From a virus, in IMG/VR virus record IMGVR_UViG_3300022602_000028: a DNA stretch of 64,000 bases, one strand, 5' to 3'. Positions 1 to 64,000 of this stretch are shown here, piece after piece. Made by a program: the position numbers and the translations under genes. Positions within the stretch are counted from its first letter, which is position 1. Each line of letters begins with the position of its first letter. The notes below the pieces were generated by a model. It was not told the DNA's origin, searched no databases, and saw only the letters and a program-made list of their open reading frames with translations.

Positions 1-345
1 AATAATAACCGGTGTTGTATTTTTTATATAAGTTCGATTGTTGTCTGTTATTTCTTGCAATGTTACAGAAAATAAATCTTTAAGATGTCCTAAAGTACCT
101 TGTATTTTAATAGTTGCAATAGCAGATTCTGCCATAATTATTGTTAAATTATTTTCTACAGCCCAGTTAGATACTAATTGCATGTTGTATTCAGTAGTGC
201 CAAATTGATATGCAAATTCCTCGTGACCTAAAATAGGATGAGTACCCGCTAATACAGCATCAGCATATTCCTTTAATGTCATTCCATTATCATGGATGTC
301 ATTATGCAAATATATGCTTAATTGAAATGTTTGATTGTAATCCAT
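1..345 (-). CDS. Sedolisin/kumamolisin (peptidase S53)-like protein, N-terminal pro-domain; runs off the left edge
   Basis: Not in the ORF track. ATG at 345, 1 nt after the stop of the 913-aa gene, open to position 1 (115 codons): MDYNQTFQLSIYLHNDIHDNGMTLKEYADAVLAGTHPILGHEEFAYQFGTTEYNMQLVSNWAVENNLTIIMAESAIATIKIQGTLGHLKDLFSVTLQEITDNNRTYIKNTTPVII. The pattern L..EEFA..FG......V..WA....L.........I...GT......LF...L......RTY matches pro-kumamolisin activation domains from memory. The catalytic domain is outside the window. Confidence 0.65.
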   Translation of the reverse strand, partial: MDYNQTFQLSIYLHNDIHDNGMTLKEYADAVLAGTHPILGHEEFAYQFGTTEYNMQLVSNWAVENNLTIIMAESAIATIKIQGTLGHLKDLFSVTLQEITDNNRTYIKNTTPVII

Positions 346-346
346 A

Positions 347-3088
347 TTAATTTTCTAATTTTAAATATGTTATGGTTACAGTTATAGTATTTGTACCACC
401 GCTGTTATTATAAATTTTCAAATACATATTTGTTCCAACAGTACCGTCATTATTAAATCCATACACTGCTGGAGTAAAATACGTCGTAGTTGCTATTGTT
501 GTAATTGCTTCGGCTACCACTCCGCTACCTGGAGTAGGGTCTGTTGTAATTGTCCTTGAGCTATCTGCAGACTGTGCTGAACTACTGGTATAAACTGTTA
601 CCCAAGCTCCTGCATTAACTTGAATACTGTATAGTGCATAACCTTTTGCCGCTGTTACTGTTGCCGTAGCACTTGTACCATTGGCTAAACTTGCTGTCGT
701 AGTTGATACAGTTGCTCTACTACTTAAGGCACCGCCAAGAGTTGGAGCAGCCGTAATTACTCCGTTATTAATAGTAATTGTAGAGCCGTCAATCTTAACT
801 CCACCTAATGTACTAGTTGATGCAGTAGGCAATGTGTAAGTCACTGCTCCGCTAATAATACCATTGTTAATAGTGATTGATGACCCGTCTACTTTAACAA
901 CACCTGCGATACTAGTACTTGCAACTGGAACACTTATAACTCCACCGCTAATAGTAATCGTAGTGTTATCAACTTTAACTCCACCCAATTGACTTGAAGT
1001 CGCTGTTGCAATTCCAATCGTACCGCTTGTATTTGTAATGCCACTAGTGCCAACTGCTGGTATAATCACTCCGCCTAGTGTAGTAGTAGTTGCGGCCGAT
1101 AACTGGGCGGCTGGAGTAAACTGAAACACGTTACCACTTAAACTTAAAGCTCCGCCTCCGCTAGCACTATTTGTAGTAACACTATAAGAAGGAACTGATG
1201 GAATTACTGGAGGAGTATAAGTGAAAACAGTTCCAAGTAAACTTACACTACCGTTTCCGCTTGGACTACTTGTCTGTACACTATAAGTAGGAACGCTAGC
1301 AGGAGTAAATGTAAATGTACTTCCACTTAAACTTAAACTGCCACCACCGCTGGCGCTATTTGTTTGTACAGTATATGTTGGAACAGTTGGTATTGCTGGG
1401 GGCGTATAACTGAATACATTTCCGCTTAAACTCAATCCCCCGTATCCACTTGGACTATTTGCTTGTACACTATAAGTAGGAATATTAGCAGGTGTAAATG
1501 TAAATGTAGTCCCATTTAAACTTAAACTACCGCCGCCAGATGAAGATAAACTATTTGATACTGTGTAACTAGGAACACTTGCCGGTGTAAATGTAAATAT
1601 ACCGTTACTATAACTAAGGCTTCCGCCACCGCTAGCAGGACTTCCGGTAACTATACTTAAACTAGTATTTTGAAGTGGTGTATATCCTAATGCAGAAATT
1701 ACCTGACTACCTGTAATGGTTGTTAGATAACTTGATAAGTTTGGAGGGGTAAATGTAAACACTCCATTTAAGTAACTTAGTGATCCACTACCGTTTGCAG
1801 ATTGAGTTGTTACGCTTAAACTATTAACGTTAAGATAATTTGATAAGTTAGGAGGTGTAAAAGTAAATGATCCTGCAGAATAACTTAATGAGCCGTTGCC
1901 GCTTGCAGTTACCGTTGACACACTAAGACTGTTAAGAGATATTGGAGTATAGCCCAATGCTGTTATTACTTGACCATTAGTTAACGATCCTCCGTAGACT
2001 CCTGTAATAGTACCAGCCGTGCCGCTGACATTTCCAGTTACATTTCCAGTTACATTTCCAATTAAGTTACCCGTAAACGAACTAGCAACTAAAGGAATAT
2101 TACTTGTAAAACTAGTATTTGATGCGGTATATAAAAAACTAGCAGGAGTTGCGGGCCCGTTTACAACTATTCCGCTGCCATCGCTAAGTGCGCTACTAGT
2201 ACTACCGTTACTAACAACAATAGTTTTATTAGCTACATTTAATGTGCTTGTACTTGTGCTAGTTGTTGATCCTGTTACTGTTAAATCTCCAGTAATTACT
2301 GTATTTCCAGTAACATTTAAGCCAGTTAATGTGCCAACTGTTTGCAAACTAGAATTTATTACTGTACTAGGCAATGTAGTTAAACTGCTAGCAATACTAA
2401 CCGCAGGAATTGTAATATTTGTCGTACCATCAAAATTAATTCCATTAATTGTTCTAGCAGTTTGTAATGCGGTAGCAGTTCCTGCATTACCGGTAATATT
2501 AGTAACTGTTGCCGGAGGAGTAAATGTAAATAATCCAGTAGAGCTGTTGTACGCTATATTACCGGCTCCGCTTGGAGTAACATTTATCACACTTAAATTA
2601 TTCAAACTAATAAATGATGATATGTTTGGCGGTGTATAAGTGAAAACACTTCCGCTCAAACTCAAACTTCCAGTGCCGCTAGCACTGTTGGTTGAAACAG
2701 TATATGTAGGTATCACTGGAGGAGTAAACGTAAATTGATTTGCAGAATAGCTTAATGCTCCGCTTCCGCTAGCAACACCAGTCCTCACTGACAAGCTATT
2801 AGAAGTCAAATAAACAGCTAAGTTTGGAGTATTTGTTAGTTTAGTATAACTTAGGCTAGTAATCCAAGCGGGATCAGCATAAGCCGATGTGGTAACAACA
2901 CCATTAGTAGCTACAAACGGTTGCCAAGTAACTACATTGCCGTCAGTTGTTAAATATTTTCCGCTATTTCCAATCAGTGATGGTATAGAAAGAGAATATA
3001 ACTCAGTAAAATTACTGTTTATTTTGGCAGCTCCCGATTTTAAACTATCGGCAGCTCCCGGTGTTGTATTAATTATTAATTGTGACAT
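347..3088 (-). CDS. Tail fibre / baseplate-attached fibre protein (913 aa)
   Basis: N-terminal DSLKSGAAKINSNFTELY motif typical of T4 gp9/gp10-like fibre anchors; many S.SG.G.LS(L/Y)SG..FT(Y/F)TP repeats; TARTINGINFDGT fibre motif; GV(K/I)(V/I)DG.TI.I..G.I repeats; last structural gene downstream of the baseplate genes. Confidence 0.75.
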   Translation of the reverse strand: MSQLIINTTPGAADSLKSGAAKINSNFTELYSLSIPSLIGNSGKYLTTDGNVVTWQPFVATNGVVTTSAYADPAWITSLSYTKLTNTPNLAVYLTSNSLSVRTGVASGSGALSYSANQFTFTPPVIPTYTVSTNSASGTGSLSLSGSVFTYTPPNISSFISLNNLSVINVTPSGAGNIAYNSSTGLFTFTPPATVTNITGNAGTATALQTARTINGINFDGTTNITIPAVSIASSLTTLPSTVINSSLQTVGTLTGLNVTGNTVITGDLTVTGSTTSTSTSTLNVANKTIVVSNGSTSSALSDGSGIVVNGPATPASFLYTASNTSFTSNIPLVASSFTGNLIGNVTGNVTGNVSGTAGTITGVYGGSLTNGQVITALGYTPISLNSLSVSTVTASGNGSLSYSAGSFTFTPPNLSNYLNVNSLSVTTQSANGSGSLSYLNGVFTFTPPNLSSYLTTITGSQVISALGYTPLQNTSLSIVTGSPASGGGSLSYSNGIFTFTPASVPSYTVSNSLSSSGGGSLSLNGTTFTFTPANIPTYSVQANSPSGYGGLSLSGNVFSYTPPAIPTVPTYTVQTNSASGGGSLSLSGSTFTFTPASVPTYSVQTSSPSGNGSVSLLGTVFTYTPPVIPSVPSYSVTTNSASGGGALSLSGNVFQFTPAAQLSAATTTTLGGVIIPAVGTSGITNTSGTIGIATATSSQLGGVKVDNTTITISGGVISVPVASTSIAGVVKVDGSSITINNGIISGAVTYTLPTASTSTLGGVKIDGSTITINNGVITAAPTLGGALSSRATVSTTTASLANGTSATATVTAAKGYALYSIQVNAGAWVTVYTSSSAQSADSSRTITTDPTPGSGVVAEAITTIATTTYFTPAVYGFNNDGTVGTNMYLKIYNNSGGTNTITVTITYLKLEN

Positions 3089-3107
3089 TTTTTATGTTTT
3101 TCCTTTG

Positions 3108-6100
3108 TTACCACTGATCTGTATTATCATCGAATCCAGCACTACTATTATCAAACGATCCAGTAAACGTTGTACTAGTTGTTAATCCAACCTTGTCGCT
3201 ATACCAAATACCCGGAGTTGCTTTTAAGAAAGTAGCAATGTTATTATTGTCATACTGAATATTTAACGAACTATCCCAACTTATGCCTTTTCGTCTTACC
3301 ACAGTAATTTGAGTGCCGGCAGGTATTAAATTTGTTAATCGTAAACTTGAATTAACTCCATCTACTGCAAATTCGGCATCTAACTGCACATCCCCAGCTG
3401 GGCTATAAGGTGCAATAGTTTCATTATGAACTTTGTACGGTTTCTTTTTAAGTCTTAAATTTCCGATAAAGAATTGCCAGTTGGCGCTATCTGCCAAGAA
3501 ATTAGTTGAACTAGTATGTGATGTAATGCATCTGTAATTATAAGACGCTACTTTAATTATAATTCCAACTGTATATTCTACATTTGGCATCCAGTCAATT
3601 GCATCATTATAACCTGCGATGAATACTTCAAGCTGGTCGCTCTGACCATACCCGGTAGGTATTGTGCTTGTGAATCCAGTTGAATAAGTCCATATTTCAT
3701 TTGATTTTTCAGGAACGAATGGTAAAGAAACTATATTAGTTCCATCACTAATTATAGTTGTTATTGTAGAAGACTCAGAATAAGGCAGTGTTTCTGATGG
3801 ACCAATATCTTGCACAGGTGTACCTATTGGATGGACTTGAGGCGTTCCAGTTCCTTGTGTACCGCGGCGCAATTGACTCAATGTGTTTCCATCAATTTGA
3901 TAAAACTCAATACGTTCTCCGTAAATTTCAACCACTCCGGGTTTTTGTAAGGCCGTGTTAGGTTTATCAAAATTACTAGCATCGATTACTTGGATTACTA
4001 CATCATTATAATGTAAATCATTAGCTAGCTGTGTTTGTTTATTTTTGCTTAATCTCTTAAAATGAACTCTATTAAGCATATCTTTAAATTGCATATAAGA
4101 AATGCCAGGAGTCAACACATTACTACTGAATGTCATTAAAGAAAATACATCATTAAGAGCTGGTGTTTGAGCCAACCATACATATTTTTTATCGTCTGAT
4201 ATTTTATAATCTAACGAAGGAGTCAATAATGTATTATTATGTGTTATCCATACATACGAATCATTAAGCACTGTTCTATCTAACGGTAATATTCCAGCAC
4301 CAAGGCCCGTGTAATTAAAATATGTTACTGAATTTTGTATGTAAGATATATCAGTTGTAATGTTAAATGCAGTTCTTTGAACATCTAAAATATCATGATT
4401 GTAAAAGCTAATTACTTCTACAACATTTGAAGAATTATAAACATTACTAAAAGATATTTGTTGTGTATTAGGCAAATATGCATAACCATTATTTTGTATA
4501 ATGCTAATAGATAAAATTTGGCCTTGATATAAATTATAATTTTGTTTAGTTATAGTTACAGTTATGCCGCCTAAATTGATTGTATAATCAGTTCCTAGAT
4601 TCAATTTAACTCCAGAAACATATACTAATATATTATCAATAGTAATACTATAAGGAATCGCTCTATCTTCATCTACAGTATAACTAAGTTCATTATTGGC
4701 AATAGTATAATACTGATTTATCGGACTAGACAATATAGTTTGATCTACTCTTACAATCATATTAGATTCTGCTGGAAGTACATTTCCGACTGGATAAAAT
4801 AAATTGTATACTCGATTAACTCCATCTGTTGGAATCTTTTCAGTCTTAGCAATACTGAATGTTTGTTGTGTGCCGCTGACAATTACATAATTTATTACAG
4901 AACCTACAGCAGGAGCAATACCAAATCGTATACCAGTTCGATTTGAAGCCGCATAGGTTGAATCTGTTTTGAATAATTCAATAACTGATGCAACACCGTC
5001 AACATAAACTAAACTTGTTTCATAAGTAGTCCAAGGCGCTTTTGTTAAAAATTCAGTAGTTGATCCATCACCTACAAAAGAATCGATATCTAAAATATTA
5101 GAACCATTAAATCCAAAACTGAATATACTAACTATATTTCCAGCTATTGGAGCAACGTTAAATTTAATCTGTTTATTTTTGTAATCGACTGTATAATCTG
5201 TGTTATATGTAACTATAGAATCGTTATTTTTAACTATAAGAGCTCTGGAATTGTTAATGGGCTGTGTTATATCAAATAGCACAGTATTGCCATCTGCAAT
5301 ATATTTGTCTACTTTTATATTTGCACTACCCGAGTTAGGCTGGTCAAACACTTTAATAGCCAGTGTATCCACTATTTGGCCTGGAACTACTTCTTCAGGT
5401 GCTGGGCTAGTTGTAGGACTAATTAAATCATCACCATCTACAATAATATCTTCAGGTGCCAGACCAGTTGCAGTCGTATAACCCATATCACCACCAGACA
5501 ACGCTGTATCATAATCCTGATCTAATGGCTTAACTGATCCGTCGCTAGTGCTTTGTCTTAAAATAAATCTATCGCCATCTGTTACAATAACTGTATTTGG
5601 TATCGTAATTACACTAGTAATACCATTCATCACTGGAGTACTCATTACTGCATTACTATTAGTTTGCAACATTGTACCGTAATTAGGGTCGTCAATTCTT
5701 ACAGGATCAAAGTAACTCTTAATGATAATATTTGTGCCAGCTGTTAACGGGGCAGATAAAATAGCATTATAATTAGAAAAGATCGGTGATAACGATCTAG
5801 AAAATACTATAGACGAACTATTAAGTATAGTAACAAATGTTATTTGATTTAACGTAACTTCATTAGTTACTGAATTTATTGCAGTAACAACGGTATCTTG
5901 TCCAAACGCTGATACTGCCGACGTAGATACCGCATCACCAATCTGAATACCAGCTACACTAGATAGCGCTAGTATAGTAGATTTAGCCACATTTTTTGTA
6001 AAAGTTAATGTGCCGTTAGGTTGTGTATTTGGAACAATATTTAATTTTAAAGTGGTACTGTTAATTACCGATACCACTTGTTGCAATGGAACAAGTGTAA

Positions 6101-9100
6101 TAGAATCAGCAACAAATCCTGCGCCAATTACAGTCATTCCTGGAACGATGCCAACTGTGCTAGCTACAGTTAATGTTGTCGATGGAATATATGCACCTGC
6201 TGGAGGGTAGTAATTAGTCTGGATTGAGACGGATTGGTGTGCTATATTTGCACTAACTACTGGCAATACATCATACAAATTAAATGGATAACTTGTAGTA
6301 ACACCATCTGATGTGTAAGCATCAGTATTTAAAACTGAATGGTATACATTAATGTCAACTCCTGCTACTGGAGTATATGGTAATGTAAATGAATGTGTAT
6401 TGGCAGAAACTGTTACAATATAATCATTGAATGTAGGATCTGCGCTGTCCCATTTATCGCTATAGTACGGCAACGTTCCCCAGCCTGTAGCTACATCAAA
6501 CCCTAGCCCATTTACAATAACTCCTCCGTAATCAATTCCAGTCATCAATTGTGCAAAATCTGTACCTAACGATCCGTTACTTGATTTATAATAATATTTT
6601 ATTCTATCATTAGCATTTAGTAAAGATTCATCTTTAATATAATTTACAACAATTATAGATCCTGTAGCAGGAGCTGTTAAAAATGTTATTAATCCAGAAT
6701 ATTGTGTGTAACCATTAGTAGTGGTTGTTTTTACAGCTAATGTGTACGAATCTCTAAGAATTAGCACACCGTCAACTGTTACTGAAGAATTTCCAACTTT
6801 AATATCTGGTGCCCATGTTAGATTAAATTGTAATATTCCAGATCTGCCGGTAAATGTTTGACTTACATCTAACTGTGTAATATAATACGAATATGTAGTT
6901 CTATCAAATTTAATTTTAATTAAATTGCTTCTAACTACACTATTTCCAATAATTGCAATTGCAGTAGCTTGTTTACCACTTACTGATAATCCACCGCTTA
7001 GTGTTACAGTTGGAGCTGACAAATAACCTGAACCTGGTGTTAGTATTATAATTCGATTAACAACTCCGTTAGCAAAAAATGCACGGGCTGTTGCTCCGCT
7101 ACCTGAATCACTAGTAATAGTTACTACCGGTTCTGAAATATATCCAGTACCGCCGTCTACAATTTTAAGTTCAGTTATTGAAAATCCAACATTATCTAAC
7201 CAGTTTTTCCAAGGATAAGTTTGTATGTTAGCATCATCCGCTTGTATCTTACCATTGCTTACATAAGCATTGATAATTGTTTCCATGCCATCTTCATATA
7301 TTGGAGGAATATCAAAGTCAGTAACTAAAGTATGTTCGTAATCTGTTCCAGAAAATGCGCTGACATATTCTCTTACGGTACTACGATACGGTACTACCTC
7401 AGAAATATAATCTTGAAAATTACTTAAATTATCAGGTTTATAAGTTACCGGTTGATCTAATACTCCAAGATTATGTGTAGATTTAACAAAACTTGTTTTA
7501 AAGATCCAATCTAAATATAGTTGTTCGCTAAGTGCATATCGAACTGTGGTAAAGAACAAATCTAAATAATTTTGTTTTAAATCATCTATAAAAATATTAT
7601 TTTTCAATGTTTGTAGAATAATTCTTAATTCTACAGAAGGGTTATTATCGTATACAACATTATCATATATCGAACCGTCGTATCCAATATTTGTGTCGAT
7701 ACTTTCATAAAGAGTAGATTTTAATTGAATAGTTCCGTTTTGTAATCCAACAATTTTATAAGACTGTGTCCAATCTGTCGATGCAGAAGTTGCATATTTT
7801 TCTAATAGCACCCAGCCGCCTGAATTTGCATTTCTAATTTTAACAACTTGATTCACGGTTGTGTTAATAGAGTTCAATCCGTAATAATTGTCAACAGCAA
7901 AATCGATAGCCGAAAATTGATTAAACCCTGTTGCATACCAATCAGCGTATGCCCAGAAATTTCTAGTATCATAACTTTGTGTTCTAACTCTTGCCCAAGT
8001 GTTATCAACTGGATTATAAGAATATATACTCCAAAATCCTTCAGCTTGGCTATCACTTTCAACTAATACACTAAAATCCCTCACAGAAGCTGTTGTGTTA
8101 TTAGTATAACCTTCGCCGCTATTTAAAACAGATGCGCCGGTAATTTGGCCCGCTGAATTAATAGTAGATCTGACTACTGCGCCAACTCCTGAACCTGTTA
8201 TAGTAATATATGGAGCATACAAGTACCCTCGGCCGGCATTTATAATAGTAATGCCTATAATTTTACCATCTGCAATTACCGGAGTTCCTAATACTGGTCG
8301 AACATATCCGCCAGTGTTAATTAATGGAATTTCAACTTCAGATGTTTTAATCAAATCAAACAATCCAGTTATTACACTAGGTAGGGTTTCATAAGATTGT
8401 AAATTTGAAATATTTTTATTTTTTGTTATTTGATTTGCAGATAACACAATATTTGCATGGTCAACAAATTCTTTAAGAGCTTCAAATCTGTTTACAAACA
8501 TACTTTGTCTTGGTCTGTTTTCAACACCATATTTTAATTTAACAGGAAGTGTTGAGTCTGGAACATCACGTCCAACTGAATCTTTTCCGCAAAGACTATC
8601 GATCCATTTTTGCTCAATTAACTTAGGAAGTGTTGTTATAGGATCGTTGCTTATTAATTTAAATTGTTGATGAATATTTTGATCTGTTTTATCTATTAAC
8701 CAGTATTCTACTGATAAGACAACATCACTGTTATTCAAATTATTTGATACATTAATTAAACTAAAACTATTAGTACCAGTTAATGCCAAATAAGGATAGT
8801 TGTATCCTCTTGGATTTGAAATAAGTGTAGACACATCGGACGCTGAAATATTTCGACCTGAAACATTTGGAATCGTAGTTTTGTTTTTAACCCAGAAATA
8901 ATAAGTATATCTTGTTGTTTGACTTAGTGTGTCATAACGAGATCTCTTACTATAAACGTTATTGCCATATAAACTTGTTCCGCTAATATTTGCGGCTAAT
9001 CCAGCAACTGTTCCAGATTGTTGATCCCATACAGCAGGCAATACTGAAGACTCAACCCATTCGTAAATGTCAATGCTTGCACCAGTTGCTAGTGTATTCC

Positions 9101-12100
9101 AACTGCTATTTCTATAAATTACATCATTGTCATACGCATCTATGAATTTAGCTGTACTTAAATTCCACCATAACATACCTACTTTAGATTTAGTCCAGGC
9201 TTGTTGACTGTCTGTCACTACGGTAAATGTGCCAGTCGAATCAGAATAAATTGCAGGATCATAAAATGTTTTAAATTTTATTTCTTCATCTGCAAGGCCT
9301 GCAATTTTCCCCTGAGCAACATCAATAATATCTAAGTATTGTATTAAAGTTCCTAATTTTTTATTATATAAGAATGCTTTTTTAATTTTGTTAGGATTAG
9401 GTTTGTCTACTTCGTAGTGTAATACATTCCAACTATAAGAATTTAAATTTTTAGAATAATCATAAATTTTTCCAGACTTAAATCCAGAATCTAAACTGTA
9501 AGGTGCACCTACTAATATATGATTTGCACCTACAGCAAATCCAAGTCCATATCCGTCTGTTGTTTGACTGCTAGTTTGTAATGTTTCGCTGTACACCCAC
9601 TTGTTTGCATATCTATCATAAACATCAATTCGTCCGCTATTAGTATGCTGTGCGCTGAACGCGGTAGATTTTTTATCAAAGGTAGTTGTTATCGTATCAA
9701 AGGTAGTCAATTGACTAGTGTCTTCGTCTTGGCTATATACCACAATAGTATTTTCGCCGTTCATAAAACTTAAATTAGTTCCAAAATATCCAGAAGATTT
9801 AGCTGAATGATTTGTTAGACTTTGATAATAATTAAATTGATTATTACTAGAATTAAATTTATAAATTGTAACACTACCTTGATCAATTTTAGTTACCGTA
9901 GTAATTATATCTCCAATTGCTAGATAATTACCAGAATCTGTCAAAGTTAATGCTACTCCAAAAAATACGTCAGATCCTGTAATTATCTGTGTAGGAGTAA
10001 TAGTAGGCGTGCCTTTATAAACATAAACAGATCCGTAAGAATTGTTTGCTAATCCAGATGCTACTAATACAGTATTATCTGCACTGATATTAAATTTAGT
10101 TGCATACGCAGATGTTCCGGTAGGACTTAAATAAACATTAATCGAATCTAATACCCAACTAGTTGTAGTAAATGATATAATTCCTGAAGGAATTGATGTT
10201 GGCGCAAGACTTAATTCTAATAATGTAGAACTTAATACGCTAACTACATACTGATTAGTAAATCCAACACCTGACACTGTCATTCCAGCACGTATACCAA
10301 TAGTAGAAGTCAGACTTAATGTTGTTCCGGTCGATCCTACTGGATTATAAGGCGAAGACGCATTTATTACTGTAGCATAATTAAATCTTCTTATAACTCC
10401 GACATGTCCCGCTTGTGTTGTATATCCTGGTGCAGAAATATACATGGAATTTGTTCCAAATTTAATACTATTTCCAAAATGTTCAGTGTTCTGTGGCTCT
10501 GGACTAACAATATGATCAACTAAACTAAAAATATTATTGCCGTCTTTTTGGTACAGAGATACAAGACCTTGTTCACTAAATGCACTAGCAGTACCTGATG
10601 TATCCAATGGCACATAAGTTATTAATTTCCATTTAGTTAAATCGCTGGCCGGTGCTATTCCGGCAGAAGAATTTGCAATTGCTTGATAAAAGATTGGTGT
10701 ATAATTAGTATAAGATACCCTTACAATATCTCCTATTGTATAACTAGAAGATATATTCCATACTCCTTTAAATCTTGTCGGCACGTTGCCGGCTAAAGGA
10801 GATCCAACTGCTAACCATGATGCATCATCGCTTATTGCCAACACTGTTGATAAATTGCGAGCAATGTTTAGTCCAGATAAAGCAAGAGGTAACGAAATAG
10901 TTTGGCGTTCAATCCATGGGCTATCCTGGCCTGCCTTATCCCATATACGAATTTCTCCAGTATTCATAGCTGTAACAGCTATTTTACCGTTACCACTTAT
11001 TACTATATTTTTACCATAGTTTAAATTATCTATCGGGAATGTATTTGTAATTTCTGTTTGCGAGTATATTGGATTATAACTTAAAGTGGCCCATTTGCCG
11101 TTTGAATAATTTTCTACCCATACTTGTTGGTTAGCTGATAAATCATTATCAATAACATCGTCTAAATTGTCAGTAGTTTGTATTTTTTGACTTAAAAATC
11201 CATAAACTATCAGTTGTGCAGATTGTGTAAAAGGATTACTAATAGTTTTAATTAACGGTGCCGATACAGAGAACGAATTTAAATTAACTGATGTAATTTG
11301 ATAAAATCCAGCAATTGAAGCAACTTGGCTAATACCAACATATTGTCCAACTGTTAATGCTACTATATTTTCTGTAGTAAATGTTAATACCGAATTACTA
11401 AAAGATACCGATTGAATTTTTAAATTTAAATTTGTAAATTTATATACATTCCAAGAATTATTATCAAATGAAACTTGTATGTAACATCCGGCGTTGAACG
11501 TAGTTATATCGTATAATAATCCAGTGTCAGGATCAATACCTGTTATTTCTGATAACGTGCCTAAACTTTTGAACACTTCAGAATTTCTTACAAATCCGGC
11601 ACTATTTAAAAACGGTATATAGTTAGTAGTTAGCGGCCAAGGTGCCGAAGCATAACCTAACGGTTTTAAATAAATGTCGTTGGGAGTTTGTCTTATAACA
11701 AAATCGTTTACTAATGTATAAGGAATTGAATTTACTAATTCAAACGCTTGTGGATTTGTAAAAAATGCTGATTGATTTAAAACAAATTCAATATTTTCAA
11801 ATGCCTTACTTGCGCCATACTGCCCTACACGTATTGCCCATTCTTCATAGAACGTTAAACTTTCTTGGTTGTCTGCACTAAGTACGTCAAATAATTTATT
11901 CAAGACATTTCTAGTACCTTTTTCTCTTATCATTCCTTGATAAAATTTATATTCACTTACATCGTCTTGTATAATTGTATCAAGATATTGACGTTTTTGG
12001 TATCCAATTAAATGTTGGGCTACTTGTTGTTGTTTAGAATCAAAATTATCGCTGTCAAGACTATAAAAATCTGTAAACTGTCCAGCTTTGTACGTCCAAT

Positions 12101-15100
12101 TTGGCAACAGTTGTGTGCTAGGTTTAGAGTCTAATTTAATCCAATCACTGTCGACAAAGGTTGCAGTCCCTGCTAAAAATTTGCTGGCAGTATAATAAAA
12201 TTCTTTATGCTTTACAATATCACCTAAATCATAATCAGTCCATTCTGACCATTCTGTAATTTTAGCTAAGTCTAAAATGAATCCAGGTATATCAAATCCG
12301 CCATACCAATCTATACTAACATATCCAGATACTTTAATTCTGTCTTGTTTATAACCTGTGGGAGGATTATATATTGTATCATTAAACATTGTAGTATTAT
12401 TCAACAATACTACATGCTCATGCTGTATTAAGTAAAATGTTGCTCCGTATATTCCATCAGCTGTTCGTGGGCTATAGCTTACTGCATTATCAGATCTGTA
12501 AGAATTTATAAAAATTGCTTCTAATGGCGTGCCATCTACTTTATAAATTTCATATCCGTTAAATTGATTTCTAATATCGTCTACTACACTCAACGGAGTG
12601 TTAAAAATTATCTTATCTGCCGCTGGGCTTAGACTTATTACAGAACTTCCTATAGAACTTAGCCCATCTATTTTTACAAAATTCTTTGATTGGAAGTTAA
12701 CATCTGGTAAAACATTACTAATAGCTTTATAATATTCTCCGTTATATCTTACAATATCATTATAGACAAATGATTTATTTGGCAACCAGTCGTCCCACTT
12801 ATCTTGTCCTGTACTCCAGTTTTGTGTAGTCCAGAATAAAAATTCTTTGGCGCTAGTTTCCCAATTGGTAACGGCATTTAAATTACTATTAAATTCGTCA
12901 AAGATAAATCCTTGATCTTTTAAATACTCTCCGTATCCTAAAAGAAAATCTACTACATCTTGTATTGTTGAAAATTCTGATCCGTAAGGAACTGTTATTG
13001 GTGCAGTTCTATCCCATGTTTTTCTAAATATTGCGGACTTGCCGCCGATAATAGGAACGCTACCTATAGCTGTAAAGTATTGTGGTTGGAAAACAGTTGT
13101 CGACAAATGAGATGTTCTAACTTGATAATATTGATTAATATATTTTACAATTTTACCTGCCACGTAGTTTTCATTTTCTGTCCATACCGTAAAAGCTTCA
13201 GTTATTCCACCAATAGTAACTGTTGCTCCAGATTGCAAATAAGGATAATACACAAAATAAGGCTGAGTTCTGTTATAACCTTTAACTTCAAATCCGTTTG
13301 TAAGTTTTGTTATAACTACACCACTGTAAGAAATTGATTTAATAGGACTAGATTTATTTAAAATAATGCTATAATCTTCTTGAGGAACAAATACGCTTCC
13401 TGTACTTAGAGGAGTCTTACTATCTAGAATTAAATTAAATTTTTCTTTGCTAGTGAACGCTCCTACACGATGACTAATCTGCGTTTGAATATTAGTTAAA
13501 TCATAAACATAGGCAGAATATAAAGTAGTAGTATCACTTAAAATATAATTTATAATATAATTTATAATACCAGAAGTTTGCACTCGAGTGTTGCTAGTTG
13601 TAACGCTAGGCAAGACTACATCTGTAGGACGAATTCTTAAACCCGTAGGCGAATAAATTAGCTGACCAGCTATATTTCTTACAATTCTCGATCTGTCCAA
13701 TAATACTCCAAATGTTTTTGCAGGAGTCAATAATAAACTAGTTAGTAATATACTAAAAGGATAATGACTACTTCTACGCCATGCAGATTCTACTGGGCCA
13801 ACATCTCCAAATATAAAACTTGAAGCTGTTTGATTTGTTATAGTACCACTTACTATACCAGCTTGAGATGGACTAATTAGATTTCCATCCTCATCAACTG
13901 GAATATGATTTACAAGATAAGATTTTTTATATTTAAAATTAACTGTGCTTGGAGATGTACCATCTCCTTTAATAATTCCGTTAGCAATGTCAGTCCACAT
14001 TACAAGATTATTGCTAGTATACGGACTTGGTCCGTATACTGAAGTCCACCAACTTGGCTCAATTGTAAATCCTAACATTTCCCAAGGACAAATATTTGGT
14101 CTATCAGTATCATAAAAATATTTGTACACTCCTCTCCAATAACCCGGAACATCTGTACCGGATGGAGAGCTTAATCCTCTATAATTATAAGTAAGAGGAT
14201 TGTTAGAATCATAAGAGGGATTTTTAGTGTAGTCAGTATCGACTAATAGTAACCATTTATAAAAATTAGGAGCTAAGACTTGATTAAATTCTGCTAAAGA
14301 ATAATCATTAGGTCTAGTATAACTTGGATAAATGTCAGCAATATCGTAAATATCAGTATTGTATGCAACTTTGATATTGTTAAAGATTCGTTTTTCTAAT
14401 TCTAAAATAACATCATCTCTGTAATCGCCATAAGCCAAAATCTGGCTTCCATCGTGTCCTTGGATTATTGTATTAGGCGTAATGAACGATGTGTCTAGAT
14501 ATATCTGAGGAGTAAATTTTGGATAAATTCCAAGTTTTGTCGGTGTTTCTGGAATAAAGCATCCGTCTGTACTTTCATATTCATAGATAGAAATAACATC
14601 TCCATTTGTCAACGCAAAAGTTATTGTAACAAACCCTTGTGTGTTAAACAAATAATCTCTACCATATATTAACTGCACATCATTTACATAAACCCCAACT
14701 GCATTGGGTGTTAAAGTATCTAAACTAAATGCGTTGTTTAATGGATAAATTTGTATTCTATAATCAATTACAGTAATTACTGTTTCCACACTGCTACCAT
14801 AGGGCGCCATATCACTAAAATAGTATGGTTGAGAATTTGTTTTATCAGAATTAATAATTTTTAAAATTTCGTCAACTTGTTTGCGAGGAGTATCAGAAGT
14901 GTTAAGTGATTCTGCAATTGATATAAATGTTTTTTTAAATTTAATATAATCATCTCTACTTTTTTCAATAGCTCTAATAACATTATTTGTTTGGTTAGTG
15001 ATATGATATACATTTAAACTTGCTGGAGCACTATGTTGTACAAACTTGGTACCATATTGTGTAATATTACCTAAATCTCTAATGTTAGTATAAGAAGAAT

Positions 15101-17438
15101 CTGGAATATGTTCAACAATAGAGTTAACATGGTCTAATACTTCGCCAAGTGTAAAGTCTGTTAGCTGATCGTTTAACGGATTATTTTGCAAGTTAACAGG
15201 GATTTCATAATATCCATTAGAATTAATTGGTTGAGATGCATACGCTTTAATTGTTAATACATCAGTTAAAGCTATAGGTGTATTCAGTTGTATTGTTTTA
15301 TAGAACGGACCTGTAACTATTGTATAAGAATTATTACTTAAGAAAATTCCGTTAACATATACTTTTATTTGTAGATCATTTAAGTTTGAAATATCATCAA
15401 ATATATCTATATTAAAATTATTTGTTAAATTAGAATTTTTATAAATTCTAATAGCCGCTTGAACTGTAGTTGAATTACAAATTTGCCAACCATTAAGATA
15501 CTCTACTTCTCCTGAATAAAGAGTATGACTTAAAAATCCAGTATTAATAGGAATAGTAACTAAAGTTATTTCATTTTTATATCTAAATGTATCTGAATTT
15601 AGATTAAAATTAAAAGAAATATCTCCAATATTTGAAATGTTTTTATAACTTAAAGCAAATCCTAAATACGGATCTGTTGCTCCGCTAGATGCAATTTTAT
15701 AAGAAAATAATTCAGTTCCGACAAAAGTCGACCCATCATAAGTTGATAAATTTCCAAAACTAATACCATTAGAATCTACTATATCAAACAACGGCGGCTG
15801 ATTAGTTTTAGTTTTAGTCTGCGTTTTAATCCAAGTTGTGCCATCGTACCAATACATTAATCCTTGATTTACTGATCCAGTTTTAATTAAAACTACTTGG
15901 TTTTCTAAAGGTTGTGCTAGTTCTACTAAATGAATTTGTTTGCTGTTAGTATTTAAATGTAACACATCCACAAATTTAACTTGATATATATTGTTTTTTA
16001 CGAGACGATCTGTATCTGCTGTAAACAATATCTTTTGGCCTTCGCTTAGTGAAACACCATCTATACTATATCCGTGACTGCCTTCGATTGTAGAAAATAC
16101 ATCTTTTGTAAAATTATCAATTAAATCAATATCGCCAATTGCAGTAGTACCAAAATTAAATAATTTTAAGTTAGGTTGAAATTCTATAATGGGGCGTACT
16201 GCTCTTAGAGTTTGATCAGTACTCGATACATGTCCGTTAAATGTGGCACTTGCATTAATTACATCTTTGTGAAACCATCGATTGTATCGGCTCCATGGAT
16301 TATAATCGACGCTTGCTCGATTAATAGTGATATAATCTTTTAATTGAGCAAACGCTGTTGTATCGCTAAACGCATTGCTATCAAATAAATCGCTATCAAA
16401 TAAAATAGTTTGTTCAATAGTATATACACTGGTAACTTCTAACACTTCTTTATTTGTTAGTGTTATAGCAGTGCCAACACCCTCAACATAATACTCCCCA
16501 GATGCATAGCTAGCCGGTGTCACATTGCCACCAAATGATACTTTCATACCATTACTAAGTTTAGTGCCGTCTGATAAAGTATATGATGCTTTTCCTAATA
16601 ATTCATTTTGAACATCAATATAAGTATCGTCTTCTATTGATAATATTTCAAACACGCCGCCTAAACTTAAATTGCGATCGCTTTGATAATATAAGATGCT
16701 AGGCGCATCTAGTGGAACTTGGAACACTATTGATCCAGATTGCACCGATTGACTAGTAACTCCAGTATTATATAAATCGGTGTTTACTAAAGATCGAGCT
16801 ACTCGGATACTAATTGGATCTCCTACACTATTAATATTAAATGTGTATGTTTGTCCTCTATATAACTTTATAGAAGGATTGGGTGTTAGCCCGTCAGGCG
16901 TGAACACTAATTGATTATTTGAAGCTTCTAATTTTAAATCAACAGTATAAGTGCTGTTGACATTTAGTTTATGTCCGTAAATTCTAATAGTCTCGGGTCC
17001 GTACGGTAACCAATAATAGTTTTGGAAATTAACAAATTTATCCCAATCAATATGTGGATCCCAACTATAAAATTCTTGCTTATTCAATCGACTATGGTTT
17101 GAAACATTGGCTTCAAACACATTTAATTGATTAATATAATCGATATAATCTTTAAAAAAGATATTATTGCCTAGTGGATCATTAATAGTGAAACTAGGTT
17201 CAAGTTGATAATTTTGTCTATCTTGACTAGCGGCTTGTAAAAAAATATCAGAACCGGTCGTTGCTTTAGCATTTTCTCTACCAACGTAGCCGTTAACTTT
17301 TTTAACAACACCAGGTTGTGTTAGCTGGTCGATGGTAGCTTGTAAAAATCTTTTATTAGCATCAGTTTTGTAAACGTTTGGTAATAAATCTGATGATAGA
17401 TTTTTTTTATCGCCGTATGGGTTGGTAAGATCAGCCAT
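3108..17438 (-). CDS. Giant baseplate wedge/scaffold protein (4776 aa; gp7-like position)
   Basis: Uninterrupted 14.3-kb ORF overlapping the gp6 stop. It contains W...Y..G.IV.Y repeats, I.I...G.GY...P.V.I..G.GA repeats, an FG-GAP-like propeller region (FG..L....D, LAVGSP) and (G)DG.T..F Ig-like repeats. It sits in the slot T4 gp7 occupies after gp6. Confidence 0.7.
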   Translation of the reverse strand: MADLTNPYGDKKNLSSDLLPNVYKTDANKRFLQATIDQLTQPGVVKKVNGYVGRENAKATTGSDIFLQAASQDRQNYQLEPSFTINDPLGNNIFFKDYIDYINQLNVFEANVSNHSRLNKQEFYSWDPHIDWDKFVNFQNYYWLPYGPETIRIYGHKLNVNSTYTVDLKLEASNNQLVFTPDGLTPNPSIKLYRGQTYTFNINSVGDPISIRVARSLVNTDLYNTGVTSQSVQSGSIVFQVPLDAPSILYYQSDRNLSLGGVFEILSIEDDTYIDVQNELLGKASYTLSDGTKLSNGMKVSFGGNVTPASYASGEYYVEGVGTAITLTNKEVLEVTSVYTIEQTILFDSDLFDSNAFSDTTAFAQLKDYITINRASVDYNPWSRYNRWFHKDVINASATFNGHVSSTDQTLRAVRPIIEFQPNLKLFNFGTTAIGDIDLIDNFTKDVFSTIEGSHGYSIDGVSLSEGQKILFTADTDRLVKNNIYQVKFVDVLHLNTNSKQIHLVELAQPLENQVVLIKTGSVNQGLMYWYDGTTWIKTQTKTKTNQPPLFDIVDSNGISFGNLSTYDGSTFVGTELFSYKIASSGATDPYLGFALSYKNISNIGDISFNFNLNSDTFRYKNEITLVTIPINTGFLSHTLYSGEVEYLNGWQICNSTTVQAAIRIYKNSNLTNNFNIDIFDDISNLNDLQIKVYVNGIFLSNNSYTIVTGPFYKTIQLNTPIALTDVLTIKAYASQPINSNGYYEIPVNLQNNPLNDQLTDFTLGEVLDHVNSIVEHIPDSSYTNIRDLGNITQYGTKFVQHSAPASLNVYHITNQTNNVIRAIEKSRDDYIKFKKTFISIAESLNTSDTPRKQVDEILKIINSDKTNSQPYYFSDMAPYGSSVETVITVIDYRIQIYPLNNAFSLDTLTPNAVGVYVNDVQLIYGRDYLFNTQGFVTITFALTNGDVISIYEYESTDGCFIPETPTKLGIYPKFTPQIYLDTSFITPNTIIQGHDGSQILAYGDYRDDVILELEKRIFNNIKVAYNTDIYDIADIYPSYTRPNDYSLAEFNQVLAPNFYKWLLLVDTDYTKNPSYDSNNPLTYNYRGLSSPSGTDVPGYWRGVYKYFYDTDRPNICPWEMLGFTIEPSWWTSVYGPSPYTSNNLVMWTDIANGIIKGDGTSPSTVNFKYKKSYLVNHIPVDEDGNLISPSQAGIVSGTITNQTASSFIFGDVGPVESAWRRSSHYPFSILLTSLLLTPAKTFGVLLDRSRIVRNIAGQLIYSPTGLRIRPTDVVLPSVTTSNTRVQTSGIINYIINYILSDTTTLYSAYVYDLTNIQTQISHRVGAFTSKEKFNLILDSKTPLSTGSVFVPQEDYSIILNKSSPIKSISYSGVVITKLTNGFEVKGYNRTQPYFVYYPYLQSGATVTIGGITEAFTVWTENENYVAGKIVKYINQYYQVRTSHLSTTVFQPQYFTAIGSVPIIGGKSAIFRKTWDRTAPITVPYGSEFSTIQDVVDFLLGYGEYLKDQGFIFDEFNSNLNAVTNWETSAKEFLFWTTQNWSTGQDKWDDWLPNKSFVYNDIVRYNGEYYKAISNVLPDVNFQSKNFVKIDGLSSIGSSVISLSPAADKIIFNTPLSVVDDIRNQFNGYEIYKVDGTPLEAIFINSYRSDNAVSYSPRTADGIYGATFYLIQHEHVVLLNNTTMFNDTIYNPPTGYKQDRIKVSGYVSIDWYGGFDIPGFILDLAKITEWSEWTDYDLGDIVKHKEFYYTASKFLAGTATFVDSDWIKLDSKPSTQLLPNWTYKAGQFTDFYSLDSDNFDSKQQQVAQHLIGYQKRQYLDTIIQDDVSEYKFYQGMIREKGTRNVLNKLFDVLSADNQESLTFYEEWAIRVGQYGASKAFENIEFVLNQSAFFTNPQAFELVNSIPYTLVNDFVIRQTPNDIYLKPLGYASAPWPLTTNYIPFLNSAGFVRNSEVFKSLGTLSEITGIDPDTGLLYDITTFNAGCYIQVSFDNNSWNVYKFTNLNLKIQSVSFSNSVLTFTTENIVALTVGQYVGISQVASIAGFYQITSVNLNSFSVSAPLIKTISNPFTQSAQLIVYGFLSQKIQTTDNLDDVIDNDLSANQQVWVENYSNGKWATLSYNPIYSQTEITNTFPIDNLNYGKNIVISGNGKIAVTAMNTGEIRIWDKAGQDSPWIERQTISLPLALSGLNIARNLSTVLAISDDASWLAVGSPLAGNVPTRFKGVWNISSSYTIGDIVRVSYTNYTPIFYQAIANSSAGIAPASDLTKWKLITYVPLDTSGTASAFSEQGLVSLYQKDGNNIFSLVDHIVSPEPQNTEHFGNSIKFGTNSMYISAPGYTTQAGHVGVIRRFNYATVINASSPYNPVGSTGTTLSLTSTIGIRAGMTVSGVGFTNQYVVSVLSSTLLELSLAPTSIPSGIISFTTTSWVLDSINVYLSPTGTSAYATKFNISADNTVLVASGLANNSYGSVYVYKGTPTITPTQIITGSDVFFGVALTLTDSGNYLAIGDIITTVTKIDQGSVTIYKFNSSNNQFNYYQSLTNHSAKSSGYFGTNLSFMNGENTIVVYSQDEDTSQLTTFDTITTTFDKKSTAFSAQHTNSGRIDVYDRYANKWVYSETLQTSSQTTDGYGLGFAVGANHILVGAPYSLDSGFKSGKIYDYSKNLNSYSWNVLHYEVDKPNPNKIKKAFLYNKKLGTLIQYLDIIDVAQGKIAGLADEEIKFKTFYDPAIYSDSTGTFTVVTDSQQAWTKSKVGMLWWNLSTAKFIDAYDNDVIYRNSSWNTLATGASIDIYEWVESSVLPAVWDQQSGTVAGLAANISGTSLYGNNVYSKRSRYDTLSQTTRYTYYFWVKNKTTIPNVSGRNISASDVSTLISNPRGYNYPYLALTGTNSFSLINVSNNLNNSDVVLSVEYWLIDKTDQNIHQQFKLISNDPITTLPKLIEQKWIDSLCGKDSVGRDVPDSTLPVKLKYGVENRPRQSMFVNRFEALKEFVDHANIVLSANQITKNKNISNLQSYETLPSVITGLFDLIKTSEVEIPLINTGGYVRPVLGTPVIADGKIIGITIINAGRGYLYAPYITITGSGVGAVVRSTINSAGQITGASVLNSGEGYTNNTTASVRDFSVLVESDSQAEGFWSIYSYNPVDNTWARVRTQSYDTRNFWAYADWYATGFNQFSAIDFAVDNYYGLNSINTTVNQVVKIRNANSGGWVLLEKYATSASTDWTQSYKIVGLQNGTIQLKSTLYESIDTNIGYDGSIYDNVVYDNNPSVELRIILQTLKNNIFIDDLKQNYLDLFFTTVRYALSEQLYLDWIFKTSFVKSTHNLGVLDQPVTYKPDNLSNFQDYISEVVPYRSTVREYVSAFSGTDYEHTLVTDFDIPPIYEDGMETIINAYVSNGKIQADDANIQTYPWKNWLDNVGFSITELKIVDGGTGYISEPVVTITSDSGSGATARAFFANGVVNRIIILTPGSGYLSAPTVTLSGGLSVSGKQATAIAIIGNSVVRSNLIKIKFDRTTYSYYITQLDVSQTFTGRSGILQFNLTWAPDIKVGNSSVTVDGVLILRDSYTLAVKTTTTNGYTQYSGLITFLTAPATGSIIVVNYIKDESLLNANDRIKYYYKSSNGSLGTDFAQLMTGIDYGGVIVNGLGFDVATGWGTLPYYSDKWDSADPTFNDYIVTVSANTHSFTLPYTPVAGVDINVYHSVLNTDAYTSDGVTTSYPFNLYDVLPVVSANIAHQSVSIQTNYYPPAGAYIPSTTLTVASTVGIVPGMTVIGAGFVADSITLVPLQQVVSVINSTTLKLNIVPNTQPNGTLTFTKNVAKSTILALSSVAGIQIGDAVSTSAVSAFGQDTVVTAINSVTNEVTLNQITFVTILNSSSIVFSRSLSPIFSNYNAILSAPLTAGTNIIIKSYFDPVRIDDPNYGTMLQTNSNAVMSTPVMNGITSVITIPNTVIVTDGDRFILRQSTSDGSVKPLDQDYDTALSGGDMGYTTATGLAPEDIIVDGDDLISPTTSPAPEEVVPGQIVDTLAIKVFDQPNSGSANIKVDKYIADGNTVLFDITQPINNSRALIVKNNDSIVTYNTDYTVDYKNKQIKFNVAPIAGNIVSIFSFGFNGSNILDIDSFVGDGSTTEFLTKAPWTTYETSLVYVDGVASVIELFKTDSTYAASNRTGIRFGIAPAVGSVINYVIVSGTQQTFSIAKTEKIPTDGVNRVYNLFYPVGNVLPAESNMIVRVDQTILSSPINQYYTIANNELSYTVDEDRAIPYSITIDNILVYVSGVKLNLGTDYTINLGGITVTITKQNYNLYQGQILSISIIQNNGYAYLPNTQQISFSNVYNSSNVVEVISFYNHDILDVQRTAFNITTDISYIQNSVTYFNYTGLGAGILPLDRTVLNDSYVWITHNNTLLTPSLDYKISDDKKYVWLAQTPALNDVFSLMTFSSNVLTPGISYMQFKDMLNRVHFKRLSKNKQTQLANDLHYNDVVIQVIDASNFDKPNTALQKPGVVEIYGERIEFYQIDGNTLSQLRRGTQGTGTPQVHPIGTPVQDIGPSETLPYSESSTITTIISDGTNIVSLPFVPEKSNEIWTYSTGFTSTIPTGYGQSDQLEVFIAGYNDAIDWMPNVEYTVGIIIKVASYNYRCITSHTSSTNFLADSANWQFFIGNLRLKKKPYKVHNETIAPYSPAGDVQLDAEFAVDGVNSSLRLTNLIPAGTQITVVRRKGISWDSSLNIQYDNNNIATFLKATPGIWYSDKVGLTTSTTFTGSFDNSSAGFDDNTDQW

Positions 17439-20400
17439 TTAAATTTCCGTATGTTGCGCTAGTTATAGTCTGTGAAGATATTGAAGAAAGTGCCGAGCCG
17501 GTCACTGATTTAATATTGCCGCTGGTGATACTTGTAATAACTTGTATGTTAGAAACAGTTGCAGTACTAATAAAGATCTGGTCGCTTGGGCATGATATTT
17601 CAAATAAGCTGCCAAAATAAGCATTACTTTGAATAGGAACAATTATAAAATTTGTTATATCAGGTGTCAGTTGATTCATAATATAAGTAGACAATTCTGT
17701 AAAATAGAATGTGTCTCCAAAATTCCAATTATCTAATGTAAAAAATTGATTAATCGCTGTAATAATTCTAGACTGTATATCATTATCCGATACTACAGAA
17801 TTTATATTTTTTGTAACTTTAAATGTTGCTTGCAATTCTGGACTTGCATCGGGCCCAAATAAAGATCTATAAGTTACCGGATGATATATTATTTCATCTG
17901 ATATCGGTTTAATAAGATCCAATGACGATCCTATAAGATTATTAATTTCGTCAGAGCTTGGAGGCAAAGGTTTTATTGAAGTTGCTCCATCAACCCATTG
18001 TCTATATGCGGTATCATAATCTTTAGTTAATATATAAACATCCATTATGTTACTTGAGCCTGGATCAATTCTACTTTCAAAATCCGCACTATGGGTATAC
18101 TGGAATTTAAGTTTATCTCTACCGACAAACACTTTATAATCTAATGTTGGTACTAGTGCAGAAGTTGCTAAAGTCAGCTGTTTTACTACTCCAGTAGAAG
18201 TAAAGTAAAAATATTGTCCATCTGTATACTGGTTATATGCTCCTAGCGCACTTTCTGAACTTAGTATAATAACAATATTACTACTGTTATTAACATATCT
18301 ATAATCTTCTTGTCCTGTAGAAATTATATAACGTTGTTGAATAATATATTTTGTTAAAGGAGCTGTTGTAGGATTAACAATATCTAAAAATAACTGCGGA
18401 TTATCCACTATACCATTATAGTTTGAATCGCTGAAAGATACAACAATTTTTGTATTGTCAACATAACCATCAAGTCCGCTATATGATGATGTAACGTCCC
18501 AAGGATAATCTTCTGTGAACGAAGTAGTCAATCCGGGTTGATGATTGATATTTAAAATTTTAATTTGATCCCTAACAGTTGAATTTGTAGTGGAATCATA
18601 AATTGTCACATTATCATTAAAATAAAATGTTAATTCTTCATCACTTTCAAAAATATATCTTAGCAATCTTGTAGTAATTGTATATGTTTCGTTATCAGTT
18701 GTAAACAATAGCATCCAACTAGAATCTTGTTTAGTGTTAGATACATCGCCTTGTTTACCTAAATTAAACAACGAAGTCTGGTCAAGATTAGTTTCAAAAA
18801 TAATTTGCCATGTTTGTGTCGGGCCATCATATCTTAATCCAAATGCACGATTACTAAAAATTAAATCAATAACTGTGGTTATAACGCTAGAACTAAGTGT
18901 CGTGGTAAATTTAGGAATAATTTGCGTAATAATAGAAGTATTAGGAACTACTACACTAAATGTAATCGGGCCAGGATATGCAGTAGATGGGATTCCGTTA
19001 CCAACAACATTTACTACTTCTGCCCATATATAACTTGCGCTACCTAATGCACCAACAGTGCCGTAGACTAATTTATTTGATTGTGTTTTATCAAAATAAT
19101 AGCCAGCAGGTGCGACAAATTTAACTAATGCACCTGGAGTTAAATATTTAAGATCAGTTGCAGTATAACTTCCTACTGGAAATGGAGATGCATCTACTAC
19201 ATTTCCAATATAGCCATTGCTAGAAGAACTAGTAGCACTAGTTTGATACCAACTAATATTAAGACTAGTAGTTAAGAAATTTATAAAATTATTATAATAA
19301 AAATTTCTTAAATCAATCGATTGTAATAAATCATAAACTGTATTATATATAACACCATCAATATCTGATTTTGTGTTATATTGAAATGTAGTTAATTGAG
19401 TGTATGGATCTTGATACAAGACGCCATCATTAGCATACAAATTAGTTGAGCTATATTTTCCTGTAGGATCTTTAAGATCAAAGTATTGACTAATACCGCT
19501 ACTTGATCTGTTAATACTTTTAACTTTAGCAACTTGTTGAGTAACCGATAACGGACTGATGTTATAATCTTCAGCTGTTATCATCCTATTCTGCGTATAA
19601 TAAGTTTGAGGAGCGTTGGCTTTGATACTAGCATTTGTTTCTGCTACAGCAGAATTTGCAACACTTGTTTGTAAATTCATTGTTATGGTCAACGATTCTG
19701 TTTGACCTTTTCTGCTAATATAAGGAATAGATATAGATACATTTCTAATATCTGCAGGATTGATTACATATGATAAGCCATTGCTAACTCTATAATATGT
19801 TCTAAAATCACCTAATGGTAAATTTCCAAAAGTACCATCACTAAAAGCTAGACTAACAGCATCGCTTGCTCTGCTTACAACACTATAGATATTCTTAATG
19901 CTTTTATTCAAACTATTATAGATAATATTGTTTCCAGCAGTCGTAGGAACTTGTGTCCATAATTCAGACTCAGCTCCATTTTGATCTAATCTGTATAACC
20001 ATACATCATTATTATTAATGTTAGTTGTATTAATATCAACGCTTTCGTTGCTAGTAGGATGTGTAACTGTAAATGATCCTACAGTTAATGTACCTTGTGT
20101 AAAATTAAGAAAAAATCCATTACTGTTACTACCTGCTCCTTTACCATCATCTCTGTAAATGCAAGCAAGATTGTTTCCAACTTTTGGAGTTTCTTCGTAA
20201 ATGTATGCTTGTCCGCTAAATGTTGTACTTGTAATTTCAAAATTCATTGTGCGGCCGGCTACAGATTTAGTGAACGCATAAATTGGAATGCCAGTATTTG
20301 TACCTTGGAAACGATATTGACTTGTAGGAATTCCATAAATTGTATCTTTAGCTGATGGATTTCCAAATTGCTGAGTAGACGGCATTGCGGCATTTATTAT

Positions 20401-20874
20401 TTTAATAAATTGATCATTCCAATTAGGATTTGCCGGATCGTTCCAAGTTACAACTTGATTAGCTAAGTTTCTGCCGTTACTGTCAACTACCGTTTCTGTT
20501 GTTTTTACTGTGGTAAATTTTAATAAACCCTGGGCAGGAATATTACGTTTAGCATTATAACTGATTAATCTTGCAAGACGTAAGACGCTATCTCTGCGTT
20601 CTGCTAGCTCTAAAAAGTTTTCACGTGCATTTAAATCTACTCGAAATGCAACACTTTGTCCAACAAATGCTACTAGATCTACTAGTGCTAGGTACTCTGA
20701 ACTTTCAATATAATCGTTAAAATCTTCTGGATAATTTGTACGCAGATATGTAATCATAGTTCTGCGTAGATTTTCAAAATCATAACTTTGAAAGTCTGCA
20801 TTTTTAAAAGACTGATAAATCTTTTTCCAGTCTTGATTAATTAACAAGTTATTTTGTCTGTCAGTTGAGCTCAT
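17431..20874 (-). CDS. gp6: Baseplate wedge subunit, T4 gp6-like
   Basis: N-terminal DFQSYDFENLRRTMITYLRTNYPEDFNDYIESSE...FRVDLNARENFLELAERRDSVLRLARLISYN and the internal APQTYYTQNRMITAEDY motif are characteristic of the gp6/baseplate J family. Confidence 0.9.
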   Translation of the reverse strand: MSSTDRQNNLLINQDWKKIYQSFKNADFQSYDFENLRRTMITYLRTNYPEDFNDYIESSEYLALVDLVAFVGQSVAFRVDLNARENFLELAERRDSVLRLARLISYNAKRNIPAQGLLKFTTVKTTETVVDSNGRNLANQVVTWNDPANPNWNDQFIKIINAAMPSTQQFGNPSAKDTIYGIPTSQYRFQGTNTGIPIYAFTKSVAGRTMNFEITSTTFSGQAYIYEETPKVGNNLACIYRDDGKGAGSNSNGFFLNFTQGTLTVGSFTVTHPTSNESVDINTTNINNNDVWLYRLDQNGAESELWTQVPTTAGNNIIYNSLNKSIKNIYSVVSRASDAVSLAFSDGTFGNLPLGDFRTYYRVSNGLSYVINPADIRNVSISIPYISRKGQTESLTITMNLQTSVANSAVAETNASIKANAPQTYYTQNRMITAEDYNISPLSVTQQVAKVKSINRSSSGISQYFDLKDPTGKYSSTNLYANDGVLYQDPYTQLTTFQYNTKSDIDGVIYNTVYDLLQSIDLRNFYYNNFINFLTTSLNISWYQTSATSSSSNGYIGNVVDASPFPVGSYTATDLKYLTPGALVKFVAPAGYYFDKTQSNKLVYGTVGALGSASYIWAEVVNVVGNGIPSTAYPGPITFSVVVPNTSIITQIIPKFTTTLSSSVITTVIDLIFSNRAFGLRYDGPTQTWQIIFETNLDQTSLFNLGKQGDVSNTKQDSSWMLLFTTDNETYTITTRLLRYIFESDEELTFYFNDNVTIYDSTTNSTVRDQIKILNINHQPGLTTSFTEDYPWDVTSSYSGLDGYVDNTKIVVSFSDSNYNGIVDNPQLFLDIVNPTTAPLTKYIIQQRYIISTGQEDYRYVNNSSNIVIILSSESALGAYNQYTDGQYFYFTSTGVVKQLTLATSALVPTLDYKVFVGRDKLKFQYTHSADFESRIDPGSSNIMDVYILTKDYDTAYRQWVDGATSIKPLPPSSDEINNLIGSSLDLIKPISDEIIYHPVTYRSLFGPDASPELQATFKVTKNINSVVSDNDIQSRIITAINQFFTLDNWNFGDTFYFTELSTYIMNQLTPDITNFIIVPIQSNAYFGSLFEISCPSDQIFISTATVSNIQVITSITSGNIKSVTGSALSSISSQTITSATYGNLNG

Positions 20875-20892
20875 TTAGTAGTCCTAGTATTG

Positions 20893-20898
20893 TATTTA
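20893..20898 (-). promoter_or_regulatory. Putative gp55-dependent late promoter core (TAAATA) for gp6
   Basis: AATAAATACA on the minus strand, 19 nt upstream of the gp6 ATG, followed by an AGGA Shine-Dalgarno; the same core precedes most late genes in the window. Confidence 0.6.
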
Positions 20899-20921
20899 TT
20901 TGTAACAATTATGTGCGCTGT

Positions 20922-21365
20922 TTATTGCACTACTAGATTATTAGCTTGATCAAATGACAGTTGCATTGTTTGTTGTAGGTTGTAGGGCACAAAAAGCAAG
21001 GTTAGTTGTACTTGAATTCCTGTATCATAGGCAGTTACCGTGACATTTTCAGATTTGACACGAGGGTCATAATTAACTATTGTATTAACATTTTGTAGTA
21101 TAACGCCCTTAACTTGCTCGGTAAGAGGCTCAAATAATAAATCCCATATTACACATCCAAAACTAGGATTCATAAGACGTTCACCCTGTCTTGTATAAAA
21201 ATGATTTAAAATATCTTGCTTAATTAATTCAAAATCATAAAGATTATAATTTTCAGTATTAGCACTTACTGTGCTAAACCCTTTGTACATTTTTGTCATA
21301 TTGCTAGTTAAAGTATTAACTGCTGGCAATACGATTTTATCATATAGGTTATTATTTGAAGTCAT
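20922..21365 (-). CDS. gp25: Baseplate wedge/sheath initiator, gp25/GPW-like
   Basis: LIKQDILNHFYTRQGERLMNPSFGCVIWDLLFEP...IVNYDPRV motif; 147 aa; TAAGGA SD upstream. Confidence 0.9.
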   Translation of the reverse strand: MTSNNNLYDKIVLPAVNTLTSNMTKMYKGFSTVSANTENYNLYDFELIKQDILNHFYTRQGERLMNPSFGCVIWDLLFEPLTEQVKGVILQNVNTIVNYDPRVKSENVTVTAYDTGIQVQLTLLFVPYNLQQTMQLSFDQANNLVVQ

Positions 21366-21374
21366 ACATATTCC

Positions 21375-21551
21375 TTAGGCCGTTGTCTGCCATGCTTGTG
21401 TATCATCTGTTTGTTGTTCTTCTGGGCTTGCTGGAGGAGGTGGTCTATCAAACGTATCCATAGACGTTGAGTAGGCTTTCCAATATTGTGTAGGAACTTC
21501 GATTGCAGTTCCGATTACTGGATCTATACTAGGAGTTAAAGTGTCTGCCAT
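21375..21551 (-). CDS. Small hypothetical protein (58 aa)
   Basis: Below the ORF-track cutoff. MADTLTPSIDPVIGTAIEVPTQYWKAYSTSMDTFDRPPPPASPEEQQTDDTQAWQTTA; starts 1 nt after the upstream stop (TAA-T-ATG), and its stop overlaps the gp25 SD. It fills the gap exactly. Confidence 0.65.
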   Translation of the reverse strand: MADTLTPSIDPVIGTAIEVPTQYWKAYSTSMDTFDRPPPPASPEEQQTDDTQAWQTTA

Positions 21552-21552
21552 A

Positions 21553-21819
21553 TTATCTCTTTATAGGTCCCGGCAATACTCCGCTGGACAACCCTGCTCC
21601 ACTAATCTTACTAGCGGCCGATGTAACGGATCCGGCAATTTTAGTTGCTCCGGCGACTGCTCCAGAAACTTGCGAAGTAATACCACCTGTAGCGGCAGCT
21701 AGTTGCTTTGAAATTAACGATTTGGCTGCATCAATACTGATTCCATTACCGATGTGAGCAACGCTGGCAAGTTTTTTTAGATCACTAAGATCTGCACTAA
21801 CTCTGGAAAATATACTCAT
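21553..21819 (-). CDS. Small Ala/Gly/Ser-rich hypothetical protein (88 aa)
   Basis: The track ORF 21553-21855 most likely starts at ATG 21819 (MSIFSRVSADL...), 1 nt after the spike gene stop (TAA-A-ATG), giving the tight coupling seen elsewhere in the operon. Confidence 0.6.
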   Translation of the reverse strand: MSIFSRVSADLSDLKKLASVAHIGNGISIDAAKSLISKQLAAATGGITSQVSGAVAGATKIAGSVTSAASKISGAGLSSGVLPGPIKR

Positions 21820-21820
21820 T

Positions 21821-23590
21821 TTATGATCCTGAATTAACTTGTGATTGTGCCGCACTATTTGCGGCTGCGATATCTGTCTTGCTAGTTTTAAATAGCGTAG
21901 GATTTAAATTTTCATGATGCGGATAAGGTTCTGTCGTAGGTACACGCAACATAATACTATTAAGAGTAGTTCCGTCTGTTTCAGTTGGATTAGGATATAC
22001 TGCTAAAGCAACTGGTAAAGTAGCTTTAGATGTTTTAGTTGCTTCTGTGGCTTTGTCAGCAGACGCGGCGCTACCACTATTTAAATTAATATTACCACCA
22101 TTAATATTAGTGCCAGAGCTTGATATTTCTGTGCTTCCTCCTGCCGTAAATAATTGTTGACCACCACTATTAAAATTACTTTTTCCGCCTGCTGTCAAAT
22201 TATTACCGCCAGTAGTATTAATATTAAGATCTTTAGCAGTAGTAATAGCTGTACCACCGGCAGTATTAATATTAATATCATTAGCCACTGTGATTCCTAA
22301 AGCACCATTTAGCAATTGATTATAGTCGCCTTGAATAGATAAATTTGTTGCTCCAATAATAGTTTCGTCATGTGTGCCTTTAACACTAATTGTTCTATTA
22401 CCAGTTACAATTATTGTTTTATTGCCTACAACTTCTAACTGATGATCTCCGCCAGCTTTAATATTAATATTTCTCACAGCTTCTAAATTAATATCTCTTC
22501 CTGCTAAAAAATTAAAGTCAGCATCTGTATGCATGCTAATACTGTCTTGAGCATACACATCTATTTTGCCATCACTTGTCATTTCTATCCAACTAGTGCC
22601 CCTACTATTAGTAATATAAATTAGATCTTCACTAGTATGAAATAGTATTTGAGCACCAGTACGAGTTCGTAGCCTGATTAATTCATTATGCGGACGAAGT
22701 GGATCGCCATCTGTTTCTCCGTTTTCAACACTAGCATATTCTGGAGGACCGCTACTAGCATCAGTTTTGCGCAAATATTTGTTATGCCCATCATCCATAA
22801 TAAATGTTTGGCCACCGAGGCGACTAACTGGTGCATTAGGCACATTAGCTTCTTTTGTTCCAACTAATCCTGTTTGTCCGTCCCTGTCAATTGGGCCCGG
22901 AGTGCTTATTCCGAATACAGTACTAGGCACTTCTCGTCTAGCACTACTAGTTGTAATTCCTCGAATGTCATCTAACAACAGTCCTTGATTGTCTAAAAAT
23001 AATGCTAAAGGGTGTATTGGTTTATTAAATCTAGTAGGATCTTGCGGACCAGCATTGTCAGAAGATCTTTTATTATATTCTGTCACAGGAACTCTTAAAT
23101 CTTTACCTTGACTATCTGTTGTTACAGAAAGTGTTGCATCGTCTGTTATAGCAAACTTGGTGGCAGCAATACCAGGAGTCATAAAATTCATATAACTATC
23201 GTCTTTAGGAACACAGCCTATCCAATAGCCTTTAGCTGGATTATTAGCTAAGAATATAACCAACACCGTTGAGCCTGGATCAGGTGGAACCATCCACATA
23301 CCATAGCTTTTTTGTGTGCCGTCGTAATTACCGGGATTTCCAGAATCATCGGTAGTTTGACCGTATCCAGTTACACCCCAAAAAGGACTCATATAGTCCA
23401 CAATTCTTGTTTGTGTACTAGAATTATTATTACCTGAACCTTGACGTTGAATCAATACATTAAGTCTGCCTAAATATTTGCCATCTTGATGACCAATAAC
23501 TGTTGCTAAAAATGGGCCGACGGGTGTATCTGGATAATTTGTACTACTGTACATATTATCATTTGGCGCGGTATAGTTATTTCCTCCCAT
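21821..23590 (-). CDS. gp5: Baseplate central spike, gp5/VgrG-like (OB-fold plus beta-helix, no lysozyme domain)
   Basis: OB-fold motifs (GRLNVLI, YMSPFWG, SYGMWMVPPDPGSTVLVIF...GYWIGC); IRLRTRTGAQILFH...IYI....G.SWIEMTSDGKIDVYA; repeated beta-helix strands; C-terminal RVPTTEPYPHHEN. Confidence 0.8.
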   Translation of the reverse strand: MGGNNYTAPNDNMYSSTNYPDTPVGPFLATVIGHQDGKYLGRLNVLIQRQGSGNNNSSTQTRIVDYMSPFWGVTGYGQTTDDSGNPGNYDGTQKSYGMWMVPPDPGSTVLVIFLANNPAKGYWIGCVPKDDSYMNFMTPGIAATKFAITDDATLSVTTDSQGKDLRVPVTEYNKRSSDNAGPQDPTRFNKPIHPLALFLDNQGLLLDDIRGITTSSARREVPSTVFGISTPGPIDRDGQTGLVGTKEANVPNAPVSRLGGQTFIMDDGHNKYLRKTDASSGPPEYASVENGETDGDPLRPHNELIRLRTRTGAQILFHTSEDLIYITNSRGTSWIEMTSDGKIDVYAQDSISMHTDADFNFLAGRDINLEAVRNINIKAGGDHQLEVVGNKTIIVTGNRTISVKGTHDETIIGATNLSIQGDYNQLLNGALGITVANDININTAGGTAITTAKDLNINTTGGNNLTAGGKSNFNSGGQQLFTAGGSTEISSSGTNINGGNINLNSGSAASADKATEATKTSKATLPVALAVYPNPTETDGTTLNSIMLRVPTTEPYPHHENLNPTLFKTSKTDIAAANSAAQSQVNSGS

Positions 23591-23604
23591 TGTATTCCTT
23601 TATG

Positions 23605-25872
23605 TTAATTACTTGAAGATTCTTCTTCAGACCCTGACGGATTGCCTTTATCTACTACAGGGTTAGTATTAAGATACTGAGCTGTTTCGACTGCCGAAGC
23701 AATCGCACTTCCAGGATTTTCTTGATCAGATCTTCTTAATGCTGAAATTATTTGTGTAAATTTTCCTTCAGACATACGATTCTCAACTTTTGTAATACAA
23801 TACAATCCACTAAATCTAGTAAGTGGAGCTGATTGACTATTTGCTCCAAAATTATACATTCCAGTGGTTTGATTAATATCTATAGGAGTTCTGAAATTAA
23901 CAACAATATCTACTTCTCCATTTTCATAATTCATAGTACCATCGGCATTTAAATTTACATATTGACTAGCCGACGACGTATAATTACCAGTTCCGCTGTG
24001 TGCAATATAATAAGGATCTCCCATAATTTCCATTTGGATATTATATACATCATATTCCATGGCCATTGCATCCACAAAAGCCTTGGCAGCTCTAGTTGCT
24101 GGTCGTTCTGTTCCTCCGCCACCGTGGCCATCCGACTTAAATAAACTACCGATATAACCTACAAAGCTACCAGTTCCTTGTTTGTTTACAGAATTTGATC
24201 CTAATCCAAGGTTAAGTGGTTTAGTAGAACTACCTTCACTACCACTAGCTTGCCTTTCATTAGTTTTACTATCCGAATTTTCTGTTCCAGCATCAGCTGG
24301 CATAATTTGAAAAAATGATTTGTTTACATCAATATTCAGACTTAAGATGTCATCATTTTTACCAGTATAGATATAATTATATTGCTTTGGAGCTTGCTGA
24401 CTTAGTAAGTTAAATCCTGGTATTGCTTGACTCTGTGCTTTTAATCTGCTGGCATGCACTTTATAAGGCGTTACTTTATAAACATATAATCTAGGAATAT
24501 CACCAGTAACTGAATCGGCTTTAGTTCCTAAAGGAAATACCCAAGGTCGTATACTCCACATGTTTCTATATCCTTCTGGACTTATAGAAGATGCATCTAG
24601 AGATGCCTTAGGGTAATCACTTTGCAAAATAACTTGTTTAATAGCATTAACAATATTAGTTTTTTGATCGAATTTAAAATTTGCCTTAGTTGGATCTCGA
24701 GTCAAAGCACCACCAAAGAAAGTTTTACTAGCATTATCATAAACTTGATCATCTCTTCCCATAGGAATATCACCTTCCCTGGTAGTATCAAATCCCATAG
24801 GAGCTGAACCTATTTCATTTAAATCACTAACTTGCTGAGCAAGGTCATTAGTAATAGTATTAGTTTGTAATTGAAATTTAGTTTTAATTGCATCAGATGT
24901 ACTGCCGCTGGCACTTGGATCTATTGTCGCTTGTATAACTGTTTCTAAAAGTGATCCACCTGCTCCAATTGAGCTTCCTGAGGCGCTACTAGGATCATTA
25001 GGAAAATATATCAAATATTGATTAGGTTTTTCTTGTAAGCCTTTGTCTACTTTTTCTTGTTCAAATTTATTAAGAGCAACTTGTAAACTAAATTCCCCTG
25101 ACTGCAATATTTCTCCAACAGTTGCTCCATCTGATGAAATATCAGTGTTAAACATTGCCGCGGCATCTGATAGCGCCATCATATTAGATGGCATACCTGA
25201 AATCGTATAAACACTCCCTCGGCCATCAACTTGCATTGACATATCTCTAATTTCAAAAGGAATATATCTTTTTGTATTAGGAATAGGAACCATTGTACCG
25301 TCTTCTTTGGTTCCCCTAAATTCAATAGCTATTAACCATATTGCAGATCTCCATGTATCATAACCTAGTTGATCAGCCGCGGACTGCAAGGATTCAAAAA
25401 ACATTCCCATGCTGTAGGGTTCAAAAATTGTAAAATCTAATTTATAATTTCCTGTTAAATTTACATCTACCTGAGTAGCAACATCAAATGCCAAGTCTTG
25501 AAAGAAGAAATCAAATTTTCCATATGCAGTATTAATACGATTAGTAGGATCTGCATTGGCACTTTTACATATTAGTGTCAATGGTGCTCCAGCCATGTAA
25601 GTCTTATCAGGATTTGTTACTTCGTTATTACTTAAACATGCTAAACTTAATATGTAATCGTATGATGCATACGCATGTAAGGGGTTTTTAATAGGTAAAT
25701 TTACGCCAGATAGAGTTTGAAAGAATTTTCCAAGACTACTAAATGCACCTGTTACACTATCTAAAAATCCAGAAAAACTTGAAGCCGAACTTGCATTAGA
25801 AACTGCATTGTTTACAGTATTACCTAAATTAGTAGCTGAGTCGATTAAACCTGGAATGCCATCTAAACTCAT
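23605..25872 (-). CDS. Baseplate hub protein (gp27/P2 gpD-like)
   Basis: Lies between the spike and LysM-like genes; C-terminal MEIMGDPYYI...VNFRTPID...FSGLYCITKVENRMSEGKFTQ resembles the hub C-terminus of contractile systems. Confidence 0.65.
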   Translation of the reverse strand: MSLDGIPGLIDSATNLGNTVNNAVSNASSASSFSGFLDSVTGAFSSLGKFFQTLSGVNLPIKNPLHAYASYDYILSLACLSNNEVTNPDKTYMAGAPLTLICKSANADPTNRINTAYGKFDFFFQDLAFDVATQVDVNLTGNYKLDFTIFEPYSMGMFFESLQSAADQLGYDTWRSAIWLIAIEFRGTKEDGTMVPIPNTKRYIPFEIRDMSMQVDGRGSVYTISGMPSNMMALSDAAAMFNTDISSDGATVGEILQSGEFSLQVALNKFEQEKVDKGLQEKPNQYLIYFPNDPSSASGSSIGAGGSLLETVIQATIDPSASGSTSDAIKTKFQLQTNTITNDLAQQVSDLNEIGSAPMGFDTTREGDIPMGRDDQVYDNASKTFFGGALTRDPTKANFKFDQKTNIVNAIKQVILQSDYPKASLDASSISPEGYRNMWSIRPWVFPLGTKADSVTGDIPRLYVYKVTPYKVHASRLKAQSQAIPGFNLLSQQAPKQYNYIYTGKNDDILSLNIDVNKSFFQIMPADAGTENSDSKTNERQASGSEGSSTKPLNLGLGSNSVNKQGTGSFVGYIGSLFKSDGHGGGGTERPATRAAKAFVDAMAMEYDVYNIQMEIMGDPYYIAHSGTGNYTSSASQYVNLNADGTMNYENGEVDIVVNFRTPIDINQTTGMYNFGANSQSAPLTRFSGLYCITKVENRMSEGKFTQIISALRRSDQENPGSAIASAVETAQYLNTNPVVDKGNPSGSEEESSSN

Positions 25873-25873
25873 A

Positions 25874-26176
25874 TTATAGTCCTAATACAGATGTAAGGCC
25901 GCTACCTTTAGGAATATAAATTTGTACTCCAGGTACAAAATCAAAAATAGGATCTTGCAATACATCAAGATTGCGCTGTATAAAGACCCACCACAATGTT
26001 GCTTGTCCATACAGATCATATGCTAATAAATCTGGTCGGAAAGTATACTGACTTTCAATTGTATAAAGAAAATCATCAGCTTGTGCGGCTACCGGACGTA
26101 TAGTTAATACATCTAAATAATTTTGTGTTATAGGTGTGTTAAACCAAGGACTGGTGTTTGTGTAAGTAGCTGCCAT
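25874..26176 (-). CDS. gp53: Baseplate wedge protein gp53-like (LysM/tail X fold)
   Basis: RPDLLAYDLYGQATLWWVF...N...DPIFDF.PG.QIYIP motif; 100 aa. Confidence 0.8.
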   Translation of the reverse strand: MAATYTNTSPWFNTPITQNYLDVLTIRPVAAQADDFLYTIESQYTFRPDLLAYDLYGQATLWWVFIQRNLDVLQDPIFDFVPGVQIYIPKGSGLTSVLGL

Positions 26177-26178
26177 AA

Positions 26179-27177
26179 TTAAATGTACCCAAAACTGTTA
26201 TTAAGATAGCCACCTTGAACAAATCTATCAAGGCTGAAATTACGAGCACTGTTTCTACTATATATCGGTTGCAAGGTAACTGAGAAGGTAGTCTTGGTTG
26301 GTACATGTGTAACTCCGCCGCTAGTTGTTCCTCCAAGACCAAACGTACCAGCTAACGCAGATACTTGGCCAACTCCGCTGGCAATAGTGCTAATGCCGCT
26401 GAAAATTCCGCTTGCTGTACTGCCTGCATCAAATAATCCTCCTACACTGCTTGCTAAACCAGAGATCCCATCTGCTGTTCCTTCTACTGCTCCGGCAGCA
26501 CTACCGACAACGTTAACACCAATGTAATCGCAATTATTATCTAACTCTACATTCATGCTAGTTACAACAACTGGAATATTTTTAAAAACATAATTTCCGT
26601 AACCATTTAAGAATACAATAGGAGGAGGATTACCGGCTTTTGGATCAGTTCCTGCAAACATTTTAGTCAGGCTTCTTAAATAATGTACCATAGCGATCCA
26701 GTATAATCCTTGTGTAGTATCTTCTACAAACATAGGTGCATTGATAACAATTTTACCTGGTTCACTATTTCTATACGCATGAAATTGATAGTTAGAATGT
26801 ACTGGAGAAACTGGTGTATAACTGGCAGCTCCGTGTATGTTAATTTTTGGAGTATATGGAAATATTAAACCGCCTGCATCAGTTAATGGTTTCAATACTG
26901 CGCTAGTGCTAAAACTGGGCCAAGTAGACATGCTTAATCTCACACGCCAATCGTTTGGATGCGGATCGCCTTTAAAAGCGGCTATGGATTGTAGTGTATC
27001 GCCTATTGCTTCGCCTGCCGATGGTAAATTGACAGCACGAATTGCGCTTGCAATATCGCCAGAAGCAAGCCCGGCGGCAACCGCACCGCCTATGTTGCTG
27101 AGAGTGTTGAATCCAGACGATCCAGCATCTATAATATTTGAAGCGCCTGCAAGTTGTGTAGGATCGAATAGTCCCAT
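26179..27177 (-). CDS. Tail tube initiator/cap-like protein (gp48/gp54 or CIS tube-fold)
   Basis: GLIFPYTPKI...Y......HSNY.FHAY.NS...I.I.APMFVE...YLRSLTKM...GNPPPIVFLNGYG...FKN.PVVVTS motif; first gene of the baseplate operon. Confidence 0.65.
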   Translation of the reverse strand: MGLFDPTQLAGASNIIDAGSSGFNTLSNIGGAVAAGLASGDIASAIRAVNLPSAGEAIGDTLQSIAAFKGDPHPNDWRVRLSMSTWPSFSTSAVLKPLTDAGGLIFPYTPKINIHGAASYTPVSPVHSNYQFHAYRNSEPGKIVINAPMFVEDTTQGLYWIAMVHYLRSLTKMFAGTDPKAGNPPPIVFLNGYGNYVFKNIPVVVTSMNVELDNNCDYIGVNVVGSAAGAVEGTADGISGLASSVGGLFDAGSTASGIFSGISTIASGVGQVSALAGTFGLGGTTSGGVTHVPTKTTFSVTLQPIYSRNSARNFSLDRFVQGGYLNNSFGYI

Positions 27178-27198
27178 AATAAAGTCCTTTTGGTATAT

Positions 27199-27204
27199 TA
27201 TTTA
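27199..27204 (-). promoter_or_regulatory. Putative late promoter core (TAAATA) driving the baseplate operon
   Basis: AATAAATAAT on the minus strand, 22 nt upstream of ATG 27177, followed by an AAAGGA SD. Confidence 0.6.
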
Positions 27205-27205
27205 T

Positions 27206-27234
27206 TTGACTTTATTAAGTGCATACTTTATAAT
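27206..27234 (+). promoter_or_regulatory. Host sigma70-type (early) promoter for the gp55-gp47-gp46 module
   Basis: TTGACT (27206-27211), 17-nt spacer, TATAAT (27229-27234); GGAG SD before ATG 27257. Confidence 0.85.
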
Positions 27235-27256
27235 GTAACATCCGGAGAATTAATTA

Positions 27257-28084
27257 ATGACAGCTAAAGTTAACTACCTAAATAACAAGGATATGTTATT
27301 AGAAATACACAGAAGTAAAACATCATATTGTAGTTTCACTGCTCCCCAATATCATCAATATGATATAATTTTACCCAGTTTGGACAAGATTAATATTAGA
27401 AGCATAGCAGATGCTAAACGAGCAAAAGCCAAAAGATTAAGTCAGCTAGATTACGAAACCCGTAAAAAAGCAGGAGAAAAAGTCAAACAAGCAGACTGCG
27501 AAATTGATTATAAGAAAATAGCCAAGACTGATGTGGTATTCAGAATTATGAGTTTTGATCACATTCCGTTAAACAGTACAAGAAAAAAGAATCCTAAAAG
27601 TCTTGCCGATCATAGAGATAAGGTAAATTTTCCACCGTTCCAACATTGGAAATATAATGAAGCCAATGAACTGGTATGCGTGGGCAAAAGTCATTGGAAA
27701 GGTGATTTAGAGAAAGGTCATTTTGATAAAGATGCGGGCCAAATTACTCCAACTCTAGCACGAATGATGTTAAAATTATGTGAGCGTTATGCTACTCGCG
27801 GTAACGTTCGTGGCTATACATATAACGACGAAATGAAAGGTCAGGCTATTTTGCAACTAACACAAATTGGACTACAATTTGACGAATCAAAGAGTGACAA
27901 TCCGTTTGCTTACTTTACTGCGGCTGTGACTAATAGTTTTGTTCGTGTTATTAATATTGAAAAACGTAATCAAAACATCCGCGATGACATTTTAGAAATC
28001 AACGGTATGAACCCAAGTTATAGTCGAACAGGCGCCGGAGAACATGCGGCAGCACTAAAACGAAATGAGGAAGCTAGTGAGTAA
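27257..28084 (+). CDS. gp55: Late-transcription sigma factor, T4 gp55-like
   Basis: N-terminal NYLNNKDML and C-terminal RGYTYNDEMKGQAILQL...FDESKSDNPFAYFT...NSFVR.I..EK match gp55; directly upstream of gp47/gp46 as in T4-like phages. Confidence 0.88.
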   Translation: MTAKVNYLNNKDMLLEIHRSKTSYCSFTAPQYHQYDIILPSLDKINIRSIADAKRAKAKRLSQLDYETRKKAGEKVKQADCEIDYKKIAKTDVVFRIMSFDHIPLNSTRKKNPKSLADHRDKVNFPPFQHWKYNEANELVCVGKSHWKGDLEKGHFDKDAGQITPTLARMMLKLCERYATRGNVRGYTYNDEMKGQAILQLTQIGLQFDESKSDNPFAYFTAAVTNSFVRVINIEKRNQNIRDDILEINGMNPSYSRTGAGEHAAALKRNEEASE

Positions 28085-29090
28085 TTTATTTAAACGAGTA
28101 GCTTGTTTTACAGATATACACTTTGGATTAAAATCTAACAGCAGTGTTCACAACCAAGACTGCGAAGATTTTGTCGATTGGTACATTGCAAAAGCTAAGG
28201 AGGAAGGTTGTGATACAGGTATCTTTATGGGCGATTGGCATCATAATCGCAATAGCCTTAACATTACTACAATGGATTATAGCCTTAGGGCCTTGGAAAA
28301 GTTGGGGCAGGCGTTTGATAACTTCTATTTCTTTCCTGGCAATCATGATTTGTATTACAAAGACAAACGGGATATACACTCTGTGGAATTTGGAAAGTAT
28401 ATACCTGGTATCACTGTCGTACATGAGCCTACTACTATTGGAGATGTCACACTCTGCCCATGGCTTGTTGGCGAAGAATGGCGAAGTGTAGGTAAAAAAG
28501 GTGGCAAATATATATTTGGACACTTTGAATTACCCAGCTTTTTTATGAACGCTATGATACAAATGCCGGATCATGGTGAAATACAATTAGATGCTTTTAA
28601 AAATTATGAATTAGGTTTTAGTGGACATTTCCATAAACGTCAACAACAAAAAAATATGGTGTATATTGGCAATGCGTTTCCGCACAATTATGCAGATGCT
28701 TGGGACGACGAACGTGGAATGATGATATTAGAGTGGGGAGGGCAACCTGAATATCATAGCTGGCCAGATCAGCCTACATTCCGCACAGTTAAACTAAGTC
28801 AGTTAATTGACGAAGCAGATACTATTATTAAACCTAAACAGCATTTACGTGTTACATTAGATATCGACATTAGTTTTGAAGAAGCTAGTTTTGTTAAAGA
28901 AAAGTTTATTGCAGACTATAATATTCGAGAACTTACGCTAATTGCAGAAAAGAAAGATCTTGAAATTAACACAAGCATTGACATTCAAAGTTTTGAAAGT
29001 GTAGATCAGATTGTTAGTAGTCAAATTATAAACATCGAATCTGATCAGTTTGACAAAAATATATTGTTGGAAATTTATAACAGCTTATGA
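28077..29090 (+). CDS. gp47: Recombination endonuclease subunit, gp47 (Mre11/SbcD-like)
   Basis: Metallophosphoesterase motifs DIHFG, GDWHH, GNHD, GHFH. Probable start is GTG 28077 (GAGGAAG upstream); the track uses ATG 28065. Confidence 0.92.
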   Translation: MSNLFKRVACFTDIHFGLKSNSSVHNQDCEDFVDWYIAKAKEEGCDTGIFMGDWHHNRNSLNITTMDYSLRALEKLGQAFDNFYFFPGNHDLYYKDKRDIHSVEFGKYIPGITVVHEPTTIGDVTLCPWLVGEEWRSVGKKGGKYIFGHFELPSFFMNAMIQMPDHGEIQLDAFKNYELGFSGHFHKRQQQKNMVYIGNAFPHNYADAWDDERGMMILEWGGQPEYHSWPDQPTFRTVKLSQLIDEADTIIKPKQHLRVTLDIDISFEEASFVKEKFIADYNIRELTLIAEKKDLEINTSIDIQSFESVDQIVSSQIINIESDQFDKNILLEIYNSL

Positions 29091-30868
29091 GCATAAAATT
29101 AAAAGAATTAACAGTAAAAAACTTCATGAGTGTGGGTAATCAAACCCAAGCTGTAAATTTTGCCCAGGAAAACTTAACGCTTGTACTAGGTGAAAATTTA
29201 GATCAAGGCGGAGATGATAGTGGAAGCCGTAATGGTACGGGTAAGACTACTATTGTAAACGCACTCAGCTATGCACTATTCGGCAATGCCTTAACTAACA
29301 TTAAAAAAGATAATCTTATTAATAAGATTAACAATAAAAATATGTTGGTTACACTTGCGTTTGAAAAAGACGGCATGGACTATCGTATTGAACGTGGACG
29401 CAAACCTAACGTGCTACAGTTCTTTGTCAATGACCAAGCACAAGAAACTGAAGAAACAGATGATGCACAGGGCGATATGCGTGAAACGCAAAAGGACTTG
29501 GATGATTTATTAGGAATGAGTCCGGATATGTTTAAGCATATCGTTGCACTTAATACTTACACTGAGCCTTTCCTAAGTATGAAAGCTAATGATCAACGAG
29601 CTATTATTGAGCAGTTGTTGGGCATTACACTATTAAGTGAAAAAGCAGAAACTCTTAAAGAATTAGTAAGACAAACTAAAGATACTATTACACAAGAAAG
29701 TGCAGACATAGAAGCGGCAAAGAAATCTAATGAAAATATTCAAAAAAGTATTGATAATTTGTTGACAAAACAAAGTGCATGGCACAATCAGCATCAACAA
29801 GAATTAGAAAAAATAGGCCGTGCTATTATCGAACTTGAAAGTGTAGATATCGATGCAGAGCTTGCAAAGCATGCGGAGCTCAAAGTTTACGAAGAAGCTT
29901 CGCAGAAGCTAAAAAGCCTAAATAAGGAACGGGCTACGTTAGAAAGCGCGATAGCGCAAGCGGAGCGAAGCGTTACGAAGTATAACGCCGAGCTTATGAA
30001 GTTGGCGAATAAGCAGTGCCACGCTTGTGAACAAGAATTGCATGATCACAAACATGAAGAAATGACTCAGATGGCACAAGGGCACCTTGACGAAGCCCGA
30101 AAATATTTTGCCAAGGTAGAAAAAGATCTTCAAAAAATTACTCACGATATTACAGAGTTAGGTGAAATCACAGGTCGTCCTGACACTTACTATGATACGT
30201 TAGAACAAGCACTCAAGCATCAGAATAATCTTAAAAACTTAGAAACTCAGCTGACTATTAAGGCCGGGGAAACTGATCACTATCAAGAACAAATTGACGA
30301 GTTGACTGATACTGCCTTACAAGAAATCTTGTGGGATAAAATCAATCAACTTAACAGTTTAAAAGAACATCAAGAGTTTTTACTTAAACTGTTAACGTCA
30401 AAAGACTCGTTTATTCGCAAGAAGATCATTGATCAAAATCTAGCTTATCTTAACAACAGACTTACTTACTATCTAGACAAGTTGGGCTTGCCACATACTG
30501 TTACATTCCAAAACGATCTGTCAGTGTTGATTACACAACTGGGTCAAGACTTGGATTTTGACAACTTGTCGCGTGGTGAACGCAACAGACTTATTTTAGG
30601 TCTGAGCTTTAGTTTCCGTGATGTATGGGAAAGTCTATATCAAGGTATTAATTTACTGTTTGTAGACGAGTTAATCGACAACGGACTAGATGCTTCGGGC
30701 GTAGAAGGTGCACTGGGCGTACTTAAAAAGATGGCCCGTGAACGTAAGAAAAACATTTTCCTAATCAGTCACAAGGACGAACTAATTGGCCGTGTGAATA
30801 ACGTGCTTAAAGTTGTTAAAGAAAATGGCTATACCAGCTATGCTACAGATTTAGAAGTTACTGAATAA
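29087..30868 (+). CDS. gp46: Recombination exonuclease ATPase subunit, gp46 (Rad50/SbcC-like)
   Basis: Walker A NGTGKTT, coiled coil with CHAC zinc hook, signature LSRGE, Walker B/D-loop LFVDELIDNGLD, H-loop ISH; ATGA overlap with gp47. Confidence 0.93.
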   Translation: MSIKLKELTVKNFMSVGNQTQAVNFAQENLTLVLGENLDQGGDDSGSRNGTGKTTIVNALSYALFGNALTNIKKDNLINKINNKNMLVTLAFEKDGMDYRIERGRKPNVLQFFVNDQAQETEETDDAQGDMRETQKDLDDLLGMSPDMFKHIVALNTYTEPFLSMKANDQRAIIEQLLGITLLSEKAETLKELVRQTKDTITQESADIEAAKKSNENIQKSIDNLLTKQSAWHNQHQQELEKIGRAIIELESVDIDAELAKHAELKVYEEASQKLKSLNKERATLESAIAQAERSVTKYNAELMKLANKQCHACEQELHDHKHEEMTQMAQGHLDEARKYFAKVEKDLQKITHDITELGEITGRPDTYYDTLEQALKHQNNLKNLETQLTIKAGETDHYQEQIDELTDTALQEILWDKINQLNSLKEHQEFLLKLLTSKDSFIRKKIIDQNLAYLNNRLTYYLDKLGLPHTVTFQNDLSVLITQLGQDLDFDNLSRGERNRLILGLSFSFRDVWESLYQGINLLFVDELIDNGLDASGVEGALGVLKKMARERKKNIFLISHKDELIGRVNNVLKVVKENGYTSYATDLEVTE

Positions 30869-31137
30869 TGAGCAAGCATGTAGAGCCGTCGGATCATCAA
30901 AATGAAGAGTCTCACGAAAGACTCATGGCGGCTTTTAAGGAATATTTTAAGGCAAATCAAAGATGGCATGCTAGAGGCACGAGACGAGCAGGCGAAAACA
31001 TGCGCTACTGGCTAGCGCAGATTCGTATTATAGCTCGCGAACGTAGGGAACATGTACAACAGTATCGTGTTTGGCTAGATCAAGACAAGGCACAACGCAA
31101 GGCAAACCAAAAAGGCGGTGGTACTGAGGACGAATAA
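30868..31137 (+). CDS. Small basic helical protein, possibly Hc1 (histone H1-like) family
   Basis: 89 aa. FKEYFKANQRWHARGTRRAGENMRYWLAQIRIIARERREHVQ resembles the Hc1-type helical hairpin (..KG.KAAG.RAR..L.E.....R.E). The resemblance is by eye only. Confidence 0.45.
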   Translation: MSKHVEPSDHQNEESHERLMAAFKEYFKANQRWHARGTRRAGENMRYWLAQIRIIARERREHVQQYRVWLDQDKAQRKANQKGGGTEDE

Positions 31138-31149
31138 TATACATAGTTA

Positions 31150-31575
31150 ATGTCCTGGTACTATCAAAATGAACAAGTAGAAATTCTTCCTGAAGATTGT
31201 GTTGGGTTTGTTTATCTTATAACAAATACAATCTCAGGGCGTATGTACATAGGCAAAAAACTAGCAAAATTCTCCAAAACTACTTACAAGACAGTAAAAC
31301 TCAAGAACGGCACTAAGAAAAAAAAGAAAATCCGTAGCAAAATTGACAGTGATTGGCGGGACTATTACGGTAGTTCTCCCGAATTAACCAAGGATGTTAC
31401 GCAGTTAGGTCAAGAAAACTTTCGCAGAGAAATATTATTTTACTGTAAATCCAAGGCAGAATGCAGTTATATAGAAGCTCGTGAACAATTCTCACGCAGA
31501 GTTCTTGAATCAAATGACTATTATAATGGTCATATTCAAGTGCGTGTACATGGTTCACATATACTGAAATCTTAA
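31150..31575 (+). CDS. GIY-YIG nuclease (T4 endonuclease II/DenA-like), stand-alone catalytic domain
   Basis: GFVYLITN...YIGKK, YYGSS, catalytic E in CSYIEAREQF, YYN; Lys-rich insert; no NUMOD/HTH C-terminal domain. Confidence 0.85.
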   Translation: MSWYYQNEQVEILPEDCVGFVYLITNTISGRMYIGKKLAKFSKTTYKTVKLKNGTKKKKKIRSKIDSDWRDYYGSSPELTKDVTQLGQENFRREILFYCKSKAECSYIEAREQFSRRVLESNDYYNGHIQVRVHGSHILKS

Positions 31576-31599
31576 TAAATCAGGCTCATAAAACACCAA

Positions 31600-32042
31600 A
31601 TAAGCCCGCACAGGCGTTGATAGTGTGCCCCGAATCCGTTCTGATGTGTGACGGCAAGGTATTTCTGCTTGGTGTCAGAGTTGTAGTTCACTATCCTTTA
31701 CAGGACGATGATGGAATATGCCTATAATCCGTTTGAACTATAAGAAGAATTTTCAAGGCTAAAAGAGAGGTTGTAGCCTCACGGTTCATGTGCGTTTAGC
31801 ATTGTGCATGAGCCCGCCGTCATATAAAGACTCAGCTCGTGGTACCGGATGACCGCCACTGTAACTGCTGAAATGCTAGGGTGATATTGTTCGACTCGGA
31901 TAATGTTAGTCATTTTGCCCGCCAGGGCAAAGTGTGACTGAACGATCTGGATAATATTTAAAGTGCTTCGCACTAAATTATATCATTAACTTAACAGTTA
32001 GTTCGAGCTGATAAGCGAAGAACAGATGAACGTAGTTCATCT
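31600..32042 (+). ncRNA. Candidate large structured non-coding RNA (about 450 nt), class not recognised
   Basis: No credible ORF. About 44% GC (hand count, 31621-31980) versus about 22% in the 27181-27240 spacer. At least 12 helices tile the region, including long-range 31645-31655/31816-31826 (11 bp), 31681-31690/31734-31743, 31783-31790/31807-31814, 31883-31892/31949-31958 and 31911-31920/31925-31934. Many G-U pairs orient it on the + strand. Confidence 0.7.
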
Positions 32043-32053
32043 ACTAATACCGA

Positions 32054-32059
32054 TAAATA
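32054..32059 (+). promoter_or_regulatory. Putative late promoter core (TAAATA), probably leaderless transcript
   Basis: GATAAATAT, 5 nt before ATG 32065; no SD in between. Confidence 0.55.
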
Positions 32060-32064
32060 TCTAC

Positions 32065-33468
32065 ATGAAAGTTACAGAAATTATCTTAAGAGAAAATCAC
32101 GACTTAAAAGAAGGCGAAATAGGACTTGGTCGAAAATTATATCGTTTAGATCGTGGATTCACTGCGGCTGAAACTAAGTTTATAAATGACTATACTACTA
32201 GATATGCCTATGAAGCCACACTGCATGAAACACGATATCCCGGTGTAAAATTTGACAGTTTTGCTGACTGGCTAAAAAAATTACGCCAAGCTGATCCTAA
32301 ACTTGACCAAGTTGAAATGTTAAATGATCCTACTATTATTCAACAAATGATTAAGGTAGCTGAGAAAAAAACCAAGGAAGCTATAGACAACGCTATAAAG
32401 GCGGCTAAGAAAGGCGAAATGGATACGAAACCTCTTAAGGCATTTGACGGTTCAAGTATTATTCGAAAAATTTACTCATTAGGATATCCTGCACTAGTGA
32501 TGGCCGCTATCGAGGAACCTACTAGACAATATCTAACACATAGAGCTTCCTTAAACTATTGGTTATCTAGAGGAGTTATATCTTATAATGCAAGTAAACA
32601 AAATGCCGATCCTAGTTATAAAGATAAGCCAGAAGATTTGAAAAGATGGGCTACACTATCAAACGAACAATTTTATCATACATACATAACTACATTGACT
32701 GCTAATCTTATGACACTGTTACCGGGGTTAACTGTTACAGCCGCAGACAAACTGACTGCTGGCAGTATCTTATGGGAGTGGATTGTAAAATTGCTTCCAG
32801 GTTTAGGAAAAATTGTAGGCAATAAGGGACTAAAATGGTTAACTACTCCTGGCAAAGGCGCTCTCAAGTTACTTTTTAGTACTTTACAAATTACTTTATT
32901 ATGGGACATAAATGAAGCTCCCGGTTTAGATAGTGATCAAAAAGGAATTGCTAATTTGTCCGATCTAGTATGGGTAAAGGTAAATGAATATTCAAATAAC
33001 AATACAGAATGGGGTTGGTATGAAGGCCCTGACTTGGCTAGACAATACATGTGGACGGATACTTTATCTATAGGGGATCGTGCAGTAAACAATGTGTCTA
33101 GTGCAATAAAATCCGCCTGGGAAAGTTCTACAATTCAAACAATTATTAAGAAAATTGAAGAGTTACCAATTGCAGAACCAGAGCTAGGTAAACTTGACAA
33201 AAAAGTTAACACACCTCCTGCACCTACTCCAGAGCCTGGTCAGCCAGAAGGCCCAGGAAAAGGTGATGGCAAAACTATACCTCCCGGAGAACCCGGTAAT
33301 CCTCCTGAACAGCCCGGCAGCCCAGCAAAACCCAAACCTAGAGAAATTGGCTACATTAATGATGCAGGATGGGAAATTGTGAGGAAATCCGGTGATAGGA
33401 CAATCTGGAAACATCCTAATATACCACAAGTAGCTATTCAAGAACCTGGTGAACCTGAACCTAGTTAA
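32065..33468 (+). CDS. Hypothetical protein (467 aa), candidate capsid-internal/ejected protein
   Basis: Probable start is ATG 32065 (MKVTEIILRE...), not the track start 32026, which lies inside the RNA hairpins. It has an N-terminal L-x-E motif, an amphipathic middle and a Pro/Gly/Glu-rich C-terminus. Confidence 0.7.
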   Translation: MKVTEIILRENHDLKEGEIGLGRKLYRLDRGFTAAETKFINDYTTRYAYEATLHETRYPGVKFDSFADWLKKLRQADPKLDQVEMLNDPTIIQQMIKVAEKKTKEAIDNAIKAAKKGEMDTKPLKAFDGSSIIRKIYSLGYPALVMAAIEEPTRQYLTHRASLNYWLSRGVISYNASKQNADPSYKDKPEDLKRWATLSNEQFYHTYITTLTANLMTLLPGLTVTAADKLTAGSILWEWIVKLLPGLGKIVGNKGLKWLTTPGKGALKLLFSTLQITLLWDINEAPGLDSDQKGIANLSDLVWVKVNEYSNNNTEWGWYEGPDLARQYMWTDTLSIGDRAVNNVSSAIKSAWESSTIQTIIKKIEELPIAEPELGKLDKKVNTPPAPTPEPGQPEGPGKGDGKTIPPGEPGNPPEQPGSPAKPKPREIGYINDAGWEIVRKSGDRTIWKHPNIPQVAIQEPGEPEPS

Positions 33469-33698
33469 ATTAAAGTCATTCCGGTATTTTTAGTAGTTTC
33501 TATATTTTCTTTTATAATAGAGTATGCGGCTTCCCTATCATCATGGCTGAATGTATAAAGTAAATCATTTACAGTTAAACCGCCACGCATATACCAACTA
33601 ATTCTAAATAGTTCTAATTTAAAATCTGAGATTTCCTTATCAAGCCTAATTAAACGTTCTCGAATTTGTTCAGGACTTAGTCCAATTAGGCTTAGACG
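33465..33698 (-). CDS. gp51-like chaperone C-terminal segment (77 aa), probably reached by -1 frameshift from the gp26-like gene
   Basis: Not in the track. The -1 frame reads RLSLIGLSPEQIRERLIRLDKEISDFKLELFRISWYMRGGLTVNDLLYTFSHDDREAAYSIIKENIETTKNTGMTLI*. There is no ATG/GTG/TTG between the upstream in-frame stop (33744-33746) and the ATG in WYMRGG. It fills the gap exactly and its stop overlaps the convergent gene's stop. Confidence 0.75.
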   Translation of the reverse strand, partial: RLSLIGLSPEQIRERLIRLDKEISDFKLELFRISWYMRGGLTVNDLLYTFSHDDREAAYSIIKENIETTKNTGMTLI

Positions 33699-33707
33699 AA
33701 AAAATTT
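33642..33707 (-). other. Programmed -1 ribosomal frameshift signal (slippery heptamers plus stem-loop)
   Basis: In-frame A_AAU_UUU (33707-33701) and U_UUU_UUC (33704-33698), followed 4-7 nt later by a perfect 10-bp stem AAGCCUAAUU (33693-33684)/AAUUAGGCUU (33651-33642) that encloses GGAC-UAA-GUCC. Confidence 0.75.
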
Positions 33708-34513
33708 GAAGGATCTAATTCTATAGTGGCAATATTTTCTTGGTTACATTCGGCACATTTAACATTATAGCCTTGAAATTTCCAAGTTTTTCTGTTTTGT
33801 TCAATTTTAGCAGTAATAGCATCAAATATACTTTTATCGCAATTACGCATGTATTCTGTGATAAAATTTCTTTCAGTGACATTGGCGTTAGGAGTTTCAA
33901 TAGATTCCACGCAAGCAATATAACTTTCTATTTGTATCTGACTTAGATCTTTAAACATTTTTGAAATAACATTGTTTCTTTCAGTTTCGTCTTCAATCAA
34001 TTGAGCTTGAGATACTTTTTGTTGCATTTCGTAATTTTTGATATTAATTTCAGTGGCCTGTTTATAGTCTAACGGTTGAATTTTAATAATTAAATCTTGC
34101 AGTACAATTTTGTTATCATACTGACATGAACTAAGATGATCAGTTATTTTTGTAAGATCTAAATTGTAATCATTTTCAGTTGCGCAACCTGGACAAGTGT
34201 GTGTAACAGCCATTTCGTTTCCATATGTAGCTATACGAATAGCAGTAAACAATAACTCAGTATCTAAAACACTAACTCCCCATGCATTTTTAATACTTGG
34301 GCAACAGCTTTCAATAACTCTTACAGTACTTTCTCCGGTAACTAAGGCATCTGGAGTTTTAACAATAATTTCATCCATTCCAGTCATACCGTATACTGGC
34401 AAATTGTTTATATCGCCTTGAATAGTGCCGGGGCTGTTATAAACACCTTGACTAGGCAATCGGACATAAATTTTAGGCTGTCTAAAGTATTGTTGTAAAG
34501 GGTTTAAACTCAT
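33692..34513 (-). CDS. gp26: Baseplate hub/tail assembly chaperone, gp26-like
   Basis: NPLQQYFRQPKIYVRLPSQG, DEII.KTPDAL..GE....VIESCCP, LFTAIRIATYG, CPGC and KCAEC zinc motifs; divergent from the tape measure gene. Confidence 0.8.
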   Translation of the reverse strand: MSLNPLQQYFRQPKIYVRLPSQGVYNSPGTIQGDINNLPVYGMTGMDEIIVKTPDALVTGESTVRVIESCCPSIKNAWGVSVLDTELLFTAIRIATYGNEMAVTHTCPGCATENDYNLDLTKITDHLSSCQYDNKIVLQDLIIKIQPLDYKQATEINIKNYEMQQKVSQAQLIEDETERNNVISKMFKDLSQIQIESYIACVESIETPNANVTERNFITEYMRNCDKSIFDAITAKIEQNRKTWKFQGYNVKCAECNQENIATIELDPSNFFV

Positions 34514-34528
34514 GGTTTTATCTCCAGA

Positions 34529-34550
34529 TAAATATAATATCTAGTATTTA
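34529..34550. promoter_or_regulatory. Back-to-back late promoter cores for the tape measure gene (+) and the gp26-like gene (-)
   Basis: TAAATA on + at 34529-34534; TATAAATA (exact T4 late consensus) on -, with its TAAATA core at 34550-34545. Confidence 0.65.
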
Positions 34551-34577
34551 TATACGCATATTTCCAGGAATTTTTTT

Positions 34578-36956
34578 ATGGCAAAAGACGCAAACGGTAA
34601 CGACATACCAGAAGACCGCCCGGGCAATAGTAAAGCTCCGGATACAGCCGCCAAGCCAAAAACTACTGTCGATGATAAACCATTTACTAATTTTATTGAT
34701 AAACTAACAGGACTTGGTCAAGCCGCTACTAATGCCGCGGCTGGCACTAAAATGTTAGGTGATAATGCTAAACCTGCGGCAGTGGCCTTAGGCGAATTTG
34801 CGGCTACTACAAATAGTATAACATTTGGTATTGGAAATAAAGTTAAAGACGCATTAGATGTAATAGAAGATCAGCGTGTAAAAACTAATAAAGCTGGCGC
34901 ATCTGGTTTAGGCGGAGGGGATCAAACTGGATTAGTATATCAAATGGCTCGTAGTCGAATGACTACAGATCAGTACATAGATATGATGAACAAGCAAAGT
35001 GTAGCTTTGCAAGGCCTTGGTAAAAATGCTAACGAATCTGGTAAGACACTTACGCAAATGACCGCTGAGACTAGAGATAGTCAATTAGGCAAGCAATTAC
35101 AGGCTTACGGTATTACTTTGGGTGACGAGTATATGAAATTGCAGGCGTTGGGATCCATGTACACCAAAGAGAACTTGCAAGGTCCAGAAGGTTCTCAAGG
35201 TGCGGCCAACAGAAAGAAATTAGGAGAAGCTAACGCCGAACTAGCAAAAGAATTACAATTATCTGCAAATGCCACCGGACGAAATCGTGGAGAAATAGAA
35301 GCAGAAATAGAAAGTAGATTAAAAGAAGGAAAATATTCAGCTGCCTTGCAAGGCATGAATGAAGATCAAAGAAAAAACTTTATTAGAACTCAAGCACAAG
35401 TATCTGTGTTTGGTAAAAGTGCAGAAGACTTAGCCGCAACTATTGCAATAGGCGGGAGAAAAACTGAAGAGCAACAAAATTATCTAATGTCAATGGGCCC
35501 TAAGGCCTCTAGAGAATTTGAGCGTGCCGCACAACTAAGTGCAAGTAAGGACGCGGTTTCTAGAGAAGTTGGCCGTGCTATGATGAATAAGGCTTTAGCT
35601 GATGCTGCCGTATATAGACAAGATGATCCTCGCGATAGGTTTAGAAGACAAATTGCCTTAGGCGGTCCACTTGCAGATACTTTTACAAAAGCGCAAGATG
35701 AAGATAGAATTAGTCAGCGTGTAGCACAAGTTTTACGCAATAGCAATGGTACACTTACCCCACAACAAGCTCTTGATCAAGTAAGAAGAGATGCACGATT
35801 TGAAAGAAGCGCACGAAATCCTAAAGAAGCAGTACAAATTGCCGCTAACGAAAATCAAGATCGAGGCGCCAAATCTGCCGAAGCACTAGCAAAAGGATTT
35901 GACGATGCGTTTGCAAAAGGCGCTGGCACCCAAGTAGCTAAAGCAATTGACAGTTATAGTACAGCAGTCTTTGGATCAGGTCAAGCCGCAGATAAAGCCA
36001 CTAAGTATATCGATGGATTTATTAGAGCAATTACTGGCACTCCTACTCCTAAAACAACTCCACCTGTTCCTACTACCACAACAGATGGCAAACCAATACC
36101 ATCTCCAAATAAAATGCCTACTAAGGAAGAAGGAGAAGCAGAACGTAAAGCCGCACAACCTAAAATAACACCTGCAACTCCTAATCCTAGTACGCAAATG
36201 CCGTCTGGAAATACAGTTACTCCCGCAGTAACAGCACCAGTAGTAGCACCTAATCCTAGTACACAAATGCCGTCTAGTACTCCGGCAGCACCTGCGGTAA
36301 CAGCACCTACAGCACCAAATCCTAGTACGCAAACAACTCCCCAAGTAGCTAAACCTACAGTATCTACTCCGTCAATGTCTAATCCAAGTACACAAATGCC
36401 ATCATCGCCGAGTTGGTGGTCTACAAATATGCCAAGTTGGCTGGGCGGATCCGATAAACCTGTTAGCAGAGCAAATACTAGTTTAGGATCAGTTGGATCA
36501 TTGCTTGAACAATTTAGTCCAAACGGCACTCCAGCGCTATTGCATAATGAAGAAGGTGTTATTAATCGTCAACAATTAGATAATTTAGCAAAGGGAGCAA
36601 AGAATTCTGGAGTAGAAGCAGGTTATAAAGAATTTGCCAGTATGTTTGATGGAATTAAAACTAAGATAAGCTCAATCAACACACCGCAGACAACTTATAA
36701 TCCTAGTTCAATGATAAACAGTTCTTTAAAGCTACCAACTGAAGAACCAAAAATATCTGCTCCAGCAATTACTAATCAACAATCACAATCTTCTAATATA
36801 ATCACAGATTCTACAACTCTAAAAGATGTCAATGAACAACTTGTAAGGTTAAATACTGGTATAATGCAATTAGTTGCTAACAGTTCAAAAACTGTTGATT
36901 TGAACGCAATGCAAATCAAAGCTACTAAAAGCCTAAGCGGCAACAAATTTGCCTAA
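34578..36956 (+). CDS. Tape measure protein (gp29-like)
   Basis: Ala/Gln/Glu/Lys-rich helical N-terminal two thirds, Pro/Thr linker, PALLHNEEGVI motif (LHG.E.V type) near the C-terminus; adjacent to the chaperone gene. Confidence 0.7.
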   Translation: MAKDANGNDIPEDRPGNSKAPDTAAKPKTTVDDKPFTNFIDKLTGLGQAATNAAAGTKMLGDNAKPAAVALGEFAATTNSITFGIGNKVKDALDVIEDQRVKTNKAGASGLGGGDQTGLVYQMARSRMTTDQYIDMMNKQSVALQGLGKNANESGKTLTQMTAETRDSQLGKQLQAYGITLGDEYMKLQALGSMYTKENLQGPEGSQGAANRKKLGEANAELAKELQLSANATGRNRGEIEAEIESRLKEGKYSAALQGMNEDQRKNFIRTQAQVSVFGKSAEDLAATIAIGGRKTEEQQNYLMSMGPKASREFERAAQLSASKDAVSREVGRAMMNKALADAAVYRQDDPRDRFRRQIALGGPLADTFTKAQDEDRISQRVAQVLRNSNGTLTPQQALDQVRRDARFERSARNPKEAVQIAANENQDRGAKSAEALAKGFDDAFAKGAGTQVAKAIDSYSTAVFGSGQAADKATKYIDGFIRAITGTPTPKTTPPVPTTTTDGKPIPSPNKMPTKEEGEAERKAAQPKITPATPNPSTQMPSGNTVTPAVTAPVVAPNPSTQMPSSTPAAPAVTAPTAPNPSTQTTPQVAKPTVSTPSMSNPSTQMPSSPSWWSTNMPSWLGGSDKPVSRANTSLGSVGSLLEQFSPNGTPALLHNEEGVINRQQLDNLAKGAKNSGVEAGYKEFASMFDGIKTKISSINTPQTTYNPSSMINSSLKLPTEEPKISAPAITNQQSQSSNIITDSTTLKDVNEQLVRLNTGIMQLVANSSKTVDLNAMQIKATKSLSGNKFA
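36180..36404 (+). repeat. Four intragenic (P/S)NPSTQ(M/T)P repeats in the tape measure linker
   Basis: cctaatcctagtac(g/a)caaatgccgtct at 36180 and 36249, with degenerate copies at 36315 and 36378. Confidence 0.85.
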
Positions 36957-36968
36957 GGACAACCATAA

Positions 36969-38711
36969 ATGAGTTGGAAAAAGTATTTTACACCTGTAGC
37001 GTCAAACACATCAGGCTCACTAAGCCCTTTTAATGGCAGTACTAGCCTTGGCCCAAGCCAAACTAACTATAGTAATTATTTGCCGGACGTTTACACAGGT
37101 AGTCCTAACCGCATTGAACGTTATAGCCAGTATGAAGTAATGGATAGTGATCCAGAAGTTAATGCCGCATTAGATATTCTTGCAGAATTTTGTACACAAA
37201 AATTAAAAGATGGCAAAAGTCCATTTACTGTCAGCTGGAGAAACAAAGCTACTAACAGTGAAGTTAAAATTCTTGCAGAATATATGCAACAATGGACTAA
37301 ACTACAAAAATTTGAAACAAGAATTTTTCGTATTGTACGCAATGTATTCAAATATGGCGATGCTTTTTTTGTCAGAGATCCTGAAAATCAAAAATGGACT
37401 TATATAGATCCTAGTCAAATTATCAAAGTTATTGTAAATGAAAGCGAAGGAAAGAAACCCGAGCAGTATGTTGTTAAAGATCTAGCACCTAATTTTGAAA
37501 ATTTAGTTGTAACACAAATAACTCCTAATATTAATCCACGTAATAATGCCGCTGGCGGTAATAGTTATGGCGGTATGATGGGCAGTCCAGGTAGTAGTAA
37601 AGGTACTGTAGGTAATAGTCCTACTAGTGGAAACGGCAGTAGATTTGGTCTCAATCAACATGAAAGTGCTTTAGATGCAAAACATATTGTGCATTTAAGT
37701 CTAAGTGAAGGATTAGATAACAATTATCCATTTGGTAATAGTCTATTAGAAAATATTTTTAAAGTTTACAAACAAAAAGAGCTATTAGAAGACGCAATTT
37801 TAATTTATCGTATACAACGTGCTCCTGAAAGACGTGTATTTCATATCGACGTAGGTAATATGCCTAGCCATTTAGCTATGGCATTCGTAGAACGTGTTAA
37901 GAATGAGATACATCAACGTAGAATTCCTAGTCAATCAGGTGGCGGACAAAATGTTATCGACTCTGCTTATAATCCTTTAAGCATTAATGAAGACTATTTC
38001 TTTCCAACAACAGCAGAAGGACGTGGATCTAAAGTAGAAACATTGCCCGGCGGGACTAACTTAGGTGAAATTGATGACTTAAAGTACTTTACTAACAAGT
38101 TATTCCGTGGTTTGCGTATTCCAAGTAGCTATTTGCCTACTGGTGCAGACGATAGCCAAGCAAGTTTTAATGATGGACGAGTAGGAACAGCATACATTCA
38201 AGAGTTACGCTTTAACAAATACTGTGAAAGACTACAAAGTCTTATTACATCTGTGTTTGATGAAGAGTTTAAGATGTATATGCATGCCAAAGGACTTAAT
38301 TTAGATGCTAATTTATTTGAATTAAAGTTTAATCCTCCGATGAACTTTGCCAGTTCACGTCAAGCAAGCATTGATGCAGAACGTATTAATACATTTAATA
38401 CCATTCAAGCAGTACCATTTATGTCAAAACGTTTTGCATTAAAGCGTTTCTTAGGTTTAACAGACGAAGAAGTAGCAGAAAACGAACGTTTATGGGGCGA
38501 GGAAGCTGGAAAAGGCGAACCTACAATGACTGATGCCGCTGGAGAAATGCGTAGTGCAGGCTTATCTGCCGCCGGCATTGAAGGAGATTTAGGCGCCGCA
38601 GGTGATATGACTCCTCCAGATGATATGCAAGAAGAACCAGGAGCAGAAAGTCAAGCTACAGCCGCTGGACAAACAGCAGGCACACCTGCTCCAACAGCAC
38701 CACCAGCATAA
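36969..38711 (+). CDS. gp20: Portal protein, T4 gp20-like
   Basis: DPEVNAALDI, KQKELLEDAILIYRIQRAPERRVFHIDVGNMP, EDYFFP..AEGRGSKVETLPGG.NLGEIDDLKYF..KLFRGLRIPSS, ELRFNKYCERLQ. Confidence 0.96.
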   Translation: MSWKKYFTPVASNTSGSLSPFNGSTSLGPSQTNYSNYLPDVYTGSPNRIERYSQYEVMDSDPEVNAALDILAEFCTQKLKDGKSPFTVSWRNKATNSEVKILAEYMQQWTKLQKFETRIFRIVRNVFKYGDAFFVRDPENQKWTYIDPSQIIKVIVNESEGKKPEQYVVKDLAPNFENLVVTQITPNINPRNNAAGGNSYGGMMGSPGSSKGTVGNSPTSGNGSRFGLNQHESALDAKHIVHLSLSEGLDNNYPFGNSLLENIFKVYKQKELLEDAILIYRIQRAPERRVFHIDVGNMPSHLAMAFVERVKNEIHQRRIPSQSGGGQNVIDSAYNPLSINEDYFFPTTAEGRGSKVETLPGGTNLGEIDDLKYFTNKLFRGLRIPSSYLPTGADDSQASFNDGRVGTAYIQELRFNKYCERLQSLITSVFDEEFKMYMHAKGLNLDANLFELKFNPPMNFASSRQASIDAERINTFNTIQAVPFMSKRFALKRFLGLTDEEVAENERLWGEEAGKGEPTMTDAAGEMRSAGLSAAGIEGDLGAAGDMTPPDDMQEEPGAESQATAAGQTAGTPAPTAPPA

Positions 38712-38718
38712 ATACAAT

Positions 38719-38958
38719 ATGATTTTAAGAGAATTGTTTTACATTGATCCTGATACAAGACATGTGGCTAATGATTTACGCTACGAGCCTAAACGTGACG
38801 ATACAGTTATGCACAGAACTGACACACGTAAAACCAGATTAACTTTAAAACAACTTAATGAACTACGTAAAAGTAGTGAAGCACATATACTAGAACAAGA
38901 GAACGAACTAGAATTTATACATTCAATGTACGCAACTCCACCGGCTCCACCGGCATAA
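38719..38958 (+). CDS. Small prohead-core-region protein (79 aa)
   Basis: Probable start is ATG 38719 (MILRELFY...), 4 nt after a TAAATA core. It lies between the portal and core genes, where T4 has gp67/68. Confidence 0.65.
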   Translation: MILRELFYIDPDTRHVANDLRYEPKRDDTVMHRTDTRKTRLTLKQLNELRKSSEAHILEQENELEFIHSMYATPPAPPA

Positions 38959-39073
38959 TAAAGAAAAATTGTCAAAACTGACTATTTTTCGTCTATATCC
39001 ATACACTTTTTTAACAAAAGTGTAAATATAATACAGCCTTGTATCACAATTACAAATCACAGGAGAAATAAAC

Positions 39074-40036
39074 ATGACTGACCGCGCTCAATTTGAAGCC
39101 ATGCTAGAAGCTTTGATCAATGATGATCAACAGGCAGCAAAAGAAATATTTCATAATATCGTAGTAGGCAAAAGCCGTGAAATCTACGAAAGTCTTTTAG
39201 AAGACGACTTTGGTGGTGAAGAGACACCAATGGAGGAAGAGGAAGAGGAAGAGTCTAAGCCTAAAGCCAAAGACCAAGGTAACCCATATGGCTCAGATGA
39301 TGATGCAGAAGATGATGATGCAGAAGATGATGATGCAGAAGATGATGATGCAGAAGATGATGATGCAGAAGATGATGATGCAGAAGATGACATGAGCTTC
39401 GGCGATGACGACGGTGAAGAAGGTGGCGATATTGAAGATCGCGTAATGGATCTAGAAGATGCATTAGAAGACCTAAAAGCAGAATTTGAACAATTAATGG
39501 CCGACGAAGAGCATGAGCCAGAACATCACGATGGTATCGATGATCCATCATTTGGTGGCGATGAAATGGGCGGCGATTTAGAAACAGAATTAATGGAATA
39601 CGTAATTCCAGTTAAAGACGGACACGGTGCAGAGCGTAAAGGTGTTTCAAGCAAGACTGTTGGATCAGGAAGCTATGAAAATGCTGGAGAAGAATATCCA
39701 AAAAGTACAATTCGTGGTGACATGGTAAACAATATGGGCGGTACAGCAAGTAACATTGCTCAGAACTATGTTGAAGTACACGGTGATGCCGGTACTAAAA
39801 ATGGTGGCGGTACACAAGGTGGATTGCTAAAGCCAAGTACACAAATGATGAACGCTGGTAATGTTAATGTTCCTGGAAATAAGAAAGCTCCAGCTTACAA
39901 AAACGATGGCAAAGGTCATGGCGCAGAGAAGAAAGGTGCTAAACCAGGTGAAATGGTAGGTGCGCATACTGGTGAAGTAGGCGGACAACGTGGCGAGCAG
40001 AACAAGCAAAGTACGCTTCGCCCAATTAAGAAATAA
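39074..40036 (+). CDS. Acidic prohead core protein (gp67/gp68-like position)
   Basis: Extremely Asp/Glu-rich, contains L-x-E motifs, AGGAG SD; lies between portal and protease. Confidence 0.7.
   Translation: MTDRAQFEAMLEALINDDQQAAKEIFHNIVVGKSREIYESLLEDDFGGEETPMEEEEEEESKPKAKDQGNPYGSDDDAEDDDAEDDDAEDDDAEDDDAEDDDAEDDMSFGDDDGEEGGDIEDRVMDLEDALEDLKAEFEQLMADEEHEPEHHDGIDDPSFGGDEMGGDLETELMEYVIPVKDGHGAERKGVSSKTVGSGSYENAGEEYPKSTIRGDMVNNMGGTASNIAQNYVEVHGDAGTKNGGGTQGGLLKPSTQMMNAGNVNVPGNKKAPAYKNDGKGHGAEKKGAKPGEMVGAHTGEVGGQRGEQNKQSTLRPIKK
39296..39385 (+). repeat. Perfect 15-bp tandem repeat x6 (GATGATGATGCAGAA; DDDAE)
   Basis: Six exact copies plus a 5-nt partial, in frame within the core protein. Confidence 0.95.
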
Positions 40037-40052
40037 GAGAACATACTAGACT

Positions 40053-40679
40053 ATGTTATACCTCCGAGAGAATCTCAGTTTCAACGAAGCAAAAATGATC
40101 GTTGAGTCTGATGACAAAGAAGGAAAAAATTTATACATGTCCGGGATTTGCATCCAGGGCGGTATAAAAAACGCTAACCAGCGTGTATATCCTGTAAACG
40201 AGATTGGCAAGGCTGTCAAGACCTTAAACGATCAGATTCAAAACGGTTATTCAGTTCTCGGAGAAGTGGATCATCCAGATGATCTAAAAATTAACCTGGA
40301 CCGTGTGTCCCACATGATAGTTAATATGTGGATGGACGGTCCAAATGGTTACGGTAAACTGAAAATTTTACCAACCCCTATGGGACAACTAATCAAGACA
40401 ATGTTGGAAAGCGGAGTCAAGTTGGGTGTTTCAAGTCGCGGATCCGGAAACGTCAAAGAAGACGGATCCGGTGAAGTATCAGATTTTGAGATTATCACAG
40501 TAGATATGGTAGCTCAACCTAGTGCTCCTGGAGCATATCCTACACCAATTTATGAACACCTGATGAATAGTCGTGGTGGGTTTAATGCCTTACGCATAGC
40601 GCAAGAGGTGAAAGATGATCCCAAGGCACAGAAATATCTCAAAGAGAGCTTATTGAATATAATAAGCAAACTCCAATAA
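40053..40679 (+). CDS. gp21: Prohead protease, T4 gp21-like
   Basis: GICIQGGIKNANQRVYP, LGEVDHP...INLDRVSH, GKLKILPTPMG, LGVSSRGSG, DMVAQPSAPGAYP. Confidence 0.96.
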   Translation: MLYLRENLSFNEAKMIVESDDKEGKNLYMSGICIQGGIKNANQRVYPVNEIGKAVKTLNDQIQNGYSVLGEVDHPDDLKINLDRVSHMIVNMWMDGPNGYGKLKILPTPMGQLIKTMLESGVKLGVSSRGSGNVKEDGSGEVSDFEIITVDMVAQPSAPGAYPTPIYEHLMNSRGGFNALRIAQEVKDDPKAQKYLKESLLNIISKLQ

Positions 40680-40692
40680 TAAGGAGAATCAT

Positions 40693-41787
40693 ATGTTGGA
40701 TGCACTAAAAGGTTTATTTGAAAACAATATGATTTCTGAGGAGATCAAAGAGTCAATTGAGGCAGCTTTCGAAGCTCGCATTAGCGAGAGTCGCGAAGTA
40801 CTAACTCAACAATTACGTGAAGAGTTTGCACAAAAATACGAACACGACAAGAACACAATGATAGATGCAGTAGATCGTATGATCTCTGAGCAACTATCTA
40901 CTGAGATTGTCGAATTTGCAGATGATCGTAAGCAATTAGCTGAAATGAAAGTTAAGCTAGCTAAAGAAAAGAAGAAGGCAGCTGAAGTAATGAAGGAATT
41001 CGTTACACGTCAACTAGCTTCTGAAGTTCGTGAATTGCATGAAGATCAAGTTGTAATGGCAAGTAAATTTGGTAAACTAGAACAATTCGTAGTTGAAGCT
41101 CTTGCTCAAGAAATCGCAGAGTTTTACAAAGACAAACGTGACCTCGCAGAAACTAAAGTACGTTTAGTTCGTGAAGGTCGTCAACAAATCACTAAGGTAA
41201 AACAACAATTTGTAACCCGCGCCGCTCAAATGGTCGAAGGTGTTGTAACTAAGAATTTAACTTCTGAACTTACAGCATTAAGAGAAGACATCGAAGCCGC
41301 ACGTCGTGCAGATTTTGGCCGCAAGTTATTCGAGGCTTTTGCCGCTGAATATTCTTCAAGCTACCTAAATGAAAAATCGGAAACTGCTAAACTACTCAAG
41401 GTCATAGACATGAAGGACTTAGCTATGCAAGAGGCCGCACAAGCCGTTGTTAAAGCTGAGAAGTTAATAGAAAGTAAACAAGCAGAAATCCAGGCTTTGA
41501 AAGAAGCTCAAGAACGTAAAGCAATCATGAATGAGTTACTTGCTCCTTTAAACAAGGAACAAAAAGCAATCATGGGAGAGCTAATGGAAGGCGTAAAGAC
41601 TGCACGTCTAAACGAAAGTTTTGAAAAGTATTTGCCAGCCGTAATAGCAGGCAATGCACCGCAGAAGAAACAGGCACTAGTAGAGGCTAAAGAAGTAACC
41701 GGAAATAAGATTTCCAACACCAAACATAGCAGTGAGTCCGATAACAACATCGTTGATATTCGTAAACTTGCTGGACTAAAATTTTAA
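40693..41787 (+). CDS. gp22: Prohead scaffold protein, T4 gp22-like
   Basis: Coiled-coil E/K/A-rich protein between the protease and capsid genes; REEFAQKYEHDK, RKLFEAFAAEY. Confidence 0.88.
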   Translation: MLDALKGLFENNMISEEIKESIEAAFEARISESREVLTQQLREEFAQKYEHDKNTMIDAVDRMISEQLSTEIVEFADDRKQLAEMKVKLAKEKKKAAEVMKEFVTRQLASEVRELHEDQVVMASKFGKLEQFVVEALAQEIAEFYKDKRDLAETKVRLVREGRQQITKVKQQFVTRAAQMVEGVVTKNLTSELTALREDIEAARRADFGRKLFEAFAAEYSSSYLNEKSETAKLLKVIDMKDLAMQEAAQAVVKAEKLIESKQAEIQALKEAQERKAIMNELLAPLNKEQKAIMGELMEGVKTARLNESFEKYLPAVIAGNAPQKKQALVEAKEVTGNKISNTKHSSESDNNIVDIRKLAGLKF

Positions 41788-41800
41788 GGAGAAAATTTAA

Positions 41801-42976
41801 ATGTCAGAACTATTAAACGGACGTTGGGCAGAAACTAAGGAAGCCCTATTAGAAGGCTTACAAGGCACAAAAAAATCAGTAATGGGTGTAACACTAGAAA
41901 ATACTCGTAAGTATTTGCTAGAAAGCCCAACAGCTGGTGCCACTTCTGCCGGCAACGTTGCAACATTAAACCGCGTAATTCTACCGGTAATTCGTCGTGT
42001 TATGCCAACCGTTATTGCTAACGAGTTGTTAGGCGTACAACCAATGACTGGTCCAGTTGGTCAAATTCACACTCTACGTGTGCGTTATGCTGACACATCA
42101 TCAGGCGCTGGAGTCGTAGCAGGTGAAGAGGCATTAAGCCCATTCAAGATTGCGGCTTCTTATTCTGGTAACCAAACTGACGCAACTTCAAAAGCTAGCT
42201 CAACAGCTACTTTAGAAGGTCAAGCTGGTAACCGTTTAAGCATCCAGATCTTGAAACAAACAGTTGAAGCTAAGACACGTAAGTTATCAGCTCGCTGGAC
42301 ATTTGAGGCTGCTCAAGACGCTCAAGCTCAACAAGGTATTGACGTTGAAGCAGAAATTATGGCTGCTCTTGCACAAGAAATTACAGCTGAAATCGACCAA
42401 GAGATCATTGCATCATTGATCACATTGGCTGGTACTGCTAGCTACACATACGACCAAGCGTCTGTAAGTGGTACAGCTACATTCGTTGGTGACGAGCATG
42501 CTGCCTTAGCAGTTATGATCAACCGCGTAAGTAACTTGATCGCTCAACGTACACGTCGTGGTGCTGGTAACTACGCTGTTGTATCACCATTTGCATTGAC
42601 AATTCTACAATCTGCTACTACTTCAGCTTTTGCTCGTACAACAGAAGGTACATTTGAAGCACCTACAAACACTAAGTTTGTTGGTACATTAAACAATGCT
42701 ATGAAAGTATATGTAAACAGCTATGCTGTTGACACAACTGATATTCTTATCGGTTACAAAGGTGCTTCAGAGTCTGATGCTCCTGCTTTCTATTGCCCAT
42801 ACATTCCATTGATGAGCAGTGGTGTTGTTTTAGATCCATCAACATTCGAACCAGTCGTTTCATTCATGACACGTTATGGTTATGTTGAGTTGTCAAACAC
42901 AGCAAGTTCTTTAGGTAATGCCGCTGACTATCTAGGTCGTGTTGCTATTACTTCAGCTAACGTTAAGTTCCAGTAA
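41801..42976 (+). CDS. gp23: Major capsid protein, T4 gp23-like
   Basis: VILPVIRRVMP..IANELLGVQPMTGPVGQIHTLR, VEAKTRKLSARWTFEAAQD, FYCPYIPL, DPSTFEPVVSFMTRYG. Confidence 0.97.
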   Translation: MSELLNGRWAETKEALLEGLQGTKKSVMGVTLENTRKYLLESPTAGATSAGNVATLNRVILPVIRRVMPTVIANELLGVQPMTGPVGQIHTLRVRYADTSSGAGVVAGEEALSPFKIAASYSGNQTDATSKASSTATLEGQAGNRLSIQILKQTVEAKTRKLSARWTFEAAQDAQAQQGIDVEAEIMAALAQEITAEIDQEIIASLITLAGTASYTYDQASVSGTATFVGDEHAALAVMINRVSNLIAQRTRRGAGNYAVVSPFALTILQSATTSAFARTTEGTFEAPTNTKFVGTLNNAMKVYVNSYAVDTTDILIGYKGASESDAPAFYCPYIPLMSSGVVLDPSTFEPVVSFMTRYGYVELSNTASSLGNAADYLGRVAITSANVKFQ

Positions 42977-43001
42977 TTTAACCTTAGTCTTAAAGACAAT
43001 G

Positions 43002-43030
43002 AAAAGGACTCTTCGGAGTCCTTTTTGTTT
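43002..43030 (+). terminator. Rho-independent terminator after the major capsid gene
   Basis: AAAAGGACTC-TTCG-GAGTCCTTTT stem with a C(UUCG)G loop, followed by TTTTTGTTT. Confidence 0.93.
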
Positions 43031-43043
43031 GGGTAAATATAAT

Positions 43044-43628
43044 ATGACCACTACAAAGTATTTTCGTCCAACTAGTTTTTCTAATGTATCGATTTTGAAT
43101 ACAACTACTAATCAATACAGTATTGATTGGAATTACAATGGAGCGATATCAGAAAATAATTATGCAGTGACGCATCAGCCATTGTATACTATCAGTGGTA
43201 TATGGATGGAAAGATTTTTATCAAATACCAGCCAGTTGTGGTGTACAAATCTAAAAATCCCCAATAACAATCAAACAATACATGGTATAGAATTTAATCT
43301 TGTAATGGAACGCTATGCTCGTATAGAAGATTTATTAATACAGTTAACCTTAGGTGGTGAATTAATTGGTAATAATTATGCCAGTACTATAAATCCTGTG
43401 CCCGCAGACATTTACACAGGTGATGATTACGGAGTAATATTAACTCCTCCGGGTAATAATTTTACCTATGGAGGATCTAATGATTTATGGGGAACTACAA
43501 GTTTAACAAGTGCAAATTTAGCAGATCCTACATTTGGTGTAGTTGTTAGTTTTAAGAGCAATCCAGCGTTTCCGCATAGGGACTTAGCTTATTTGTATCA
43601 ATTAGGCGTAAGAATCACCTACGCATAA
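43044..43628 (+). CDS. Hypothetical virion protein (194 aa), possible carbohydrate-binding jelly-roll
   Basis: Probable start is ATG 43044, 4 nt after TAAATA (the track start 42939 runs through the capsid stop and terminator). TYGGSNDLWG...T....DPTFGV motif of beta-sandwich fibre domains. Confidence 0.6.
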   Translation: MTTTKYFRPTSFSNVSILNTTTNQYSIDWNYNGAISENNYAVTHQPLYTISGIWMERFLSNTSQLWCTNLKIPNNNQTIHGIEFNLVMERYARIEDLLIQLTLGGELIGNNYASTINPVPADIYTGDDYGVILTPPGNNFTYGGSNDLWGTTSLTSANLADPTFGVVVSFKSNPAFPHRDLAYLYQLGVRITYA

Positions 43629-43639
43629 ATACATAGTAT

Positions 43640-43698
43640 AAACTTACATGGGGTAAGTTTTATGCGGAAATCCAACCGCGTACGGCCTAGAACGCCGT
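43640..43698 (+). promoter_or_regulatory. Structured 5' leader (three hairpins) between late promoter 43626-43631 and gene 43721
   Basis: AAACTTAC/GTAAGTTT (43640-47/43653-60), GCGG/CCGC (43664-67/43676-79), ACGGC/GCCGT (43682-86/43694-98). Confidence 0.55.
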
Positions 43699-43720
43699 TA
43701 TTCTTTAAGGAGAAATTAAA

Positions 43721-45259
43721 ATGGGACGTCCTTTATCATCAAAGTACTTTGGTCATAGAAACACAGGTACAGACGGCAATTTTGGTGCCGCAAACACAGC
43801 AGGCGATGCAGGCCTTGGCGGTCAATCAGTAAACGGTATTTCAGTAGGAACAGCAGGTTCTTATAATGCTACAAACGCTGACGCATTAACATTAACATTT
43901 CCAGCACCATCATTAAGTGGCGAAGGTGCAGTTAGTGCAACAGGTACACCAAATTTTAAAACATTAACTGCTACAATTAGCGGTACACAAACTCGTGCTT
44001 ACCCAGTTGCCGCTGGTGCTTTAAGCATTGGTTCTAGTTCAGCTACTTCGACTTATACAGCTACAGTTACCAGTGCCGCATTAGCTTCAGTTGCTTATGC
44101 AAGTGCTACTACAATTAGTTTCAACACAACTGGTACAGCAATGATTTCTGGTACCAGCGTTGTAATCAGCGGTGCAAGTATTACAGGTACTATGACTATT
44201 GGTGGCGTAGCTATTGCCGCAGGCCAAACATATTATGTAGGCGCACCAACAACTACAACAGCCGCAACATTGTATGCAACTTACTCTAATGCTGTTAATG
44301 CAACAAGCCCATTGACAATTAGCAACGGTACAACAACTGGTGCTACATTTACATTTGGTACTACATACGGTACAGTTACAGCAGTAACAGTAGTATCAGG
44401 TGGTTCAATTGCCAAAGGTGCAGTAACAGCATACGCTGTAGCAACTACACCATCGACTGCTGACAGTTCAGGTTCTGGTCTACAAATTACTCCAGCAACA
44501 TTTGGTCTAGTAAGTTCAACTATTACACAAGCTGGTGATGGTTATGTAAACACTTCATTAACAAGTTATACAATTACAGCAACAACAGTTACATCAAACT
44601 TAGTTACATTAAGTTCAGTTGATGAAATTGTTCCTGGTATGCAATTTACAGCCGCAAGTACAGTTGGTGGTATTACAGGTTCAACAGTTTATTATGTTGC
44701 TACAGTAAGCGTTGCTAACAGTCAAATTACACTTGCTGACACATACGCTCACGCTATTGCTGGTACAAACATTATCAGCTTGACAACAACTACTGCTCAA
44801 TCAGTTGCAACAACTATTGCTAGTAATTTGATTGTATTAACAAGTTCAGGAGCCGCAACAGCTACAGCAACTTTGACAACAGCAGAAACAACTGGTGCTA
44901 CTGGTAGCGCAACGACCGGACGTTATTCAGCCATTCTAACAACAGCATGGGTAGCAGGCGATTCTGGCGCAACTGAAGATGCAAATATTATTAAACAGTC
45001 AGCAACACGTCGTTACAAAGTTGAAACAACAAATGGTACAAGCGGTGTTTGCACACTAGTAACTGCTACTCCAACATCAGGTCAGATGACTATTCAAGCA
45101 ACTGATTCAGCTGGCGGTACATACTATGTAAGCAAATTAACTGCTCACAAAGCAACATTGGTGCCTATCACTGGTACTCAGTTTGCCAGCGGTGCAACAG
45201 CTGGTTGGAATTTTTCAACAGCAGTAGTAAACGTTTCAGTTGTAATCGATAACGGTTAA
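43721..45259 (+). CDS. Virion decoration/head-fibre-like protein (512 aa, Thr/Ala/Gly/Ser-rich)
   Basis: Strong AAGGAG SD, capsid-like codon bias, own late promoter; small N-terminal (MGRPLSSKYFG) and C-terminal (IIKQSATRRYKV) domains flank a beta-rich insert. Confidence 0.6.
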   Translation: MGRPLSSKYFGHRNTGTDGNFGAANTAGDAGLGGQSVNGISVGTAGSYNATNADALTLTFPAPSLSGEGAVSATGTPNFKTLTATISGTQTRAYPVAAGALSIGSSSATSTYTATVTSAALASVAYASATTISFNTTGTAMISGTSVVISGASITGTMTIGGVAIAAGQTYYVGAPTTTTAATLYATYSNAVNATSPLTISNGTTTGATFTFGTTYGTVTAVTVVSGGSIAKGAVTAYAVATTPSTADSSGSGLQITPATFGLVSSTITQAGDGYVNTSLTSYTITATTVTSNLVTLSSVDEIVPGMQFTAASTVGGITGSTVYYVATVSVANSQITLADTYAHAIAGTNIISLTTTTAQSVATTIASNLIVLTSSGAATATATLTTAETTGATGSATTGRYSAILTTAWVAGDSGATEDANIIKQSATRRYKVETTNGTSGVCTLVTATPTSGQMTIQATDSAGGTYYVSKLTAHKATLVPITGTQFASGATAGWNFSTAVVNVSVVIDNG

Positions 45260-45272
45260 TAACTAACTTGAT

Positions 45273-45290
45273 AGGGAGCGCAAGCTCCCT
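45273..45290 (+). terminator. GNRA hairpin (AGGGAGC-GCAA-GCTCCCT): weak terminator or mRNA stabiliser
   Basis: 7-bp GC-rich stem with a GCAA loop; no U-tract; abuts the next gene's SD. Confidence 0.5.
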
Positions 45291-45302
45291 TGAAGGAATA
45301 TA

Positions 45303-46262
45303 ATGTCAAGAGTACTTAAAGTAAGTCAAAGCAATTATAGACTCCAGACTTTGTCTGGAGGTACTATAACTTTGGATACAGGTAATACAGTAGGGACAAC
45401 GATTATCACAGGTAATTTAGATGTCAAAGGTATAACAACTACCATTGAATCTACAAATACAACTGTAGCTGATAATATTTTTACTATTGATACCGGTGTT
45501 ACCGGCAATGGTATTCCGATAGCATTTAACTATCAATCAGGATTTCAAATTAATCGCGGCAATTTTAGTGCCGCACAGATTATGTTTAATGAAAGTATTA
45601 GTCATTACAGCGGAGTTAGTAACTCTAATGTTAATGGTACTTTTCAATTAAAAACAGCAGACAACATAATTAATGCATTACAAGTAGCCACTATCACTAA
45701 TGATGGTACTACTGATTTAATTTTTGATATGCGTAATGGAAATGGAGTATTGAGTGTAGCAAATACTACCAATTATGAATTACGTGTAACACAAGACAAC
45801 GATATTACAACTAAAAAATATGTCAACACTTACGTGGCAGCGGCTAATGGTGTTGCATCAGTTGACCGTATTTTTTATCCAACAACAGCTCTCAGCGGCA
45901 GCGAACAAAGTAAAATTGAAGCATTTAGTAGCACTATCAATTTATATGTTGGCGGTACAACAATTGCCACCGTAAGTCCTGTAGGAGTTACAATTGGTGA
46001 CGTTAACATTTATCAAGATACAGTTTCAAATACCAGTGCAAACAATTTAATTTTTACTGCGGTTAATAATAACGTAGAAGTTAATGGAGTGTTTAATCTT
46101 GATGATCAAGCATTGACTCCAGGTTCTACTTCGGGCAAAACAAAGATTTATAGTCAAGCTACTTCTGGCCCAGGAAAAACTGGACTATACATCACAAATG
46201 TAAATACATCAGATGAATTGGTAAGCAAGAATCGAGCAGTATTACTAAGCATACTATTTTAA
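45303..46262 (+). CDS. Tail fibre/structural protein (319 aa)
   Basis: ITGNLDVKG.TTTIESTNTTVADN triple-beta fibre motif; DI.TKKYV motif; located in the fibre cluster. Confidence 0.6.
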   Translation: MSRVLKVSQSNYRLQTLSGGTITLDTGNTVGTTIITGNLDVKGITTTIESTNTTVADNIFTIDTGVTGNGIPIAFNYQSGFQINRGNFSAAQIMFNESISHYSGVSNSNVNGTFQLKTADNIINALQVATITNDGTTDLIFDMRNGNGVLSVANTTNYELRVTQDNDITTKKYVNTYVAAANGVASVDRIFYPTTALSGSEQSKIEAFSSTINLYVGGTTIATVSPVGVTIGDVNIYQDTVSNTSANNLIFTAVNNNVEVNGVFNLDDQALTPGSTSGKTKIYSQATSGPGKTGLYITNVNTSDELVSKNRAVLLSILF

Positions 46263-46273
46263 TAGGAAAGATT

Positions 46274-46606
46274 ATGGCGTTAACATCGGTAGCAATCGGA
46301 ACAACAAATACAACAATATATTCAAGTAGCGGCAATAATGCCATAACTACTATAATTATTTGTAATATTAATGCGTTTAATCCTAGTAATCCAACTGCTA
46401 ATACTGCAAATTTTACTTTGTATGCAGTACCAAACGGACAATCATTAAGCACAACAAATTTAATTGTTAATGCAGTACCTATTACGGCAGGCGAAACATT
46501 AAGTTTAGATCAAGAAAAATTAGTGCTAGGCAATGGAGATGTATTAGTTGCTAAATCAGATACCGCCAGCGCACTAGTAACAACTATAAGTACATTGGCG
46601 GTATAA
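46274..46606 (+). CDS. Small structural protein (110 aa), paralog of 50204-50533
   Basis: T.IIICN.N...AN...Y.VP...IVNAVPI.AGETL.L..EKLVL.NGD.L beta-sandwich pattern shared with 50204. Confidence 0.65.
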   Translation: MALTSVAIGTTNTTIYSSSGNNAITTIIICNINAFNPSNPTANTANFTLYAVPNGQSLSTTNLIVNAVPITAGETLSLDQEKLVLGNGDVLVAKSDTASALVTTISTLAV

Positions 46607-47625
46607 TGAGATTTTTAAGACGTCAAACACTTAATCGTCGAGCAGTATTCGACAATAGTTTGTATGTAGACACAAACAATAATATCGTTATGGGCACAAC
46701 AAATACACTAGTTTTGCCCAGTGGAACTACTAACGGAACAAGTCCTCGTCCATATGTTCCAGTAGCAGGAATGATGCGTTATAATACAACTACTAGTAAC
46801 ATAGAAGTGTATCAAGGCAGTAGTTGGAGAGCATTACGTTATGCAGAGTCAGGCCCAATTGTTCAACAAAATTTAGGCGCCGGTGACGGGCAGTCTGTAT
46901 ATTTTGGACCTTTAAATAGTTTATATAATCCCGGAAATGTCAGTAGCAACAACAGTAATTTTGGCGGACAAAATATGCTAGTAGTTGTGGAAAACGTTTT
47001 GCAACTAGCTGGTAATAACTATACAGTAGTACAAAATCCTACTCTAAGTTCAGAAGTTTTTCAACCAATAGTATCTCAAGATGTAACAACTGGGCAAACA
47101 TCGATACCATTAGTAACAAGTTTAACAGTAACAAGTGTAGGATCATCTGGAGGTATTGCTACTTTAATTTTTAATACATTATTAGCAAATCCATTTTATG
47201 TAGGTCAAACTATTACAGTGACAGATATTAATCCATCAGCATATAACGGCAAATTTACAGTTTCTAGTGTAACTCCAGGTAGTGTAAGTTATAGCAGTAG
47301 TGCTACTGGTAGTATGCCAGCTGGGTCTTATGGAACAGTTATGGGTGTAGGTGCCATCTATGCAGGAAATTCAATCATTGGCGCAACAGTATCTGGAACA
47401 CATATTCCAAACGGTACTACAGTTGCCAGTATATTAAACGATCCTAATACTGATGCAATTATCAATATTAGATTAAGTCAAGCAACTACTGGCGGAACAA
47501 TTACTGCTGGAACACAGATCACTATAACAGAAAACAGCCAAACTGGTAGTGGTTACTATCTATTCTTTAGTAGCCCTCCTCCATACGGTAAAATTGTAAC
47601 AGCATTACTGGGTTTTGACCAGTAA
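46606..47625 (+). CDS. Tail fibre-associated structural protein (339 aa)
   Basis: LPSGTT...RP...GMMRYNTT...IEVY..SSW fibre knuckle motif; GDG...YFGPL; one PFYVGQTITV module. Confidence 0.6.
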   Translation: MRFLRRQTLNRRAVFDNSLYVDTNNNIVMGTTNTLVLPSGTTNGTSPRPYVPVAGMMRYNTTTSNIEVYQGSSWRALRYAESGPIVQQNLGAGDGQSVYFGPLNSLYNPGNVSSNNSNFGGQNMLVVVENVLQLAGNNYTVVQNPTLSSEVFQPIVSQDVTTGQTSIPLVTSLTVTSVGSSGGIATLIFNTLLANPFYVGQTITVTDINPSAYNGKFTVSSVTPGSVSYSSSATGSMPAGSYGTVMGVGAIYAGNSIIGATVSGTHIPNGTTVASILNDPNTDAIINIRLSQATTGGTITAGTQITITENSQTGSGYYLFFSSPPPYGKIVTALLGFDQ

Positions 47626-47637
47626 TAAGGAGCTATC

Positions 47638-48969
47638 ATGGGGCGCGAACTAGGTAGAATTAGTGGCCCGTTACTAGCAGATAATCTGTTACGCAACGGC
47701 AATGATCTTGCATTTGAAACAAGTTTACTCTACTTAAATGTTTCAAATGGTTTCATTGGCGTTAATAACAATACACCAACTAGAACTTTTGACATTAGCG
47801 GGTTAACTTATGCTCCTACTGTAATTGTAGATACAGAGGCAGATCTAAGCGAATTATACTTTACAACAAATCAAGTACAAAATTTATTTGATGTAATTAA
47901 TATTCAGCCAAATCAATCTAGCAATCCAAATATTGTTGTTCCTAGCCTTAGCACTGATAAAATTACTTTAAAAGGAAATACTATCACCGATTACGTTTCG
48001 GGAGATAGTATTTTTATTAATCCTACCGGACAACTAGTAATAGGTACTGCGCTAGCCAATAATAATGTATTGGTCAACGGTGATGTACATGCCACTGGAA
48101 ATGTTACATTTGATGGTAATATTGTTTTAGGATCCGGCCCTACAAAAACTATTACTATACCAGCCCAAGTCGATAGTAATATCATTCCGTTAACTACTAA
48201 CATTTATAATTTAGGTTCTAGTAGCTTGTATTGGAATACAATTTATAGCAATGCTCTACAAACTGGAGCAATTACCAATACTAATATTCTTACCGGTAGC
48301 ATGACCATTGGCAATGTTACTGTCGGCAATAACAATATTATTGATAATTTATCTGGTGATAATTTAAAGTTTTCAACAAGCGGAACTGGAGTTATTAATC
48401 TTAACAACACCATTACTATTCAGCAAGGTACTATAAATTACAGTCCAACAGTTACACCTTTAACTTTTAATTTTGCCGCAGATTCAATTACTGGTGCTCA
48501 AAACGGATACTTGTATTTTAGCGGTTCTAACGGTTTTGTTCCTCCGGTCGGAACAACTGCACAACGTCCTGTAAATCCTCCGCTAGGTACATTACGTTTT
48601 AACACAGACTTGTCTATCTTAGAAGTCTATGCCAATGTATCAAATACAGTAACTAGTTTTAATGCAACTACCAATGCTCAATCTAATTCAGGAACAAGTA
48701 TAATCTATACTACTGGAACTACCGGAATGAAAGTAGGCGATCTAGTAACCGGTATAAGTTTACCTGGAGCATTTAGTGCCAACACATTAATAACTAGCAT
48801 CAATGCTGGAGTAAGTTTTAATATTAGTAGTCCACTATTGCTTACATTACCTTCAGGAAGTACAGTAAACGCATTACAACAATGGGTACCCAGTATCGGT
48901 CTCAGCCCAGTGCTAAGTGCAGACGAGGTTACTGAAACTATGGACATTTGGACCCTTATACTAGGGTAA
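47638..48969 (+). CDS. Tail fibre-like structural protein (443 aa), paralog of 49133-50200
   Basis: GRISGPLL.DNLLRNG..LAFETSLLYL.V N-terminus; PVGTTAQRP...G.LRFNT motif. Confidence 0.65.
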   Translation: MGRELGRISGPLLADNLLRNGNDLAFETSLLYLNVSNGFIGVNNNTPTRTFDISGLTYAPTVIVDTEADLSELYFTTNQVQNLFDVINIQPNQSSNPNIVVPSLSTDKITLKGNTITDYVSGDSIFINPTGQLVIGTALANNNVLVNGDVHATGNVTFDGNIVLGSGPTKTITIPAQVDSNIIPLTTNIYNLGSSSLYWNTIYSNALQTGAITNTNILTGSMTIGNVTVGNNNIIDNLSGDNLKFSTSGTGVINLNNTITIQQGTINYSPTVTPLTFNFAADSITGAQNGYLYFSGSNGFVPPVGTTAQRPVNPPLGTLRFNTDLSILEVYANVSNTVTSFNATTNAQSNSGTSIIYTTGTTGMKVGDLVTGISLPGAFSANTLITSINAGVSFNISSPLLLTLPSGSTVNALQQWVPSIGLSPVLSADEVTETMDIWTLILG

Positions 48970-48997
48970 AAAATCAAAACAGCTAAATACTATTACT

Positions 48998-49164
48998 GTA
49001 AAAACTGACCAAGTTTTTACGATATTCAACTGTGGTAAACCGACAAAGAGCCTTTTAAAGGATGCGGAAGAAGGGTAACGCCAGACACCAAACTAGGTTA
49101 ACCGTGAAACACGGGGTATACGAGGAGCGTAAATGGCTGTTGGTCGAATTTCGGGTCCGCTCTT
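48998..49164 (+). promoter_or_regulatory. Structured 5' leader / candidate translational switch of gene 49133
   Basis: After TAAATA (48984-48989): a perfect 9-bp stem 48998-49006/49012-49020; GGTAAACC (49034-41) complementary to GGTTAACC (49096-103); CCGTG-AAA-CACGG (49102-14); SD AGGAGCG (49123-29) pairs with coding CGCTCTT (49158-64). Confidence 0.55.
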
Positions 49165-50200
49165 AAAAGATAATTTGCTTCGTAACGGGGTAAATTTAGC
49201 TTTTGAGACGAGCCTACTTTACTTGGATGTTAATAACAGCCGTATCGGTATTAATACAACCGCGCCAACCAATGACCTACAAGTTGTAGGTACAACTCGT
49301 ACTACCAATTTACAAACAACCAACAGTGCAACGATTGCTACATTTACTGTAAGCAACAATACAATTTCCAGCTCAAGTGGAACAATCAATCTAGTACCAG
49401 CAGGCGGCACTAACGGAGTTGTGTATCAAGGTAATTTAACAGTTGGTACACAATTAAACATTAATGGTAATACTATTAGTACAGTTGGTACTAATACAAA
49501 TTTAAACATTACCACAACTGGTTCAGGACAAGTAACAGTTAACAGCAACGTTTTAGTTAACGGTAATTTACATGCTACTGGAATGATTACTGCTGACGGC
49601 AATATTCAATTAGGTGATAGTGGAGTCGGTGATACTATTCAGTTCAACGGAGAAGTGGATAGTGATATTGTTCCTACTCCTACTAACTCTTGGAATTTGG
49701 GATCTAGCTTACTAACCTGGGCTACCATTTACAGTAATAATGCAACTATTAATAATATAAATGCAACTTCAATTACTGGAACAGATTATAAAACCGCTAG
49801 TTTAGAAATAAACGGCAGTACAATTAGCACACGCTCGACAAATACAAATATTAATTTGTTAACAACTGGTTCTGGAGCAGTAAATTTAGGTAATAATTTA
49901 AGTATTGCGGCCAATACAATTACTAATACTGTTCCTGGTAGTATAACAACTTTTGCTACTACAGGCACTGGTTATGTTGCAGTATCTGGCACAAATGGTA
50001 TGGTTATTCCAAGCGGTTCAGTTGCCGCTCGACCAGCAAATGCGTATGCGGCAATTGGTATGATACGTTATAACACTGAACAATATTTGGTCGAAGTTTA
50101 TACTACAGGTGGCTGGGTAAGTGTTGCTGGTAGCGCCGGCGGTGTTACTGCACAGTCGGCAGCTGATATTGGTGTAGAACAAGCATTAATTTACGGATAA
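49133..50200 (+). CDS. Tail fibre-like structural protein (355 aa)
   Basis: Paralog of 47638; RIGINTTAP, N...N.NL.T.GSG.V repeats, IPSGSVAARP...GMIRYNT. Confidence 0.65.
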   Translation: MAVGRISGPLLKDNLLRNGVNLAFETSLLYLDVNNSRIGINTTAPTNDLQVVGTTRTTNLQTTNSATIATFTVSNNTISSSSGTINLVPAGGTNGVVYQGNLTVGTQLNINGNTISTVGTNTNLNITTTGSGQVTVNSNVLVNGNLHATGMITADGNIQLGDSGVGDTIQFNGEVDSDIVPTPTNSWNLGSSLLTWATIYSNNATINNINATSITGTDYKTASLEINGSTISTRSTNTNINLLTTGSGAVNLGNNLSIAANTITNTVPGSITTFATTGTGYVAVSGTNGMVIPSGSVAARPANAYAAIGMIRYNTEQYLVEVYTTGGWVSVAGSAGGVTAQSAADIGVEQALIYG

Positions 50201-50203
50201 AAC

Positions 50204-50533
50204 ATGGCAACCTATTTTCACACTAAAGTACAAGCAAGTATAGGAACAACTCCAGTAACACCACTTACAACAGGTGCAACTAATATCTATACAATCATTG
50301 GTCTAAATTTAGCCAATACAACAGATTACGATGTTACAGTTAATATTACTATAACAGATTCTACTCCTACAACAGGTTACTATATTAGCGGATTAATAAT
50401 TCCTCCATATACCAGTGTTAAAGTAGTAACTAATAGTGAAAAAATTGTATTAGGAAACAACAGCAGTATTACACTAGTTTCGGATACTGCTAGTAGTGTT
50501 GACGCCACATTCAGCTATGCTGAAGTAGCTTAA
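50204..50533 (+). CDS. Small structural protein (109 aa), paralog of 46274-46606
   Basis: TIIGLNLANTT...V.V.I......IPP..S.....EKIVL pattern. Confidence 0.65.
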   Translation: MATYFHTKVQASIGTTPVTPLTTGATNIYTIIGLNLANTTDYDVTVNITITDSTPTTGYYISGLIIPPYTSVKVVTNSEKIVLGNNSSITLVSDTASSVDATFSYAEVA

Positions 50534-50542
50534 GGATAGATT

Positions 50543-50920
50543 ATGAGCAATAGTAATAATTATTATTTTGGAAGAGATCAACAAGAATTGATCGGAGGTC
50601 AGCCACGATACTTCATGGGACTACGTAGAAATAGCGATGGCGAAATAACCTTAGCCATTGTTGATCAATTAAGTAGAACTGATAGTATTCAAATTAACAA
50701 TCCTGGAGATCCTAGCGGTAATTATACTGCATTTGAACCAGGTACAGATTTTTATGACAACAGAGATATCAATCACGCTTTGGTATATGCCAATTTAAAT
50801 TACGAACAATACCGCTGGGATGATCGTAGAATTTATTATTATGTTGATAGCACGGGTGAACTAGTAGCCAGAATTAATACAAAATATGCTTACCCATCAG
50901 GGATAAGTTCAAACAATTAA
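50543..50920 (+). CDS. Hypothetical structural/assembly protein (125 aa)
   Basis: AAGGA SD, tightly packed in the fibre operon; YFMGLRR..DG, YEQYRWD.R.IYYY.D..GELV.RIN. Confidence 0.6.
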   Translation: MSNSNNYYFGRDQQELIGGQPRYFMGLRRNSDGEITLAIVDQLSRTDSIQINNPGDPSGNYTAFEPGTDFYDNRDINHALVYANLNYEQYRWDDRRIYYYVDSTGELVARINTKYAYPSGISSNN

Positions 50921-50929
50921 GAGTAGATT

Positions 50930-53900
50930 ATGCCAGATTTTAAAATAGCCAGTATACGATACACATGGAAAGGAACTTGGACTAGTTCCAATGGTTACCT
51001 TGCTGACGATGTAATATTTTACGGCGGTAAGGCTTACGTTTGTTTGTTAGCTCACACAAGTAGCAGTAGTTTTGCCACAGACTTAGCATTATCTACACTA
51101 TGGGTACAGATGTTTGATGGGTATACATGGCGCGGTGCATGGACACCGAGTGCAACTAATACATTATCAGTAATTTCATCATCTGGCAACGGAACAACTG
51201 CTACATTAGTGTTTGCAACTCAATCATCTAATCCATTTACTGTTGGACAATCTATTACTGTTGGCGGTAATAGTGTGTCTGGATATAATGTAACCGCTAC
51301 AGTTACAGCAGTTACAACTAGTTCAGTTAGCTATCTAAATACTACTACAACGGCAGGAACCGGTGGTACTATTACGTCTGCTGGTGCAGTTAATTTATAT
51401 AATCCCGGAGATACAGTTAGTTATGGAGGATTAGTTTATAGATGTATTACTAGCCACACTGCCGCAATTTCAACTGCACTTGGACTTGAAGCTAATCAAA
51501 GTGCTTGGACTATTGTAAGTCAAGCCGATGCTTGGAAAACAAATTGGGCAATTAGTACACAATATAAAGTTAACGATGTAGTCGTATATGGTGGAACAAT
51601 TTATCGTTGTATTACTGCTCACACTAGTTCATCTTTTGTTACTACTGGATTAGAAGCTAATCAAAGTGCTTGGCAAATTGTATATCAACAATTATCTTAT
51701 AAGAGTGGTTGGGCAACTGCTACAAATTATCACGTATTAGACGTAGTTCAGTTTGACGGAACTTTATATATTTGTAATGTAGCTCACCAATCTACTGTAT
51801 TTTTAACAGATTCTCCAGTATATTGGAGTATATATTTAGACGCTTTAGAATTCCCGGGACTTAATTCGCCTATATATAGTTCAAGTCAGCAATATTATAA
51901 AGGTGATATCGTTAACTATGGTGGCTATAGCTATAGAGCACTCAGCAATAATCTTAATCAGATTCCGGACATTAACACAAGTTATTGGCAAATCGTAACA
52001 GAAAATTATTACTATAGACAAACATGGTCTTCTGCAGTTTCATATACTATTGGATCTGTAATTAGAAATGATGGTTATCTATATGTTTGTATATTAGACA
52101 ACTATCAACAACAACCTCCTAATGCAACTTATTGGACATTGTTAGTACCAGGTCGCTTCTGGGCAGGTTTTTGGTCAACACCTACTCCTTATGTATTAGG
52201 AGATATAGTTTCATATGCAGGCTTGTCATACGAGTGTATACTTGCTCATACTTCTTCATCAGGTACATTGCCTGCTACCGATGTTGCCGCTGGCTCATCT
52301 AGTGTTGGTACATATTGGAAAGTTTATAGTCTTGGAGATGCCAATAATGTATTGACAACTCAAGGTGATACGCTTTGGTGGAACACTGGCGCAAAATCAA
52401 GATTACCTATTGGAAATCCTGGACAAATTTTAAAAGCAAGTTCTGGTACTTCATTAAATTGGGCAACATTTGGAGTTATTAGTAAAGTTTATTATGTTTC
52501 ATCAACGGCAGGAACAGATACTCCGTTGTACGGAACTAGTTTGAATAGCCCATGGGCTACTATTGCCTACGCTTGCGCTCAATTGATTGCAAACGGTATT
52601 ACAGGCGCAACAATTTTTATCAAAACTGGTACATATACTGAAGTATGTCCGATCAGTGTTCCAGCTAATTGTAGTTTAGTAGGTGACGAGTTGCGTACAA
52701 CTATTGTTCAACCAACTGCGGCTACTAGTGGTAACAACATGTTTTATGTTCGCAACGGCACAATTATTAGAAATATGACTCTTCAAGGGTTAACTGGATC
52801 ATTAGGCCTTGCAAATTCTTATGGCACAAAACGTCCAACTGGCGGAGCGTTTGTAAGTTTAGATCCAGGTTCTGGCACAAGTGATAGTTCAGTTTGGATT
52901 ACTTCAAAGAGTCCGTATGTACAAAACGTAACAACGTTTGGTACAGGATGTGTAGGATTAAAAGTAGATGGAACATTACATGCCGGCGGTTACAGAAGTA
53001 TTGTATGTAACGATTTTACACAAATCTTAAGTGATGGTATTGGTGTATGGATTAATAGTTTAGGTCGTTCAGAAGCTGTATCAGTGTTTACCTATTATAA
53101 TTACATAGGTTATCTATGTGAAAATGGCGGAAAATTACGTGCAACCAACGGCAATAATAGTTATGGTGTATATGGATCTGTAGCAGAAGGAGTATACTCT
53201 GCAGAAACTCCAATTACTGCTTACGTTAATAACAGAGCTACACAAGCAAGTGTTGGTTATGTTATGACTAATACTGTAAAATTATTAGCATTTGAATATG
53301 CCAATGCTGGATTAAATTATACCAGTCCGTCATATACTATCACTGGTAGCGGTTCAGGAGTTATATTTGAAACGTATGATATTCGCAATGCTGGCATTTA
53401 TGAAATTAGAGTTACTGATCCTACTAACACTGGGTTTCCTGGTGGTACAAGTTATCTTAGCGTAACTGGATTGGCACAAAATGGTACTAGTAACGGAACT
53501 ATCACACTATCAGCTAGTGATACAAACAGCGCATTAGTTTATGCAGGTATGCGAATTGTAGTTCTTTCAGGAACTGGTGCAGGACAGTCGGGTTATATTC
53601 AAGCGTACAACAGTACAAGTAAAGTAGCTACAATTTATTCTGAAGCAACTGGCGCACAAGGATGGGATCTTGCCTATCCAGGAACCCAGCCAACAGTTTG
53701 CGACAACTCTAGTTCGTATATTATTGAACCAAGAGTTGCGATTGCAGGTCCAGGTTTTAGTACAGTAGGTGGAAGTTTAACAGCTTCAGGATATTGGGCT
53801 AGTAGCGCATACGGTAATGGATATTTTGTAACAATTGACGGACAAAGTCAACTAGTTAACTATTCTACAAATGGCCTTAATTGGAATTTAGGTTCTGGTT

Positions 53901-56296
53901 TACCAAACTTAGGCGCAACAACTAGTATGGTTTACAGTAATGGTTTATTCATTGCTACTAATACACTTACTACAACTATTGCATATAGTTCTAACGGTAC
54001 TAGTTTTACTTCAGGTGCATTACCTGTAACAACATTTGGTAATTCACCAATTATTTCTGCTCCAAGCAGTTATTATGGAAACTATGCCGCTATTGTAATG
54101 AACACCGGTTCAAGAACTAATTTGTTAACTTATAGTAATACGTTAACAAATGCCGCTTGGACTACAAGTTTATCTTATATTGTTCCAGCATCTGTTGCGA
54201 CACAAGCACCAGATGGAACATATACTGCTTATAAATTTATTGACAATACTAGCAATGCAGAACACGTAATTTATTATACTAGAACAAATGCTAGTCCAGA
54301 AACAGTTACATTTTCTATCTATGCTAAAGCCGCAGAACGTAGCCAAATTCTAGTTGGATTTACTAATGGAACGCCAAGTACAACATTCACTGGTGCAATT
54401 ATAAATTTAGCAACAGGTGGAGTTATTACTGCTCCGACAAGTACAGGAGATTATTCAGGAACGTCGGTAAACGTAACTGGTGCAGGGAATGGTTGGTATA
54501 GAATTGCTGTAACAGCTACCCATGCAGTAGGAACAAATACTAACAACTATCCATTTATCGATGTTATTAATAATTCTAGCGCACAGCAATATATTGGCGA
54601 TGGATTGAGCGGGTTGTACTTATGGGGCGCACAATTAGAAGTTGGTACTCGTGCTAGCGCATACGTTCCGACTACTACAACCACTGCTAACGGTACATTT
54701 GAATTATTTAAAACTAACAATGCTACTACTTGGATTCCATTTGGATCTCCTACTATCGGCGGAGGCCCATTAGTCTACGGTAACGGAACTTATGTAAGTT
54801 TTGCTAGTACAGCTAGCAATCAATGCCAATATGCTATCAACGGTATTACATGGGCAACAGCAACTTTACCATTTACTCAAACATGGACATTAGCTAGTTT
54901 TGGTAACGGAGTGTTCATTGCAGTTTCAATTGGATCATCTAACGGTGCTTATAGTATAGACGGTATTAACTGGTATGCAATGACTTTACCAGCCGCAAGT
55001 CAGTGGCTCAGCGTAACTTTTGGTCAAGGCTTATTCATGTTAATAGCTAGTGGATCAACTAGCAATGCACAAAGTCAAGATGGTATCAACTGGACTGCAA
55101 ATTTAGTAGGAACAAGTCCTGCATGGAGTACAGTATCAGTTAGCAATCCTACATCAGGGCCTGCTGTGTTTGTAGCAATTACCTCAGGTAGTAACATCTC
55201 AAGTGTGATGACAACTGGAGCAACTGCTCGAGCAAGAGCAATTATATCGTCAGGATCGATTAAATCTTTTAGAATTCAGAATCCAGGATCTGGCTATGTA
55301 ATTGGACCAACACTGACTATTACCGATCCAAATGCAAGTACAGCCGCATCTTATACAATTCGTTACGGTGATAGAGTATTAGGTCAACCAACATTTATAT
55401 CTAGGGGTACTGCATACCTAACTGCTGGTGCTGTTATTACAGATAGTGCTAGTACAGGTTATGCAGATTCTTATCAAACTGGAAGCTATCTAAACATATA
55501 TGGAATGACTAGTACACCTACTCCAGGATCAAACGTAGTTATTAGCGGTAATCCTACAGTTTATAAGCTGGTAGCTATTACTAATGTATCTGGATCATTA
55601 GGTAATCAATCTGCTACATTGCAATTTGACCAATCTATATCTGTTTATAAATCGCAAGCTAATGCAACTGCATTGTCTATTCGAATTTTATACAGTCAAA
55701 TTCGTTTAACAGGACATGATTTTTTAAGTATTAATAGCGGTAACTATGTTAATACAAATTATCCAATCAATGCGTTCTTTACACCTAGCTTGGCAACTTT
55801 TCAAACAATAGAAGCTGGTGGCGGCCACGTATTTTATACTGCAACTGACCAAGACGGTAATTTTACAGTAGGTAATATTTTTGGTGTTGCTCAAGCAACT
55901 GGTACAGTTACACTAAGTGCTAGTTTGTTTAATCTTTCAGGATTAACACAAATTAGTTTAGGTGCGTTAGTTGTTGGTAGTTCAAGTGCAATTATTAATA
56001 CTATTAGTACAGACGGTACTATGAGTGCAAACAGTGATAATACTATTAGTACTCAACGAGCAATTAAAACATATATTGCTAGCAGATTAGGTCAAGGTGG
56101 CGGAACAAGTCAGGTAAACAGTGCCACTATGGGGCAAGTGCAAGTGGTGAATGATAATAGCGGTATAGGTAGTATCTTAACTACAACAGGTAATCAAATT
56201 AATATGGCTAACAAAGTTATGTTCCAAGGCCCAGCGGCTGGTGTTGATGGGTCGCTATTAGCAATGGCATATTTAATGCAAAGTTTCCATAATTAA
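50930..56296 (+). CDS. Large multi-domain tail fibre/tailspike (1788 aa)
   Basis: About 10 CBM5/12-like W.G.W.....Y...D.V.YGG..Y.C...HT repeats; LTTQGD...RLPIG..GQIL trimer motif; pectin-lyase-like beta-helix (IFIKTGTY.E..PI.VP.N.SLVGDELR); BNR/Asp-box repeats (YS.NG..W); an inserted jelly-roll domain. Confidence 0.8.
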   Translation: MPDFKIASIRYTWKGTWTSSNGYLADDVIFYGGKAYVCLLAHTSSSSFATDLALSTLWVQMFDGYTWRGAWTPSATNTLSVISSSGNGTTATLVFATQSSNPFTVGQSITVGGNSVSGYNVTATVTAVTTSSVSYLNTTTTAGTGGTITSAGAVNLYNPGDTVSYGGLVYRCITSHTAAISTALGLEANQSAWTIVSQADAWKTNWAISTQYKVNDVVVYGGTIYRCITAHTSSSFVTTGLEANQSAWQIVYQQLSYKSGWATATNYHVLDVVQFDGTLYICNVAHQSTVFLTDSPVYWSIYLDALEFPGLNSPIYSSSQQYYKGDIVNYGGYSYRALSNNLNQIPDINTSYWQIVTENYYYRQTWSSAVSYTIGSVIRNDGYLYVCILDNYQQQPPNATYWTLLVPGRFWAGFWSTPTPYVLGDIVSYAGLSYECILAHTSSSGTLPATDVAAGSSSVGTYWKVYSLGDANNVLTTQGDTLWWNTGAKSRLPIGNPGQILKASSGTSLNWATFGVISKVYYVSSTAGTDTPLYGTSLNSPWATIAYACAQLIANGITGATIFIKTGTYTEVCPISVPANCSLVGDELRTTIVQPTAATSGNNMFYVRNGTIIRNMTLQGLTGSLGLANSYGTKRPTGGAFVSLDPGSGTSDSSVWITSKSPYVQNVTTFGTGCVGLKVDGTLHAGGYRSIVCNDFTQILSDGIGVWINSLGRSEAVSVFTYYNYIGYLCENGGKLRATNGNNSYGVYGSVAEGVYSAETPITAYVNNRATQASVGYVMTNTVKLLAFEYANAGLNYTSPSYTITGSGSGVIFETYDIRNAGIYEIRVTDPTNTGFPGGTSYLSVTGLAQNGTSNGTITLSASDTNSALVYAGMRIVVLSGTGAGQSGYIQAYNSTSKVATIYSEATGAQGWDLAYPGTQPTVCDNSSSYIIEPRVAIAGPGFSTVGGSLTASGYWASSAYGNGYFVTIDGQSQLVNYSTNGLNWNLGSGLPNLGATTSMVYSNGLFIATNTLTTTIAYSSNGTSFTSGALPVTTFGNSPIISAPSSYYGNYAAIVMNTGSRTNLLTYSNTLTNAAWTTSLSYIVPASVATQAPDGTYTAYKFIDNTSNAEHVIYYTRTNASPETVTFSIYAKAAERSQILVGFTNGTPSTTFTGAIINLATGGVITAPTSTGDYSGTSVNVTGAGNGWYRIAVTATHAVGTNTNNYPFIDVINNSSAQQYIGDGLSGLYLWGAQLEVGTRASAYVPTTTTTANGTFELFKTNNATTWIPFGSPTIGGGPLVYGNGTYVSFASTASNQCQYAINGITWATATLPFTQTWTLASFGNGVFIAVSIGSSNGAYSIDGINWYAMTLPAASQWLSVTFGQGLFMLIASGSTSNAQSQDGINWTANLVGTSPAWSTVSVSNPTSGPAVFVAITSGSNISSVMTTGATARARAIISSGSIKSFRIQNPGSGYVIGPTLTITDPNASTAASYTIRYGDRVLGQPTFISRGTAYLTAGAVITDSASTGYADSYQTGSYLNIYGMTSTPTPGSNVVISGNPTVYKLVAITNVSGSLGNQSATLQFDQSISVYKSQANATALSIRILYSQIRLTGHDFLSINSGNYVNTNYPINAFFTPSLATFQTIEAGGGHVFYTATDQDGNFTVGNIFGVAQATGTVTLSASLFNLSGLTQISLGALVVGSSSAIINTISTDGTMSANSDNTISTQRAIKTYIASRLGQGGGTSQVNSATMGQVQVVNDNSGIGSILTTTGNQINMANKVMFQGPAAGVDGSLLAMAYLMQSFHN
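52667..52714 (+). repeat. 48-bp exact direct repeat, copy 1 (copy 2 at 59437-59484)
   Basis: aattgtagtttagtaggtgacgagttgcgtacaactattgttcaacca is identical in both large fibre genes. Confidence 0.9.
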
Positions 56297-56304
56297 AAAT
56301 AACA

Positions 56305-56310
56305 TAAATA
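56305..56310 (+). promoter_or_regulatory. Putative late promoter core (TAAATA) for the last fibre gene
   Basis: CATAAATAT, 24 nt upstream of ATG 56335; GGAG SD in between. Confidence 0.6.
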
Positions 56311-56334
56311 TAATAGACAAGTACGGAGTATACA

Positions 56335-59300
56335 ATGGCAGAATTTAAATTAGGTAGAATTAGATTTGTTTGGAAAAACACATGGGCTGGTTCTACTACC
56401 TACTACAAAGATGACGTAGTTAGATACGGCGGTAAAACATACCTTTGCTTAACAGGGCACACTAGTAGTAGTGTATCAAACGGTTTTTATACGGATTTGT
56501 CATCAAATTACTGGCAATTATCTGCTGATGGCCAATCGTGGACCGGTACTTGGGTAGCTAGTACAGTTTACAAAATTGGTGATTTAGTAAAATACGGTGG
56601 AACTGTTTACATTTGTAATACAGGTCACGTTGCAAGTACTACACTCGAAACGAATCAAAGTTATTGGGATCAATGGGCAACCAGTTTGAATTTTATTGGT
56701 CCTTGGATTGCCGGTACAACATACAAAGTAGCTGACATTGTTACATACGGTGCAACGGTGTATCGTTGTAACACTGGACATACTGCGGCTGCAACTCCTG
56801 CTCTTGGATTAGAAGCAAATCAATCATCATGGGATGTATTAAACCAGGCGTTTGCTTATGTAGGTGCATGGAGTGCACCTACTACTGTAACCGGTACTAT
56901 TAGCGGAACAACATTAACAACTACAGGCGGATCTCCAGCTATTGGACAAGTGTTATCCGGTGGTAGTATTGCCGCAGGAACAGTAATTCTCAGCGGTAGC
57001 GGAACAACTTGGACATTAAGTATTTCTAATGGATCATTGTCTAGCGCAACTTATACAGCAAGCCCACGTTACAGAATAAATGACGTGGTAAAATATGGCG
57101 CAGGTCTTTGGATTTGTACAACATATCATAGCAGTACCAACGCTGGATTTGCCACAACTAATTTTGCAAGACTAGTAGACGGTTTAGAATTTAGTAATTC
57201 TTGGTCAGTGTCTTCAGCCTATGCGGTCGGCGATACCGTTACATACGGCGGTTATACTTATGTTGCAAAAACTAACGTAACAAATACAAGTCTTTCATTA
57301 GCTTCTTCAGTAGGAAATGGAACAAGTGTAACTTACAATTTTGCTAGTCAAACAATTCAACCATTTGTAGCACCACAGAGTGTAACCATAACAGGTGCAA
57401 CTGGTACGTTGGCATCAAATACATCAACTGGTGTTGGAGCTACAGCAGTGTTTACTGCAAGTGTAACTAGCTCAACTACATTAAGTGTATCTAGTGTTAC
57501 TAGTGGAACTATCACAGTTGGATCTGTAATTTCCGGAACTGGTGTTACTGTAGGAACAACTATTCTTGCATTATTATCAGGTAATGGTAGTTCAGGTGCA
57601 AGCACATGGCAGTTAAGTACTAGTCAGAATTTTACATCAACTACAGTTTCAGCATCTGCTAATACTGGCGTAGCTACTTTAGTGTTCAACACAGCCCAAT
57701 CGGTTGCTCCATTCCAAATTGGACAAATTATAACTGTATCAGGGTTTACAGGTGGAGCAACAGGATATAATGGTACTCAAACTGTAGTATCTTGTACACA
57801 AACATATCTTACATTTGCTAGTTCTACTACTCCGTATGCAACTGGTGGTACAATTACAATTACTGGATATAATGGTTCTTATGTAGTACAAAGTGCAACC
57901 AGTTCAAGTGTAACAGTTTTAAATACTAATATTATTCCAATGACTGGTGGTACTATTACCAACAGTCCTCCTACAACAAACACAGGATCATGGGGTTTAT
58001 TAAGTACTGGATTTAGTTATCAAAGTACATGGACTACATCAACTGCATATAAAATTGGTGCTGTAGTATCATTTGGTGCGTATACATATTTGGTCACTGC
58101 TGATCATACTAGTAGCGCAACTATCATTCCTCCTAATGCAAGTTATTATGCATTATTGAATCCAGGAATGCGTTGGACTACTTACGCTACAGGTGCAAGC
58201 TATGTAAGCCCAACAAATACAACTACAAGTGGTACAGGTTCAGGCGCAACATTTACAGTTGGTGTTAACGGTACAACTTATACAGTTACTAAAACTGGTA
58301 ATGGTTCTGGATATTCAACTAATGCAGTAATTAAAATTGCTGGTACACAAGTAGGCGGTTTAACTCCTGCTAACGATATTCTTATTACAGTACAACAAAG
58401 CGGTGGCGCAATCACAACATTTACCTTTACTGGTTTAGCAGTAACTTGGTATTCAGGCAGTTCATATGTACTTGGCGATCAAGTTACAATGGGTTATAAC
58501 AGTTATATTTGCGTATTAGCTCATACTGCCGCAACAGGAAATCGTCCAGATAATGATACAACAGGTACATATTGGAACCAAGTAGCAAGTGGTGCTGAGA
58601 CTAACGTATTAACAACACAAGGTGATATAGTTTATTTTGGTGGAGCAGGTGCTACACGTTTACCTATTGGTACTGATGGTCAAGTATTGAAAGTCGTTGG
58701 TACTACTCCAACATGGGCAACATTTGGACAAATTAATAACGTTTATTATGTTGCACCAAGTGGCACAGACAACTATACTAATGGATATGGTGTTACATTA
58801 GATAAACCATTTGCCACAATTAAATATGCCGCAAGTATTGTTGCCGCAGGTGTTAACAATCCTAATGCAGTTGCTTTATTAAAAGCAAATAAAACTTGGA
58901 TGCAAAACGAAATGTGGTACTGGAGCACTTATGAGAAATCAGTTAGTGCAAGTCCGTTTAGTCCAAGTTCAGTCTACGACCAAACTAAATCATATCGCGA
59001 TTCAGGATTTATTATTGATGGTGTAATTTATGACTTATCACGTGGTGGTAATAGTCAGACAATTTTCAATGCGTATGCATTTTTCCAACCAGGAACTAAT
59101 ACATTCTACGATACAACTGTGGCAGCTGAAATGCCATATTTCATTGCCATGTTGACTGAGTTGGCCAGTTTAATGCAAAATGCGTTAACACAAACTGCGC
59201 CAGGAACAAGTTATCAAACTGTAATGACAGCACCTAATCCAGTTAGTCAAGTAACTGCTGGCTCAGCGGCTGAATCCGGAGCAACTACAGCAACAACAAC

Positions 59301-62300
59301 TTTAATGAACTATATCATTACTGCGTTGACTACTGTAAGTACTGCGGCACTACCTTCACGTAGTAGCGGTCAAAGTGCAACAATTTTTGTTAAGACAGGA
59401 ACTTACAACGAAATTCTTCCTATTAGTATTCCAGAAAATTGTAGTTTAGTAGGTGACGAGTTGCGTACAACTATTGTTCAACCAGCAAGTACTACAGCAA
59501 CTGTAACTGGATTTATCAGCAATGGTACAAATAGTTCGACCGCAGGTACAACATTATCAGTAACCGCTGTTACTAGTGGTAGCGTAACAAACGGTATGTG
59601 GTTACAATCCGCTGGTGTAATTGCATTACCAACTCAAATTACCAGCATCAATGCTGGTACACTTAATAGTCCATCGATTGCGGCAACAACGGTTGCAAGC
59701 ACAGCATCGGTTGGAAGTGTAACCGGATCAGGACCTTGGACAGCAACATTAACAGGACTATCAAATGCTAATTTGTTTACGGTTGGCGCAACAATTTCTG
59801 CAACAGCTGGTTCAAGTACTTCCCTTTCGGGTATGGCAAGCAGTGGCGGCGGCGTATTTACAATTACTACTCCATCAATTACTATAGCAGTTGGCATGAC
59901 TGTAACTCTTACTAGTGCTAATACTGGTACTGCTTCTAATGTTACTGCTGGTTCATATACGATTACAGCAATAGCTAGTCAAACACAATTTACTATTGCC
60001 GCATTAGCAACAGCTACTTCAGGTACTATTGCTACACAAACTTGGGCAATTTCCGCTGGATCATTATATAGCGGTAGTCCAACTAGTGCTGTAGTAACAA
60101 GTATTCCAAGTGCAACTAGCATTACATATACTGTTACAGGCGGTAATTTACCAGTAGCAGGCCCAATTACAGCAGTAACACAAACACAATTAACAGCAGG
60201 AGCAAGCAGTACTGGTTTAACAGTTGGCGGCGTACTAAGCGGCGGCTCAGTAACTACTGGCACATATATTGTAGGACAAATTTACGGAGCATCTGGAACC
60301 GCAGTTGTTAATTCAGTAAGTAGTGGTACAAGTGGAACAAACACAATTACTGTAACTTCAAATGCAAACATTGCTATTGGACAATTTGTTTCAGGTAACG
60401 GAGCTTCAATCGCTGGACTTCCAGCTAACACATACGTAACTGGGTTTACTGGTACAAGTGTAACTTTAAGCAATAATTTAACAGCAAGCATTAGTTCAAC
60501 TGCTATATATTTCTTTACAGCAGGTGGTGCAGGATTGTATGGTATCAACCAACTAGCTACAGGTACTCCTACCGCGGCTACAAGTTATACTGTAACACTG
60601 AGCCAATCAACTGCAAGTGCTACAATAACATTAAACTATACTAGTGGTAATATGTTCTATATGCGTAACGGTGCAACATTACGTAATATGACCTTGCAAG
60701 GATTGTCAGGTACATTAGGAACAGCTAACGGTTATGGAACACAACGTCCAAGCGCAGGTGCTTATGTAAGTTTAGACCCAGGAACTGGACCTAACGATAC
60801 ATCAGTTTGGATTTTCAATCGTTCACCGTATGTACAAAACGTAACAACATTTGGTACAGGTTGTATTGGACAAAAAGTTGATGGTGCATTACACAACGGT
60901 GGTAACCAATCAATTACATCAAACGATTTCACACAAGTTTTAAGTGATGGTATCGGCGCATGGGTTACTAACTTAGGTCGCGCAGAACTTGTTTCAGTGT
61001 TTACATATTATAATAATATTGGTTATCTAAGTGAGAACGGTGGAAAGATTCGTGCTACTAACGGTAATAACAGTTATGGATTATACGGTAGTGTAGCAGA
61101 AGGCGTTAACGCTTTTGAAACACCAATCACAGGAACTGTAAATAACCGTGCTGGTCAAGCAAGCATTGGTGTTGTTTTAGCTAATAATAGCAACAGCATT
61201 TATCGTGTAGAATATACTAATGCTGGTAACAACTATAGTCCTGCTTATGGGATTGCCGCTCAAGCAACAACTTATACATTCAATGGTGGTAATAATAACG
61301 CTGTAGCAATTAGTGATGAAACACGAGATAATGCAGTTTTTGAAACTAGAGTGTTGTCTAGCGGTGCAGGTTACATTTATGTAACAAGTACACCACAAGC
61401 TGGAGATATTGCTACAATTACATTAGCGGCTACTGATAATGCTATTAGTGCATCTTACCTAGGCTTAAGAGTAATAATTAATAACGGTACTGGATCTGGA
61501 CAATATGGTTACATTGCTAACTATAATGCTAGCACTAAGATTGCATTGGTAGCTAAAGAATCATTCACTCCAATAGTAGTGACTAACACTACTGCGGTTA
61601 CTAACGTATTAACTGTTGCAAGTACAATCACATTATATTCTGGTATGCCAGTTGTGTTTACTGGTACTGCTTATACAGGTAGCTTATTATCAACATTAAC
61701 AACATATTATATTGTTAATGGTAGTATTACAAGTACTACGTTCCAATTAGCTACTAGTGCCGCATTGGCTGCCGGTGGTTCAGCAAACGCAATTACTTTA
61801 GGAACTACAAGTGGTTCGGCATTTATTCTAAATGCCGCTGGTTGGGACCATGTAATTCCAGGAACTGCCGCAGTGGCATCAATGGATACCACAACCACTT
61901 ATCAAATTGAATCTAGAATTACTTATTCTAGTCCATCATTTACATATAATCCAGGATCAATTACCAGCGCCGCATGGACTGCTAGTACATACGCCAATGG
62001 ATATTATGTTGCTGTAGCTGGAACTGCTAGCGGTACAAACACAGCAGGTTATAGTACCAATGGTACAAGCTGGACAGTTGGCTCAACATTACCAGCTATT
62101 ACTAACTGGAGTTCAGTGGCAGCAGGTACAATTGCCGGCGCTTGGTATTATGTTGCTGTAGCTAACGGTAGTGCAAGCAGTGCTTATAGTACTAACGGTA
62201 CAAGTTGGACAAGTATGACTGGTTTACCAGTTGGTAACTGGAATCAAGTTGCGTATGGTAACGGTTATTTTATGACTGTTAACAACGGTAATAACGGTTG

Positions 62301-64000
62301 CTATATTAGTACAACTGGAACAAGCTGGTCTGTAACTGGCCTTTTACCAAGTAGCTTAACATGGAGTTGTATAGCTTATGGAACTGGTGCCGCAACTTGG
62401 GTAACACTAGCAGGTGGTACTACACCAACCAGCAGTGGTGCTTATAGTATTAACAACGGAACAACATGGACCGCTATGACACTGCCTGTGGCAGCAAACT
62501 GGACTAGCGTAACATGGGGTAATAACCGTTTTGTTGCAGTAGCTCAAGGTAGCACAGCAGTTATCTATTCAACTAATGGTGTAACCTGGACACAAAGCCC
62601 AACTGGTTTAATTACTAGTTATGCATGGAATAATGTCAAATATGGCCAAGGTAGTTTCTTTGCAACTGCAACTACATTGAATCCTACAGTTAGCAATACT
62701 AGTTCTGGTAATAATTTAATTACTTTAAGTTCAACAACTGGTTTGGCTACAGGACAAACATTAGTTCCAACAGCAGTAACACAATCAACTACTGCTAGTG
62801 CAACAACTAGTGCAACAGCAGTAACAAATAATAATAGTATTATCACTGGTACAGTATTCACACCAGGACAAGTTAACTATGGAACATTTGCTACTGGTAT
62901 GACTTTAAGTGGTACCGGTGTATATACAGGTCAAGGTATTGCTATAACATCAGTATCTCCAAGTACACCTACATCAGGTAGTACAACATATACTTTTGCT
63001 ACACAAGCAACTATTCCATTCCAAGTTAATCAGGCAATTACTGTTCAAGGTATATTACCAGTAGGTTATAACGGAACATTTACAGTAACTGGTGCAACAA
63101 TTAATACCGTTGTAGTATCTAATGCAACAACAGGTAGCACAACCGCACTTGGTACAATTACAAGTACACCAACTTATATCACTGCTCAAACTAACTTTAC
63201 TAGTACAAGTAGTACTATTGTTGGTACAACACTAACAGTTGGTGGTACTATTACTGGTACAGTTGCAGTAGGTCAATATTTGTCAGGTGTAACATGGTCT
63301 AACACATTCTCACAAATTATTGGTACAACATTAAGTTTGGCAGGTACTACAACAGGTACTGTTGCCGCTAACCAATACGTTGCCGGTTATCAAGCTACTA
63401 ACACAAGTGCAACTAGCACTTATGTAACAAGTGGTACACAAATTAGTGCTGTTGTTAACCCAACATTTACTGGACAAGTAAGTGCTGGTACAGCAATAAC
63501 ATTTACTGGTTATACCATTGGCAACATTCTTTATGTTACAAGTACTCCAAGCAGTACTGGTATCGTAGTAGGTATGACATTAGCCGGTACTGGTATCACT
63601 GGAGGAACGTATATTGTTAGCAATATTAACGGTGCGGCCACAACAACAGGTAGCTGGGTTATTAACTTATCTCAAACTGTTGCTAGCTCAGGTAGTCCAA
63701 TTGCATTAACTGCTACACCAGTAACAATTAACGTTACTGTAAATAGTGGTACAATTTTACCAGGTACAGTTATTAGTGGTAGTACAAGTATTCCGTCAGC
63801 ACAAAACTTAGCAATTACAGGTATTACTGGTAACGGTATTACAGTAAGTGTAACGTATGCTACTCAAAGTGCGGCACCTTTCATTGCTGGCCAAAGTATT
63901 ACAATTAGTGGTGTTACCGGTTCGGGTAATGTTTACAACGGAGTATGGACTGTAACAGGCGCCACAACAACTTTAGTACAATTCTCAAGTGCGTTATCTG
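56335..64000 (+). CDS. Very large tail fibre/tailspike paralog (>2555 aa), runs off the right edge
   Basis: Absent from the track, consistent with having no stop inside the window. MAEFKLGRIRFVWKNTW start parallels MPDFKIASIRYTWKGTW of 50930. Spot-checked in frame at 56341, 58681, 59401, 60661 and 63961; same CBM-repeat, beta-helix, BNR architecture with large insertions. Confidence 0.85.
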   Translation, partial: MAEFKLGRIRFVWKNTWAGSTTYYKDDVVRYGGKTYLCLTGHTSSSVSNGFYTDLSSNYWQLSADGQSWTGTWVASTVYKIGDLVKYGGTVYICNTGHVASTTLETNQSYWDQWATSLNFIGPWIAGTTYKVADIVTYGATVYRCNTGHTAAATPALGLEANQSSWDVLNQAFAYVGAWSAPTTVTGTISGTTLTTTGGSPAIGQVLSGGSIAAGTVILSGSGTTWTLSISNGSLSSATYTASPRYRINDVVKYGAGLWICTTYHSSTNAGFATTNFARLVDGLEFSNSWSVSSAYAVGDTVTYGGYTYVAKTNVTNTSLSLASSVGNGTSVTYNFASQTIQPFVAPQSVTITGATGTLASNTSTGVGATAVFTASVTSSTTLSVSSVTSGTITVGSVISGTGVTVGTTILALLSGNGSSGASTWQLSTSQNFTSTTVSASANTGVATLVFNTAQSVAPFQIGQIITVSGFTGGATGYNGTQTVVSCTQTYLTFASSTTPYATGGTITITGYNGSYVVQSATSSSVTVLNTNIIPMTGGTITNSPPTTNTGSWGLLSTGFSYQSTWTTSTAYKIGAVVSFGAYTYLVTADHTSSATIIPPNASYYALLNPGMRWTTYATGASYVSPTNTTTSGTGSGATFTVGVNGTTYTVTKTGNGSGYSTNAVIKIAGTQVGGLTPANDILITVQQSGGAITTFTFTGLAVTWYSGSSYVLGDQVTMGYNSYICVLAHTAATGNRPDNDTTGTYWNQVASGAETNVLTTQGDIVYFGGAGATRLPIGTDGQVLKVVGTTPTWATFGQINNVYYVAPSGTDNYTNGYGVTLDKPFATIKYAASIVAAGVNNPNAVALLKANKTWMQNEMWYWSTYEKSVSASPFSPSSVYDQTKSYRDSGFIIDGVIYDLSRGGNSQTIFNAYAFFQPGTNTFYDTTVAAEMPYFIAMLTELASLMQNALTQTAPGTSYQTVMTAPNPVSQVTAGSAAESGATTATTTLMNYIITALTTVSTAALPSRSSGQSATIFVKTGTYNEILPISIPENCSLVGDELRTTIVQPASTTATVTGFISNGTNSSTAGTTLSVTAVTSGSVTNGMWLQSAGVIALPTQITSINAGTLNSPSIAATTVASTASVGSVTGSGPWTATLTGLSNANLFTVGATISATAGSSTSLSGMASSGGGVFTITTPSITIAVGMTVTLTSANTGTASNVTAGSYTITAIASQTQFTIAALATATSGTIATQTWAISAGSLYSGSPTSAVVTSIPSATSITYTVTGGNLPVAGPITAVTQTQLTAGASSTGLTVGGVLSGGSVTTGTYIVGQIYGASGTAVVNSVSSGTSGTNTITVTSNANIAIGQFVSGNGASIAGLPANTYVTGFTGTSVTLSNNLTASISSTAIYFFTAGGAGLYGINQLATGTPTAATSYTVTLSQSTASATITLNYTSGNMFYMRNGATLRNMTLQGLSGTLGTANGYGTQRPSAGAYVSLDPGTGPNDTSVWIFNRSPYVQNVTTFGTGCIGQKVDGALHNGGNQSITSNDFTQVLSDGIGAWVTNLGRAELVSVFTYYNNIGYLSENGGKIRATNGNNSYGLYGSVAEGVNAFETPITGTVNNRAGQASIGVVLANNSNSIYRVEYTNAGNNYSPAYGIAAQATTYTFNGGNNNAVAISDETRDNAVFETRVLSSGAGYIYVTSTPQAGDIATITLAATDNAISASYLGLRVIINNGTGSGQYGYIANYNASTKIALVAKESFTPIVVTNTTAVTNVLTVASTITLYSGMPVVFTGTAYTGSLLSTLTTYYIVNGSITSTTFQLATSAALAAGGSANAITLGTTSGSAFILNAAGWDHVIPGTAAVASMDTTTTYQIESRITYSSPSFTYNPGSITSAAWTASTYANGYYVAVAGTASGTNTAGYSTNGTSWTVGSTLPAITNWSSVAAGTIAGAWYYVAVANGSASSAYSTNGTSWTSMTGLPVGNWNQVAYGNGYFMTVNNGNNGCYISTTGTSWSVTGLLPSSLTWSCIAYGTGAATWVTLAGGTTPTSSGAYSINNGTTWTAMTLPVAANWTSVTWGNNRFVAVAQGSTAVIYSTNGVTWTQSPTGLITSYAWNNVKYGQGSFFATATTLNPTVSNTSSGNNLITLSSTTGLATGQTLVPTAVTQSTTASATTSATAVTNNNSIITGTVFTPGQVNYGTFATGMTLSGTGVYTGQGIAITSVSPSTPTSGSTTYTFATQATIPFQVNQAITVQGILPVGYNGTFTVTGATINTVVVSNATTGSTTALGTITSTPTYITAQTNFTSTSSTIVGTTLTVGGTITGTVAVGQYLSGVTWSNTFSQIIGTTLSLAGTTTGTVAANQYVAGYQATNTSATSTYVTSGTQISAVVNPTFTGQVSAGTAITFTGYTIGNILYVTSTPSSTGIVVGMTLAGTGITGGTYIVSNINGAATTTGSWVINLSQTVASSGSPIALTATPVTINVTVNSGTILPGTVISGSTSIPSAQNLAITGITGNGITVSVTYATQSAAPFIAGQSITISGVTGSGNVYNGVWTVTGATTTLVQFSSALS
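59437..59484 (+). repeat. 48-bp exact direct repeat, copy 2
   Basis: Identical to 52667-52714. Confidence 0.9.

What the first reader, a model, noticed from the sequence alone, without database searches (positions are those of the whole stretch)
31600..32042. Unrecognised ~450-nt multi-domain structured RNA in the largest non-coding gap of the window
Seen: this gap has about 44% GC and can be tiled almost end to end with helices. These are GCACA/TGTGC (31608-12/31624-28); an 11-bp long-range helix TGTGTGACGGC/GCCGTCATATA (31645-55/31816-26) enclosing a multibranch domain (31681-90/31734-43, 31694-97/31702-05, 31710-15/31728-33, 31767-71/31776-80, 31783-90/31807-14); a nested TCAGC-GTGG-CGG(ATGA)CCG-CCAC-GCTGA domain (31832-71); GATATTGTTC/GGATAATATT (31883-92/31949-58) enclosing a 10-bp hairpin (31911-34); and terminal hairpins. 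TTCTGAT/GTCAGAG (31639-45/31674-80) would cross the long helix to form a pseudoknot, competing for T31645. Frequent G-U pairs work only on the + strand, which argues for RNA rather than DNA structure. Established: phages encode large ornate RNAs of unknown function (GOLLD, ROOL, HEARO classes). Inference: this is a member of such a class or a new one. I could not match it to RNase P, tmRNA, SRP or group I/II intron cores.
Basis: partly seen in the sequence, partly recalled or inferred. Interest (0 to 1): 0.88.

Follow-up and report, generated by a model that had tools for sequence, protein, structure and literature searches.

The report
Extended Polynucleobacter-1 twin-box phage RNA
The largest gene-free gap of this uncultured T4-like phage encodes a real, roughly 450-base, multiply knotted non-coding RNA whose front part is the catalogued but unexplained Polynucleobacter-1 motif and whose undescribed rear part carries the same 7-letter word twice, for a reader that is still unknown.

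Summary
The gap is a real + strand structured RNA, 31594-32042. Its first 141 nt hit Rfam RF01718 (Polynucleobacter-1, 77.9 bits). The 2010 supplementary alignment also drew an optional 'tail' that reaches about 31879. The rest (31880-32042) is in no Rfam family.

In more than 170 distinct viral-contig homologues the 5' and 3' parts always occur together. For 81 modelled pairs, 95.7% of cells are paired, with 345 compensatory cells against 89 in shuffles. G-U pairs outnumber A-C 831 to 103, so the RNA is read from the + strand. No reading frame is conserved.

Its 11-bp long-range helix, its pseudoknot, the 31883-92/31949-58 helix and the CGG/CCG hairpin do not. Four other pseudoknots are supported instead.

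Two 7-nt boxes (31898-904 and 31949-55) flank hairpin P9. They are identical in 171 of 174 elements, across at least 39 mirrored changes, and have no complement in cis.

The RNA always follows a small GIY-YIG gene. Downstream genes vary. Cultured phages with distant GIY-YIG homologues lack the RNA.

Function is unknown. My best guess is a trans-acting scaffold whose twin boxes are read by a bivalent partner. This scan has found the same family on other DNA at least eight times.

The parts
31150..31575 (+). Small GIY-YIG gene (141 aa) directly upstream. It is probably co-transcribed with the RNA.
   Evidence: Pfam PF19835 SegE_GIY-YIG, E 7.6e-33, covering the whole domain. phrog_447, E 3e-37. 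The same family sits upstream of the RNA in 57 of about 60 loci found through the RNA alone.
31594..32042 (+). The whole structured RNA (449 nt).
   Evidence: Conservation and covariation run from PK0 to P12. No reading frame is conserved.
31603..31743 (+). 5' domain, equal to Rfam RF01718 Polynucleobacter-1. Helices: P1 31608-12/31624-28; P2 31636-40/31650-54; P3 31663-67/31676-80; P4 31685-90/31734-39; P4a 31691/31707 plus 31694-96/31703-05; P4b 31710-15/31728-33.
   Evidence: cmscan 77.9 bits, model positions 1-141 of 141. Pair counts.
31594..31674 (+). PK0: the leader 31594-99 (CACCAA) pairs with the P3 loop 31669-74 (UUGGUG).
   Evidence: The sequence changes between clades but stays complementary: ACGG/CCGU and ACAG/CUGU in other clades (read from the alignment and the flanks printed). 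Column statistics are blurred by alignment shifts, so support is moderate.
31604..31615 (+). PK1: 31604-06 (GCC) pairs with the P1 loop 31613-15 (GGC).
   Evidence: 31604/31615 reads G-C 90 and A-U 22, 97% paired.
31767..31780 (+). P5 hairpin, 31767-71/31776-80.
   Evidence: Pair types G-C, C-G, A-U and U-A at 31768/31777. Already drawn in the 2010 file.
31783..31814 (+). P6 hairpin, 31783-93/31804-14 (11 bp). Its loop, 31794-803, supplies one strand of PK2.
   Evidence: Up to six pair types per position.
31797..31878 (+). PK2: P6 loop 31797-802 (UAGCAU) pairs with 31873-78 (AUGCUA).
   Evidence: G-C 88 with A-U 25, G-C 101 with A-U 11, C-G 101 with U-A 11; 94-98% paired. Marked tentative ('?') in the 2010 file.
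31819..31853 (+). P7: 31819-23 (GUCAU) pairs with 31849-53 (AUGAC) inside the P8 loop, so it is a pseudoknot with P8.
   Evidence: 98-100% standard pairs over 115 sequences. 31821/31851 reads U-A 73 and C-G 42; 31822/31850 reads G-C 77, A-U 29 and G-U 9.
31832..31871 (+). P8a 31832-36/31867-71 and P8b 31839-43/31855-59, around the invariant GGUACCGGA..ACCGCC block.
   Evidence: 31833/31870 reads G-C 50, C-G 46, U-A 10 and A-U 6.
31898..31904 (+). Twin box R1 (GGAUAAU), preceded by ACUC.
   Evidence: Identical to R2 in 171 of 174 distinct elements. R1-R2 is the only strong covariation partner of these columns.
31911..31934 (+). P9 hairpin (10 bp) between the boxes.
   Evidence: Covarying stems UUUGCCC/GGGCAAA, UUAGCCC/GGGCUAA and UUCGCCC/GGGCGAA.
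31949..31955 (+). Twin box R2 (GGAUAAU), preceded by AUCU.
31962..31974 (+). P10, a small variable hairpin (31962-66/31970-74).
   Evidence: Weak: 70-93% paired in a poorly aligned stretch.
32003..32019 (+). P11 with the conserved GAGC-loop-GCGA motif (inner pairs 32007-08/32015-16).
   Evidence: G-C 30 with A-U 5, and C-G 31 with U-A 4.
32024..32042 (+). P12, the terminal 8-bp hairpin and the 3' end of the conserved element.
   Evidence: Seven of eight pairs show changes on both sides.
32052..32067 (+). T4-type late-promoter-like GATAAATA (32052-59) and the probable true start ATG 32065 of the next gene. The ATG at 32026 lies inside P12.
   Evidence: Homologues keep ATGAAAGTT as the start. 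A TATAAATA-like word lies within 20 nt after P12 in 44 of 95 loci, and only 8 scattered matches lie in the 200 nt upstream of the RNA across 115 loci.

Best explanation
The gap encodes a compact + strand non-coding RNA of about 449 nt (31594-32042) with at least four pseudoknots. It is the full-length form of the Polynucleobacter-1 RNA family.

Shown:
- The fold is real and conserved.
- The 5' and 3' halves are one unit.
- It is not coding.
- It is not a leader of the downstream gene.

Inferred from anatomy:
- It is transcribed together with, or right behind, the small GIY-YIG gene. No promoter of its own was found.
- It ends at hairpin P12, just before the late promoter of the next gene.

Most likely mechanism (inference, about one chance in three). 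The knotted body is a rigid scaffold. It holds two identical 7-nt boxes on either side of hairpin P9 so that one external reader can engage both at once. The RNA would then act in trans during infection as a bivalent clamp, decoy or sponge, and not as a cis regulator or a guide for the neighbouring nuclease.
For: Family and extent:
- RF01718 at 31603-31743, 77.9 bits.
- The 3' part is conserved at 70-80% identity in almost every locus that was found through the 5' motif.
- All 88 new loci found through a 3' motif carry a 5' domain wherever upstream sequence exists.

Structure:
- 81 pairs, 95.7% of cells paired; 55 pairs changed on both sides.
- 345 compensatory cells against 88.7 +/- 8.7 in shuffles and 33-52 with slid partners.
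- The same helices hold on 115 non-redundant sequences.

Strand: G-U 831 against A-C 103.

Non-coding: distances between anchors show no 3-periodicity in any segment.

Not a leader of the downstream gene:
- Downstream genes belong to many families and are often on the opposite strand.
- A late-promoter-like word sits between P12 and the next + strand gene.

Twin boxes:
- Identical in 171 of 174 elements. Two further elements have G in R1 and A in R2 at position 1; the third is a spurious pattern match.
- On a tree built from the rest of the RNA, the box state changes at least 39 times, and every change is mirrored in both boxes.
- Their only strong covariation partner is each other.
- No complement of the box in cis from -650 to +400. 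No enrichment of the complement in the 64-kb window.
- A distant lineage, including the Polynucleobacter chromosome, has AGCGAAA in both boxes.

Not tied to the nuclease's specificity:
- No GIY-YIG column tracks the box above background.
- GIY-YIG homologues at 32-49% identity in cultured phages have no such RNA.
Against: - No transcript data.
- No reader was found, so the trans mechanism rests on exclusion.
- Identity of the boxes could instead come from short gene conversion in a highly recombinogenic T4-like phage, or from direct box-to-box contact.
- The tight linkage to the GIY-YIG gene is not explained. It is the immediate neighbour in 53 loci and one gene away in 4. All 80 loci found through the protein either carry the RNA or are truncated.
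- Neither a sigma-70-type nor a late-type promoter was found in front of the RNA. A plain 3'-UTR role therefore stays possible.
- Two other identity relations hint at alternative conformations rather than one rigid fold: 31826 with 31929, and the GUGAC words.
Confidence: 0.5

Rival explanations
1. It is a cis-acting 3' UTR of the GIY-YIG message. The folded block protects the mRNA from 3' exonucleases or times its translation or decay, and the RNA has no life of its own.
For: The RNA starts 18 nt after the stop codon, on the same strand. No own promoter was found. The gene and the RNA are almost always adjacent.
Against: - 449 nt with four pseudoknots, many invariant unpaired bases and twin boxes is far more than end protection needs.
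- In 4 loci another gene lies between the GIY-YIG gene and the RNA.
- GIY-YIG homologues in cultured phages do without it.
Confidence: 0.15
2. It is the RNA subunit (guide or scaffold) of the minimal GIY-YIG nuclease, by analogy with HEARO/omega RNA and IscB. The twin boxes would be specificity elements for two half-sites.
For: The 141-aa protein is essentially a bare catalytic domain with no DNA-binding domain. The linkage is strict on both sides within this clade. The box words vary between phages.
Against: - Homologues at 32-49% identity in about 500 phage records occur without such an RNA in the five loci inspected.
- No protein column covaries with the box beyond background.
- No matching or complementary site lies nearby.
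- The family is a single-copy, widely conserved gene in cyanomyoviruses rather than a mobile element.
Confidence: 0.08
3. The two boxes recognise each other directly, for instance as a short parallel-stranded stretch of like-with-like pairs clamped by P9. Identity would then be an internal structural rule with no external reader.
For: - The boxes behave statistically like a helix. Intermediates are rare (2 of 174, both G opposite A) and changes are many and mirrored.
- Aligned in parallel, every position of the two units puts purine with purine or pyrimidine with pyrimidine: A/A, C/U, U/C, C/U, the seven identical positions, then G/A.
- No third partner was found.
Against: No natural RNA is known to me with a 7-position parallel homoduplex (from memory). 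Pair geometries would be uneven. Nothing here tests three-dimensional structure.
Confidence: 0.08
4. Identity is kept by a process that needs homology. Candidates are repeated short gene conversion between the two DNA repeats, a template jump, or excision between the boxes that removes the P9 segment at the RNA or DNA level.
For: T4-like phages recombine intensely (established knowledge). The window encodes gp46/gp47-like recombination nuclease subunits next door. The repeats share further words (GUGAC, xAC/xAU) beyond the box.
Against: - Fixed differences directly abut the box on both sides (ACUC against AUCU; G against A), so conversion tracts would have to be exactly 7 nt.
- No locus with a single box and no P9 was seen among about 220 hits, about 174 distinct.
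- Spacing between boxes varies from 47 to 76 nt.
Confidence: 0.1
5. It is a DNA-level element (replication origin, packaging or recombination site), and the apparent RNA folds are incidental.
For: Direct repeats and hairpins lie in the largest gap, next to recombination genes.
Against: Compensatory changes keep pairs while the sequence changes. G-U outnumbers A-C eight to one, which only makes sense for a + strand transcript. Long-range and loop-to-strand pairings (PK2, P7) have no DNA rationale.
Confidence: 0.03

Closest known systems
Polynucleobacter-1 RNA motif (Rfam RF01718; Weinberg et al. 2010, Genome Biol 11:R31, PMC2864571)
   Same: The first 141 nt match the model end to end at 77.9 bits. 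The 2010 supplementary alignment also draws P5, P6, P8a/b and a tentative tail pseudoknot, which is PK2 here. The paper notes the position downstream of one gene family and a freshwater/estuary origin.
   Different: - The Rfam model stops at 31743.
- The paper says the 3' half 'is not always detected'. Here it is present in every untruncated locus.
- Absent from the published structure line: PK0, PK1, P7 (the 2010 file draws a CGG/CCG hairpin in its place), the twin-box module R1-P9-R2, and P10-P12. These lay in unaligned flanks.
- The paper rated it 'y' for cis-regulatory, although its Stockholm file and Rfam type it as 'Gene; sRNA'. The gene context here argues against a 5' leader.
- The paper found no purified phage with it. 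That is still true of deposited phage genomes, but more than 170 viral contigs carry it.
GOLLD, ROOL and OLE ornate large RNAs (Weinberg et al. 2009/2010; cryo-EM in PMC12286853)
   Same: A large, highly conserved, multi-domain RNA of unknown biochemical function. It is phage-borne, as GOLLD and ROOL often are, and many unpaired bases are invariant.
   Different: No Rfam match to any of them. It is smaller (about 450 nt). Nothing here tests self-assembly, the hallmark found by cryo-EM. Those RNAs are not reported to carry twin identical boxes (as far as I know, from memory).
HEARO / omega RNA of IscB and other nuclease-associated guide RNAs (from memory; HEARO is listed in the same 2010 study)
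   Same: A large structured RNA encoded next to a small nuclease gene, on the same strand.
   Different: GIY-YIG rather than HNH/RuvC. No terminal guide segment. The protein family exists widely without the RNA. No target-like match was found.
IS110 bridge RNA (from memory)
   Same: One RNA with two recognition loops that must share a short identical core.
   Different: No recombinase and no transposon ends. The boxes are 7 nt and fully identical, not flanked by differing guides. No matching DNA was found.
manA RNA (RF01745), a motif of marine T4-like cyanophages
   Same: The hairpin plus GUGACUGAA word of the P9-R2 module aligns weakly to the manA 5' part. Both occur in T4-like phages of aquatic bacteria.
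   Different: 15.4 bits against a gathering score of 55.2, E 0.17. This is most likely chance or a shared small module.

Membership tests
Polynucleobacter-1 RNA (RF01718) | Score at or above the curated gathering score with full model coverage. | tested here: met
   77.9 bits against 37, model positions 1-141 of 141, E 8e-15. Five homologues score 81-121 bits.
Polynucleobacter-1 RNA (RF01718) | P1, P2 and P3 hairpins, then a multistem junction P4/P4a/P4b with the conserved UCACUAUCC...GGACGA core. | tested here: met
   All helices are kept with covariation. The core is present at 31688-31708.
Polynucleobacter-1 RNA (RF01718) | Optional 3' 'tail' (P5, P6, P8, tail pseudoknot) as in the 2010 Stockholm file. 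| tested here: met
   P5, P6, P8a/b and PK2 are all present and covarying. The file's inner CGG/CCG hairpin is replaced by P7.
Polynucleobacter-1 RNA (RF01718) | Located downstream of a GOS11034-family gene. | not testable with these tools
   Here the upstream gene is PF19835/phrog_447. I could not check whether GOS11034 is the same family, though the constancy of the neighbour makes it likely.
GOLLD / ROOL / HEARO / OLE / raiA | Match to the family's covariance model. | tested here: not met
   No hit, even at E up to 10, on the gap or at E up to 1 on six homologues.
Group I or group II intron (with homing endonuclease) | Intron core model match and flanking exons of one interrupted gene. | tested here: not met
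   No Rfam intron hit. Upstream and downstream genes differ between loci, and the downstream gene is often on the other strand.
Cis-regulatory 5' leader / riboswitch | Constant position upstream of a functionally coherent set of genes on the same strand, within the same transcript. | tested here: not met
   The downstream neighbours fall into more than ten families and are frequently convergent. A late-promoter-like word lies between the RNA and the next + strand gene.
Nuclease guide RNA (omega RNA-like) | The protein family and the RNA co-occur throughout the family, and a variable segment matches a target. | tested here: not met
   Protein homologues in cultured phages lack the RNA. No match or complement of the variable boxes was found nearby. 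No protein-box covariation.
Protein-coding small ORF | A conserved open frame with indels in multiples of three. | tested here: not met
   Anchor-to-anchor distances fall in all three residue classes in every segment. The 64-aa minus-strand ORF 31779-31973 is therefore incidental.

The most novel reading that the evidence does not exclude
The twin boxes are a programmable two-handed specificity element. The knotted scaffold presents the same 7-nt word twice so that the RNA grips two copies of one short sequence in a trans partner, which could be phage or host RNA or DNA, or a nucleic-acid-bearing defence factor. The word is re-set in both hands whenever the partner changes. That would be a new kind of bivalent phage RNA effector, distinct from guides, sponges and riboswitches described so far.
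Probability: 0.1. Interest if true: 0.85.

Novelty: new variant of a known kind. Interest (0 to 1): 0.6.

Why it matters
Polynucleobacter-1 has sat in Rfam since 2010 as a 141-nt orphan 'sRNA'. This window and more than 170 relatives show that the real unit is a phage RNA about three times longer, with at least four pseudoknots. That places it among the few large ornate RNAs whose chemistry is unknown.

Its twin boxes follow a rule of identity instead of complementarity, kept through dozens of changes. Ordinary RNA structure does not explain that rule, and it gives a sharp, testable handle: change one box, or both, and look for what reads them.

It also corrects the family's presumed role as a 5' leader, and it gives a better model for annotating uncultured freshwater T4-like phages.

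Tried and rejected
Searches that found nothing or could not run:
- Deposited phage genomes: blastn with the window RNA and with a canonical relative found nothing.
- Five cultured phages with GIY-YIG homologues have no Rfam hit and no motif words downstream.

Looking for a partner of the boxes:
- Partner inside the RNA: covariation partners, links to other variable helices, and an own-versus-other complement test by region were all negative.
- A G/U-rich stretch at P4's 3' side can wobble-pair with most boxes. It is invariant and already paired, so I read it as compositional.
- A third copy of the box: an apparent cluster about 2.5 kb upstream is a conserved Lys-Asp-Asn coding word.
- Complement in the 64-kb window: 11 hits against 9.5 expected.
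- GIY-YIG as the co-evolving reader: no column rises above background.

Other readings tested:
- 'Fast-evolving boxes', as earlier notes say: not supported. Box sites diverge at 0.3-0.6 times the RNA average, and 108 close pairs all share the same box.
- Translational hop or a coding repeat: box spacing ranges from 47 to 76 nt with no periodicity.
- Own promoter or intrinsic terminator: none found.
- tRNA or tmRNA: none in the window.
- Literature: no paper links GIY-YIG with a structured phage RNA.

Full report
**What is there.** The window is the late/structural region of a T4-like phage. It encodes:
- a portal protein, baseplate wedge and hub proteins, tail fibres and a 4776-aa virion protein;
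- a gp55-like late sigma factor;
- gp47/gp46-like SbcCD nuclease subunits.

No whole genome is held for it. Coding is dense. The stretch between the stop of a 141-aa GIY-YIG gene (31575) and the next gene is the largest gap. Its GC is about 43% against 35-38% nearby.

**Rfam.** A gathering-threshold scan places RF01718, Polynucleobacter-1, at 31603-31743 on the + strand. The score is 77.9 bits against a cut-off of 37, and the model is fully covered. A permissive scan of the gap adds only noise: CRISPR-DR57 at 17.7 bits and manA at 15.4 bits. The rest matches nothing in Rfam 15.

**Energy.** The + strand folds to -136 kcal/mol (z = -3.12). The - strand gives z = -2.76. This is suggestive only.

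**Relatives.**
- Close homologues of the downstream protein gave only near-identical contigs.
- A 5' core pattern found about 60 true homologues among viral contigs. In nearly all of them the sequence after the Rfam motif is also conserved at 70-80% identity.
- A pattern from the 3' part (GGUACCGGA..ACCGCC) found 88 further loci. Each has a 5' domain wherever upstream sequence exists, often a variant that my first pattern missed.
- Starting from the GIY-YIG protein instead gave 80 loci at 73-93% identity. Every untruncated one carries the RNA. One of them, L385, has a 5' domain so divergent that Rfam does not see it.
- The unit is therefore about 450 nt, and the family is wider than RF01718.

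**Structure.** I aligned 36 sequences (A1) and then 115 non-redundant sequences. Mutual information and pair counts support:
- P1-P4b, the Rfam structure;
- P5, and an 11-bp P6;
- P8a/P8b, P9, P11 and P12;
- four crossing interactions:
  - PK0: leader 31594-99 with the P3 loop 31669-74;
  - PK1: 31604-06 with the P1 loop;
  - PK2: P6 loop 31797-802 with 31873-78;
  - P7: 31819-23 with 31849-53, inside the P8 loop.

The tool count on A1 gives 81 pairs with 95.7% of cells paired, and 55 pairs changed on both sides. There are 345 compensatory cells against 88.7 +/- 8.7 in shuffles and 33-52 with partners slid by 1-3 columns. G-U cells outnumber A-C cells 831 to 103, so the transcript is the + strand. 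Distances between conserved anchors fall in all three residue classes in every segment, so no frame is conserved on either strand. The 64-aa minus-strand ORF is incidental.

Eight of the twelve listed elements coincide with supported helices. Four do not hold.
- The 11-bp helix 31645-55/31816-26 is incompatible with P2 and P7, and both of those covary. It can form, largely through wobble pairs, only in the window's own 15-member clade. I cannot exclude it as an alternative conformer there.
- The proposed pseudoknot 31639-45/31674-80 fails in most sequences.
- The helix 31883-92/31949-58 also fails in most sequences.
- The CGG/CCG hairpin, also drawn with question marks in 2010, is displaced by P7.

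**What was already published.** Weinberg et al. 2010 describe the motif in a few lines. It was found in freshwater/estuary samples and in one Polynucleobacter genome. They write that the '3' half is not always detected', that it lies mostly downstream of one gene family, and that no purified phage carries it. Their raw Stockholm file goes further than Rfam. It draws P5, P6, P8a/b, an inner CGG/CCG hairpin and a tentative 'tail' pseudoknot. Everything beyond is left as unaligned flank. In window coordinates the published picture therefore reaches about 31879. New here are PK0, PK1, P7, the module 31880-31960, and P10-P12.

**Twin boxes.**
- Two 7-nt words lie 51 nt apart on either side of P9: 31898-904 after ACUC, and 31949-55 after AUCU.
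- Across 115 sequences the variable positions of the two words agree perfectly: G/G 61 and A/A 54; A/A 68 and G/G 47; U/U 86, A/A 24 and G/G 5. Each box column has the twin column as its only strong partner.
- Over all loci, 171 of 174 distinct elements are identical. Two have G in R1 and A in R2 at position 1. One is a spurious pattern match.
- Nine words occur.
- In a distant lineage that includes the Polynucleobacter chromosome, both boxes read AGCGAAA (flank text). So even the positions that are constant in my set can change together.
- On a maximum-likelihood tree of the rest of the RNA, the box state changes at least 39 times, always in both copies. Recombination could inflate this number.
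- The boxes are not unusually fast. Their per-site divergence is 0.3-0.6 of the RNA average, and 108 pairs of RNAs at 93% identity or more all share the box.
- I found no complementary partner within the RNA or within -650 to +400. I found no third copy, no excess of the complement in the window, and no GIY-YIG residue that tracks the word.
- Spacing between the boxes ranges from 47 to 76 nt.

**Context.**
- The upstream neighbour is the same ~142-aa GIY-YIG family (PF19835, phrog_447) in 57 of about 60 RNA-selected loci. It is adjacent in 53 and one gene away in 4.
- Genes further upstream and downstream vary. Downstream genes are often convergent.
- After P12, loci with a + strand gene show a T4-type late-promoter-like word and then ATGAAAG. 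In the window these are GATAAATA at 32052-59 and ATG at 32065. The listed ATG at 32026 lies inside P12 and is probably not the start.
- Neither a late-type nor a sigma-70-type promoter, nor an intrinsic terminator, marks the RNA itself. It is therefore probably made with the GIY-YIG transcript.
- The protein family is widespread and single-copy in about 500 deposited phages, mostly cyanomyoviruses, at under 60% identity. The five loci inspected have no such RNA.

**Reading.**
- Settled: a real + strand, non-coding, multiply knotted RNA of about 449 nt. It is the full-length form of Polynucleobacter-1 and is confined so far to uncultured T4-like phages.
- Likely: it is not a leader of the downstream gene, and it is not a co-evolving guide of the nuclease.
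- Open: what it does. I commit, at about one chance in three, to a trans-acting scaffold whose two identical boxes are engaged together by one bivalent reader. The rivals are a 3'-UTR role, an RNP with the nuclease, direct box-to-box contact, and homology-dependent conversion or processing. They are listed with their tests.

**Earlier notes of this scan.** Earlier notes reached the same anatomy on at least eight other windows. I arrived at it independently before reading them, and I borrow only the name 'twin box'. I differ from them on two points. The 2010 supplement already covers more than the first third. The boxes are not fast-evolving.

Noticed in passing
window 43642-43723 (+): A second catalogued RNA: Rfam RF02980 freshwater-2, 73.7 bits against 49.9. 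It ends in AAGGAG just before the ATG at 43721 of a 512-aa gene with no family hit. It looks like a 5' leader.
   Followed up: no
window 32024-32067: The ORF finder's start at 32026 lies inside hairpin P12. Homologues point to ATG 32065, preceded by a late-promoter-like GATAAATA (32052-59) and no Shine-Dalgarno sequence. The message is possibly near-leaderless and late.
   Followed up: partly
window 31824-31829 and 31927-31932: A second identity relation. The word xAAG after P7 matches the xAAG of the P9 3' strand (31826 with 31929: A/A 64, U/U 20, G/G 7). Both are therefore complementary to the P9 5' strand. This may be an alternative pairing, a folding intermediate or a triple.
   Followed up: partly
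window 31693-31694 with 31705-31706 (P4a): A non-standard covariation. 31694/31706 reads U-C 84 against C-U 29. The core therefore reads AUCC...GGAC in some sequences and ACCC...GGAU in others, as if an A-C mismatch and a U-A pair swap places.
   Followed up: partly
window 31916-32047: The P9-R2 module aligns weakly to the 5' part of the manA RNA of marine cyanophages (15.4 bits, E 0.17) and shares GUGACUGAA. This is below any threshold and may be chance.
   Followed up: no
window 31881-85, 31934-38, 31830-31: The word GUGAC (or ...GAC) recurs before each box unit and after P7's 5' strand. It can wobble-pair with every variant of 31819-23. The 3' domain looks built from repeated units.
   Followed up: partly
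L385:1930-2360 and L374: L385 has an intact 3' domain but a 5' domain that Rfam does not recognise. L385 and L374 are the only elements whose boxes differ (G in R1, A in R2 at position 1).
   Followed up: partly
NC_009379.1:2130672-2131206 (text of the 2010 alignment): The Polynucleobacter chromosomal copy and two GOS scaffolds carry AGCGAAA in both boxes, and the same word a third time in the P8 loop (..AUAGCGAAACCGCC..). I could not fetch the locus to study it.
   Followed up: partly
window 3108-17438 (-) and 56335-63999 (+): A 4776-aa virion structural protein (phrog_10938) and an open-ended ORF of at least 2555 aa. These are unusually large genes, even for a T4-like phage.
   Followed up: no
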